This document shows positions 1-64,000 of a stretch of DNA of 64,000 nt, one piece after another. Location: positions 41,230,001 to 41,294,000 of the forward strand of contig CM022665.1 of the NCBI GenBank assembly GCA_012295275.1, in the 5' to 3' direction. The notes beneath the pieces are model-generated. The model saw only the letters and a list, made by a program, of their open reading frames with translations, did no database searches and had not been told where the DNA came from. This stretch comes from Chrysomallon squamiferum (lineage: Eukaryota; Animalia; Mollusca). The translations under genes and the position numbers were made by a program. Position 1 is the first letter of the stretch. Every line of letters starts with the position of its first letter.

Positions 1-1056
1 GTGATCATGCTTGCAGTATGTCTGCTGTGGTTGGTATCAAGTATCTCCATCTTGTTGACTGTAACTATCAGTGCAGCCCTGGTACACGAAGCCGTAAGTA
101 TTGTTTATCACATGTACACGAAATAAAAACAGAAGAAAATTCCGCATTAAAACAATATTTAAAAAAAAACCGGTACGTTTAGACCAGAGGTCCTCAATCT
201 TTGACCCGCGGGCCATGTCCGGCCCGCGAGGGATTTTGGTCCGGCTCGCCAACTGAACACTTGGACGCTAGTTATCCGGCCAGATGGCAATCCTGATCTA
301 ACAACATCATTAGATACTGTGGTTTTATTACAGTTTATTCACAATTATCATATTATTTTAACATATTATTGTATTTACATCTGTTGTCGCTATTTCTTAT
401 TTCTCCATACTGATTACTTTGCATTTTTTATTTATAATACATTTGATATTTGGGCCTTCTTCAGAACATTGCAGAGCTATCTTGCCCTCTTCTCTCCAAA
501 AGGTTGCCGATCGCTGATTTAGACGAAAATCAGAAAGAACGCAATTTTTTTAAATCATTTACTCCAATAACTTTTAAAAATTGTGTATGTTTAGACAAAA
601 AGGTAAAAAATTACAGAATCTTTAAAGATCATTTTGTTTTAAATTATTCACTTCCGTGATAACTTAACCCTTTCAGAATACAGAAAGTAAATGATCGTCT
701 TTAGTACACAGTATTATATACTGTGACTAAACTGGGGCAAACAAAATTGTAAAAACATATATTTCTTAGTGTTATCAGCAGATTAATTTTGTAGGCCGTG
801 GCGAATTCTGCATGATATAAGCCTTGTAAACTTCGTATTTTAATTTATTCAGGCACATTCCCCGTTAGATGAAATTTTCAAACTTCAGAGCTACAGCCTG
901 AGCACAGACGATGCAGTCCAGGTAAACTTTTGTTTAGCTTTGTTACTTTTTAAACTAGTATAACTTAAAATTATTGAAGTATAATTCAGATAACAAAAAA
1001 GAAAACAACAGCATCAACAAAAAGAAACGAAAAAGGAGTAGTAGTAGTAGTAGTAA

Positions 1057-1106
<50 letters not shown>

Positions 1107-3639
1107 AATAAATAAATAGCAGATTATCTGTAACTCCAGAAACATCAAATGTGTTTATTCATCTGTTCATTCATTGGTTCATTTATTTATTAAATTATTC
1201 TTTCAATCAAACATAGCTTTTCATTTTCTAGATAATTCTTTGAAAGTCTTTAGAAAATACAAATTAAAAACTCTTATTATTATTGTTGTTGCTGTTGTTA
1301 AAGAATTCATCTCATAAAACGTTTTATAACAACAACAACAATAAAATATTTTATAAACTGAACATGAATATAAGAGACAGTGGCAAATGGTAACATGCAT
1401 CATTCATCATCATTGCTTACTGTCACTGTCACTGTCATCATCATCATCATCAAACTTATTATTATTATTACGTACTATATAGAGGTAATGTATATTTAAA
1501 CAGACAGCACATTTTCATTTCAAAATTCAAGAAGACTAAAATCAACTTAAAACCGATAAAACAAAAAGAAATACATAATTCAAAATAACAAAAAAGCAGT
1601 AAATGGATGTACGCATACCTGATGTTTGTCAAATATGGACACTTCCATTATCACGGCATCTTATTACATGGAATATTTCTCAATTATTTATACAACTGAA
1701 GCTTTCCAACATTAAACTGAGCCCTTTAGTATTTCTGAAGAAATGTATATTTAATACAGCTGTGGATGGTTCAATATTGGATGGAATTTTAATCGAAAAC
1801 TTAAACACATATATTGCGAAGACTAAAAAAACGTCAGACATTTGTTGAGATGGGTCTCGTATTTTTGTTATCTTTGTTTTCTGTTTGCATCTTGTGTACA
1901 GAATCAACTGGAAAAACAAAATGTACGCATACCTGATATTAATCGAATACGGGACACTTCCATTATCAAAGCATCTTATTACACCCAGTAAATATTTATT
2001 ATTTATAATGTTACGGCTTTTCAGTATTAAACTGAACCCATTAATGTTTCCAAAGAAATGTATTTTTAATATAGTTAAGTATGATTCAGTACTGAATGGA
2101 ATTTTAATAGGAAATTCAATCATATATATTGCGTAGAGAAAAAAGATCAGACATTTGTTGAGATGGGTCTCGTATTTTTGTTATCTTTGTTTTCAGTTTG
2201 CATCTTGTGTACAGAATCAACTGGAAAAACAAAATGCGCTGCCGACTGCTTGCAATCTCCAACGTGTAGGTGGATTCTGTATGACAAGAACAATGGCCAG
2301 TGTCTTCTGAAACAATCTTTAGAATGCAGCTTGCAAACAAAGCAAGGAGTTTCTGTGTATGAAAGAATGCAGTTTGAATGGACAATTGATCAAAATGAAA
2401 GAGTTTCAAAATTCCAGTTGTCGAATCTGACCCAAGAACAAAAAACAAAATGCAAGGAGAAAACGTGCAATGTTCCAGTCGCTTTGCCCCATGCTGATGT
2501 AAAATATGATTCGCTGTTTACAAATTCTCAGGCAGAATACACATGTCACAAAAACTTTTCTATGTGCACCCCTCTCTCGGCGAAAAGTGTTTGTCTCTTG
2601 AACGGAAATTGGTCTGAACCAAACCTCGAATGTTCCCAGTCGAAGTGGACTGTTGCCAATCAGACTACGACAGGATCATTAAGCTGTGCATTTCTGGACC
2701 ACGTGCTTATTACTGGGGCAACCATAAAGGGAGAACAGGGCGATTATTTTATTTTCAGCTTGCTTGACGATGATTTCAATGCTTTACTTTCCTTGGAAAT
2801 GGATTTCAATTCAACGCATTTGTTTGTCGAAGCAAATCAGGTTAAAAAAGACCTTCAGTACGACAAGTTTCGATACAAACATGGCCAGCAGTTCGCCATT
2901 AACATTTCTATCGTACACGACAATTTTCGCATTGTCATCAATAATGTTTCCTTATTAAGTGTAACTGGCGATTTTCGTTTTCCACCTACAACGTTTTTCT
3001 TAACGAAATCGTTTATCAACGTGACCAGTGTTGAATTGAAACCACTGCTGTGATTCAGTGCCGTAGTTTGCCAAGTTCAAGCATTTATACTAAACATCTA
3101 ATGACGTTGTTAAAACAGTTCAGAAACATTTTGAAACAAATAAACTAATTGAAACAATTTGAAATTGTGCAGGCTGCAAAATAAAGATGAAGAAATAAAA
3201 ATGTTATTATTTTTGTGACTTATGTTGTTAATAATAATTAAAATCCATTTAGGTGGTATCCGTACATTATATGTATTTCAACATATAGCCAACATTTGGG
3301 TTATTTTTCTAAAACTGAAAATAAATAAATAAGTAAGTAAAAAAGTAAAAAAAATAAAATAAATAATAAAAACCTTTTTTTTTTAGACTTGAATAAATTA
3401 TTTTCGATATTTATGCAAATTTGAATAACAAAACATATTTAAAAAGACATGGGCAACTTTTTTCAAGAAGTGGCCGCATGAGATGTGGCTCATTATCAGG
3501 CGGGCCTCACTACTAATAAACGTTGTTTTCCTTGTGAAATAGGCCTGTCAACTCCACGGGCCGCAGTTTGGCCACGACTGGTTTAAACAATGGTTTTAAT
3601 CAATGGTTTTTTTTACTAGATTTCCTCAGAAGTTTAGAA

Positions 3640-3671
<32 letters not shown>

Positions 3672-3803
3672 ATAATAATAATAATAATAATAGCAATTAC
3701 AACAGCAACAATGACAATGAAAATCACAGTTAATTTCGTCTGAAAGCTACTGCATCAGAATACTGGCATCCCGATTTGTATCTGATATTCTTGATTAAAC
3801 TAG

Positions 3804-3861
<58 letters not shown>

Positions 3862-4028
3862 GATCAATCTGTTTCTTGGACAGCTGATGGGAAGATCCAT
3901 TGGCTTTACGGTTTTGGGAATGTTTGTTGTTACCAAGGAAGTTTTATTGACTGTGAGTCCTTGATTGTATTTGACTAGTTAGTTCTGTCATCTTCTTCTT
4001 CTTACTCTCTTCTTCTTTCTTTTTTTCT

Positions 4029-4120
<92 letters not shown>

Positions 4121-4410
4121 TTTCTTAGACATGAATGTACGTACCACTGCTTTTATGTAAGCCAACCGTGATGCAATAACAGGTACAGTAAGTAGCATTA
4201 AAGACGGAAACGACTACATATGTGAGAAATAGATAAAAACATTGATTCCTAAACTGCTTCCAAAGCAGCATTACTGCATCATGCAAAACGTTAATAGCTT
4301 TTAGACTTGTTGATTGATTCAAAAAAAAAAAAAAATAATAATAAAATAAATAAAATTAAATTAAAAAAATAAAATTATATTAAAATAAAAATAATAATAA
4401 TAAAATAAAA

Positions 4411-4441
<31 letters not shown>

Positions 4442-4570
4442 GACAAAAAAGAGCATAAATAAAAATATTTCTGATAATTTACGTTTTTTCAATATTATAT
4501 TTTTATTTTTCAGATTGCCGGGCTGTTTACAACATACTTCTTTCTACTTCTTCAGTTTAAAATCAGCTAA
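1..4570 (+). CDS. Gustatory receptor-like (Grl, 7tm_7 superfamily) gene, 3' part; 5' exons lie outside the window
   Basis: Exons <1..93, 853..921, 3863..3952, 4514..4570, all GT-AG and phase 0, give VIMLAVCLLWLVSSISILLTVTISAALVHEA|AHSPLDEIFKLQSYSLSTDDAVQ|INLFLGQLMGRSIGFTVLGMFVVTKEVLLT|IAGLFTTYFFLLLQFKIS*. The TYxxxxxQF TM7 motif and three C-terminal phase-0 introns are hallmarks of the GR/Grl superfamily. Confidence 0.9.
185..250. mobile_element. hAT (Charlie-like) transposon end fragment
   Basis: gtttagac target-like 8-mer followed by CAGAGGTCCTCAATCTTTGACCCGCGGGCCATGTCCGGCCCGCG, typical of hAT-Charlie termini with GGCCCGCG subterminal repeats; no partner end found. Confidence 0.55.
1038..1106. 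repeat. (AGT)n microsatellite
   Basis: direct reading. Confidence 0.95.
1607..2233 (+). repeat. ~314-bp tandem duplication of 5' flank plus signal-peptide codons of the lectin-like gene
   Basis: ATGGGTCTCGTATTTTTG...GGAAAAACAAAATG occurs at 1849 and 2163, each preceded by a homologous ~240-bp flank starting ATGTACGCATACCTGAT (1607 and 1921); the two flanks are only roughly three-quarters identical by eye. Confidence 0.9.
2163..3053 (+). CDS. Secreted protein A: signal peptide + partial PAN/Apple + Sushi/CCP + galectin-like beta-sandwich (296 aa, intronless CDS), nested in Grl intron 922..3862
   Basis: Hydrophobic N-terminus MGLVFLLSLFSVCILCTES; PAN-like CAADCLQSPTC..Y......C.L; CCP pattern C..P......YTC....C..NG.WS....C; C-terminal GQQFAINI...FRIVINN...INVTSV resembles the galectin fold but lacks canonical HxNxR/WGxExR residues. 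Domain calls are by eye. Confidence 0.8.
   Translation: MGLVFLLSLFSVCILCTESTGKTKCAADCLQSPTCRWILYDKNNGQCLLKQSLECSLQTKQGVSVYERMQFEWTIDQNERVSKFQLSNLTQEQKTKCKEKTCNVPVALPHADVKYDSLFTNSQAEYTCHKNFSMCTPLSAKSVCLLNGNWSEPNLECSQSKWTVANQTTTGSLSCAFLDHVLITGATIKGEQGDYFIFSLLDDDFNALLSLEMDFNSTHLFVEANQVKKDLQYDKFRYKHGQQFAINISIVHDNFRIVINNVSLLSVTGDFRFPPTTFFLTKSFINVTSVELKPLL
3444..3580. mobile_element. Degenerate hAT (Charlie-like) MITE
   Basis: Left AAGACATGGGCAACTTTTTT, right CGGGCCGCAGTTTGGCCACGACTG followed by gtttaaac; the termini are imperfect inverted repeats (9/13). Confidence 0.55.
4030..4118. repeat. (CT)n microsatellite
   Basis: direct reading. Confidence 0.95.
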
Positions 4571-5535
4571 CTGTAAAATCTTCCTTGAGGCAGTGTAGAA
4601 CGAACATAAGATAGTATATTTCATTGTCGTAACCTTGATACACGTGTGGCATATTGTCATTTTATTGTTATTATTATTATTATTTATAAAGAATAATAAT
4701 AATAATAATAAAACCCTAATAAATATAGATTTAAAGCTAGATAACAACAAGAAACGATGCTTATTAAACTTTATCCGTTTTGATGTTTTCCAGTTTCCAT
4801 GTGACTACAATCTGGTAAAATAGTTAAATAAAACAATTATTTAACCACTATTCTTGTTACATATATTACTTGTATGTTTACTCAGTCTGTATTGAAAATG
4901 TATTCGGATATGAAGCGCACAAATCTATTTTTTTACTACGATAACAAAACCATGAGAAAAATATTTAATACGTAACTATTAACAAAGACAAAACGCTTAG
5001 ATATTTAATCACTGCATGCTAAAGGAAGATAGATGAATGAATGAATGAATGAATAAGAAGAACGGTAAGTATGCATATATTTATGTAGTATACTGAATCA
5101 GTATGTTTATTATATTGAATCATCGAAAAAATGGAAAATAATAATAATAATAATAACAATAATAATAATTATTATTATTATTGTTATTTAAGTGGTATCA
5201 AAACGTTATAGGGGTGCATCCGTACTTGGAATTTCATGAGCTCGGGAAACCGGTTGTTAATAATAATTAACTGATATAACACTAAACAGATACATGCTCA
5301 TACACTGATATACATTCATTAACCTTACACAATCTTATCAGTATAAATGTAATGATACTGTTGTGACTTTTTTTTCTCCGAATTACCTTTTGAAACAGTT
5401 ACCGGTGCAGATACTTGAAATTACATAAATGTAATTTTTATTTGAAGAGAATGGAACCTTTGAAACTGTGTTTAAAAAATGCCTTGTTGTTCGCACTTGC
5501 AAAAATGTGAAAAATAAATTTAAAAGAAGTTATAT

Positions 5536-5570
<35 letters not shown>

Positions 5571-5921
5571 TTTCAATTAATTTATATTTTACGGGGGGGG
5601 GGTTCGTGTGTTTTTTTCGACAAGTAAACAAAATGTTTATGTTGAAATATATAAATCTAATAACGAAACAAAAGTAATGACATCCATCAAGGTGGATTTT
5701 AATTATTACTAACATCGCAAGAAATAGCAGTCACAATAACAACAGTTTTATTTCTTCATCTTTATTTAACCGCCGGCACAGTTTCAAACTGCTCATAATA
5801 CATTTTAAAAAATCGTTTTTCTTTTTGTTTCAGAATGTTTCTGAATTGTTTTAACAACGTCATTAGTTATTAAGTAAACATGTTCAAACTTGGCAAACTA
5901 CGGCACTGAACCACGACGGTG

Positions 5922-6654
5922 GTCTGAATTCAATACTGGTCAAGTTAATTTTCAATTTCGTTAAGGCAAACATTGTAGATGGAACATATACGGTTGTCGT
6001 TAATAAGTAGACACTGTTCATGTAAATACTAAGAACATCGTCCTGTTTAGAAATGTTAAGTATGAACTGCTGGCCATGGTTGTACTGAATTTCAGCATAC
6101 GGCATTTTCTTAATGAAGTCATTTATGTTCATAAACAAATGCGTTGAATTCAAATTCAGACTCAGGTAAAGTAGAGAAGATCGTTCATCAAACAAGCTGA
6201 AACTAAAATAACCATTTCGTTCATTCTTTGTGGTCGTCCCATTAATAAGGATGTAACTGTCCAGTAATGCACAGCTTAATGATCCTGTCTGAATTCAATA
6301 CTGGTCAAGTTAATTTTCAATTTCGTTAAGGCAAACATTGTAGATGGAACATATACGGTTGTCGTTAATAAGTAGACACTGTTCATGTAAATACTAAGAA
6401 CATCGTCCTGTTTAGAAATGTTAAGTATGAACTGCTGGCCATGGTTGTACTGAATTTCAGCATACGGCATTTTCTTAATGAAGTCATTTATGTTCATAAA
6501 CAAATGCGTTGAATTCAAATTCAGACTCAGGTAAAGTAGAGAAGATCGTTCATCAAACAAGCTGAAACTAAAATAACCATTTCGTTCATTCTTTGTGGTC
6601 GTCCCATTAATAAGGATGTAACTGTCCAGTAATGCACAGCTTAATGATCCTGTC
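5922..6654 (-). repeat. 365-bp tandem duplication of the galectin-like-domain coding segment of gene B
   Basis: gtctgaattcaatactgg...ttaatgatcct at 5922..6286 and 6287..6651, no difference seen by eye, 3-nt junction microhomology gtc. Confidence 0.95.
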
Positions 6655-7160
6655 GTAGTCTCATTGACAAGAGTCCACTTCGACTGGGAACATTCGAGGT
6701 TTGGTTCAGACCAGTTTCCGTTCAAGAGACAAACACTTTTCGCCGAGAGAGGGGTGCAGATAGAAAAGTTTTTGTGACATGTGTATTCTGCCTGAGAATT
6801 TGTAAACAGCGAATCATATTTTACATCAGCATGGGGCAAAGCGACTGGAACATTGCACGTTTTCTCCTTGCATTTTGTTTTTTGTTCTTGGGTCAGATTC
6901 GACAACTGGAATTTTGAAACTCTTTCATTTTGATCAATTGTCCATTCAAACTGCATTCTTTCATACACAGAAACTCCTTGCTTTGTTTGCAAGCTGCATT
7001 CTAAAGATTGTTTCAGAAGACACTGGCCATTGTTCTTGTCATACACAATCCACCTACACGTTGGAGATTGCAAGCAGTCGGCAGCGCATTTTGTTTTTCC
7101 AGTTGATTCTGTACACAAGATGCAAACTGAAAACAAAGATAACAAAAATACGAGACCCAT
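6276..7160 (-). CDS. Secreted protein B: inverted paralog of protein A (PAN-Sushi-galectin-like, 294 aa)
   Basis: First 163 aa differ from A at only two residues (L/V, M/I); C-terminal domain diverged; ORF ends FRQDH* because of the out-of-frame tandem duplication, while the ancestral end FRPPSWFSAVVCQV* lies at 5884. Confidence 0.8.
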   Translation of the reverse strand: MGLVFLLSLFSVCILCTESTGKTKCAADCLQSPTCRWIVYDKNNGQCLLKQSLECSLQTKQGVSVYERMQFEWTIDQNERVSKFQLSNLTQEQKTKCKEKTCNVPVALPHADVKYDSLFTNSQAEYTCHKNFSICTPLSAKSVCLLNGNWSEPNLECSQSKWTLVNETTTGSLSCALLDSYILINGTTTKNERNGYFSFSLFDERSSLLYLSLNLNSTHLFMNINDFIKKMPYAEIQYNHGQQFILNISKQDDVLSIYMNSVYLLTTTVYVPSTMFALTKLKINLTSIEFRQDH

Positions 7161-7597
7161 CTCAACAAATGTCTGATCTTTTTTCTCTTCGCAATATATA
7201 TGATTGAATTTCCTATTAAAATTCCATTCAATATTGAATCATACTTAACTATATTAAAAATACATTTCTTTGGAAATATTAATGGGTTCAGTTTAATGCT
7301 GAAAAGCCGTAACATTATAAATAATAAATATTTACTGGGTGTAATAAGATTCTTTGATAATGGAAGTGTCCCGTATTCGATTAATATCAGGTATGCGTAC
7401 ATCCACTTACTGCTTTTTGAAAATTTTGTATTATATATTAATTTTGTTGATTTTAGTCTTCTCGAATTTTGAAATTAGAATGCGCTGTTTCAATGTGTAT
7501 TACTTCAATAATCCACGTACTACTACTGCTGCTGCTGCTGCTGCTACTACTACACACCGCTACTGCTACAACTACTTCTACTACTAATATCAATAAT

Positions 7598-7634
<37 letters not shown>

Positions 7635-8983
7635 GATATCATCATTTTCTGTTGTCTCTTAATTTAAAAACACTATTATTTATTTATTTATTATTATTTT
7701 TATTGTTGTTGTTGTAGTTGTTATAAAATGTTTTTTGAGACGTACAATTTATCTATAATCTACTTTCTATAGACGTTCGTAGAATTCCTTAGAGAAAGAA
7801 AAGGCTTGCTTTACTGAAAGAAAATATAACCCCCCTGAAAATAAGTAATAACAATAAATAAATAAATAAATAAATTCATTTGATATAATAATTTGAAATT
7901 ACTTAAATGGCAGAACTCCTGTTTGTTACTGAATTTTTTTTTATCATGTATTTTGTTTGTGCTGGAATGTTAGATAATATGTCATTAATTAATTCATTCA
8001 TCAATTACCTGTATATATCGTAATATAATATTCTCATCCGTAGTTATTAAACAGCCTTGTTTTTTTCTTCATTAAGATTATTATTTTTTTTTTTTTCATC
8101 TTGTATGTGTGTGTGTATGTGTTTTAATTATTAATATTATTAATGCTTTCAGACTTCATTGCTTAATAATCAGTACGCAATCAAAATGCTATAGCGATTA
8201 AAATACGGAATATTCCGTACTCGAAATTCCTGTATAAGAATATCAACCAATCACCTCTATAAATAAAACTTTACGTCATCCGGTATTAAGATAATGCCAC
8301 TAAATTATGGATAGGTCGACATAAGACTCAAAAATATTAAGGTTATTACTGTTGTTGTTGTTGTTGTTATTATTATTAGTGTTATTGTTATTGTTATTAT
8401 TATTGTTGTTGTTTAACTGCTCCTTGTGTTTATTCGGGACTGTTCGATATATCTCGACTACTGACCAATGTATCCTGTGATTGTTTACCATCGGACGTTG
8501 TACCTTGATATGTTTCAGTATCAGACATTGTATCTTGTCATTACTCAGTTGTGGATAAAATAATTTTACTTTGAGATTTAGCACTCAATCCGTCTTGTTC
8601 ATTTAAGTTCATTTAAGTGCTCGACGTTTGTGTAAATATATTTTTTTTAAAGTTAAAGTGATTTAGAAATAATATCAATCTGAATGAAATTTGTAACGGG
8701 TGCCATGATTACAGAACGAAGAAAAAAATGAAGTAAATAATTTACAGGAGTGTAAATTTTGGACATTTATTATAAAACTGAACAAAGAAATGTCAGTGGT
8801 GTAAAATTTAGTATATGTTAGCAATAACCAAATGAATAAAACAGAAATTAAAGATAGTTTTTAGTGGAGTTATCTAAAAATCAGTTTTAGAATTTTTAGA
8901 AGTATTATCACTTCCATGATTATTTTCAAAGTACAAACAACCCATTTTTTTTGTTTTTTAAATTGTAAAATAATAATAATAAA

Positions 8984-9047
<64 letters not shown>

Positions 9048-9376
9048 AATGATGTAATAACAGTAGTAGTAGTAGTAGTAATAATAAAGAAATAAATAAA
9101 TTAATTAATTCATTCATTCATTCATTCATAAAATGTACATGTGACGTTACTAATTAATAATTTGAAAACATTCTTTATATTTCAGAGATATTATTTTAGG
9201 AGACAAAGCATAACAATAAAGTAATACTGGTACAAATCGAATGCGCCCTATATTACCCCTTCACAAGTGTAGTCGTGGCGTACATGGCAATTTTGTGTTT
9301 CCCAAAATGAAAATCACTTTTGAGTACCGACTGTTAGTGATAGCATTACATTCTCACAACGTGCCCAGAAATTAAA

Positions 9377-9415
<39 letters not shown>

Positions 9416-9553
9416 TTGAAGTAACCAGAATAATTTTAGACTGTTTCTGTCGTCAAATACACACGTTGAACAGATAGTAAATTACAAATTATTGTTACTT
9501 GATAACGTAACTGCGTGAGTCTCATTTAGGACATCGTCGTTATAGTAGAAAAT

Positions 9554-9586
<33 letters not shown>

Positions 9587-9852
9587 GCATCAAGATGGGT
9601 CTTTTGTTCCAGGATTATTAAATTTACTTAACATCGAGTTGGGATAACTGAATTTCCAAACTGGTAATAAAAATTATAATGTAAGCAATAAACGTTTTTC
9701 TTTTTTTTTTTTTTTTTTTTTTTATCTGGGTTTTGACACCAAAACTGGACCGAGAAAATAAATTTCCTTTGACTGGATAGAAAAATAACACAAACATGAT
9801 GGCAAAGACAAAACTACATTTTAATGACACATTCACCCAATTCAATATTAAT

Positions 9853-11846
9853 TCATCCATCGATCTGCCGCGTTGAGGGTCTCGATATACGAGACGTGTT
9901 GACAGTTCCTAGCTGCGGGTACGACGAGGCATTCCTTGCCAGCATGAAACGTCTGACGTGTCGGTGGGGCAGGCTGCATGAAAACGTCTTGGCCAATCGG
10001 CATGTTTTTTTATGAACGTAGACAGCACCTCCGGGTATCGGGAGATCCTGTGGATCCTGGGGAAAAGAGGGGAAAAAAAAAAATAATAAAAAAAATAACA
10101 TCTTTCAATTTTATTATTGTTATCATTATTATTATTATTTTTATTTATTTATTATTATTATTTTTTTTTTTTTTTATTATTTTTTTTTTACAAAACTGGC
10201 TGTTAGAGTAGTTTTGGACGTTCGCATGTATGTATGGATGTATGCTGGGCTCCAGATCTAGGGTTTCTAGCCGGATCTACATGGATGAATCCTAGAAGCT
10301 CCGGCAAGTCATTAAATCACTAAGTTGTGGTGTATTTGTTTACATATTGGTATATATATTATTTCTGCATCACAAGATGTTTGTGTATGTGCTGATGTAT
10401 GTATGGTTAACTGATGGTTAATTACCTCTACGTCAAATCGCTTCAGCCTGGAAATGCTTTCTTTGCTCCTGCAGGTAGTTGTTTTAATTGTCTTACAAAA
10501 ATCTTTAATCCTGTTCTCCAGATGTCTCAGATTCTTGTCGCTGGTTTCCCAGTCTATGAACTCTTCATTATCGTTCTCAGAACTGGAACACACGAGTCGA
10601 CGGCTTCCTGGCAGACGATTTTTCAGGGATGACATATAAACAGCTCTTAATCTTTCGTCTAACTTCATCTTTTGGATTTCCTGCAGTTCTTGGAAGACAT
10701 TCACGATCGTCTCTTCATCCAAGACGTCTCCACTTTCATTTTCTGAGTCGTCTGGGACGGCATCGCATGGAGTTATCCGTATCCCAGATTCACTGGTTTT
10801 CGGCCGCTTTGCTAACGAACCCGAAGACTTGGACTTAAACATTTGAGGACAGCAGCTGATAGACCGTACGAACGCTTCAACATCTAGAACTTCGGCCTCC
10901 TGTACGACCCTCTGATGGCCGAGAAGTTCTCGTTCGGCTTCGACGTTGTTACGAAGTTTGCCAACACTTCTAGGAAGCTTTTGAGTCATGTTTCCGCTTA
11001 TATCATTTAATCTGGCGTTTTCTAACAGTTTTGACTCAGTCATGCGCAGTTTCGAATCCGATTTTTTCCTGTAATATAAGGAGTCTTGAACGTACGGTTC
11101 TATCATTGGCACCTTGTCCTTAAGAAATAGTTCTACAAGGTATCTGAGTTTCGGGTCTTTCGATTCCTCTGCTTTAAGCTTCTGGTTGTCTGATTTTGGT
11201 ATGAGAGTACTAGCCAGTGATAACAGCTCACCAAACAACGGTATTGACACTGATTTAGGAATTTCCATTCTTCGGATCAGTCTTCTGAAAACTCCGATCT
11301 TTAGCATCTCCATTGTTCTCATTTGCTTTCGAAGAACTAATCTCTCAAAGTTCTTGGCGTTCAGAACAAACACTTCGGTATCAGTTGTCGCAATGACTGT
11401 TCCAATATTCGTATCCAGATTCAGCACCATTTCGATATCACCTGCGAATACAGAGTATACGTGAAGTTTTTTTTTTTTTTTTTTTTTTTCTAGAATTAGC
11501 CACTAATGGCGGTCGATTTTAATTTATGCTTAAAAGCAAAATCACTGTTTGTAAGTTTCTGAGCATCATTTTATAAAAAGAAGTATAATGAAAAAAAACA
11601 ATAAACATTTTAACATGAAAGATAAAACGAATTTCGACAATGTTTTTTTGCTCCCCTTTAACAGAGATTTATGTTCACTTACCAACAATCTCATTTTTAC
11701 ACACATAGCAAAGATCGATGAATTTATTCATTACAAGCTTCTCGGCTGCCACGTACCCTTCTTTTCTCTTGACTTGAATGTAACGTGACGTCACACCATC
11801 AGACTTTGATCTTTGTATGAGCTGACGATTTGCAGGTTTTCTGAAA

Positions 11847-11896
<50 letters not shown>

Positions 11897-14800
11897 AGAA
11901 GAAGATCAATACGTAATGTGTGAGAGAGAAAACAACAACAACAAAAAAACAAAAACGGCTGTTGCAGTTAGAACATTAAAAACAATTTCCACACTTTCAT
12001 TCTAGTAATTAATCTCTTAACTATTCAGCGTTCAGAATTTAGTACTGCAATAAATCTTATCCTTGTAATAAAACACTGATTGATGATACAGGGATTGATA
12101 AAATTAAAGTACATAAATAAACGTAACAGAATTCATCACATTTATGTATGTTTTTTTTTATTTTTATTTTTATTTTATTTTTTTTTCGGTTTCACTACAC
12201 AGAATACAATTTATCTTAAGATAATAAAAACTATTCCGTTTAATGTTTATACAAAGGGATAACATTTAATTTGGAAGAAGCAATATCGATTATCATTATT
12301 ATGAAATAAATTTGCATCATCATTGTAGCCTTCATAGAAGTACTCAAATAAGTGCTGCTTACATTTGCTGAAAGCGGCTGAAAAACATCACTCTACATGT
12401 TGAATATTTTGCCTTATGTGTACGCCATTTTGAACATACAGCAATATTAATGAAATATCTGTCAGAGCTTGAAAACAAATACTCACTTAATTTTGTTTTC
12501 GTTCCATTCGCTTGGTTTCAGAAAACCTGGGTACTGGATCAAGTGTTTCGCTGGTTCAATCACTACTTTAGCGTGACCACTATAATAAAAATTATAATAG
12601 TCAGCGTTAATGGATTTTTTATGTGTATATTTCTTTGTGTATCTGTGAGCTCGCTTAGTTAATGTATGGGAATGTGTTATTTTATTTAATGTGTGTAATT
12701 ATTATTATTATTATTATCATCATCATCATCATCATCATCATGGTCATCATCGTCATCGTCATTATAAGCAGCATTAGCATCAACATTATAATTATTATTG
12801 TCGTTGTTATCATTTGTTATTATCTATAAGCTCGCTTATTTAAAGTTTGGGAATGTGCAATTTTATTTAATGTGTGTAATTATTATTATTATTGGTGGTG
12901 GTGGTGTTGTTGTTTTTGTTATTGTTTTACTTTTCGATATACGGTGCGAGGATTCGATAGAAATGTCCTTTTTAATGCACACTTTAGAACTTATTATTTT
13001 AGCGCAATACTTTTGTATTAACAAAAACACTGGCTGTTAGTAGCTAAACTAACTAACTAAATTTATAAATAAATAAACTTAATAATAATGCTAATAAATA
13101 AAAGACAAAATACACACACATAAATACATATATATATATCTATTTTAAAAATAAATAAATAAATAGAACAAAATTAAATTAAAATTAATAAATACAAATG
13201 TCTGCACATAATTACACATTACTGTGAGAATTCGGAATCATCAAAAGTCATTAGTTACTAAGCGAACGCTTAGTCTAGAACAGTACAGTGAACATTTAGA
13301 AATATTTTAATATTACATCATTACCTCAGAATAAAAACCAATCCTTTACTGAGTTCCCCTTGTTTCATGATGACTGACCCGTACTTGTGCACCTCTTTAA
13401 TCAAGCTCATCTGCAGAAGTCGCTGAAATTTTGGCGTCCAGAAATTAAATAAAGGACATTTTTCTACAAACTTTCGTCTCTCCTCGTAATATTCCTCCTG
13501 TTTTACCTGATAAAAAAAAATAGATAAATATATAAATAAATATAAAGAAGAAAGAATTAATAATAAAAACCATGAGGATGATAACGATGATAATAATAAT
13601 GATACCTAAGAACAAATGCTTTATTATTAACACCCTTAACTATCAAAAATCATTACAGTTATCAATATTTTTGATAAAATGCTGCGTGGAAATTATCCTT
13701 CTGCCTTTAAGGGGTATTCTATGAGTGTCTTCTCGTACATACAGCACGGCCTTTGATAAACGAGTACTAACTAGGGTACTGACTGGAACGAGAAATTAGG
13801 ATCATTGATCGTGAATCCAATTAATGCCTCTACTGATGGCTCTGTCAGTCTTGCCGCAGTTGTTTCACTAATGATTTTTAAAAGACAAAGAAATAACCGA
13901 TAATCTGACATACTTACCGGCACTAAGCAAACAAGAAATATTAAGTTAGAAGAATCAAACCGGTAAATGAACAGTAAACTAGCGGAAAGATTAGAACTGG
14001 ATTAAATGTTGTGTGTGTCACTATAGTGTTCACTGAGTGACTAGAAAGTTCACTTGCAGGTTTTACGTCAATTATTTAAAATGGGGAAAAAAAAAAAAGT
14101 CAGAGATATTAGACTTCACTCTACTGTCAGAAAACCGTCCAGAATAAAACAAAGAAAATGGCTCCGTTTTTATATTGGCATATTTTGTTCATGTCTAAAT
14201 ATCAATATAAAAAAAATCAATAATAATAATAACAGTTAAGAAATTTAAAATAAATGAAAGAAATTTTTTAATTTGATAAAGATGCTGTTATTTATAAAAC
14301 TGAATTATGCTGCCAAATGTAAATTTGTGACAGAAACTGAGAATATCGAAAGTATTATTTTAAGTGGTGTGTATGTGTGTGTGTTGACTGTGAATATATA
14401 GATATATCTTTAAAATGTTCTTTTTTTGTGTGATGTTCGGTTCTGTAAAAATTACTAAATTAAACAATTAGTTTATTTTATATTCTCAGATAAAACGCGA
14501 GATTTATGACGTAGTCTATGGCGTGGCAGAAGAGGATTTCGTCTGCTGCACTTTAATTTGATAGATAATAACATGCAGCAGCTATTAATTTACAGATCTC
14601 TTCAAGCATTTGTAAACAAATGTTCATAACGTAGTCTATGGTGTGGCAGAAGAGGATTTCGTCTGCTGCACTTTAATTTGATAGATAATAACATGCAGCA
14701 GCTATTAATTTACAGATCTCTTCAAGCATTTGTAAACAAATGTTCATACTTTACATTTCAGTTGTAACTTACACCCATCCCCCCAACGCGGCAGACAAAC

Positions 14801-15495
14801 AGAATCGCGCCTAATTTTAAGACATGTCAGTTGTAAACTTATTATTCTCCATTTATTTATAACACTTATTCACCCCCTCACCTTCAGAATAAATTAACGA
14901 CGGAAATAGAACAGGCTTGAATTCTCTGAAACGTGAAGACGAGCAAATGACCTCTTTTTGGGGGGAGTGGGGGGTGGGGGTGGGGGTTGATATAAACATA
15001 CATCTTAAACTTAGAAACGCAGACGTCAACACCGTCAAACTGGAAAAAAAAAAAGTAGAGTCGTGATGAAGTACCATGTTGGTTTTATTAATACAGATAA
15101 AACATTTGAAATCGCCGTGTGTCACTCGGTGAAAATCAAACGCCGACAAAAAGATATTATCTCCAGGATCATGTAACCAGATTTACTAGCAGTCTATGGC
15201 ACCTGATTCAACCGATAAATCAGTTTAATGTTTTAAGTTTCAACATTTATTAATTGATTACAAACATTTTAAACTTCTGACACAATTGTAGTCTTCAAAG
15301 CACGGTCATTTCTTCAACAGCAGTAAAAAAAAAAAAAAAATTTTTATATGTGTAGTTTCAGAGATAGGCATTTTGATATATCAGTCATGAGGAAATGGTT
15401 AGGATGTTCCTAAATGCAGTCTTTTTCCCCATTTCCACAAAATCTCGACGTAGTCTCTCTGCCAAATGTCATCCTATTTGATTTTCTTCTTCTAC

Positions 15496-15532
<37 letters not shown>

Positions 15533-18309
15533 GTTACTTAATATAGCAACCACCTAGTGAAAACTGGTGGGGCGTTGTTAAACAAATATTTATCAATTCA
15601 TTCCGCTGTCGTATATCAGTATCGTTATAAATTTGAATTATTTACTTAATGTAATGATTACGTCATGGTAGCGCCAACATACGTGATCCGTCAACACAGT
15701 AATACATTTCATAGCTGAAAAGTGCTCGAGTTAGTTGCACAATAAGAACGTGTTGACATGTGTATACATTATTATTAATATAAACACGAATTTTTTTATT
15801 TTTTATTTTTGGATTATGGCTATATGAAGAAACTGGTAAATACTTTTTTTTTTATTTTTTTTTTTTTTTTTTTTTACGTCTGCCCAATTCATTTATGTAA
15901 GGTCATAATATACGTAGTTTGCTTAACTAAGTGACATATTTGGAAGTCAAAGGAGAAATCTTTATTTAATAACTAAATCATATATATATATATATAAAAC
16001 ACACACACACACACACACACATACACTTTTAAAATATAATAATGATAATGATAATAATAATAGTAATAATAATAATAATAGTAATGATAAAAATGATGAT
16101 AATAAGTGATTGTAAAATAGTAAAAAAGAGAGAGAAAGTATACGATATATTATCAACCATATTCATTGTCTTAATAAAAAAAAATAAATAAATAAACTAA
16201 AAAGATTTGACACTGCCGGTACTCTTGACGACCTCATAAAGGACCTCGTGAATTTAAATGAGGGGGTCTAAAAAAAAATATATTTTAAATTTTTTTTTGT
16301 TGTGATTTCTTTGTAATGTATATTTTCACGTCCAAACAAGCTAACTGAATTCTATATTTACAGAATAAAGATAGCAATTAAAAGAAAACTCAGCATATTA
16401 TAATAACTATTTTACGTGTCAAATATAGGTTTTTCTAAAGGCTTATACATAAAGAGGAAACCCGCTGCTTTTACTCCGCGACTATTCTTAACCGCAAGGA
16501 ATATTTTTTTATGCTTGTTCTTTTAAACTGGAAAGTAATTATCTAGAACGGCGCGTGCGGTCTTTCGTTAAATTGAATAAATATCCTTTTCATGAACATC
16601 CATTGTCTGTTCACAGTATTTTTATAATTATTAGTCAATATTAGTCAATATAGAAAGGCAGAAGAGATCTAAAAGTGATTTTGATATTTTACATCACTCA
16701 TTTATTTATATTTATAAATGAATATACCTTCATCGATCGTTCAAACAATTCCCTAGATATTACGAGTAGATCCGAATCCTCGTCGGCTATTACCGTCGCA
16801 TTCCTTACGGAGTTTTCTCCGAGCAAGGCAACTTCCCCAAATCCATCGCCACCATCTGAAAAATACAGATACACAAAGATTAATTTTTAATAAGTTTGTT
16901 TTTTCATCTAACCGGTGAATTATCATTCTATAATAATAATAATAATAATAATAAATAATAATAATAATAATAAATAAATAAATAAATAAATAAATAAAGA
17001 TTTTGTTTTCTACAAATATTTTTCCAAACGATACTGTTTTGCGAATGCATACTTATCATTACGAATTTTAGGGATGGCAGTTTTGTAAATACGTCAACGG
17101 AGAAGACATTTATTAATATTAAATATATTAAATGTATTTATACATCACTAGCGATAATAAATTATATAACAAATATATTACTTCACTTATTAATAACTGC
17201 TCACATCTTAATATATGTTTGTCTATTACATAGCCTACAATTAATGGTTTATAAATACTACATGCTATTCTTAACAATTTACGTAACAACATGCACATAT
17301 GTAGGCCAAAACTTTTTTTTAATGATGTTTATGAAAGATAATCTTTACTCCTATTCCCTGATAAAATAACAAAAACAGTTTCTTAAAGTTTGTATTTAAT
17401 ACTTTACATACTTTTTTTTTTTTTTTTTTTTTGTTGTTGTTGTTGTAATTTATATAACATCACGTATGCGGTACGCTCACAATAAATTTATACATTAGCT
17501 ACGTGCTGTACGACCAAATAATTATTATATGTGTATTATTAAGAAAAATTCGTACTAAGTGTACACGGCATAATATTGAATATTAAGCCTCGGTACACAA
17601 ATCATTAACTATAATAGATATGTAACACAAATACCTATACCATGACAGCAACACGTATCCGCCATAGAAAGTTTGAATTTAAAAATGTTAATGCACTGGT
17701 GTTATATATGGGTGTGTCCCATGAACCACAGTGGAGTTTGACAGTAAATAACACAAAACAACGATAGGAAGGCGACTCTTTGTTTATTCACACTTTGATA
17801 ACAAAGTTCGTCTGTCTCTACTTAGTATGAACACATGAACAAAACAGACTGGATGGAACTATTTTCATTCGAACGCGACTTCATTATTAAACCGCAGTGC
17901 GTAACGCGATATCCCGGTGTGTTTTTACTACTGACGGGGTACTTAATTGTTTTCAACACGTATGGGAAAACTTGTGTTTCTAAATAAACAAAACTAATAA
18001 TGATTTTCTTCGCAATAAAAACATGGCCTGTGTGAACAAAATGGACATCAAAAGTGTGATATGCGTGAAGCTGTTTATTCCTACGCCATTTGTTATTACG
18101 TTGTTCTTTTTCTTTGTTTATTCTGTATTGATACTGTAAATATAACCTGTGTTATTGTAATAATATTGTCTTTGATATTCGTATTTTATTAAAATTAAAT
18201 CATCTTCGTTTTCCATTGTGGTATCTATCGTTCATACTTTATTACAATTATATTAGCTTTGTTTTTACAATATACGCGTGCCTAATGCCCCCCCCCAAAA
18301 TTTTTTTTA

Positions 18310-18348
<39 letters not shown>

Positions 18349-19763
18349 TAAAAAATATAAAATATTCGAATAGGTTGAAGCAGTTATTATACACTCCCCT
18401 TTTCAATAATTAAGTTTCCCCAATAAAACAATTCTGACGAGACTCGAAAATGGATAGAAAAAAGTGCACCAGAGGGCGTCACGAGTTTCAAAATTTTCCT
18501 CCTCTAGGTATGTACAATGCTTTTAACACAAAACAGCAAAATACTTCTAAAATAAGTTCGGAAAACGTCGAAAAAAAGTTTAAAAAGACTTTAAAGTTTT
18601 CGTGTTAAACATATATGAAAACAACTACAGATTTAAATAGGAAAATGGTTTCATCGGACCAGAAGTGTATTATTATTCAACACGATTTTGAATGTAATAC
18701 AACTGCTACGTTTATCATTCATAGAACATTAACGAACATCTAAAATAAATACAGTGACATTTCTCAAAACCGGGCCCTGACTACACTGGAATTTCACTCA
18801 AACTACAATTTCCGACGTCCCGTGATTTTTCATATACTTATATGTAAAACCTCAGTAAATCAAACACTTCTACTAATCAGTTTTTCCTGGGTCCAGAAAC
18901 TGTTCGGTTTATAATGCACTTTCAAAGATACGGTAACATACAAATATTTACACAAAATTAATATTAACACTAGTTGTAGTAGTTGCTGTTGTTAATTGTA
19001 TAGAAGTACTACTACTAGTAGTAGCAGATACTATTGTTGAAGCATAATAAATAATATTATAATTGTAATAGTGGTAGTAAAGTAGTAATGTTAGTAGAAC
19101 TGTAGCAGTCTAGTATCAGTAATACTAACACTAATACTATTAGTAGTAGTTTTAATAGTAGAAATAGAAGTAGTAGTAGTAGTAAAAAAAAAGTAGTACT
19201 AGATGTAATAGCGTATATGTATACTTAGATGCATTATATAATAAGCGCTTATGCATGTTAAACAACAGACTGGCTTAAATGTATATGCATCAAGTTATAC
19301 AGATTTCATCATCTAAAATCATTTTGCCATACAGATAGAAAGAACACAAATTATTAATTAGAAACAGAACAAATAAATAAATAAATAAATAAATAAAACA
19401 CTTACTAAAATACATTATGAATTTTCCGTACTGTGACCTATCAGACGGTTTTTTCTTTTTGGCGGTCTTTCGCTTAATGTCGTCTGTTAGGTATTCCACC
19501 GATGGCGGCAAATCATTGTCTGATTTTTCCGTGTCGATGTAGACGGAGGTTCGGCCACTGATCAAAACGTAGAAACTGTCGAAAAGAAATTAATCATGCA
19601 ATGAATAATATATACCAGGGTCGTAATATAGAGTAAATAACATTACTTGAATGAAGGTTCAGCCTTAAATGGTAAGTGTAAGGAGTGATTTTACAGGGGT
19701 TGTTGAGGGATGGGATGTTGTAAATACTCACAGATGTAGAACATATTTCATTTATTTAATTTC

Positions 19764-19831
<68 letters not shown>

Positions 19832-20412
19832 GGATAGAGCAACATTACCCATGTATTTAATTTTATATAATGTTAATAATAATAACAACAAAACAGAAGC
19901 AAAGACGACAACAACTATACTACCACTACTACTACTACTACTACTAATAATCCTCAACTTTTATATTTTATTCTTATGTAACCGTATAAAAATTTAAAAA
20001 TTAAAAGTATATCATTTTCAGTTAACGATATTATGCAGCAGTAATAAGTATCTTAATATGCAACCGTCTTTGTGTTGATCCATTTATAGTCAGTACAGTC
20101 GTAAATAACAATAACTTTATAAAGCCCTCGTATATCAAAAATAAACCTTAGATAGATAATAACATTGATTAGCTACTCAACGGTTATTGCATGAATGCCA
20201 GAAGCTACGAGTGTAAAGTAAACACCACAAATTAACTTCCCTACTAACATTGCCATTTGTAGTAAACACGTCCATAAATGCAGACTAAAAACAGTGATAA
20301 ATAGCTTTCCCAGAGATTGACGATGACGATGAACTACAGTATAATTATGTCTTTATATAATATAAATATACAAATATATACATATACATACATACATACA
20401 TACATACATACA

Positions 20413-20446
<34 letters not shown>

Positions 20447-21087
20447 CATATATATATATATTTCATGTAAACTCTCATGTGATGTTTTAAGTGTAATGGT
20501 ATGTGTTGCCCTGACAAGAGAATTCGCACATAACTTCATTAAATGTTAAACGATGCGATTAGAATCAGGAGTACGGACAAGGGGTTTTCTTTCATCGTTG
20601 GAAGAAAAAAATTAATAATAATAATAATAATTTTTTTTTTTAAAAGTACCCCCACTCCCACCCCACCCCACCCCAAAAAAAATATACACTCGGAAATCAT
20701 TGCTGCTGGATTGCTGTCCCACTATATTATCATCGAAAATCATCTTTAGCACGAACTGATAGTATAAAGTCTCTCTATATTAAATAACACAATTTCCAGT
20801 CATTCGTTCATTTGGTGTCATCCATAAATTCATAAATTTGTTTCGTTCGTTCGTACGTCTGTTCGCCCTATTCCTTCGTACGTACGTTAGTTCGTTTGTT
20901 CTCGCCGCCTAAGGTGGATTAAGCAAAATAAGTAAAATATGGTTCAAAATCTCCAAATGGTGCGGCTGAACCAGGGTCCACAAATGCGGGCCCCAACAAT
21001 AAATGAAGAAAACAACAACAACAACATACATACATATAAATTAAATACAATGATAAAAATTATAATTTATTATTGTTTATATTTTGA

Positions 21088-21138
<51 letters not shown>

Positions 21139-23243
21139 TACACAAAAACCCCACAGAGACTAATTTTTTAGTGCTTAATGCGTCTAGAGATCTTAACCCT
21201 GCCTTACTGATGGCTTTGCACGAATGTACTTATTTTGTAGACAGTTTTGGAGTGTTTGATCAGGAAAAACAGTATACAGTGCGAATCAGTATGGCTCCGT
21301 TAGAGTAATATTTTATCAGTTCGTGCAAATGTTCAGACGAAATTGTGTTTTTATATATAAACAAGTAAGATTAAGTTATGGCCTGACTTAGCTGAATCGA
21401 TCGAGTAGACATCATATAGCGCTTAAACTACTCCACCGAGCTGCCCTGAAATTGATAGCGAACTACGCCTTCTAGATCAAATATTTTTCAATATGTAAAA
21501 ATGGTAACATCAGTCTGCAGAATAGTATGGAGGGTGAGGAGACTACGCGACATGAATTAAATTTAAAACTACACAGCGGTAACACGGGCTGAATAAAATC
21601 TGTACGTTAGTTGCTTATCAAAAAGTATCAATAAATGTAATTAACAGTGTAATTATCATCGATCAGGAAAAAATTAATAATAAATAATTCATATTACTGA
21701 AAATAATAATTAAATATTTATATTACTAAAAGCAATAATTAATAATTTATACTACAAATATGAATTAAAGATGATTAGTTAGACTAACAAAATACATACG
21801 TTTTTCTAGAGTTACATGTTTGTAAATGTATAAAATGTACTCTTTTAAAAAGCAAAAAGTTCCGAACCAGTCTGACATTAAACCACAGATGAATGGACGT
21901 CATCAGTTTCTCGATAACGTCATAACTGGTTGCCTAAACTTAAAAGTACTTTTTTTGTAAAGATATATCGATTGGAATATAACCAAGAATATTTGTATCA
22001 AAGTACGACTGATACTAATATATTCTTAGTTTTTCACTGTCTTTAGAAAGGGCAAATTTACGATTTCTCAAACAAAAGAAATCTTTTGCCTTTTACTTTA
22101 TCAGAGGGGGTAACCATGGCTTCAGAAAGTGAGGTGCGCTGTTATTGTGGTGGATGTAACTTAAAGAATGAGTTTTACTTCACAATCAAAATGAACCGCA
22201 GATTTATCCCACCCGCATTTGACATAGCCTACGTTTTAATTCAGTTGTTTTTTCTGTTTATACCAGAATCGCAAGACATTGTGATCTGACAGGTCAGCCA
22301 TTGTGCGATACTATCGTGTAGGCTAAGCAGTCTACGACACAACATGACTTCGTCTACGACATCCAGCTGACAAAAATAATAAGGTTACTAATTAATGTAT
22401 TTGACACTACTGTTCATTAATTGTATTTTTATTGTAATTACCAGTTTTAATGTGACATTTAGCCTCAATCTCACCAGGACAGTTCCAAGTATGAATACCC
22501 TGTTAATTGACACCTATCGGAATGGGAATCGGGTGGGTCTTGGTTTCACAAAACTCCCTTCTGTATAGAATGTCCACGTGCGTGGTCTACGTGCCTTAGA
22601 TGTTATTAAGGAGTTGTATTTTATACATGTCATGTAACATTACGGATAATAATAATAAATCAGATGACACATTGAGTATATGCTTGGTTAAACAATTTGC
22701 GTGAGAAACATATTCGTAAGGATGCAAAACAAATAGAATTTGCGTGAACAGAAAAATACGAAAACAACAGTTGCTTAACCTTAATAGTAACAACAAAGGT
22801 GATCGTATAATGAATTTAAAAAAATATATATAATAATAATAATAACAATAATAGCAACAACAACAAGAACGATAACAAGAAAAAGAAGAGAAATAAGACG
22901 AAGAAGAAAAATATAATGACTAACAGTCATAATAATAAAATAAAACTGAACAAGAGAGAACAAGAACATAAATCTAGAGAGAAACACAAAGCCATTCTTA
23001 CCATTTGCCTGGTTCTCCCTGTTTAATGATGACGTCATTGGTTACCGCTTTCATGTATTCACAGTGCTTCACAACATCGTGTAAGACGTCTGAAATAAAT
23101 CAGAAAATGTATAACGTAAACTTGACATCATTTGTTGTGCTCGATTCGAGAAGAAAAGGAAATTAAGTGCGTATAATCGATAGTACTCTAAAATTAGGAT
23201 TTTTCTTTCCTAAATAACAACACAACAAACAAAAACAGAACAA

Positions 23244-23274
<31 letters not shown>

Positions 23275-23305
23275 CAAAAACAACAACAACAACAACAACA
23301 ACAAC

Positions 23306-23343
<38 letters not shown>

Positions 23344-25247
23344 CAATTGAACAAATATAATAAGAAAAAGAAAACAACCCTAAAATAATAATAAATAAAT
23401 AAATTTAAAAAAAAAAGAAGAAAATAATAATAATAATAAAAAATAATAAAATAATTAAAAATAAACTTAGAGAAAACAATACGGTGATTTAGAAGAGAGT
23501 GGGACAATTATTATTTATTTCTTTGTTTTTCTAATTAATAATTAAGCTACACATTGAAAGTTATGCTTACAATATTCAGTGTAAATGAACAAAATTTGCC
23601 AATAAATTCATTAATGGAAACTAAAACAGAATTTTGTTTTTCTTTTTAGATTATTTATTTATTTACTTCTTCTTCTTCTTATTATTATTTTTTTTTTCCT
23701 AAGAATAATTAAAACAAGTTAAATAAATAAATAAATTAATAAAACGTTTTGACATGTCAAAGATTCAGGAAAAAAATAAAGGAAAAGATAATTTTAATAT
23801 TCGATGCTGTTTGATTAAGCATTTTATTATCTGTAACAGCAACAGCAGCGTCATTAGAAAAAAATAACTGTAATGACGAAAATGATAATGGCAGCAACAA
23901 CAGCAACAACAACTTGCAATAATAACACAATGACAAGGAAACGACTGACTACAACAACGTCAAGGCTATATAAAAAAAGAAAGCTATATTAATAATAATG
24001 CACGTGCAAAACGTGTTTGTGGGAAAGAACGCAGACGGCCTCTAAATTAGACCATGATCACAGAATTACAATCAATGTTCTGTGATTAATTACGGGGAAA
24101 CGTGCGGAGGTGCGCTGTTTTGGTTTTGACCAGTCGATTAATTATTCCCGAAGTCTGCCTGCGCGGTAAACGATTTTCAGTTTAACTGCACATGATCGAC
24201 TGATCTAAAATGCATATTAATATTGATTTTGTAATTTCTAATCTAATTTCGACGATACCTATGAAATTAATCATGGGCACATTTCTGGAAAATGATTATA
24301 TTAGCATGAAAAAAAAAAAAAAAAAAAAAAAAAAAATGTCCAGACAGAGAAAACGTTTCTCATTTTGAGACGCGGTTTGGAAATTCTTTCTGAAACAGAA
24401 TAAAGCAAAAGAAGTATGTATTCACGGTACAAGTAAACACGTATTGTGTTGTGTCGTTGTATTTATAATAATTATATTTTTCGAGATGCGGAATTGTTTA
24501 AATATTTTGCCTCAGTAATAGTCAGTTGATTTATTTTCGTATTTATAAACTAATTTATCTAATTAAGAAGCAATGTAGGAAATTTAGCTTTTCAAAAGAT
24601 GACGTATGAAAACATGTTGTCGCCCAAAGATGGATCCAAGAAGAAAGCGCAAATCGGACGCCCATTTCTATTTATTATTATTTTTATCATCATCATCATC
24701 ATTAATTATTTATTATTTTTATTTTTTTATTATTATTATTATTTTTTTTTTTTTATTGTCAATTTATTTATCTGTGTATGTTTATGTGTAGGTCTGTGTG
24801 TGTGTGTGTGTGTGTGTTTGCTATTTTTTTAAACGCGTCTGTCTTTGATCATTATTTCCAGATAAATCTCTGGAACTGAATGAATGCAATAATATGTATT
24901 AATAATATTTCAGCGAATTTTAATATTAATCATAACAACTACAACAAAAACATCAACAACAATGATGATATGATGATGATACAAAAGTGAACACCTACCA
25001 GAATAGCACTATTGGTTATCATTAACAGGGATCCTTTATACACAACTTGACCAAACAGGAAAAAACGATATTTTTAAACTTGTCTCATTAACTCAACATC
25101 AATGTTTTCAATGGATTATTTTTATTTTCAGCCAGTACCTAACAAATGTTTCATAAAACATCATTGTATGTTCTTCTTTCCTGCATATGGGTAGGTTTAC
25201 ATAAAAAAAAATCCGTTGCTGATAATTGATGGTTACTTTATGATGTG

Positions 25248-25333
<86 letters not shown>

Positions 25334-25620
25334 ATCGTTATATCAGAAACATATCTGTTATCTAAAACAATAAATATTAAAAGTATACAAATATTAATTC
25401 ATTCATTCGTAGACAGTCTGGTTGGTTGATTCGTTCGTTCGTTCGTTTGTTCATTCCTCTTACCCGCTTGTATGCCGTTCAACAACTGACTTTTCTTCTT
25501 CAGCCACTCTTTTACAATTTCGATCTCGACAGAATCTCTCTGTTCTGGAGGTTTTTTCAGCAAGATGGCCACTCGCCGATGTGTCAGATTTCCCATTTGA
25601 AACAATCTTTCACTCTGCAT
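9853..25620 (-). CDS. Cyclic nucleotide-binding domain protein with two CNB domains (CNBD2-like), about 731 aa, 9 coding exons
   Basis: Exons 25620-25464, 23089-23002, 19575-19406, 16855-16728, 13506-13325, 12579-12487, 11840-11683, 11441-10426, 10056-9853; all GT-AG and phase-consistent. Motifs VIIKQGEPGKCFYVLISG, FGEVALL...RNATVIA (canonical phosphate-binding cassette), second domain VIMKQGE...IVGDIEMV. Start codon uncertain (25620 or 25596). Confidence 0.88.
14509..14748. repeat. 2 x 120-bp tandem duplication (intronic)
   Basis: acgtagtctatgg(c/t)gtggcagaagagg...tgttcata repeated with one mismatch seen. Confidence 0.95.
18751..18920. mobile_element. Degenerate Tc1/mariner-like MITE remnant
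   Basis: TA|CAGTGACATTTCTCAAAACCGG left end and a decayed TTCGGTTTA right end. Confidence 0.3.
19768..19827. repeat. (GA)n microsatellite
   Basis: direct reading. Confidence 0.95.
25252..25329. repeat. (CT)n microsatellite
   Basis: direct reading. Confidence 0.95.
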
Positions 25621-28600
25621 TGTTCTAACTCGCGGTATATCCTTAATTAAATTGGCTGAAATTAGTTTAATACGTTGAAATGTTATCAAAGTTTCAAATA
25701 TTAAATTCTGAGTTATTTCAGAGCAAGAAAACTTGTCTGTAGAGCTCCTCTAATTTCCTTTCCTTGAATGCCAAGAGAACATCATTAAAGACAGATCACC
25801 ATTTGAGTAAAAAAAAAAAAAAAAAAAAAAATTAATCGTCATTCGATATTAAAGAATTCACCATTCGAGTAAAGACAGATCATCAAGGTAAAATCGTCCA
25901 TCATCTTGTTAAATAAAAACATTAATCTCAGCATCTGCGTTAAATCAGCTTAATAGTACGTGCACTTCTCTTTGAGACTCTGAAACTTCAAGCGTGAGTT
26001 TTATCATGAAGGCTGCACTGCCAGTGTCTACTTTTCTTAGAAATAATTTTAAAAACCCCCCACAGAAACATGATATTTTGAAAGGTCGAGCGAGCAAGTA
26101 AAGTAAACTTCGTGCACTATCTTAAAAAGTACTTCAGCCTTGAAACCATTTAAACACAATTATGCGAGCTCGCCCATTACATTTAATTCTATAGCGTTTT
26201 GCTTTCCAGTTCGTTATGCATTATAAACCCCATCTATTTGCAGGTTCGTTTAACTGTGACAGTCTCCTGGGTTTGCAATTCCAGAGTAAACATCAAATGT
26301 AAATAGACAGGTTTAATGAGGTGGATATTGACAAACAAGAATATATTGAAAATATCACCTCCATTAACACACAGTTATAACCAAACGGTACGAAGTATAT
26401 CTGTATGTAACACTTGGGGATGCAGTCTTTGGTTTTATTTCACTTACCGGTTACGTGTGATTTATTTTTGTTTGGTTAAGAAAGAAAAGAAACGTGGCAA
26501 GCACCAGTTGACTATTACAACATCATCGTTAACATAACAATGTACTGCTCGGCAGGTGGAGAGAAGTTTGCGTGAAGTCTTTTACTTGTAATTTATTAGT
26601 ATTTCTAGTAGACTTGGGCTCAGGACAGAACAAGGCTTAGCTCCAGTAGCAAAGCGCGGTTACTTGGTGCGCGGTCAATTTAGAATCGAGTTCTGAAGAC
26701 AGACAAATGGGTCTTCTTCTACTGTCCAAGCCAGTGTCTTGTGATTCGTACATCACATACAGTGGTATGTCCTTTCCTCTCTTTGAAAAGACGATTAAAA
26801 TAGATCCACTGATGCTAAAGAAAATTAAAAAATGTACAAGCCAAATTCTCTGAAGTAACAGTCAGAATTAATTTGTTTCAGTGGTATTATTATTATTATT
26901 GTTGTTGTTGTTACTGCAGTTGTTGTCCATGTGGGAGCGAGACCTAAGGGACGAAGGGGAAAAAAAAAAAAAATGAAATAAATAAAGAAGAAAAAAAGAA
27001 AATAATGAGAAGAAAAAAAAATCTGAAGAAATGAGACATAAGTCACTTCTAGGGTACAGCCCCAATTCATTTTATATTCAGACACCTTCTTTTATTTGAA
27101 ATAATACATTAATACCACTTTATCGAGGCGGCATTTCTGTTTTAACAATGATCATTATTATGATAAAAAAAAAAAAAAAAAAAAAAATAGTAATTTTTCA
27201 CCAAGACTAAAGAAACGAATAATAATAATAATAATATTTTTATTGTTACATCGTCGTTCCGCTCTTTACTTCCATGAAAAAAAAAAAACAAAAAAAACAA
27301 GAAACGTTTCAATTTTCAGGTAGGCTATGTACGATCGACTTGAGTGATAAATCCAATTTAATTTAATTTTTAATGGTATTTACAACTGAAAAACGTATTT
27401 TCATTTATAAATACAACTATACATCTCTGCAAGTTTGATGGGTGTATATTATTCAACTTCAGACTGGTCGATTATGCAATCAAAATTGAGTATTTTCCCT
27501 ATATTGTTCAAGAATAAATGATAAACATAAAGGAAATAGGTGTGTGCGTTTATTTCGTATTATAACTAATACAATATTGATTTAGGTTTAGAAAGAAAGT
27601 GGTTTATTCATAATTTAAAAATACATTTCTGGGACAAACATGGTTAAATGTAGACATAAAATATTATATCTTTTATTGCTACTACTATTACAAAATAAAA
27701 CGAAAAAAATAAAAAATAATAATAAAAATAATAATTCAACAAATATGTAACTGAATCTAAATATTTTTATCTGAACATCTTATGTGATTTTGGAGGTAAT
27801 TATTAATAAATATATTGTGATGAGAATAAATTTTCATCGCGGTTTCTTTGGTGGGAGCCTTTTTAAAAATAAAGACAATATATAGCAGTTAAATGCATTT
27901 TCATTTTATTTTACATAATAATAATAATAAAAAATCTGTAGCAATGTAAAATATGGTTATTTATATGTTTTCTCAGCATTTACTTTATAAAATATAATGA
28001 TTATAAATTCATTTTTTGAAAAAGAAAAAAGAAAGAAAAAAGTATTTGTAAATGGATATTATTTTTGTTTTCAGGCAGCTTTTAAAAAAAATATAATGAC
28101 CAAAATACAAAAACACTACAAATATACCTGGATAAATGGAATTTTAAAACAGATAACAAATCCTATAATTGCAAAATTTCATCTTTAATCCAGCCAGTGG
28201 TAACAATCAAGAAGAAAAAAAAGAAAAAAGAAAAAAAAAAGGTTATATATAAAATGACAAAACATTTAACCGAGACGTAAAAGTGTTTATTAACTTATGA
28301 AAACACATTTCTGTTTATATTTAAGAATGAAGTATAATTACACTGGTATCTTCTACAAGCCACGCAAATCACAGCAAAAAAGGAAATATACATTTGGTAT
28401 AATAAAAATAAACAATAAAAACTATATGTATATATAAACACATACTCGCACACACACATACATACATACATACATAAACACACTCCAGTGTATAACATAT
28501 ATGACTTAAACATAAAAGTTTCAATCCAGTTTAATGTTGAAAAGCAACAATTCATACTACTGAATATGTGAGCTTTTAAAATTTCAATATAAAATACACT

Positions 28601-29784
28601 TTCCTAAAAAGTCAATTTTTGCAGTATTAAATATATCTAACTATAAAAATATATAACTACAGTTAGATGTGTTATGTTGAATAGCTTGTCTCATCTTCAG
28701 AGATTTATCATAGTTCTAAATTTTGAGCAAATGCTGGTGTAATGATGACTGTAGCTGTCTACAAACAAGCAATATTCTCCGCAATAACAATTCACATTAT
28801 ATAAGCCACGTATATATAAAAAAAATATATATATAAAATAAAAATGGCTGTTACCCCTGGAACTATTTAATTAAAAAAATTGATAAAGTGTAGGTATACC
28901 CCCAAAAATTATATATATTTTACACATATGTATGTATGTTACAGGAAATATGGGTTTTGGTGCTTGCACTGGTCTATCATCATGTACCCTCCCTCCTTAA
29001 ATTCTCTCTCACTAGGGGGCCAGACAATGATCTACTTGCAGTATTACATTACCATTTTCATGAGTGAATCGGACATTACACATATCTTCTGAAATGTTAA
29101 GAAATTATATTTATTTCCTGTAAAAAAAACAATCACACACACACACACACACACACTTAAAGAAATACAAAATTAATATAGATCCAAAATTTATATTTTA
29201 AAATGTAGACAAAATGGTTCAATAATTCAAAGTTTATTCAATGGACTAGATAGATAATGTCCCCAGTTTATAATGCTGATGAATTTGTTCAACACAGTAG
29301 AGTAAGTGAAGTGGACCAGTGTAATATTATAATTACAGAGTAATCATTTTTTTGGACAAATAAACTATGATCATTTTTAAAATCAGGACAAAATGGTTGA
29401 TAAATGTATGCAAAAAATAAAGCTGTTTACTTTTTAGATAATAAATTATTTAAAAGGTGTTGTGCACAAGTCAACAGGCCAAGGTATAGTTTACTTTCAC
29501 AACCAGTTACACTATTCACTAAGTGGATAAATTTGTCTATAAAACTCTCAATGGATCAGCATATAAATTCTGGGTTTGTGCAAAGAGTTAATCTGATGTT
29601 TTAAACTTTCACCATTTATTGTATATTTTTGAATTTTTATTATTATTTTTTAGACTATAACCAAGTTAAAAGGAGTTCAATATGAACAATTTTTTTATCT
29701 TCTAAAAAACAGTTCCATTATAAACTAAACAAGTTTGACGAGTGCTAGCTGCCGTTTTCCAAAGTTTCTGTCGATTTTGCTTTT

Positions 29785-32700
29785 TTATGCATATTTTACA
29801 GTGTTTTCTAGAATGAGTTTCTCACACACTGTGAGCTGTCGCGCGAGTCTGTGAGCATCTGACAGTGAGTCCTTCTGTAACTCAGCCTCGTCCTCCTGCA
29901 ACAACAAATAAATAAATGATTGTTTACCTCATAAAATTCGATTCTTAACATTTTGTTACGTGTGATATAGTTTCTGTTTTATGATGAAAACTGATCGAGA
30001 AAATATGCATGCTCTTATTAGTTAGCAGAAAAAAAAAATTCTTTTAAGTAAACCATTTAACAGAAATGAAAGCACTATTTTAAATCTATTAAAATATTGA
30101 CACATTCTGAATAGCAAACTAGTAATGTGAAAATAATATTTAAAAAACTGCACCTAGTCGTCCTGAATGATTTTGACATCAGTATTCTACATCTATTACT
30201 AATACATCAGATCAAAAATTCTGAGAAATTATATTGAACTGTTTTGGTTACCTCTCTAGTAGTTGGATAAGCCTTCAGTAACAGAGAGGCTCTCATCTCC
30301 AAGAAATTCCACACTTTGAGGTCATTTTCTGGTAACACTGGTTGCCGCAGATCTTTCAGTTTCAACATGTCTTCCACTGTCATTTCTCCAGAAAACTTCT
30401 CTTTCAGAGTGTCTGAAGTAAACAAATATTTCAGTGCTTTGTTACATATTTAAATTTATATACATGAATGTTCATGGGTGAGTGCTTGTGTGTATATGTA
30501 TATATGTGTTGGTGAGTGTGAGTGTGATATATATAATAAAGCTCTTTAAAAAGACCATCATAATAAAACTTTTTTTCAGTCTGTTGGTATCATATCTCCA
30601 GAGCTGCTTTTTAACATATTAAAAAAAATTAACAACAAAAATTCTAAATCCTAACATCATACAAGATCAGATTCAGCCATTAGACCTGAAACTAATCCCT
30701 CATGTTAGCTTAAATACACACACATGTGACAGCATGGCATCTGTAAAACACTGGTATTATGTTGAGCATACATTTTAAAAAATATGTGCAGCTTACTGTC
30801 CAAAAAATATACTTTTTCCTACATGTCCACATTTATTATAACTTGCATGTTAAATTTAATTTATTTTTAATTTTTAATTTTTTTTTTTCACCTTCCTCCA
30901 TGTTGAAAACTCGAAGAAAAGCCAATAGGTCTCCATCTATTGGATTTTTACCACAGTGCAGAAAATACAGTCTGGAACTGAAATAAGAAACAAATTATTT
31001 TAGATATTGATTGTAAGAAGAGTAAGTTTAAATAGTAGTTAAATGTATCCCAGGATTTAATTATGCTACCTGTTAAATACTTAGCCAAATCATTTATTAC
31101 AATTTGTTATCTTATTATTCGTCATTACAGAATACTAAAAGTTAAGCACCAGATATCACCAGCAAATTCAGAATAATAAAGAAAAAAACACAAACAAAAT
31201 CAAGAAACACACCAAAAACAAACAAAAATAACAACTACATAAAATTGACAACAAAATAAAACTAATAAAATCTTACGGTTCAAGTCCAACTTTAGATAAT
31301 ACTTCTGACTTCAAACCAAACAAAGGATCTCCTTTGCTAATTCCTGCATTAAAAAAAAAATAATAATAATAATAAAAAAAATAAAAAAAAATAAAATTAA
31401 GGTAAAAAATACATTTAAAGAGGTTAAGTAATACACAATGGCCAAGGGCATTCATTAAAATACAGGACAGAAAAGACTATCACCCAAATAATCCATGACA
31501 CTAGTGATAAAAACATTGCCTGTACAATTACTGCCGAAGTTTTTGTTTTTCATTAGTATCATTAGAAAATAATAATAAAAACCTGCTGTTAAAAATATTT
31601 ATTAATGACTTCATTTCAAATTAGCTTTGATTAGTTTCCTAGTTTTCTTGAAAAAAAAAAATAATAATAAAATAAAAAAAATAAAGCCCTATAATTTATT
31701 GAGCTGAATTATAAAAATAATATATCGACAGAATATACATACCCAATTTCAGACACAATCTATCATTTTCATTCTCAGGATAAACAAATCCATTATGTAC
31801 AAGAAATTCAGCATTTGATCTTGCACCATAGAATATGTAAATCTGAAGAAAAAAAAAATGGAATAATAATAATAATGGTGATAATGATGATAAAAATTAT
31901 ATTGATGATGATGACAGTAATGATGATGTAAATGATAATGAAGATAATAATAGTAGTGATAATAATGATGATATTATGGCTGATTGTAGACAATTAAAAA
32001 CGATAAAGTATATGACATACACATATTTTATCAATCATATACACTGTCATAATAAACAAATAAATAACTAATAAATGAATAAATAAATAAATAATTAAAT
32101 AAATAAATAAATAAACTGTATTTTTTACACACCTGTTCATCTTTGTTAAAATCTCTCAGGCAGTAACATTCACCACAATCCTTCTCAACATTAAAATCTG
32201 CAGTGAACTGAAAATAAACATAAATAAAGAATGAAAATTTAAAAAAGAAAAGAAAAAAGAACTGTATACCAGAACTAATTTTTTTATATCTGAAAAAAAA
32301 AAACACCCCAAAAAAAAACACCCCAAAATCTCCACCAAATACCAATATTTATTTATTTATTTAATTTTTTAATTTTTAATTTTTATTTTTTTCACTGGAC
32401 AAAGAATAGATAGATATACTGTAATTAGAAAAGGCAGATTTGTTTTATAATTTAAAAAATCAAATTAATATTGAAACTGTTTAAAACAGAGACCACCACC
32501 ACTATATCTGCATCCAGAACATTCTATCAGTTTCAGTCTCTCACACACTGAGAATCTGTGTCAGACAATTCAGGTTTCTAAGCTGTGTACTCAAGTTAGG
32601 TATGTTTTAAGTGAATGAAAAATGTGTTAAGCTATTGTTTGATGGGAGAGAGACAGAGAGACTTACATGTCCATTAGTGTGATTGCACATGTCCCACAGT

Positions 32701-35700
32701 GGAATCAGTCCAAAACTTGATAGAGAGCCGTCTGGGCTTGGAATCTGATTTTGTCTGGTCATAACAGTTGACACAGCCCATCTGTAAAACATAATTTTAA
32801 TATAATTTTAAAAATAAAATACTTTTTTTTTTTTCTGAAATTATAATAATTTAAAATAATATATAATGTGATAAAATTAAAAAACAAATGGTTCAAAATA
32901 AAAAAGAAATTTGATAAATAAAATAAATTAAAGAATTAAGAAAAAATTTAAAAATAAAGGACTAATAAAACCATTACCTGTAATCATCATATGTGAAGCT
33001 ATCTTTTAGACCAAGATTAGCAGCTGCTGCACTTTTCTGTTTATAATAATAACAATAATAATAATAATAACAGTAATAGTAATAATAATAATAGTAGTAG
33101 TAGTAATAATATTAATAATCATAAAAATAATAATAATAGTAATAACAGTAATAATACTACTACTACTAATAGTAATAGTAATAATAATAATTATAACAAT
33201 AGTAGTAATAATAATAGTAATAATAATAATAATGATATACAAAAAAAACATAAAAATAAAAGGTGAAGCAGTTTAACCATCACTATTTTACATTCCAGTG
33301 AAATTGTGAGTTTATTTAATCATTTAAACAGATGAAGAAACAGACATTATGAACAAAAAATAAACAAACAAACAAATAAACAAAACAAAATAAAACAAAC
33401 TTAAATGATATATATTGGCAAGACTGTCATCTAAGCTCTTTTCTTACTGAGGTAAAACATTGTTTATAAATGATTTGTATTTTATTTACCTGTAGCAGTC
33501 TGTAGAAATATGCATACTGTCTGGCAATATTTCTATACTGACTAATACAGTCACCTGCAAATTAATAAAATAAATAAATAAACAAACTAACAAACAAAGA
33601 ATAATTTAATAAAAATGTGTAATATACAGGATGGAAAATTAGTTCATTTGTTTACTTGTTTTGTTTAATTAGAAACAGGTAACTCATTACTCCATAAATT
33701 TTTTTCACTTATTGCAAACAGCGATTTAACTTTTTTATATTTAATAAAATAATCCATGTGAAGTATTAATATATTCAAATTTTTTGTTCATACATTTAGC
33801 ATATATTTTAAAATCAACACTAGCAAGTCAGATTATTAAGTTAGTTAAAAATATATTACTAAAATTATAAGAATAATATAAAATATCAGTTTTATGCTAT
33901 ACTATAAATCGTGCTTTCAAAAACATATTTTATATTTAATAAAACAATCTCTCGGATACAGAAAGTATATTGGTACTCATTTTTATGAATACAAAGAGGG
34001 TATGTTTTAAGTTTAACAGTACATAGTTTCATAAAAGAGTTAATATGATTTTGAAATATGCTAATAATAAAAATAATGTAATAAAAATTACCATGATACA
34101 AAATATATTTAGGCACTCTGTCATTACAAATATGTTTAAAAAAATTATAGTTTCATAAAAAAGATAACATCAATTTGAAACATACTGTGAAAATTAAAAA
34201 TACTGTGATAAAAAAATGACAAACATTGTTTAAAAGATTATAGTTTCATAAAAAAGATAACATCAATTTGAAACATACTGTAAAATTAAAATAAGTGTAT
34301 TTAAAAAAAAAAAAAATGTATTTAGGCATTCTGTTTACACAAATAGAGATTGTTTTAAAAATCAGCAGTTTTATGAAACAGTTAACATGAGTTTGAAAAA
34401 TACAGAGTGTAGTGAAATTTACCATGAACAGGGGATCCCTTCAAACAATTAAGATCATCTACACTGAAGAATAATGGTGTCGTGTAGCTGGATGGAAGAA
34501 TGTCTGAATTAAATCAGGAAATAAACCTGAATGAATGACTTAAAAACAAACCTAGCTTCTCTAACTCCTAGACAGTAACAGAAACATTGCACATGAACAA
34601 AGATTATGTATAGAAATATAAACACTCAATATGTAATTAGTATATAAATATTACACTTTATTATTAGCAAAGTTTGGTTACCAGTTATAATAATATATAA
34701 AAGTAATTTAGGCAAATGGAAAATATATTTGGATTATATGTGTGCATATCATCAAATTTTTATTTTACTGGTGAAGAAAACTTTTTTTTTAATATAAACT
34801 TTAGCATGACTTAGCAATAAAAATATAAATTAGTAAAATTTATCTGACTAATGAAAGGATACCGATATAGGGTTTCCAGAAAGAATCCGACTTCTTTCTC
34901 TCACACAGTACATGTAGTGCTAATGTTACATTAGGCATTGCTTGTAACATTCTGTCTTCAGCATAGAGAGCTCCTACAATATAATTATAATAATAACAAC
35001 AACAACAAAAACTAAAAAACACACACAAAAAAACGGAAATAAAATTATATAAAAATAAAACGAAATAAAATAAATAACTGTTATATTATTATTTAATTTT
35101 AAGTAACCTCAGTGGAAACTATACATAATTTGTACACAAATCTGCTTTGTTTTTTTGTTAAATGTTACAAGAATTTCAGTTAAGGGAAGATAACTCTTTT
35201 TTTTTTAAATTGTGAAAGAAATGGATTACGTAAATAAATACAAACTATTAATATGTATAATCTTCACGGTAATCAATAAAATTCTAACAGCCTGTGGGCA
35301 AACTGATAGAAAGTACTGTGTTTAAATCATGACATTGTTAAAAAAAGAAAGAAAGAAAAGAAAATACTAGATTATACACATTTTCTAGTTTGGTGTTTAA
35401 TCTTCATAAATTTATTAGCAAAAGTTGTTATTTAGAAGATTGAAAAAAATAAAAATAAAAATAAATACATTTTTTTTTTTTAATTATGACTACAGCATAT
35501 GAAATATATTTGGGATGTTACGTCATGATAGGTAATTTCTTATAAAAATAGTCTGTGATGTGAAGTTTTCCATGTTGATATTTTACCTGAAGTACAATTA
35601 TTTTAAACTTAAACCCGGATAAATTAGACACACATACCTAGTTCAGATTTCTTTGCTGAATCAACAGTCATCATCAGCTTTCTAGGTATGGAGAGAAATA

Positions 35701-37855
35701 GTTCTGAGGCCTAAAAATGAATTTACTTTACATGTATGTTAGGAGAATGAAATGAAAAATAATGTAGAGTACTTAAGTAAAAATCTCCTAATTATTTTGA
35801 CATAAGCAATATTTTAATTTTTTTACATCCCTGCATTATCATATGACCAGATGAAAAACTTTATTATATATAATCCAAGTTTTATTGAATCCATCTTATT
35901 TTGACTATGCATTTTCGGATGAATATTTAGATAGAAAATGTTCTTATGCTGTTTAAGTACAAGAAACTAAAATCTGTATTACAGACAACTGTATTACCCA
36001 AAACTACATCTAATTCAAACTGTTTAATCTGGTTTTTTTTTTATCAAATGTGTATTTTAAATTCATATTCAAAAGTCCATGGCTATGTTAATTATATTTG
36101 AATTATTACTTATGGAAGTTGTGCAATACGGTAATAAAGAAAATTCAGATTCAGAAATAATTACTATTGTTATGATAAGTATAACTTGCATATAATAATA
36201 ATAATAATAATAATAATATTAATAACTAATAATAGATTAACTAATTAAGAAACAAACAAATTAAGTAAGAAATAAAACAAAATAATGTCGTAAATTTAAA
36301 ATTAGGATCTAAAATTTGATGTATTTCTATCTGAAGAATGTTTACAATGTAGCTTGAGGATCCCTGATTTGAAATTCTGAAATCTGAAAAGTTCCATAAT
36401 CCAAAAAGCTTTGAAATCCAAAAAAATTGTTCAGTTTTCTGATTGTTTTGAAAATATGGACTTTATTTTATGCACAAAAGTATTAAAAATATCATTTTAA
36501 AAATCCTGCTATTGGTATAAGCTGTATATCAGATATAAATGGTTTTTGTATTTAGACTTAGATCCTATTCTCAAGCTATATCCTTATATTCCCAAAACTG
36601 AAAAATACCAAAATGACAAATGCTTTGTCTTACCTATTCCACATAAAGGATTCTGAACCTGCATATATCTAATATCTTAATCATTAAAAATTAATTAACT
36701 GAGGAAATCAGAAAGCGTTTACCTTGAGATCTTGCTTTGCTTTTAGACCAAATCCACACTGAGGGTAGCTGACTATCTCAACATTGTCTGCATTCACATC
36801 ATTTTTATTGAGCCACTCCAAGAATGGAGTGAACAACTCTTCTCGCTTCTTCTCAGCTGTTGCTAAAGCTATAGTAAATAAATAATTTAAAAAATGTTAA
36901 TATAATTTTTAAAGATGATAGATGAAAATCTAAGATTTAACATTAAATAGTTTATCTTTTGTGTGTGTGTGTGTGTGTTTTAATGACAATAAACAATAAA
37001 TGAAAAATATGAAAATCTGAAAATGTTGAAATTTTCTTAGGAGTTTTACCATTTCAAACGAAAAAAATAAAACCAACCACTGCAACTATTCATGGAGAAT
37101 GACAGGCAAGTTTTAACCAAAAATGGTAATTTCTATTATTTTTAAGTCATGGAACAGTAAATGATATTCTGTTTCTTTTAACTATTTTTACATTTCAGTG
37201 TCCTAAATATGTAAATGATAAAATTATATAGAACACTTTATCAATGGATCTAGTAGTATATATATTTTTGTATTGCTCTGAACATTTTACTGCAAGCAGC
37301 TGAGGTAAGACTGAAACTATCTGTCAGCATGCTATTCCTAATGGCTGAAGATATCTTAAACATCTGTTACATTATCTTTGTTTTATGTGTGTGATATATA
37401 TTACTTTTAAATCAACAAAAACAATTACTGATCCAAACATAATTTTTTTTAAAGTATTTTCAGATCACATGTTACATTTTACTATTTTTAACCCTTTTTG
37501 ATATGTTAAGTGGATATAACCACTCAAAATTTTATCAATATTAACTATAGAAAGCAGATTAACCCCACTGCTGTAAAAAAAATAATTCTTGTTATGCTGC
37601 GGGGAGGGGACACCCTCTCCCCTCAACTCCCAAACATAGTTTCAGCCAAGTATACACTGACATCTTGGCACAGCAGTGCAACTTTAAGTTCTGTTGATTT
37701 TGCTGTGAGCTATTTTTAATTATGGAGGACAGAAAGAACACACTAACGTGACTGAAGTTTTCTGATTTTCTCAATCAGTTTATGAATCTCTGCATGGTCT
37801 TCTAGTTCCTTAACTCCTGCAGCAACAGGCTTGGAGCAGACTGTAGATAAATAGA

Positions 37856-37894
<39 letters not shown>

Positions 37895-38069
37895 AAATCA
37901 TGCAATATGATTTAAAATAACTAATAAAAACAGTTATATAGATCATTTGATGATAGCAAATTGCAAATAACAGTAAATTAAAAATAATAAATAAATAAAT
38001 AAATAAATAAACAGAATTAGGAAATATGATCTAAAATAACTAATGAAAACAGTTACCTAACTGAAAAAC

Positions 38070-38101
<32 letters not shown>

Positions 38102-38352
38102 TTAATAAAATTTATCAACTGACTAACAGGTAAAGAGATAAACAAAATAATTATTATTATTTCTTTTTAGATGAAACTAAAATTATGATTAAATACTGGT
38201 ATTAAGTTATACACAAGCCTACTTTGTAACAGCTGATAGACCAGTTCTCCAACCTCTTTCTTGGCTGCCTTAGACAAAGTTGGTGGTTCAGCAGAATCAC
38301 CAGTGTTTGGAGGACTTGCCTTTCCTCCTCCTTTTTTGTGTTTCCTACCCAT
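29785..38352 (-). CDS. SETD3: Actin-histidine N-methyltransferase SETD3, about 490 aa, 15 coding exons
   Basis: Exons 38352-38223, 37840-37748, 36868-36723, 35710-35638, 34973-34863, 34503-34423, 33554-33490, 33036-32978, 32781-32667, 32207-32133, 31842-31743, 31343-31277, 30977-30892, 30412-30252, 29895-29785; phase-consistent. Diagnostic motifs SQYRNIARQYAYFY, YRWAVSTVMTRQNQIP, LIPLWDMCNHTNG, QIYIFYGARSNAEFLVHNGF. Confidence 0.96.
34015..34402. repeat. Degenerate tandem repeat (about four 95-125-bp units) in a SETD3 intron
   Basis: Recurring TAGTTTCATAAAA..ATAACATCAATTTGAAACATACTGT-like core near 34024, 34148, 34241, 34367. Confidence 0.7.
34504..34862 (-). other. Putative U12-type (GT-AG) minor intron in SETD3
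   Basis: Donor GTATCCTTT; TTTCCTGAT (34521-34513) about 10 nt from the AG; no strong polypyrimidine tract. Confidence 0.6.
36350..36661. mobile_element. pogo/Tigger-like MITE (degenerate)
   Basis: Ends TAGCTTGAGGATCCCT ... AAGGATTCTGAACCTG, internal AAATCTGA repeats; homologous to 52056..52306. Confidence 0.7.
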
Positions 38353-38887
38353 GACGACAGTCTAAAAGTGAAAAATTATATTTTTACAATTATATTAACT
38401 GGTTGCTGCCTTTGGAAGTAAAAAAAAAAAAAAAAAAAAAAGATGCAATGTTTTTCAGTGATCTATCCAGCAGAATATGAAAGATATGGCAGGTATGTTG
38501 TTGTTATTGTTGGGGGGGGGGTGTTTTTTAGAGGGACTGGAGCCACAGACTGACAAATGATGAATTTCTAAAAGCAATTATGATGCTGCAATGCAGAAAT
38601 AAAACAGGATAAAACAAAACAAAATTGTTAAGAGTCAAAAAATAAAAAATAAAAAATAAAAATAAAAAAAAAAAAAAAAATAATAATAAAAAAAATAAAT
38701 AAATAAATAAATAATAATAAATAAAAAAAATTATGTTTGCGAAATGTTTAACAATATTGTTGAATACCATAGTTTTCATCTCATCATGAATCACTCATCT
38801 GTCAAAAGTACCCTTATTTGGGCATTTTATTTTATTTTTTACTGCCGATTTATCCTTCTTCACTTAGAGTGGTGCATACGTATTCCA

Positions 38888-39982
38888 TGTTATTTGAGGC
38901 TATCTAATTAATAATTCTTTAAAATATACAATACACACACACACACACACACAAAATACCGAAGAGTCGGAAGAGCGGCCTTGTAAGTTCTGCTGAATAT
39001 TGACTTGTTAAAAGCATTATGATATCGTAAGCATTACTTAGGGCTTAAGAACTAAAATTTTCACATTACTAAATTATATTGCAACAGATGAAAATGAAGA
39101 TAAATTCGTAATTTTTATAAGCTTTAAAAATAATAACAAGCAACGTTAATTTTTAACATTTATTCTCACTTACATTACACACGAAATTATTTCCCGTACT
39201 ATTGAGCCACAAAACGTCATCAATATTTGAGTAACAGAGAAAGCGCCGAAAGAATCAGTCTTGAATTCGGAAACATTTGAACTGGTTCTGAGCATATATT
39301 TATGTATTTATTATTATTATTATGTTTTTAACAGAACAAATTAGCCATTTAATAATAGTTATTAAAAGGTTAATTTGTTCAGTAAAAAAAAAACCACAAA
39401 TATATGCAGTGCTCGCTCTCAGAAGTGAATAATAATAGTTACCATCATTTGAATGTCTGTGGTTGTTTCTTTTTGTTTTATTTTTTGTTAGAATGACAGA
39501 GATTTGTTTTCTTCTCTAAGGGTGGATGGATGGGTGGGTTAATATTTTAATCATTGCATAACATCTACCATAAACTTACTAGTGTATGTTATTATTATTA
39601 TTTTTTTTTTAATGTTTTTCAAAAACATAATGTAAAAACTTTATTATGCATTTAGTAATTGTTGAAGTATATAAAATAAAATTTCTTTTCCCTGTTTTTG
39701 CTTCAGGTCAGTGTGTATGGAATTTTAATGACCGAATGATATCATAATGTTATCCTATAATTTTAATTTTTTAAAAAATTAATTAATATATATTTTTTTA
39801 AAGATAAAGGTCTTAATTATAATAATACATTTTCAAATTTATGTGGGGTTTTTTTCCAGATATCCCACAGTTGTTATTTGAGGCTATCTAATAAATAATT
39901 CTTTAAAACATACAATTAATATATATATCTAAATTATACATGGAAAATACTGAAGATTCAGAAGAGTGGCCTGGCAAGTTCT
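38888..39982. repeat. Pair of ~105-bp direct repeats (38888..38990 and 39872..39982) bracketing the probable SETD3 non-coding first exon/promoter
   Basis: TGTTATTTGAGGCTATCTAAT..ATAATTCTTTAAAA...AAAATAC(C/T)GAAGA...AAGTTC in both; candidate 5'UTR donor GTAAGT at 39173 and acceptor at 38362. Confidence 0.8.
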
Positions 39983-40036
39983 TAAACCCTAAGTAATGTT
40001 TAAGATATTGCTTTAACAAATGCAGTATTCTAATGT

Positions 40037-40067
<31 letters not shown>

Positions 40068-41470
40068 AAAACCAACAAATTTTTTTGATTTTATTCTCTT
40101 TACTTTGATCAAATATAATTTTCATATACAAAATATCCAATTATATAAAAAGAACATCTCACAGCAGATGTACGTTTGTTTAATACATATGGATGAAGGC
40201 ATGACAAGTGAAATAAAAATATAATTTCAAAAATGATAAATAATGTATTTGTTTAATTATATTAATGTGACTGAAAATAAACAACCAGTTCATAATGAAA
40301 GTCATAAACTTTTGACATATGTAAATGCATTAGTGTTACAGGAAATATGTATCGTTTCAGAAAATATGCGTAATGTCTGATTCACTCAGGAAAAAATGGT
40401 AATGCAATGCTGCAAGTAGATCATTCACCAATCAGTGGAGAATTTCAGGATGGAGGCTAGATTGTGATAGGCTAGTGAGAGCACCAGAATCCAACAGTGC
40501 TGCAAATGAGGAACACTAAATTCCACTGTGAAGACCAGAGTTTTTCTGAAACTGAACAAATTTGAGTCTAGCAATCCATTCAGTTGTATTGTTCTTCTAA
40601 CCAACAAACAAGCATGTCCTTAGTATCTTTCTATAGACAGCTAGGTTTCCCATGGATCATCACCAGCTTTTGCCACATTAATTTAAGTTCAGTGATTTTA
40701 CACATATTTTCTGCATTTTCATTAATTATACCCATTTCCTGCAATATATATAATCAATTTAAAAAAAAGAAGAAGAGAAAAAAAGATTTCTCAAACCTGA
40801 GTGCTAATTAAGGTTGAGAAGAAATGTTTCTGTATAGATTTCTTTTATTATGCCACTTTAAAGTTCTAGAAATAATAAATGTTTTCTTAACTCTGAATTA
40901 AAAGACTCTTAAACATCTTTTATCTCCAATAATAATAATAAAAAAAATAAAAATAAAAAATTAAAATACAAACAAAAATAATTATAAATAAATAATAATA
41001 ATAAAATCTTTATTCAATATTTTCATGTTTTATTCACAAATTCCATTCCAGGCTATTACAAATCAATAATACTTAGTATTACCAACATTTGCATACATTT
41101 TAATTTTATTATTTCTGTTTTGTAAAAGTGCAACAACATACAAAAATACTGTTCTTTTGTGCTGATTAATGAATTAAGAATTAAACATTCAACTATCATT
41201 TTGTGATATACATATACACATCTTTATGAACATTTACAAATACTGATAATTGCTGGATGTGCACAAAAACTCATATTTAATCAAATTATTTTGAATCAGT
41301 AAACAGTACTTGTAGACAAACAGGAGAACAGAATGATTTATTGTGTATGTCATTACCCATACAAAACAAACAAATACCCAGTCATAATTTTATTTTCATC
41401 TTCAGAATATTATAATAAACACAAAAAATAAACTAGTTATTATTATTAACTAATTTATGATTTTTGTACA

Positions 41471-41569
41471 ATAATAATAATAATAATAATAATAATAGTA
41501 ATAATAATAATAGTAATAGTAATAATAGTAATAATAATAATAATAATAGTAATAATAATAATAATATTA

Positions 41570-41613
<44 letters not shown>
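41471..41613. repeat. (AAT/AGT)n microsatellite in the cyclin K 3' region
   Basis: direct reading; explains the poly-Leu ORF. Confidence 0.95.
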
Positions 41614-41614
<1 letters not shown>

Positions 41615-41831
41615 TGGATAAATTTAAAAATAAATGAAATAAATTAACCAAGATTTTTGCATTACTATTTTAAAATACCTGAAACCAGTTTTCTCAGATG
41701 TTTCAAATAATGTTCTAAACCATCTGAAAACACCATACTGTTTTCCAAAATACATTCCCAACTAGCCCATAGACATGTCATTCACACACAAACTATGGCA
41801 GTATTTCATAGCAAATGACAAAGGACTCTTT

Positions 41832-44800
41832 TTATCTCCTGCCTGATGTCCCTGTGATGCGGACTGTGGCCAGTCCAGTGGAAGTTGATGATGTAGTTGC
41901 TTGGCTCCATGAACTTCTTGGCGCTTTGTAGTTATGACCAGAAGGCACAGGCTGTCGTGGATCTCCCATGGGTCCAGGTGGAGGAGGGACCTGGTTTGGA
42001 GGGTACTGACCAGGAGGTGCCGGTGGAGGGGGATACTGCTGGTAGGGTGGAAATGACTGAGGAGGAGGCTGGTAACCAGGCTGCGCTGGTGGAGGTGGAT
42101 TGGGATAAATGGGTAGTGGGGCAGAATAGTTGGGAGGCACCTGATATGATCCGTTGTATGGCATGTTGGAGGGAACTGAACTGACTGGTGGGTAGTTCGG
42201 CTGAGGATAAGAAACTGGGGGCGGTTGGACATATCCCGTTTGCTGGTAACCAGGAGGGTATCCAGGGTTAGCTGTTGGTGGGGGCTGAGTCATTGGGTAC
42301 TGTGGGTACTGATTAGGGGGAGGAGCAACGGGTGGTGGAGGGCCACCTGTCAGAAGAGTCTGAATGTTTTGGGAACCTTCCTGAGACATGAACGATGATG
42401 CATACATTCCTGTTGAAACGTAAGGATTAAACATTGTGTACTGTTCACTGTTTCCTCCTTCTGATATTGGAGGTTGAGATGAAGGAGGCATGGCAACAGG
42501 AGGAATGCTGGCAGTACTGGCTGGAGGTGGAGCTACTTCTGCCTCTTTTTCAGAAATAGGCTCTACACGTCTTTTCGATTTGCCCTGATAGGTTCAATCT
42601 TGTGCTGCTTGGCCTCCACTTTCACTGGTTTCTTTGCATCGTTTGCATGACGGCTATGTTGAGGTTCAACTTTGGGAATCTGCAGACAAATAATATTAAT
42701 TATTTATTCACTTCTGTTTGGAGTAAAACTGCATTGAAACTTTCTGTCTGTAATAAAACTATTTTTATCAGTATGAAGTCATACCAATAATCTGTTAAAC
42801 TTTCATTCGTCAGAAATATAATAATAATGTATTTCCATATATAGAAATAACAATAATTTCTAGCAATGGAATTAATAATAAATAACTGACATTCAGCCCA
42901 TAATATTATTTATATTTGTTTAAAACATCATCAGGCTTCAGTTAATGTAAATCAACTTCTGCACTGACAAACTAAAGATATTTTCTGTAAATATTTTATT
43001 TAAATTGCAATTAACAGGGAAATTTTATTTTTATTGTCAGTTATACATTTTTTGTTTGTTAATAAGAAGTATTGTTTTACAAAAAAAAAAAAAAAAAAAA
43101 AACATTCTCTTCTTTCTGTATAAACATAAAATGTAAGTAAAAAAGATAATAAAAGATGTTTTCTGACATTGATTACAATCTTAATTGATTACAAAATCTA
43201 ATTATACATGCTGATATACATGCTTGCACACTTATGACATTGTGTATATACATATGTTTCTGTATAAAATATAATGTATCTGTGTGTGTGTGTGTGTGTT
43301 TGCATGAGTATATGTATATACATGCCTACCAGTAATGATAAAGAATTTTAAAAATATATTTAAAAAACTAAATACTACTAATAATAAAAAATTGTAGATT
43401 CCAGTCACAAGACTCTCATAGAGAAAGATGCCACACACAAAAAAGAAACTAAAGATGGATATATCTGCCTGCACACTAGCTACAAAAGTCTAGGAAGAAA
43501 TAGAAGAGGACAGCTATAATTTGCATTCACTAGAGAGCTTCTATCAGACACAGAAACCAAAGTAAAGTAAGAAAAGGCAAAGACTAGAACTACATGAAAC
43601 ATGTCATTTTTGTAAATATGTATGTATATATATATGTATATGTATAAAAGGAAAACTAGTTTAGACAAAACTAAGTATAAGTGGTTAGTTGCAGAAAACC
43701 CAAATGCCTAAACACATTCTTCAGTCCTGTGACAAGAAATCTGGCTGAACCTAGTAGACCTAAACCAGAAGCCTTTAGGATCAATGACATCCCATAAAGA
43801 GACAGCAGATTTCATAAGGAGAACAGGACTGGAAGTCTGAGCTTAGCTTTGGGAATGCAGAAGAAGAAGAAGCTGCAGAAAAATTAAAATGTTGACTGGA
43901 TACAAGCGTAAGGAAATGCATGCAGCTGCAGAAGGCTGATACTTGCCACAGTTTTTCTATTTGCTTCTAACTCCTTGTCTTGTGGAATCTCCTTTAACAG
44001 TGCCATAAAAAAATAACGTGTAATATTTCTGCTAAATGTGGATGATACATTTATTAATAGTTACCTGTTAACAAATAGATATTTCTTTCTACAGATTTTT
44101 CTAAATGAAAATTTTAAACTAATGTCTTAAAATTATAAAAACAGTCTGATGATCTCTTCAGAACCAAAACGTCCCACACTTGCAACAGAGTATAATTGGA
44201 AGCTTCACAAATAAATTTGGAATATAAATCTGATGGATGATACCTGTATAAATTAAATTAGTATTAACTATGTTTACTTCTTACCTTTCTTACTTGTTTT
44301 TTCGGAGTTGCAGACCCTGATCTTGATACAGGAGTTCTTGATGCACCACCTTCTTTGGGTGGAGGACTAGGGGGAGGGGAGTCTTCAATTGTCTTTCCTT
44401 TATTGGAATACAGATCTAAAACCTGGTGGCAAATGTCTGCAAGAAGACAGTCATTGGATTTCATTAAATGTAATAATTAATGATAATTGATCATACAACA
44501 CTTTCAAAAATCTGTTGTTAAGAATATAATTTAATAGACTCAGAAGAATGCTATTTTTTCCCCTTGTTTCATGCCTTTTTATACATGGAAATAACAAGTA
44601 AGAAAACACCGATTTTCTTTGTCAAATGTTTTGTTTTATAATTTAAATTTATCTGTGTGAAACTGAAATGTCCACGAGTCTTTCATTAATAAACAAATTC
44701 ATCTTAAATGGATATTTACAGTTTTTAATGGCTACCGTGCAGAATGTTTTTTATTCCAAAATATTTATACAATAGCACACAACACTGTTTTAATAATTTA

Positions 44801-47800
44801 AAAAAAGAAGATAAAGGAAAAAGAAATAATATATTGAAAATTATATAAACAAAAAACACAAAATAAAGCAGAAATCCAAGGCATGAGGTACCTTCCATCA
44901 ATTCCATGGACATATCTTCAATAAAACATTCCCACCATTTTTTCCGGCTACCAGGAATATTTGGTTTGCCGTCCCAGTCTTGAATGTCAAACTTAGAGAG
45001 TCGGGAAGCCAGGTACATGAGAGATACAGCTATAATTTCTGGTTCCCACTGTAAACAGAGTGTTGTACACATACTGCAATGTAAATATATATATATATAA
45101 TTAGTTTATATTATAGTGTGTGTACAAATTCTAAAAAAATATTTAACAGTACATTGCTAATAATTAATCAGCATGCTTAATGAAAGGCAGCAATACATTT
45201 GGTACATTAATGTTTATCAAACCTCAACATGTGATTATGTAATAATGATACAGCAAAAAAAAAAAAAAAAAAGTTATCATCATCTCTATGGAATGATTTT
45301 ACCATGTAGCAGGAAAGTGTCTTTTTTATGCACATTCCTACTGACAGCATGTATTACACCTCTGAAATGCCAGGCTGAGTAATAATGTAAGTATACTAAT
45401 AGGTGCATTGAATAGGACTGATCCTTGGACGTAAACATTAGTGCATATTTCTTAATAATAAATAATAATAAACTGAAGAAATTTAATTACTTAAAATGTT
45501 TTACACTTCTGTAACTGATGTTGGAGAAATCCAACAGTATAATAAAATCACAAAGTAATATCAGGGAAATTCAACTACTGACTATTCCTTAATAATAAAC
45601 TAAAGAAATTTAATCATTCCTGGGAAATTTAACTGAATAAATATTATAATTACAAACCTGTCATTAACAAATGTCCAAGCCATCTGAACCATCTTCTGTA
45701 TCTGTTCTTTGTCTCCTAGTAAAGTAAATATTTAGTGATGTGTGAGTCAAAAGCCACTGCGGTGTTTCAGTTATTTGAATTAAGCCGAATATTATGCATA
45801 CATACATTCTGGTGACTGAATGTGCAAGATAACATTTAATTTTTTTTAAATATACAACTATATACATATATATATATATATAAATATATATACACACATA
45901 TAAACACACATACACAATCTAGGTTGAAACAAAAAATTCACAACATTTTTTAGTTGTTATTCAATGGCAACATTTAGATTTTTGTACAGAGATTTGTTCA
46001 ACAACATATATCATGTCATTTCACCTTTCAGAAAATGTATACATGTCATATATTTCAGCCATGTTTGAAACAAAATTATATGCTCAAATGCCTGTCACCT
46101 GTTGAAAAATGCTACTAACTTTTGTTCCTAACCAGTATAATCCACGTAAGCTCATTTATAGTCATTAACTGTATCTTTCTATGAACATTTAAAATTTTCC
46201 AGAAAAAAATAAAATGAGGGACAAATACTATTGTCTTTTTAAAATGCTGTTCTTGTACATAATAAACTAAATCAACCATAATTATCTGAAGAAAAAAAAA
46301 AGATTTTTAATTTAAATACTTCAGTAATTATAGGAAATTGTGAAGGTTCTGTTTTAACTGAATAATACTCGAAAATTCCAATTTAATAGAAATCAAAATC
46401 TCACCTTTGAGAAATTTTGCATACTTGAGAAGAATGCCATATGGGTGTTCAACTTGTAGGTCAAATTTAATAGTCTGTAGCAGAACTCTTTCCAGTGTCA
46501 TAACTTCTTCCTAGAACACAGAACCATTCAAAATAAATTTACAGAAAGCAATTAGTTAACAAATGAAAGAATTATATTTTAGTTTTAAATTAAAGTATAA
46601 AATGTAAATAAATAAATAAAATATCATATGTTTTCTCCCTAAAATACAAATTTGTTCTTAAATAAAATTAATCATACTACATTTTTGTGATGAAATTTTT
46701 TCCACGATTCTGAATCATTTTATAAGACATTTCTAAATTTACTGATTGCCTAGCTGTGCTCAGTGTCTTGTGCAAAAATGTAGGACTTTTTAAAAAAGTA
46801 TAACACAATTTTATTTAAAGGTATTTATTCATACAAGTCACTTATGAAACAATGGTAAAACTTTAAAAATGGAAAATAAATTTGCAATAGATGTAAAATT
46901 CTGCTAAATATAAATTTATGATTTCACTAACTAACTAAATACAGAATGTCATTTAAACAAGGATTTTACAAATTTCCAGAAAAGTGGGATGAACAAAACA
47001 CAAAAATTATAAGACACTTCAAGGGTTACACCACAAGCGAGCTATACACATTAAGATGTCAAATATTTATTTTGAAATAAAATACTGTGTTCTGCAGTGC
47101 AAACCTTTGGATCACTCCCAAATGTTGAAAACTGCTGAGGGGTCAGTAAACTCTGAGATATTTTGATGATGTCTTTGCATTTCTTTGGTGTTTCTTCAAC
47201 TTTTCCAGCAAGGAAAAGACAACAGGCAGCAGTCACCTTAACAACATTATAAAACAAACATATTTAAATTGTAAAAAATCCTAATTATATATTCACATCA
47301 TGTAACTTATTTTAAATAATATTTAATTTTTTTTTTTTTTAAATTTGAATTATGCATTTATATCATTTAACTTAATTTCAAACTGTTAGAAAAGGAAAAC
47401 AAATATTTTAAAGAAAATTATGCAGGAATACAGTTAATATATGGAAACATACAATTAAAGCTTCAAATAAAATGATTTGAGCCAAGCTTTTTGTTGTAAA
47501 TGCATAACAAATATGTTTGTGTTAGCTTCACTACACATTTTACAATATGATGTAATTTTTGAAAAAATAAATAAATTGTATGGCTTCTTTTAAAGTTTTA
47601 AGAAAATTTTCATATGAATACAATTAACACTTTCACTTTCACAAAAATTTAAATATACAATTAAAAAAGTGTAACTTACATATCTTGGAAATTCTTTGAA
47701 GGAATGGAACATGTAAAATCTATGGAAATACACAACACCAGTTGCATTAGTATCAAAGCGTCTGAATATATGGTTAAGGAAAATATCAATTTTAATACTT

Positions 47801-50199
47801 TTAAGCTACATATTATGTACCATTTGTGCTTAATACCAGTTACACCAGCAAATGGCATATCTGTAAACAGTACTTTTTTAGCTCATGTTAAAACAATGTT
47901 CCTTTGTATTAGGTCCTTTGGAAAGCGACAATCAGAATTGACAACACAGAACTTTTTGTTTTTTGATGTGGCAAGTTTGACAAACAAAAGTGAGTTTATA
48001 CAGTTTGACATAACTTTTTTTGGTATCAGAACTAGGAGTAAAATAAAAAATTGTATCAAAAAATTGAGCTAATGCTCTACGGAACAGATCTAAAAAGCAA
48101 GATAACACATTCCCTTAGCCACACATATAATTATCTTTCACTTAGATCTATATATAGTTTCATCTACAAATATATGTGTAATGCAGTCTTTTGTCCATCA
48201 GATTCAATATATGTGGAATTATCTAATCAAGATCGTCTCCTTTCAAATTAAACAATACAAAAGTGGTGTGAGAATGAAAGTTTTACATCTACTATTATGA
48301 GCAGGATACAGATCTACTGATCAGATTTCTGATACTGATCCACTTTATTTCATAAGCTGTTCACCATGACTAGGAAGAAAGTCATAAAGATGTCCTCAAA
48401 ATATTAACTGGTTGGAATGAACTAGCTATGCACAGTATGTGAGGACACATCTGTTTTCTGTAGTACCTGCAAAGGATGGTCACATACACACTCTATGCCA
48501 AGCTGTATGAAAGGAGGATCTTAAGATGTTACCGAAAATTCACACAGGAGACATCAGTCTCTAAGGCTGCTGTGTCAATGATGGTTTTGGATTTGCTCAG
48601 TCTGTGTGGCTTGAAAGAAGCTATTGCACCATCCAGGTTGAAGTTGCTGGAACATACATTGAACATAGAGAAAATTCAAATCAAAGATACACATCTGGAA
48701 TATCTGGATAAAACCACCATTTCCAGTTCACATATGACAATTCCATACTCAACAGCCCCCTGTTTGGAACCCCTGAAATGGTACTGCTTAAAGGGCAATC
48801 AAAATTGTCTTTTTTAATGCAGTATCTGTAGCTAGCATGGGAAATGAAAGTAATGCAATGTGCTTCAAGTATAAACCTGTATCAAACTTGTTGCCAATCT
48901 GCAATATTATGAGAGTCATAATCAGTTTGAAAGTTTCAAACTTGCTGCACCATCTTTGGAAACTGCATGCAAAGACTGTGCAAAGGATGGAGCATATTCC
49001 TCAATATTTACAATGATGGCTTTCTTCAATTTTGCAGTGAAAAATATCTTCTGTATAAGCACCTATGAATGGAGTTTCAGACAAGTGCATTGAAATATCG
49101 AATACAACACTCTATCCACAAACTGCCAGCAAGAAATGTAGTGTTGAATCCATATATTTAATGTGGATGCAAACTGATGGAAAGCTGGAAAGTAGCAAAG
49201 AATTTTGAACTGGGTCCACAACCATTTCATGTCTCTGACTGAGCAGAACACCACCAACGACAAAGTTTCATCTAGGCAGGAACTGAGCTCTAAACAGAAA
49301 ATCATCACCACCTATGACCATGAACCTGTCTGAAATGAAGATGCAAACTAATGATGCAGACCATAGGCCAAAGTTGTTAAAGGCATCCGATCATGAATTG
49401 CACACTGATTTTAATATCGATGAATCAGGTTGGAGCAGACTAACCACGCTAACCACTGACACACAAGTATATCATATTAAATCAAACCCTCTATGATAAA
49501 CTAAGGATTTATTGTTGGTAATTTTGAGCTTGTTGTTAGTAGTTATAGGTTTTAATTGTTGGTAGTAGTTCTGAAGCTTTGTTGTCTGTATTTGACAGCA
49601 AGTTGTTAACTGACTAGAGGCAACTGACTAGCTAATTTTATTTATTTAATATGTAGTATATATTATTTCTTACTTTCCACATACATATACACCTTTCTGA
49701 AGATACAGGTAAGAACTTTTCTGAAACTGATGACATTTGCTAACTCTGTGAACCTACAGTAAATATATATTTGAGAGGGTTCCTTCATCTTACAAACTTG
49801 GCTGCCTCCAACACTAAATTGAGTCCTGCAATAATGATGGATTTTCTACCATTAAACTTACTCCTGTTCTTGTTGTCAGGAATTCTGAGGCTGTTGTGAT
49901 TTTTTTGTTGGTAATTTACAGGACTGTGGGCAGGTGGTGAAGGTTTTGTCATTATGATGACCATGTTTAAAATAATCAAAGCTATATACAGTATAGTCTC
50001 TGTCACAGATTCGAAAATAAAAATTAGAAACAAATAGTATTTCTTAAAACTGTAAAGGATACAATCCCATCTTAGTACCAGCATCCATAATAAACCGAGC
50101 ACCTTCTCGTCTATATCGAGATTCAACAGGCCATTCGATATTATCATGCAGCGATGGCGAATTACGGATGTCTCTCTTATCAAAATACCAGCAAGGCAT
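41832..50199 (-). CDS. CCNK: Cyclin K, 8 coding exons, with a frame break in the last exon
   Basis: Exons 50199-50063, 47761-47680, 47236-47105, 46510-46405, 45715-45658, 45073-44892, 44436-44294 (or 44285), 42679-. Motifs [102 protein letters not shown]. As written it stops at TAG 42565-42563; the Pro-rich tail (to 41832) is in the -1 frame. Confidence 0.96.
47762..50062 (-). other. U12-type (GT-AG) minor intron, first coding intron of CCNK
   Basis: Donor GTATCCTTT (50062-50054) and perfect branch site TTTTCCTTAAC (47783-47773) ending 9 nt before the terminal AG. Confidence 0.93.
48476..49334 (+). pseudogene. Decayed vertnin-like / OTU-fold cysteine-protease ORF, antisense inside the CCNK minor intron
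   Basis: Joining frames gives [40 protein letters not shown]...[33 protein letters not shown]...IYLMW.../WVHNHFMSL, i.e. Cys-box NCLFNAVS and His-box NHF; at least four frameshifts and several stops. Confidence 0.7.
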
Positions 50200-50622
50200 T
50201 GTCGAATTTCAGTCTAAAACAAACAAAAAGAAAATTATTTTATGAATATAATTTATTTCATACAGATATGACGACAACCACGAACAGTGATTGCGCTGTT
50301 ACTAGTTGTACCACTACTAGAAGTAGGACACTATCACTTGTATCAGTCTGTTACAATTTATAACCGTTGTACGACTCATCTTATTAGTAATAGTAACAGT
50401 ATAAACACAGTGTGATGCCTGCATTACAATTTACATATACAAATATAGTAAATAGCCCGGTCTTAGAAAGAAAAAAACGAAAACAATCTTGGCTTAAATT
50501 ACTAGACTGACCTTTTATTTAATCTAATAAATGTCGTCTGATGCTGAAACATACACAATTTTTATTTTAAAGTGAAATTGCATGTTCCCTATTTTTGTCC
50601 CCAAAATATAGGAAATCAGTCT

Positions 50623-50714
50623 ACTAGTCTCGTTCAACTCGGCACTAGTCTCGTTCTGCGATATCAAACCGGATACAGACGAACAGCGTTAGAATCGATA
50701 CTTCCTGGCGGGAA
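50623..50714 (-). promoter_or_regulatory. Probable CCNK promoter
   Basis: CpG-rich patch upstream of a candidate non-coding exon (donor at 50511, acceptor at 50214); 13-bp direct repeat ACTAGTCTCGTTC at 50623 and 50644, ATCGATA (DRE-like), CTTCC (ETS-like), GGCGGGAA (E2F-like). Confidence 0.5.
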
Positions 50715-52055
50715 CAGAAAAGTTTGAGAGCTAAAGCGTCATTCTAGAGAAGGTTAGAAATAACTTTAATAATACTAAAAATAATAATAAAAATAAAAAT
50801 TAAATAGCAAAAAATATAATTTAAAAATAAATAAAAATAAATAAAAATAGTAACTATATTAATCTGCTATATCAAATGTATGTAATTGCTTAATAATAAT
50901 ATTCCAATTCTGGGTCCTGTGAAATACCGTCAAGTCGCCAAACTTTGTCATTATTGTTACTACTACTACTACGACCACTACTAAATAATGAATCACGAGA
51001 AATTTAAATGTGATGTTGTCCTAGATTGCTTCATGCTGTAATTCTTCACGAAGTAATTGATAAAATAAACCAAACTTGTTTAAAATGTGTATAACCTAAA
51101 CCTTTTGGAAAATTTTCAGACCTAATAATAAATCTCTTTTTTTTTTTTCCTTTGAAAGGTCTCTGAGTTCTGTAGGAGTTGCAGTAATTTAAGTATTCAA
51201 CATGATATATCAAGTGAATTTGCAGGAAATTTTGTGGAGGTTGAGTTTTAAATCACTGACACATCGAAGCAAAGAAAAGTGGGTTTCAAGTTCTTTATTA
51301 GTAGTAGTAGTTTATTTATGTTAAAAATTACATAGCACAGCACAGCAAGGCCCAGCTTAAGGTAGCATAACACAGCATATTATAGCGTAACGCAGCATAA
51401 TAGAACAGAATAGCATGAAATAGTACAATATAATATATAGCATAGTGAGGCATAGTGTAGTATAGTAAGAGGGGTTTCCTAAATCATAGTTTGAAATCAT
51501 AAATTTTACATGATTCCTGAGTTGGGTTGAGGAGAGAGAGAACAGTTTTAAACTGATAAATACATCAATGTTATTTAAAACAGTTCTTGCCTTCATTCAC
51601 ACATAAGCAGGATGTATTTATTTACTGATTAGTTTGTTTATTTATTTATTTATTTATTTATTTATTTTTCTCTGTACAACTTCAGAAGTGCCAGTCCAGC
51701 AGAGGTAGACATAGGTGAACTGCTACACGTTTTTCACTCCACAGAGTTCGACACAAGTCGGAAAAGCTTTGTCTTGCCTGTGATGTTGCAACGATCAAGG
51801 GTTTGTTCCATGTATCTCTATCTCTTTGAAGAGAATGAACAGAAGAGAGACACCCACAAACATACGTACTCACTCTCATTCACATACCCATTCTCTCTCT
51901 GATGCACACACACATATACCCACTGCTTTCACCTTCGCATACATAACCACTGTCTCTAACCCACACATACATAATAAGATCTGAGAGCTGCATACACAAG
52001 TTAAAATTCTAATCAAAAATCACACATGACAGTCATTAGTATTACTATTATTGTG

Positions 52056-52306
52056 CAGGCTGAGGGTCCCTTTTCTGAAATTCTCAAATCCGTAACCTTT
52101 TCTGAGCAGTAGAAATGGTGATATATTAGTGTGTGGACTGTTTTTCATACACAGATTTTATTTTATGCACAAAATTATTCCTGCAGGCTTTTTATAAGCT
52201 GTACATAAAAAAATAAAGGAATTGGTATTTAGAATTTGATTCTGATAATTGAAAATTTGAAAAATTCTGAAATCAGAAGGATTTCGGATAAATAATTCTC
52301 AACTTG
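52056..52306. mobile_element. pogo/Tigger-like MITE (degenerate)
   Basis: CAGGCTGAGGGTCCCTTTTCTGAAA ... TTTCGGATAAATAATTCTCAACTTG|TA imperfect TIRs; shares TTTTATGCACAAAA and TATAAGCTGTA with 36350..36661. Confidence 0.72.
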
Positions 52307-52730
52307 TATTTACTATTGATACATACATTAAAATGATATCGTGTGATAATAAGTTATTTTAAGAACATTCCTATCTGAACATTTTACATGTGAATAGAAT
52401 AAAAAAAAAAAAAAGTGTGAAACCGATAATAAATAACTGCATTTTCTAATCATTTTTTTTAATAATTATTTAGCATCGGTTAACATGAAATTTAATATAT
52501 TTCGTTCATTTATAAAACTGTACTTAAATACTGTTTTCAGTATTATTCGGGAGCTTTTTAATGCATTTGCACGATGTGTATGAAAAATGAGTAAATAATA
52601 AACAACTCTCAGCATTGTTACTTTCTGGTCAGAGGCTGTCAAATGCGACTGCTCCAATTAATTAAAAAGTGACTGTAAAAATAAGCATTAAATAACAGTG
52701 TAATGTGCTTTTTTACCTGTGTCCACAGAT

Positions 52731-53046
52731 TTATTTATTTATATATATATATATATATTTTTTTTTTAGTCAAATTCAGAATTCACCTGGAAAAAGAAAA
52801 GAAGAAAAAAAAAGAAGAAGCTATTAGTGCAATCCCTTAGATGTATATGCAGTACTAAAACTTTATACGATGGCTGCAAAAACACCCACATTATTTATAT
52901 ATATATATATATGTATGTATATATATATTTTTTTTTAGTCGAATTCAGAATTGACCTGGAAAAAGAAAAGAAGAAGCTATTAGTGCAATCCCTTAGATGT
53001 ATATGCAGTACTAAAACTTTATACGATGGCTGCAAAAACACCCACA
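52731..53046. repeat. ~156-bp tandem duplication
   Basis: AAGAAGAAGCTATTAGTGCAATCCC...AAAAACACCCACA twice. Confidence 0.92.
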
Positions 53047-53292
53047 ACTAAACATCAGAAGCAGCTACTACCATCTTCCAAGAGATGATGTCATGTCGGA
53101 GAACGAGTCACTGCAAATTAAACTATGACACCGACAAAGTCCCGAATGGCAGAAGCCAGAACATGCCACTGAAGCACTGTTCCTGAAATAGTGGAACATC
53201 TTCAGCACTGTCCCTTCTAAAAAAAACCAGATGAAAATAGTCTGATCTCGAAACCAAAACCCTGAACTTAAAACAATGAAGAAGAATACAAA

Positions 53293-53533
53293 TATATTCA
53301 AAGCATTAATAATAACAAAAACAACAACTGTTGTACCAGTAGTAATGGTAATATTACTATTATGTATAATAATAAAAGTTTAAAACACACGCTCATCAGT
53401 TTCTGTTATTGATAGATATTCAAAGCATTAATAACAAAAAAAACAACTGTTGTACCCAGTAGTAATGGTAATACTACTATTATGTATAATAATAAAAGTT
53501 TAAAACACGCTCATCAGTTTCTGTTATTGATAG
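53293..53533. repeat. ~121-bp tandem duplication
   Basis: ATATTCAAAGCATTAATAA...CTGTTATTGATAG twice with small indels. Confidence 0.92.
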
Positions 53534-55379
53534 AGACTTAGGAAGAGAAAAAAATGTATGAATGGATTCAAAAGGTCACATTAATTTGGCAATTGGGGAA
53601 TGATGTTTCAAATGACAGGTGTGCAACAACACTGATCGAAATTCAAAAGCTGCTGCTTCAAATTAACAAAAACGAATTGTGAAACGGTGTCAGACAAATC
53701 GAAACAAAATCAGATACGCTTCTGAAGTCGCCGTGTTCAGTCACAAACATACGCGCGCACACACGCAGCTGTATATATGCGTGATCATAATTATTTAAAC
53801 ATAACTGAAGCTAAATTGTATATTTGTTTTGAAAATGTTGATAATTTATCAGACAAAAATAACAGAGAAATTTGAGAAAAAACAAGCCATAAAAACATAA
53901 CCCCCCAGCTTTTTTCTACAAAAGATGAAGATGATGATATATTTAAAAGTTATATCTTTGCGTACGAAAATTCTCTGTATCGTTATCTCGTCCTCATAAA
54001 TTAGACAAAAGAGACTTTTAAATGGACTAGTAATGTATATTTGTCATTATTAGAACTGACGAAGACGAACTCAAATCAACAACGAACGTCCATGCCGGAA
54101 GAAATGAATCTTTGCTAATAATAGAATCTATCAAACAGGCTAATCAAGTAATTGTAATTATAGTGGTTTTATGCCGTGATGAAGTGATTGTCATTATTTG
54201 TTGTTGTTGGTTTTTTTGTTGTTTTTTAAAATACGTTTCGTGTAAAATATTAAACAATAAATTTCTGGAATATTTAATAGATCATATTTATCAGCTCTAC
54301 CACCCACTTATAAATAATTCTTCAATTTATCCAAAATGCATTTATACACACATGATAAATACACAAATAGATAAATGTATTTTACATGCATATATACGTG
54401 CATACACACATACATACATATATACATATACCCACCTACCTACCTACATAAATACATAGATACAAAAACACAGAGAAAGAGAGAGGACTTGCAATTACAT
54501 ATAAAAAAATTCCATAAATATACACAAACATACGTACAAGTAAAAACACATAGAAATATACCAACAAACCCTCGCTCACCACAACAACAATAACAAAACA
54601 ACCCCACCTAAAAATAAAACCTACAAAAAAAAAAAAAAAAAAAAAAAAAGAAACAAAAACACGACTCTTACACTTTTTATTTTTATATTATAAAAAGAAA
54701 AAAGAGATATATGGATGCATTACAACACATTTACAGGGAAAAACGAATCGCTATCCTCAACAAGATTAATTCAGATTAATGTGGATGCGAACACGCTAAG
54801 CCTTCTTCTGTTACAAAGAATAATCTTGACAAACGTGTCGAGATAGTAATGCTGGTGTTTTCTTTTGTTTTACGTTCATTGTAGATATATATTTTTTTGA
54901 CACTTATTTCGTGCTTTTGACAGGTTAATTTATCGATTTCCTTGGGTTATTAATTAGTGTCTGAGCAATCACACAAATGCAATGATATATACATACATAC
55001 ATACACATACATACATACATACATATGACACATGTCGAGGTGTTAATTTGCACTAATATCTTGTTAACTGTTATAAAAAAGAAAAAGTATCTGAAAAACA
55101 AAATTCTGCATCTGTATCTTTGTCTGTGTATGTGTTTGTGCGCGCGCAATATTACCACTGTTTATACAGATAATAGAAAACAACGAAGACAGATAGATGT
55201 ATTAGATAGACAAGCAGTCATAATGATAGACAAAACCGATAGACAATCGGACTGTATAAATGATAGAAATATAATAGACTGAACAACACACACACACACA
55301 CAAATGATTATGAATTCTTTTTTTTAAATATTATATATTAAAACTATGTATCATCATTTTGATAGAAGGCAAAAAGATT

Positions 55380-55424
<45 letters not shown>

Positions 55425-55479
55425 TGTAGTAGTATGTCATAGTACGTTAGTAGTTATACTAGTAATAGTAGTTATAGCA

Positions 55480-55979
55480 CAGGTTGACATTCAAAACCTG
55501 AGGAGTGCCGGATTTGCAAAAATGTCGGATTTTTTTTATGGTTATTGTTGTATCTAAATGGTGTGATGGTTAACATTATTACACTTTACAATGTTTAGTG
55601 GGACCGGAATAAGGGAGATAGTATTATAATGACGTCACCGGGAGCGCGCGTTAGTTTTTGTTCGTAGCCATTTTTGAAACGAAATAAACTGTTTGGAAAC
55701 TGAAATGACCTTTATGTTTTAATGTTAAAACATAACAGTTATATATGCTGTATATATTTAACAGAAAATTACTAACTATATACAGCAGCAAATAAATGAT
55801 AGAATAAATGAAATGAGCAGGAATGCCTGTTAGCAGTATAGCGTCATCAAAACATAAACGGCGCCTCCAGAAAACATTTGGCGCGCCAACACGGTAAATT
55901 TGAAAATGCGCTCCGAAATCCATGCGGGAAATCTAAAGGAACCGGATTTTCGATAGCCGGATTTTTTAATGTCAACCTA
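55480..55979. mobile_element. Tc1/mariner/pogo-like MITE, about 500 bp
   Basis: TIRs AGGTTGACATT(C/A)AAAA at 55481 and 55978, internal CCGGATTTT repeats, inserted in a (TAG)n-rich tract. Confidence 0.75.
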
Positions 55980-56683
55980 TAGTAGTAGCAGCAGTAGTAA
56001 TAGTAACTGTGGTTGCAATAGTAGAAATAATCTTAGTTGTGGTAGTTGTAGTAGTAGTAACGTTAGTTGTGGTAGTAGTAGTAGTTGTTGTTGTTGTAGT
56101 AGTAAAAGTAGTAGCATTAGTAGCAGTAACACGAGCGCCACTAATAACAAAGAATACAGTTTAACAATTTACTCTAAATGCTAGGGAAATATCGACTATT
56201 GTTGATTTACAAAAGCATTTTCTTTAGAATGAAAAAAATGTGACCTTTAACAATAAAAAAATGTCTTGATTGAAACAGCAGTAGCCATCAGTTATATGTC
56301 ATCTTAATTACAAAATGTATTTGATTTTTAAGTTACATTTAAAACCGTTCAAAATAAACACACGTTTTAAACTCGCTCGCTAAATCGATCTGATTATTGT
56401 TATTAACGTCCGATTTTTGATTACTGATATAGCGAAAAGGATTCCATCTATAAATAAAAAAAATAAATAATTAATACTTAATTTTAACAGACGCTTAAAT
56501 AATTAACAATGTTACAAAAATAGAACAAAAATTTAAAAAATTTTAATATTATAATTATTATAATAATGATAAAAATGTCGATAACCAAAGTAAATAACCA
56601 AAAATGGATACGTCATTGATGTAAATGTCTTCTCTATCTATCAGGGCATTTACTTTAATGCAAAAACCTGACGTCATAGCTAG

Positions 56684-56719
<36 letters not shown>

Positions 56720-56879
56720 GAAGTAATTAATAAATAGATGAATCGTTAATAATATCTCATTCTCAGTTTTAAAACAAATGGCAATTAATGTCAGAAGCTT
56801 ACTTTATATAGTTAAGAAAAACCATATATAGGACTGTTCATATATATACATACATACATACACACACAGATACACATAT

Positions 56880-56942
56880 GGCACCCATTCGCCCGCACTC
56901 CGAAGGCAAACGATGTTACCATTCGGCCATCGAGACAACCCC
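56880..56942 (-). mobile_element. tRNA-derived SINE head fragment (tentative)
   Basis: Minus strand GTCTCGATGGCCGAATGGTAACATCG with A-box-like TGGCCGAATGG; no B box or full cloverleaf. Confidence 0.3.
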
Positions 56943-56972
56943 AAAAAAGAATAAATAAATAAATAAATTCAG

Positions 56973-57081
<109 letters not shown>

Positions 57082-57724
57082 CTCTCTCGTATATGTATTT
57101 AGGAATAGAATACAATAGAAGTTTAAAAATTACCTGACCTATAATGTTTGTATTAAATATAATAATTAAAAGGTAATTCTGACAAGGTATCAGGCACAGA
57201 TATTTTCGTATAATCCATAAACAAATAATGATACCTTACAGAAATTATTAATTCTCATTTAGGAAACACCTGCGATCGCTGAAGGAAAACATCTCGACAG
57301 TTTTGTACTTTTCTTTTTTACTGTGCGTATTTGTGACTGTGCGTGTGTGCGCGCGCTTGTATGTGGCTACCATTATAATAACGTTTTGTTTCAGTTTTAT
57401 AATAAATCTGTGGTCTATTTAGAATATAATTTGTCTGTGTGTATGTGTGTGGGTATATGTGTGTGGGTATATGTGTGTGTATGTATTTGAGTGTGTGTGT
57501 ATCTGATGGGTGTCTGTGTGTATGTGTGTGTGTGTGGCTATATAGTGCGTTTTTCAGATTGAGCAAAAACTTTCTTACAGCGTCTAACATCACCCCAACT
57601 TTTCAACAACACCAGCCACAAGGACTTCAGTGGACCCTTGTTCTTTAGTATTATAATTATACTTATTTTTATTATTACTATAATTATTATTATTATTTAT
57701 TATTATTGTCGTTGTTGTGGTCGT

Positions 57725-57777
<53 letters not shown>

Positions 57778-59156
57778 TTATTATTATTATTATTATTATT
57801 TAGCTTTAAGCCTTTCGGTTCACTGGCATGCATTTATATCAAAACACGAACAAGCGACAAGTGACACAAAATGGAGGATGGACAGGTCGGATGTACCGTT
57901 ACTGCCCAGTTCTTTTCCCTTCAGCACTAAAACTCGTTTCCGCTGCTATTCACTAAAACTGTAATTATACAAAAGAGTTACTGCTTCTTTATTCCAACCA
58001 ACAAAGAGAATCGAAATAGCAAACATGACGTAAAATTACGTAATTATAATCAACATCAACAGTTACACGACGACATACAGATATAACAAACACGCACACA
58101 CGATTCGAGAGCACCTGTAAAAAAAAAATAACAATAATAAAGCATCAAAGCTAGCCATTTCATAAAAATTCACAAATCGTTGACAGCAGACGAATACTAG
58201 AAGAAAAAAGCGAAGACAAAAATGAAAAAAAAAAAAAAAAAATCATTAATTTTGTTTTACAATGGTATCCAAAGAACACGTCTGAACATCTTCTGGCAGA
58301 CGATTTGACAGAGCAAAATTCAATGTGCAAAACGCTGACTTCAATCAACTGATGGATATATAATTTACTGGATTTCGACAGGGAAAAAGACGAATACAAA
58401 TCAATGTCGATATATGATAGTTTTCCTGCGTTTTGTGAAACTGTCTTCGAGGTTTCGCATTTATTCTAAAACAGATAAAAATGTAGTGTTAAAACAGTGA
58501 CAGAAAAAGTACTGGTATGTATATTTTAAATGTTTTAATTACCTTTTTAACTACTTATCTGTCTCGCTGTCTGTCTGTATATTTTCAGGAAAGCAATTAA
58601 ATACAAACAGTGCATAGTTAGGTTGATGCAGAGATCGAACTATAGAGATAATTAGATAATCTGGTAGACAGACACCGAGACATATAGATAGACAGACGGA
58701 TAGACAGTCATGCAGACAAAGTAAATTAAACATAGACAACTAGATATTAACTGAAACAAATATTATTCATATTTTTGATACGATATCGAAATAAACGAAA
58801 CTAATATTTTACAAATCTTAAACAAAACAAAACGAAAAAACTGAAGAAGCTAAAAAAGTGAAGAAAACTATGTCTATAATATAAAGTCTTAATATGATAT
58901 TAGTTAATTTGAATGTCAGCTATCAACAACTAGAATAAATCAATGTTGTTGCTTTTTAAATACTATTTTTTCTGATTTGTATTGTGCAGATATATAAGTC
59001 TTACGTTTTCTTCTGAGCTGATTATTTGAAAATAAGATTTACTATATTAAAAAAAAAGAAAGGAAGAAAGAAAAGAAAAGAAACACACAAAAAAAAAAAA
59101 AAAAAGCGAGAAGGAAACGAAGAAAAATCCTGTGGGTTTTGTGGTTCTGCGTCATA

Positions 59157-59208
<52 letters not shown>

Positions 59209-60550
59209 ATAAATAAATAAATAAATAAATAAATAGAAGATAATAATAATAATCAAAAAATTTAAATAATGAAAGGGTTGTTGCTCTTCTTTTCAGTCTT
59301 CAACTGTTATATTTCAATAATTTATTCTTTTTACACCATATAAATGTGATATATTAAACACTATATATTTTTAAAAATCAAAAAAATGCTTTTGCTTTGA
59401 TTTTTTGTTTTGTTTTAAAACTTTCAGTTACGCATGTATGAATAACGTCGTAGGTAAATATAACTTGTCACGACCAAGCGATTTCTGAATGAAGTCGAAA
59501 TATCAAATATTGAAGCGTGGCAACAGGTAATAAAGAAAATACCCAGCTCATTACAAGAAGTTATGGCTTATAAGTCCCTTGTGATTTAATACTGCAGAAT
59601 ACTTAATAAAAACATTAATTCCTGAGCAACAATAATCTTTAATCCTCATAGCTCGTTAATGACTGTCTATGCATTCGATTCCATGTAATAAGTTGGTTCT
59701 GAAAGTAATGGAAACAAAAGCTTCAAAATCGAGAATACAATTTAGTACATGAATGCTGTTCAATTGTTTATAATTTATTAAAGAGTTTTTTAATATTCGT
59801 TTATAGGAGTGGATAATAATGCTTAGATTTATATGTACATTTAGTTTCTGTATATATATATATATATATATATAAGTGTGTGTGTGTGTATAGGTATATG
59901 TATCTGTATGTGTGTATGTCTATACGTGTGTGTATGTATATAGGTATATGTATGTATTTGTGTGTGTGTCTATATATGTGTGCGTGCGTTCGTGTGTGTG
60001 TGTATGTGTGTACATAAAACAGTATCCCATTGTCACCCCATACTCGTGTTATTCTTTGATTCCATTATATTCACATACAGAAAACATGTTCTCAGCACAT
60101 ACTGTTAACAAGTGTCTATAAACAGAACACAGTGAGACATATTTCATAATCAATATGTATGTATTAACGCGTTCTTTTTTGTGTCGGATAAAAATTAATG
60201 TTCCAATATAAAAACATATACATGTTTATTATCGTAACATTTACAATGGAAGATTTCCTTTCATACCTTCAAGTGTCGTTAAGGAAATATTAAACATTAT
60301 ATTTGCTTTTGTTAAATGGGATGGGCATTTTGTTCATCTTAATTATTATTTTTAAAATAAACAAGCATTTTAAATATTGCAGGTATTAAGAAGGAAAAAA
60401 GCATCAGACTCTTTTGTAACATAAAACATATATATGTTATTGCTAAGCTCATGTTATTGTTTTTGTTATGCTATTACTGTTATATCCTTCATGATTATTA
60501 CTGGTAGTTATGTCATATGGCTCTCTTTCATTTTTGAAAATTGTTATCAA

Positions 60551-60598
<48 letters not shown>

Positions 60599-60814
60599 CG
60601 CAGACATAATCATTATTATGTAATGCTAATTTTGTCATCATCATCATCATCATCATCATCGTTGTTCTTTTCTTCTTCTTCTTCTTATTATTATTATTAT
60701 CGCAATTATAATCATTATTATATATTTCAGCTTTTAATCATCATCATCATCACCATTCTTCTTCTTCTCCTTACTATTACTATTATTACTGCTACTACTA
60801 CTACTTCTATTACC

Positions 60815-60863
<49 letters not shown>

Positions 60864-61192
60864 GCAGTACAATCTCACACCACTGTCATTTGAATCAAAT
60901 TCATCAACAGTCTCTTTAGCTGTCATGTAATATTATGTCAAGCTGTATTGGCGTGGGACTCGCCATCTACAAGCTGTGATTGAAAACCAAGTACAACAGC
61001 ATCACTCGATAAACAAAGAAAAAAAAAAAAAAACCCAAGCACTGTCAAAGCAACGACAATATATCAGCCGTATCACTCTGAGATTTTGACTCAGTAAGGA
61101 AACGGAAAAGCGGAAGATCGGGAGAGCGGGAGAGCGGGAGAGCCAGAAAAGGAAGAACCATTTTTGCTCGAAGAGGGCAGGTGAAAGGATTT

Positions 61193-61295
61193 ATGGGTAC
61201 GATGCCGAGGAAGTGGGTTCGAGCGATGTGTTGGGTATACCTGACAATTACATTTCTTCACTTCATTAAATGTTCGTTCGCGTCTATAGCCACAG
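61193..61295 (+). CDS. Probable first coding exon (signal peptide) of an unidentified secreted or membrane protein gene; no further exon identified in the window
   Basis: MGTMPRKWVRAMCWVYLTITFLHFIKCSFASIAT then strong phase-1 donor CAG|GTAAGA; preceded by a CpG-rich leader with ATTGG and CGCCATCT motifs near 60947-60968. Confidence 0.6.
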
Positions 61296-62160
61296 GTAAG
61301 AATTTTTTTGTTTTGTTTTTTTTTGTTTTGTTTCAGTTTGTGTTGTTTTTATTAATGTACACAGACATACATACATCCATGGACATAAACATACACACAC
61401 TCACGGACATATAGACATGCATACATTCAAACATATATATAAATACATACAGACATGTGTAAGTACAGGCAAACATACATACTTTTATATACATGAAGAC
61501 ATGGATACTTTTATGTGCATAAATACATAAACTTAGACATATTTATACATGTATAAATACATATACACATACAGACATGCATACTTTGCATAAATACGCG
61601 GAAACATACACATACAAGCATACACACATACATACACAGATACATACTGTTAGTTCTCTAGTGCGATCAATTTCGCTCAATTTTTCTTTTATTTCGTCGA
61701 ACAGTTTTCTGATTTTATAACTATGCATCTAACCTCCTGGAGTTTTTAACTGTAAGATAAATTTCAAATCTGACGATTTACAGAGTACAGACTGTCTTTG
61801 TTACGTGTGTATTTAGGAATGAATATTTTGTGTCTTATGTGCGTCTGATCTGACCATGCACCTAGACAGTATTCACAATATAACTCAGGTGTATGTGTGT
61901 ATGTCTTCGCGAGTTACTGAAAGACTATTGCCTTCTGAAATACAGTATAATAGTGCAGTCGATGATTTTGAAAAAATTTAAGTCTATACGAAGGATGGCA
62001 GTTGTGAATGTTTCAGAAACAATTCACGTTGCCTGCTTTTCTTTCGTTCTACTTTTAAAATATAAACGTTTCAAATAATAAATAGGTGTTTATTTTTTTT
62101 GTATGACTTTAAATAAAAATTATTTTTCAAGTACAAATTAAAAATAACACACCTAAAGGA

Positions 62161-62198
<38 letters not shown>

Positions 62199-62787
62199 GT
62201 AAGCTTCTTGAAAAGCATTTTTAAATACAATTATGATTTAAAAATATTACATCCTGAACATTTGATCTCTCATTACAAAACAAAATCGTAGGAATTTAAA
62301 ATGATTTTATATACGATGACGCCCTTTTCATTTCCCCACTAGCTACAGAATATGTCTCTGCTTCCCTAATACTGAATTTACGACTTCTGTAACAATAGCA
62401 GTAAATGTCATTAAGTGGCTAGCCAGTACGGAAAATACGTAATGTCTTCAAAGCATTACGTGATGTTTATCGTGTGTGACAAGAAGTCGACAGATCACCG
62501 ATATGTTGAGTTCAATTAACTGTAGAAAATTACTTGTTTTTGTTCTCACACGCACTGCGTATCACTTTCTAAATTTAGTCAAAGTCTAAATAGCTTGTTT
62601 CTTGAAAGTTCAGAGATAAAAAAGAATTCTAATTATAACAATCAACTGATGTTGCAGATTATGTCATACGGCAACTGAATGACCATTGATACTGAAATTA
62701 GTGTTCCAACCCTATAAACACTGTTAATTTATCGATACATGTTATATAGGTTTTTCTTTCCTCAGTAGTTCATTTTAGAGAAAAGTA

Positions 62788-63091
62788 CAGGTACCGGACC
62801 AATTATCCGGACTCCATGGTGCCTGGGTCATTCCGGATTTCTGGATTTTCCGGTTTTCTGGTACCAAGGCATCTAAATACGTAAATAATTAGGCATAAAC
62901 ATTTTAAAATTAAAGAAAATTGACGTAAACAATGCGGCGAGTGAATGAATGCCACGCGGCTTGAAAGAGTAGTTCCGATCTGGTGAGGACAACACCTGTG
63001 CACTCGAACTATGAAAATAGCGTCGGGAAAAAACTTCCGGTTTTCTGGTCTTTCCGGATTTCAGGACGCCGGATAATTGGTCCGGTACCTG
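62788..63091. mobile_element. Young Tc1/mariner/pogo-type MITE, 304 bp
   Basis: Perfect 23-bp TIRs CAGGTACCGGACCAATTATCCGG, TA target duplication on both sides, internal TTCCGGTTTTCTGG repeats. Confidence 0.92.
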
Positions 63092-63397
63092 TAATAGTAA
63101 TTTAAAAAAAGTAATTGATGAAGATGATGTTGTTGATAATAATAATAATAATAACAAATGTTTAGAAAAAAGAAATTATTTTAATTTTATATTTGTTATT
63201 TATTTATTTGTTTATGTTAGATTCGATATTTATGATAGAAAAGAAATAAAATTAAAATAACAAAACAATTATACATTTTAAATAAAAAAGCCACCAAAGA
63301 ATCATAACTTAATAAAATTTTCGAACAGAGGCTGGAACCGGATTAAACGTAATTCAAAAATTTGCATATACTGGCAATTATTTCACATTCTCTAGAC

Positions 63398-63722
63398 CAG
63401 AGGCGAGCAAACTTTTTTAAAACAGGGACTGGATGCATCTTATAGGAAGAGCTTGAAGGCCAAAATATAAAATGAAAACAAAAAAAAAGATTTCAAAACG
63501 TGTATTTTATGTAAACAGTTTCGACATTACTGATTCGACGAGTGCCTTCGAGACGCCTTAAATTTTAAACTTGAGTTCAACTTGAATAAAAAAAAAAACA
63601 ACAATTGTGTCAACTGATTTTATTTCACTGACTTATATTTTGTTGTCTCGCAGGCCGGATACAATGTTAATTGTGAACAGTTTGGCGGGCCAGACAATAA
63701 ACCTTCGCGGGCCGGATCTGGC
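63398..63722. mobile_element. hAT (Charlie-like) non-autonomous element, right end truncated
   Basis: ctctagac|CAGAGGCGAGCAAACTTTTTT left end with nTCTAGAn target; GCGGGCCGGAT-type subterminal repeats at 63650-63720. Confidence 0.65.
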
Positions 63723-64000
63723 TAGATGAAATCTTATTAATTTTTGTCCGAGTATTTTACAAGTTAAGAATGAAATTCGTAAGACGAAATTATGCTAATT
63801 TGATATGCGGAAGTACTGCAGATGAGACATGATCGTAATTATTCAAAAAGTAAGAAAAAAATCTAACGAGTATTATGACGATACTCATACATGGCATATC
63901 CGTTACTAATATCTTTATTATGATTCTCTTGCCTTGTTATTTTCCCCACGGCGTTGATGATGCTGATTAATTATTTTTCTAAATAATACTATATTAGCAT

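Follow-up and report, generated by a model that had tools for sequence, protein, structure and literature searches.

The window, the whole 64 000-nucleotide stretch of Chrysomallon squamiferum DNA analysed here (contig CM022665.1), contains no N, is A+T-rich (G+C about 0.30) and is rich in microsatellites. It opens within a gustatory-receptor-like (Grl) gene on the + strand, of which a chain of four exons is visible (1–93, 853–921, 3863–3952 and 4514–4570), all in phase 0. Of the long Grl exon, truncated where the window begins, 1–93 is the 3′ portion; it is open, encodes the predicted TM6 (maximum 19-residue hydropathy of 2.73) and is followed by a phase-0 donor, GTAAGT, at position 94. The 23-codon exon 853–921, predicted to encode intracellular loop 3, and the 30-codon exon 3863–3952, which lies before and runs into TM7 (positions 322–350 of the Pfam family 7tm_7), are both framed by AG and GT in phase 0. 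The last coding exon, 4514–4570, encodes the motif TYFFLLLQF of TM7 and the stop. The sequence-only reading did not include exons 1–93 and 4514–4570, which complete the receptor end. Joined together, the four exons give 103 codons with a single stop, at the end; the window covers these last 103 codons of Grl, and the 5′ two thirds of the gene lie beyond its start. Between exons 853–921 and 3863–3952, which join in phase 0 with no stop between them, lies a predicted host intron of 2941 nt (922–3862, + strand, GT..AG).

TYFFLLLQF fits the Grl consensus for TM7, (T/S)Yhhhhh(Q/K/E)(F/L/M), at every position (PMC7746228), and conserved 3′ introns are the second published hallmark of these genes (PMC7746228; PMC5850775). 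The gene in the window shares with the animal Grl genes described in PMC7746228 the TM7 motif and three 3′ phase-0 introns; the positions of these three introns and the exon lengths of 23 and 30 codons recur in the related loci described below. A chemosensory function is described as not established for non-arthropod Grls (PMC6150509). With the Pfam 7tm_7 family, the 30-residue exon alone reaches 15.3 bits (E of 0.013; cut-off 26.6), and exons 1–93, 853–921 and the last exon, each taken alone, give no match. Searches with the 30-residue exon returned only unrelated bacterial leads below 0.9 in the ESM Atlas and nothing useful among PDB sequences.

We then ranked AG-led open pieces on both strands of the window with profiles built from the exons of other animals only. 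Exon 853–921 ranks first by PSSM among 110 AG..GT pieces and first among 1666 when only the AG is required; exon 3863–3952 ranks first of 1173 and exon 4514–4570 first of 2513. An HMM made from the relatives also finds 3863–3952 within the window with an E-value of 2.9e-14. When the 23-codon exon was searched for with a plain HMM, 853–921 was missed, and the assignment of this exon is supported by its position, length, phase and PSSM rank, with no significant E-value. Each Grl exon type occurs once in the window, in the correct order, and the profile ranking of open pieces on both strands revealed no second Grl-like exon inside 922–3862.

Relatives of this gene were collected by a metagenome scan, in which 418 stretches proved to code for relatives of the 30-codon exon; the best 80 were analysed and represent 45 distinct peptides. 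Among these best 80 of 418, the best AG..GT piece of 24–36 codons is 30 codons long in all 80 loci, a count for which AG and GT were required and a slight penalty favoured 30, so that only the length and the match are informative. A 23-codon phase-0 exon starting with ‘AH’ lies directly upstream of the 30-codon exon in 39 of these 80 loci (28 distinct); an unseeded count returned the same 39 ‘AH’ loci, compared with at most nine for any start pair on the reverse strand. The 41 loci without an ‘AH’ exon comprise 33 with less than 1500 nt of upstream sequence and eight with more. A last exon with the TY motif is present in 36 of the best 80 of 418. The long upstream exon of one locus (L079) matches 7tm_7 at 75–281 with an E-value of 4.7e-5, under the cut-off, and two shorter ones that were tested gave no match; in the relatives, it is the end of this long exon to which 1–93 of the window aligns, loosely. 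Since the ‘AH’ 23-codon exon precedes the 30-codon exon in the relatives, 922–3862 is the homologous intron. The in-frame splice of 853–921 to 3863–3952 claimed by the sequence-only reading is thus borne out at the level of predicted gene structure, by the AG..GT borders, phase 0 and an exon order conserved in relatives.

This intron contains, on the same strand, a complete single-exon ORF of 296 residues (ORF A, 2163–3053). It is uninterrupted, and when the intron was shuffled 300 times no ORF exceeded 139 aa, so this part of the earlier description stands. Its product has a predicted signal peptide, a PAN domain (22–68), a Sushi domain (102–157) and a galectin-like domain (approximately 170–296), with eight N-glycosylation sequons and 14 cysteines. 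The signal peptide is deduced from hydropathy (the N-terminus is hydrophobic, with a 13-residue mean of 2.95). Sushi (33.3 bits; cut-off 20.7) and PAN_1 (25.3 bits; cut-off 21.4) exceed their Pfam cut-offs, and Gal-bind_lectin, at 17.6 bits, stays under its cut-off of 22.1 (Pfam E of 9e-4). The Pfam check proposed with the sequence-only reading therefore came out divided, PAN_1 and Sushi passing and Gal-bind_lectin and 7tm_7 falling short, and the PAN–Sushi–galectin-like architecture holds with a galectin-like domain that is weak.

The lectin-like domain of A matches galectin-10 with an E-value of 0.016. The residues given for galectins are His44, Asn46, Arg48, Asn61, Trp68, Glu71 and Arg73 (PMC3396283), and this set of equivalents is not matched in A or in its paralogue B, described below. 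Neither protein has a tryptophan after residue 162; the one HxNxR string of A falls after the Trp position in the galectin-10 alignment, and not before it, and B has no HxNxR. With the Trp68 equivalent and a well placed His-Asn-Arg motif missing, β-galactoside binding is doubtful. With the galectins and the non-binding galectin-like proteins such as GRIFIN and GRP described in PMC3396283, A has in common a galectin domain recognised weakly, by profile and by sequence; it differs from them in the missing residues just named and in its additional features, a predicted signal peptide, sequons, PAN and Sushi; galectins have no classical signal peptide, whereas A has a hydrophobic N-terminus. Judged by its predicted sequence, A is not a canonical galectin, and its lectin-like domain may bind glycan or protein through another surface.

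The structure models obtained (mean pLDDT of 36 and 47) were too poor to use, and fold searches with these low-pLDDT models gave no match above noise. In the ESM Atlas, the top match for A, at 0.96, is to a galectin/PAN cluster of 83 members in which the commonest phylum is Mollusca; Gal-bind_lectin is found in 93% of the members, PAN_1 in 77% and Sushi in 14%, so the architecture of A is not unique. A has the same domain set as this cluster and a similar length (296 aa, against 312 in the cluster), a likeness expressed by the feature score of 0.96 with no alignment to any member. No sequence relatives of A were found among 545 near-length candidates, 4688 longer candidates and, in the metagenome scan, 329 pattern matches, and an exact protein look-up found neither A nor B.

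The second gene, ORF B (6276–7160, − strand, 294 aa), is an inverted paralogue of A. It starts at 7160 and ends at 6276, 1.7 kb beyond the Grl stop, and is therefore convergent with the 3′ end of Grl; the inverted pair A/B brackets the last two Grl exons. B has the same Pfam domains as A (PAN_1, 26.1 bits; Sushi, 30.5 bits). The two proteins are 76% identical overall and 48% identical in the lectin-like domain, with two differing positions in the N-terminal 162 residues. Homology is not confined to the coding parts: a unit lying at approximately 1144–3260 around A has its mirror image at about 7884–5690, with non-coding flanks that align at 70–85% on both sides (the alignment of 1144–1348 is weak and of low complexity). 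Because the homology extends into the non-coding flanks, the duplication was an inverted one at the DNA level. We considered A as a retrocopy of B, which is ruled out by the shared flanks far upstream of the ATG; these flanks would exclude A as a retrocopy of B, but not an older retroposed origin of the unit. No third full copy of A/B was found in the window by tblastn. B also carries an exact 365-nt tandem duplication of its 3′ coding part (5922–6654, − strand), which alters only its last few residues. A hairpin RNA formed by A and B was rejected as well: transcription would have to continue for at least about 1.9 kb beyond 4707/4718, where the poly(A) signals of Grl probably lie. The inverted paralogue and the conversion tract described next were missed by the sequence-only reading, and offer a simpler origin for the nesting.

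The similarity between A and B is unevenly distributed. Only 12 of 772 positions distinguish the copies over 1921–2692, which matches B at 7402–6631 and runs from the promoter region through signal peptide and PAN to Sushi, against 79 of 322 in the lectin-like part (Fisher P of 7e-33); in the 3′ flank they differ at 31 of 203. Along a sliding window, identity is 0.96–1.0 and then 0.66–0.71. A and B thus display a sharply bounded near-identity within older divergence, the criterion for gene conversion, and 1921–2692 is likely to be a recent gene-conversion tract, with the ligand domain diverging. Immediately upstream, 1607–1922 is a stump on the + strand, a first copy of the upstream 243 nt of A together with its first 73 coding nucleotides, which forms a 314-nt tandem duplication with a 3-nt overlap at the joint. 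The stump is 82% identical to 1921–2236; its upstream part is 81–82% identical to both A and B, and its coding part is identical at 72 of 73 positions. The upstream region of B is single and collinear with the old upstream region of A, and the stump sides with B at five of six differences, so a patch from B to A is the simplest reading. The direction was probably, but not certainly, from B to A. The near-perfect coding part beside an upstream part at 81–82% is not explained by a single event and hints at repeated exchange; the stump would equally fit an earlier tandem duplication on which conversion, one way or the other, was superimposed. In their upstream regions, A has five changes of its own in 242 nt, compared with one in B.

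In the lectin-like part, dS is about 0.49 and dN/dS is 0.8, with a bootstrap 95% interval of 0.47–1.36 that does not distinguish relaxed from diversifying selection. Both frames are open over 114 codons, and in a neutral simulation both stayed stop-free in 0.5% of 5000 trials. The MAFFT alignment of A and B has three gaps, of 3, 3 and 6 nt; a simple pairwise DNA aligner places more gaps in the lectin part, partly non-triplet and compensating. Frames open beyond neutral expectation and triplet gaps indicate that both copies have been kept as coding genes.

The nesting appears to be specific to this lineage. The homologous introns of the 28 distinct relatives are 159–2957 nt long, with a median of 645 nt; compared with other animal Grl genes, one conserved intron in the window is about four times this median, because it holds a gene, and subtracting the duplicated unit of about 2.1 kb from 922–3862 leaves about 830 nt. 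The insert, which the sequence-only reading had proposed to look for in orthologous Grl introns, is absent: tblastn at E ≤ 1 detects nothing resembling A in the 80 related loci (best 80 of 418), and none of the 39 homologous introns contains an ORF of more than 138 aa. These two results point to a lineage-specific nesting. However, the related loci have a G+C content of 0.38–0.51, which indicates distant animals when compared with about 0.30 in the window, and they show only that the nesting is not ancestral.

The poly(A) argument of the sequence-only reading, in which the signals of the nested gene would compete with completion of the host transcript, proved weak. AATAAA hexamers do occur downstream of ORF A as described, and two of them (at 3180 and 3194, within 3180–3199, + strand) form the likely poly(A) signal of A; they are kept in the flank of B and are followed by T/GT-rich sequence. 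Their presence is not above chance, however, since the hexamer is background in A+T-rich DNA: it occurs 330 times on the + strand of the window and in 35% of 150-nt windows, and also in other Grl introns, with eight copies in the last one. Of the hexamers after A, only the 3180/3194 pair, through its retention in B, stands out. A better case for interference may be made from predicted splice sites. Three cryptic acceptor-like AG sites (1902, 2197 and 2215, + strand) lie in 1902–2215, in signal-peptide-coding sequence, and from them the Grl frame meets a stop after 29–37 codons. Scored with a matrix of 105 sites from other animals, they reach 10.0, 8.0 and 9.3, respectively, compared with 8.8, −1.7 and 7.1 for the three Grl acceptors; the acceptor at 3863, which follows a (TTA)n run, scores lower than the cryptic sites in A. 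An upstream coding exon of A joined in phase 1 to 2197 or 2215 was also considered and rejected, as the candidates, ending at 1597/1607, are A-rich and encode no signal peptide.

The chain of Grl exons, conserved in relatives, is seen directly in the sequence, as are ORF A, its copy B, their shared flanks and the sharp near-identity tract. The reading that we consider probable, with some room for doubt, is that the single-exon gene A, lying between Grl exons on their strand, is most likely one arm of an old inverted duplication, and that the genes are likely to be transcribed independently. A unit of about 2.1 kb (promoter, ORF and 3′ flank) would have been duplicated in inverted orientation, leaving one copy in the Grl intron and the other past the 3′ end of Grl. 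A recent conversion, probably from B to A, would then have overwritten the promoter, signal peptide, PAN and Sushi of A and left the 314-nt stump. The lectin-like domains would have gone on diverging, giving two proteins with one common N-terminal module and different candidate binding domains. A would be expressed from its own promoter, with an end near 3200, and the Grl transcript would splice out all of A, which may be tolerated because A is intronless and because different cells probably use the two genes. If interference occurs, it would then be a side effect and not a control device.

Could the arrangement instead be a switch? In some cells, Grl might splice from 921 to a cryptic acceptor in A and end at A's own poly(A) site, so that the receptor would lack TM7; alternatively, transcription of one gene might block the other, with mutually exclusive products. 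The cryptic acceptors outscore the true one and lead to an early stop, the AATAAA pair is conserved in A and B, forced exonization and cryptic polyadenylation are described at nested genes (PMC3192792), and interference between tandem fly chemoreceptor genes is described as well (PMC8346220). Yet the acceptor matrix comes from animals with a higher G+C (0.38–0.51), codons for signal peptides are rich in T and resemble acceptors anyway, and the same sites recur in B, which lies outside the intron. Moreover, the nesting is absent from all of the related loci examined, and a near-identical B outside Grl would make a dedicated switch hard to maintain. We regard such a switch as distinctly unlikely. 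The more specific proposal that the nested gene is a receptor off-switch is, in our view, very unlikely; here, in cells that open the nested promoter, the signal-peptide codons of A would offer an acceptor stronger than the microsatellite-flanked one of Grl and its poly(A) site would end the transcript, yielding a Grl without its pore helix together with a secreted protein, the binding domain of which has diversified on a scaffold maintained by conversion. A weak acceptor at 3863 facing cryptic sites in A would nevertheless allow real interference. That one partner is dead or silent, so that no conflict arises, is unlikely but deserves some weight: Grl could be a paralogue in decay, whether through a break upstream or through the insertion itself, or A could be untranscribed in place. 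The host could indeed be broken upstream, as the window holds only its last 103 codons and the 5′ two thirds lie outside, the acceptor context at 3863 is poor and the upstream region of A has accumulated more changes than that of B. Against this, no visible Grl exon is interrupted, their splice sites are canonical, their lengths are conserved and the TM7 motif is perfect; the only Grl exon variant listed in run X6 (position 912) is synonymous, and A is open and under selection.

An assembly artefact, whether a mis-join that put A between two microsatellites or flanking exons taken from different Grl paralogues, was weighed using the contigs of five runs (X1, X2, X6, X7 and X3) from three studies. 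In the runs examined, the microsatellites flanking A are not bridged by any contig; the contigs break at the repeats 992–1116 and after 3632, and those of four runs do not cover 3753–4020. The nesting itself therefore rests on the assembly, which is supported by the exon order and by the position of B. No joint skipping the nested gene is listed in four runs, in a contig comparison that skipped the repeats 992–1116, 1266–1470 and 3313–3372 and one more. The stump joint is found in all four runs (its short side measures 90 letters in one run and 27–30 in three), as is the tandem-repeat junction of B, across three studies, with a short side of 27–30 letters that is below the 31-letter bar for bridging. 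In X1, X2 and X6, contig depth, which is not copy number, rises in steps of about 1:2:3 from unique to shared to thrice-present sequence, in agreement with the window; the steps are less clear in X3 and irregular in X7. Given a window free of N, exon types that each occur once and in the expected order, a paralogue next door and local junctions and depth steps that match in runs of three studies, an artefact is highly improbable. The same-strand nesting of A between Grl exons reported by the sequence-only reading is accordingly upheld on the given assembly, through predicted gene-structure homology with relatives. Finally, A might serve as an alternative last exon of Grl, producing a membrane-anchored receptor–lectin fusion. 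The two lie on the same strand and A contains 19 phase-0 AG sites, the best of which (2532, score 5.8) opens onto 173 codons. But the strong 5′ sites are in phase 1 and shift the frame, and the ATG and signal peptide that A itself carries recur unchanged in B, which stands free of the host. In addition, the topology of GRs places the fusion point inside the cell, the wrong location for disulfide-rich domains. Such a fusion is extremely improbable.

The locus is a real one of an ordinary kind, since same-strand intronless nesting is a documented class. Same-strand nesting had been presented as unusual; it is a minority situation, yet a common one, accounting for 28.7% of nested genes in D. melanogaster, where 72.5% of the same-strand ones are single-exon (PMC3814207), and for close to half in mammals, where the two orientations are described as broadly similar in number (PMC11694760). 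Same-strand nested genes are described as mostly intronless and often duplicates, and nested pairs in the fly as diverging in expression, not becoming coupled, and as less correlated than neighbours (PMC3814207; PMC5174743). Like the same-strand single-exon nested genes of Drosophila described there, A is intronless, wholly intronic and a duplicate. Unlike the Drosophila cases, the host is a mollusc Grl, and A belongs to an inverted pair whose other member, located outside the host, exchanges sequence with A. The geometry is also that described for host truncation by nested genes, in which an intron of the host holds the promoter of the nested gene together with cryptic acceptors and poly(A) signals (PMC3192792), but transcripts were seen in those cases, whereas here truncation is a possibility suggested by sequence. 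We found no description of a gene nested in a Grl intron, or of a PAN–Sushi–galectin protein, in the open-access literature searched. Imprinted loci of the H13/Mcts2 type reportedly also combine nested genes with truncation of the host transcript.

The locus matters chiefly to annotators, since gene finders would be misled both by Grl exons this short and by a gene nested between them, and the catalogue of Grls outside the arthropods is poor. A regulated receptor without TM7, or exclusive expression of the two genes, would if true represent a new off-switch for Grls and the first hint of a secreted partner, although the present evidence does not point that way. The A/B pair is a clean and small example of how conversion may keep an N-terminal module alike while the candidate binding domain diverges, in an uncharacterised family of putatively secreted proteins.

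In the single-exon ORF A, its inverted paralogue B and the stump (an extra copy of the upstream 243 nt and first 73 coding nt of A), the string ATATATTGCG ... TCAGACATTTGTTGAG stands immediately 5′ of the ATG (2121–2162 in A, 1806–1849 in the stump and 7202–7161 in B). Conserved in all three copies, it possibly represents, from its sequence, a TATA element and an initiator, in which case the 5′ UTR would be very short. The coding part of the stump differs from A and B at one position only, with TCT (approximately 1883) in place of TCA (2196 in A). The stump therefore lacks the AG of cryptic acceptor 2197, which in A lies in the signal-peptide-coding sequence. This is the direction that would be expected under selection against mis-splicing, although as a single site it is anecdotal.

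Further small local tandem duplications of 120–165 nt lie at 14509–14748, 53294–53534 and 52729–53046, and duplications of this kind are common in the region. Short dispersed repeats occupy parts of two introns of the gustatory-receptor-like gene Grl (185–520 and 3440–3590), on which many contigs and loose ends were placed in the contig comparison; we assume that they resemble pieces of non-autonomous DNA transposons. Depth over the 365-nt repeat unit of B (5922–6316) is 759 in sequencing run X7 compared with 46 in the flank, whereas the ratio in X2 and X6 is about two- to threefold; a biased library or additional copies of the unit could account for the X7 excess.

Among the other genes, a multi-exon gene on the minus strand (10312–16886) encodes cyclic-nucleotide-binding domains, with a cNMP_binding profile match at 16701–16886 (E = 5.5e-8) and a second, weak match in its 372-aa last exon; its upstream end probably lies beyond this span. 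A cyclin T/K-like gene (41832–45072, minus strand), presumably cyclin K, combines a CycT2-like_C profile match (44728–45072, E = 8.7e-5) with a proline-rich ORF (41832–42491). A Rubis-subs-bind match right at the cut-off (30210–30449, minus strand, E = 4e-4) may mark an exon of a SET-domain methyltransferase gene.

Finally, coding sequence for the 30-codon Grl exon was found in 418 metagenome stretches, with a near-constant structure, and the best 80 of these contain 45 distinct exon peptides. Judged from these sequences, sizeable unannotated Grl families are present in host-animal contigs of metagenomes.
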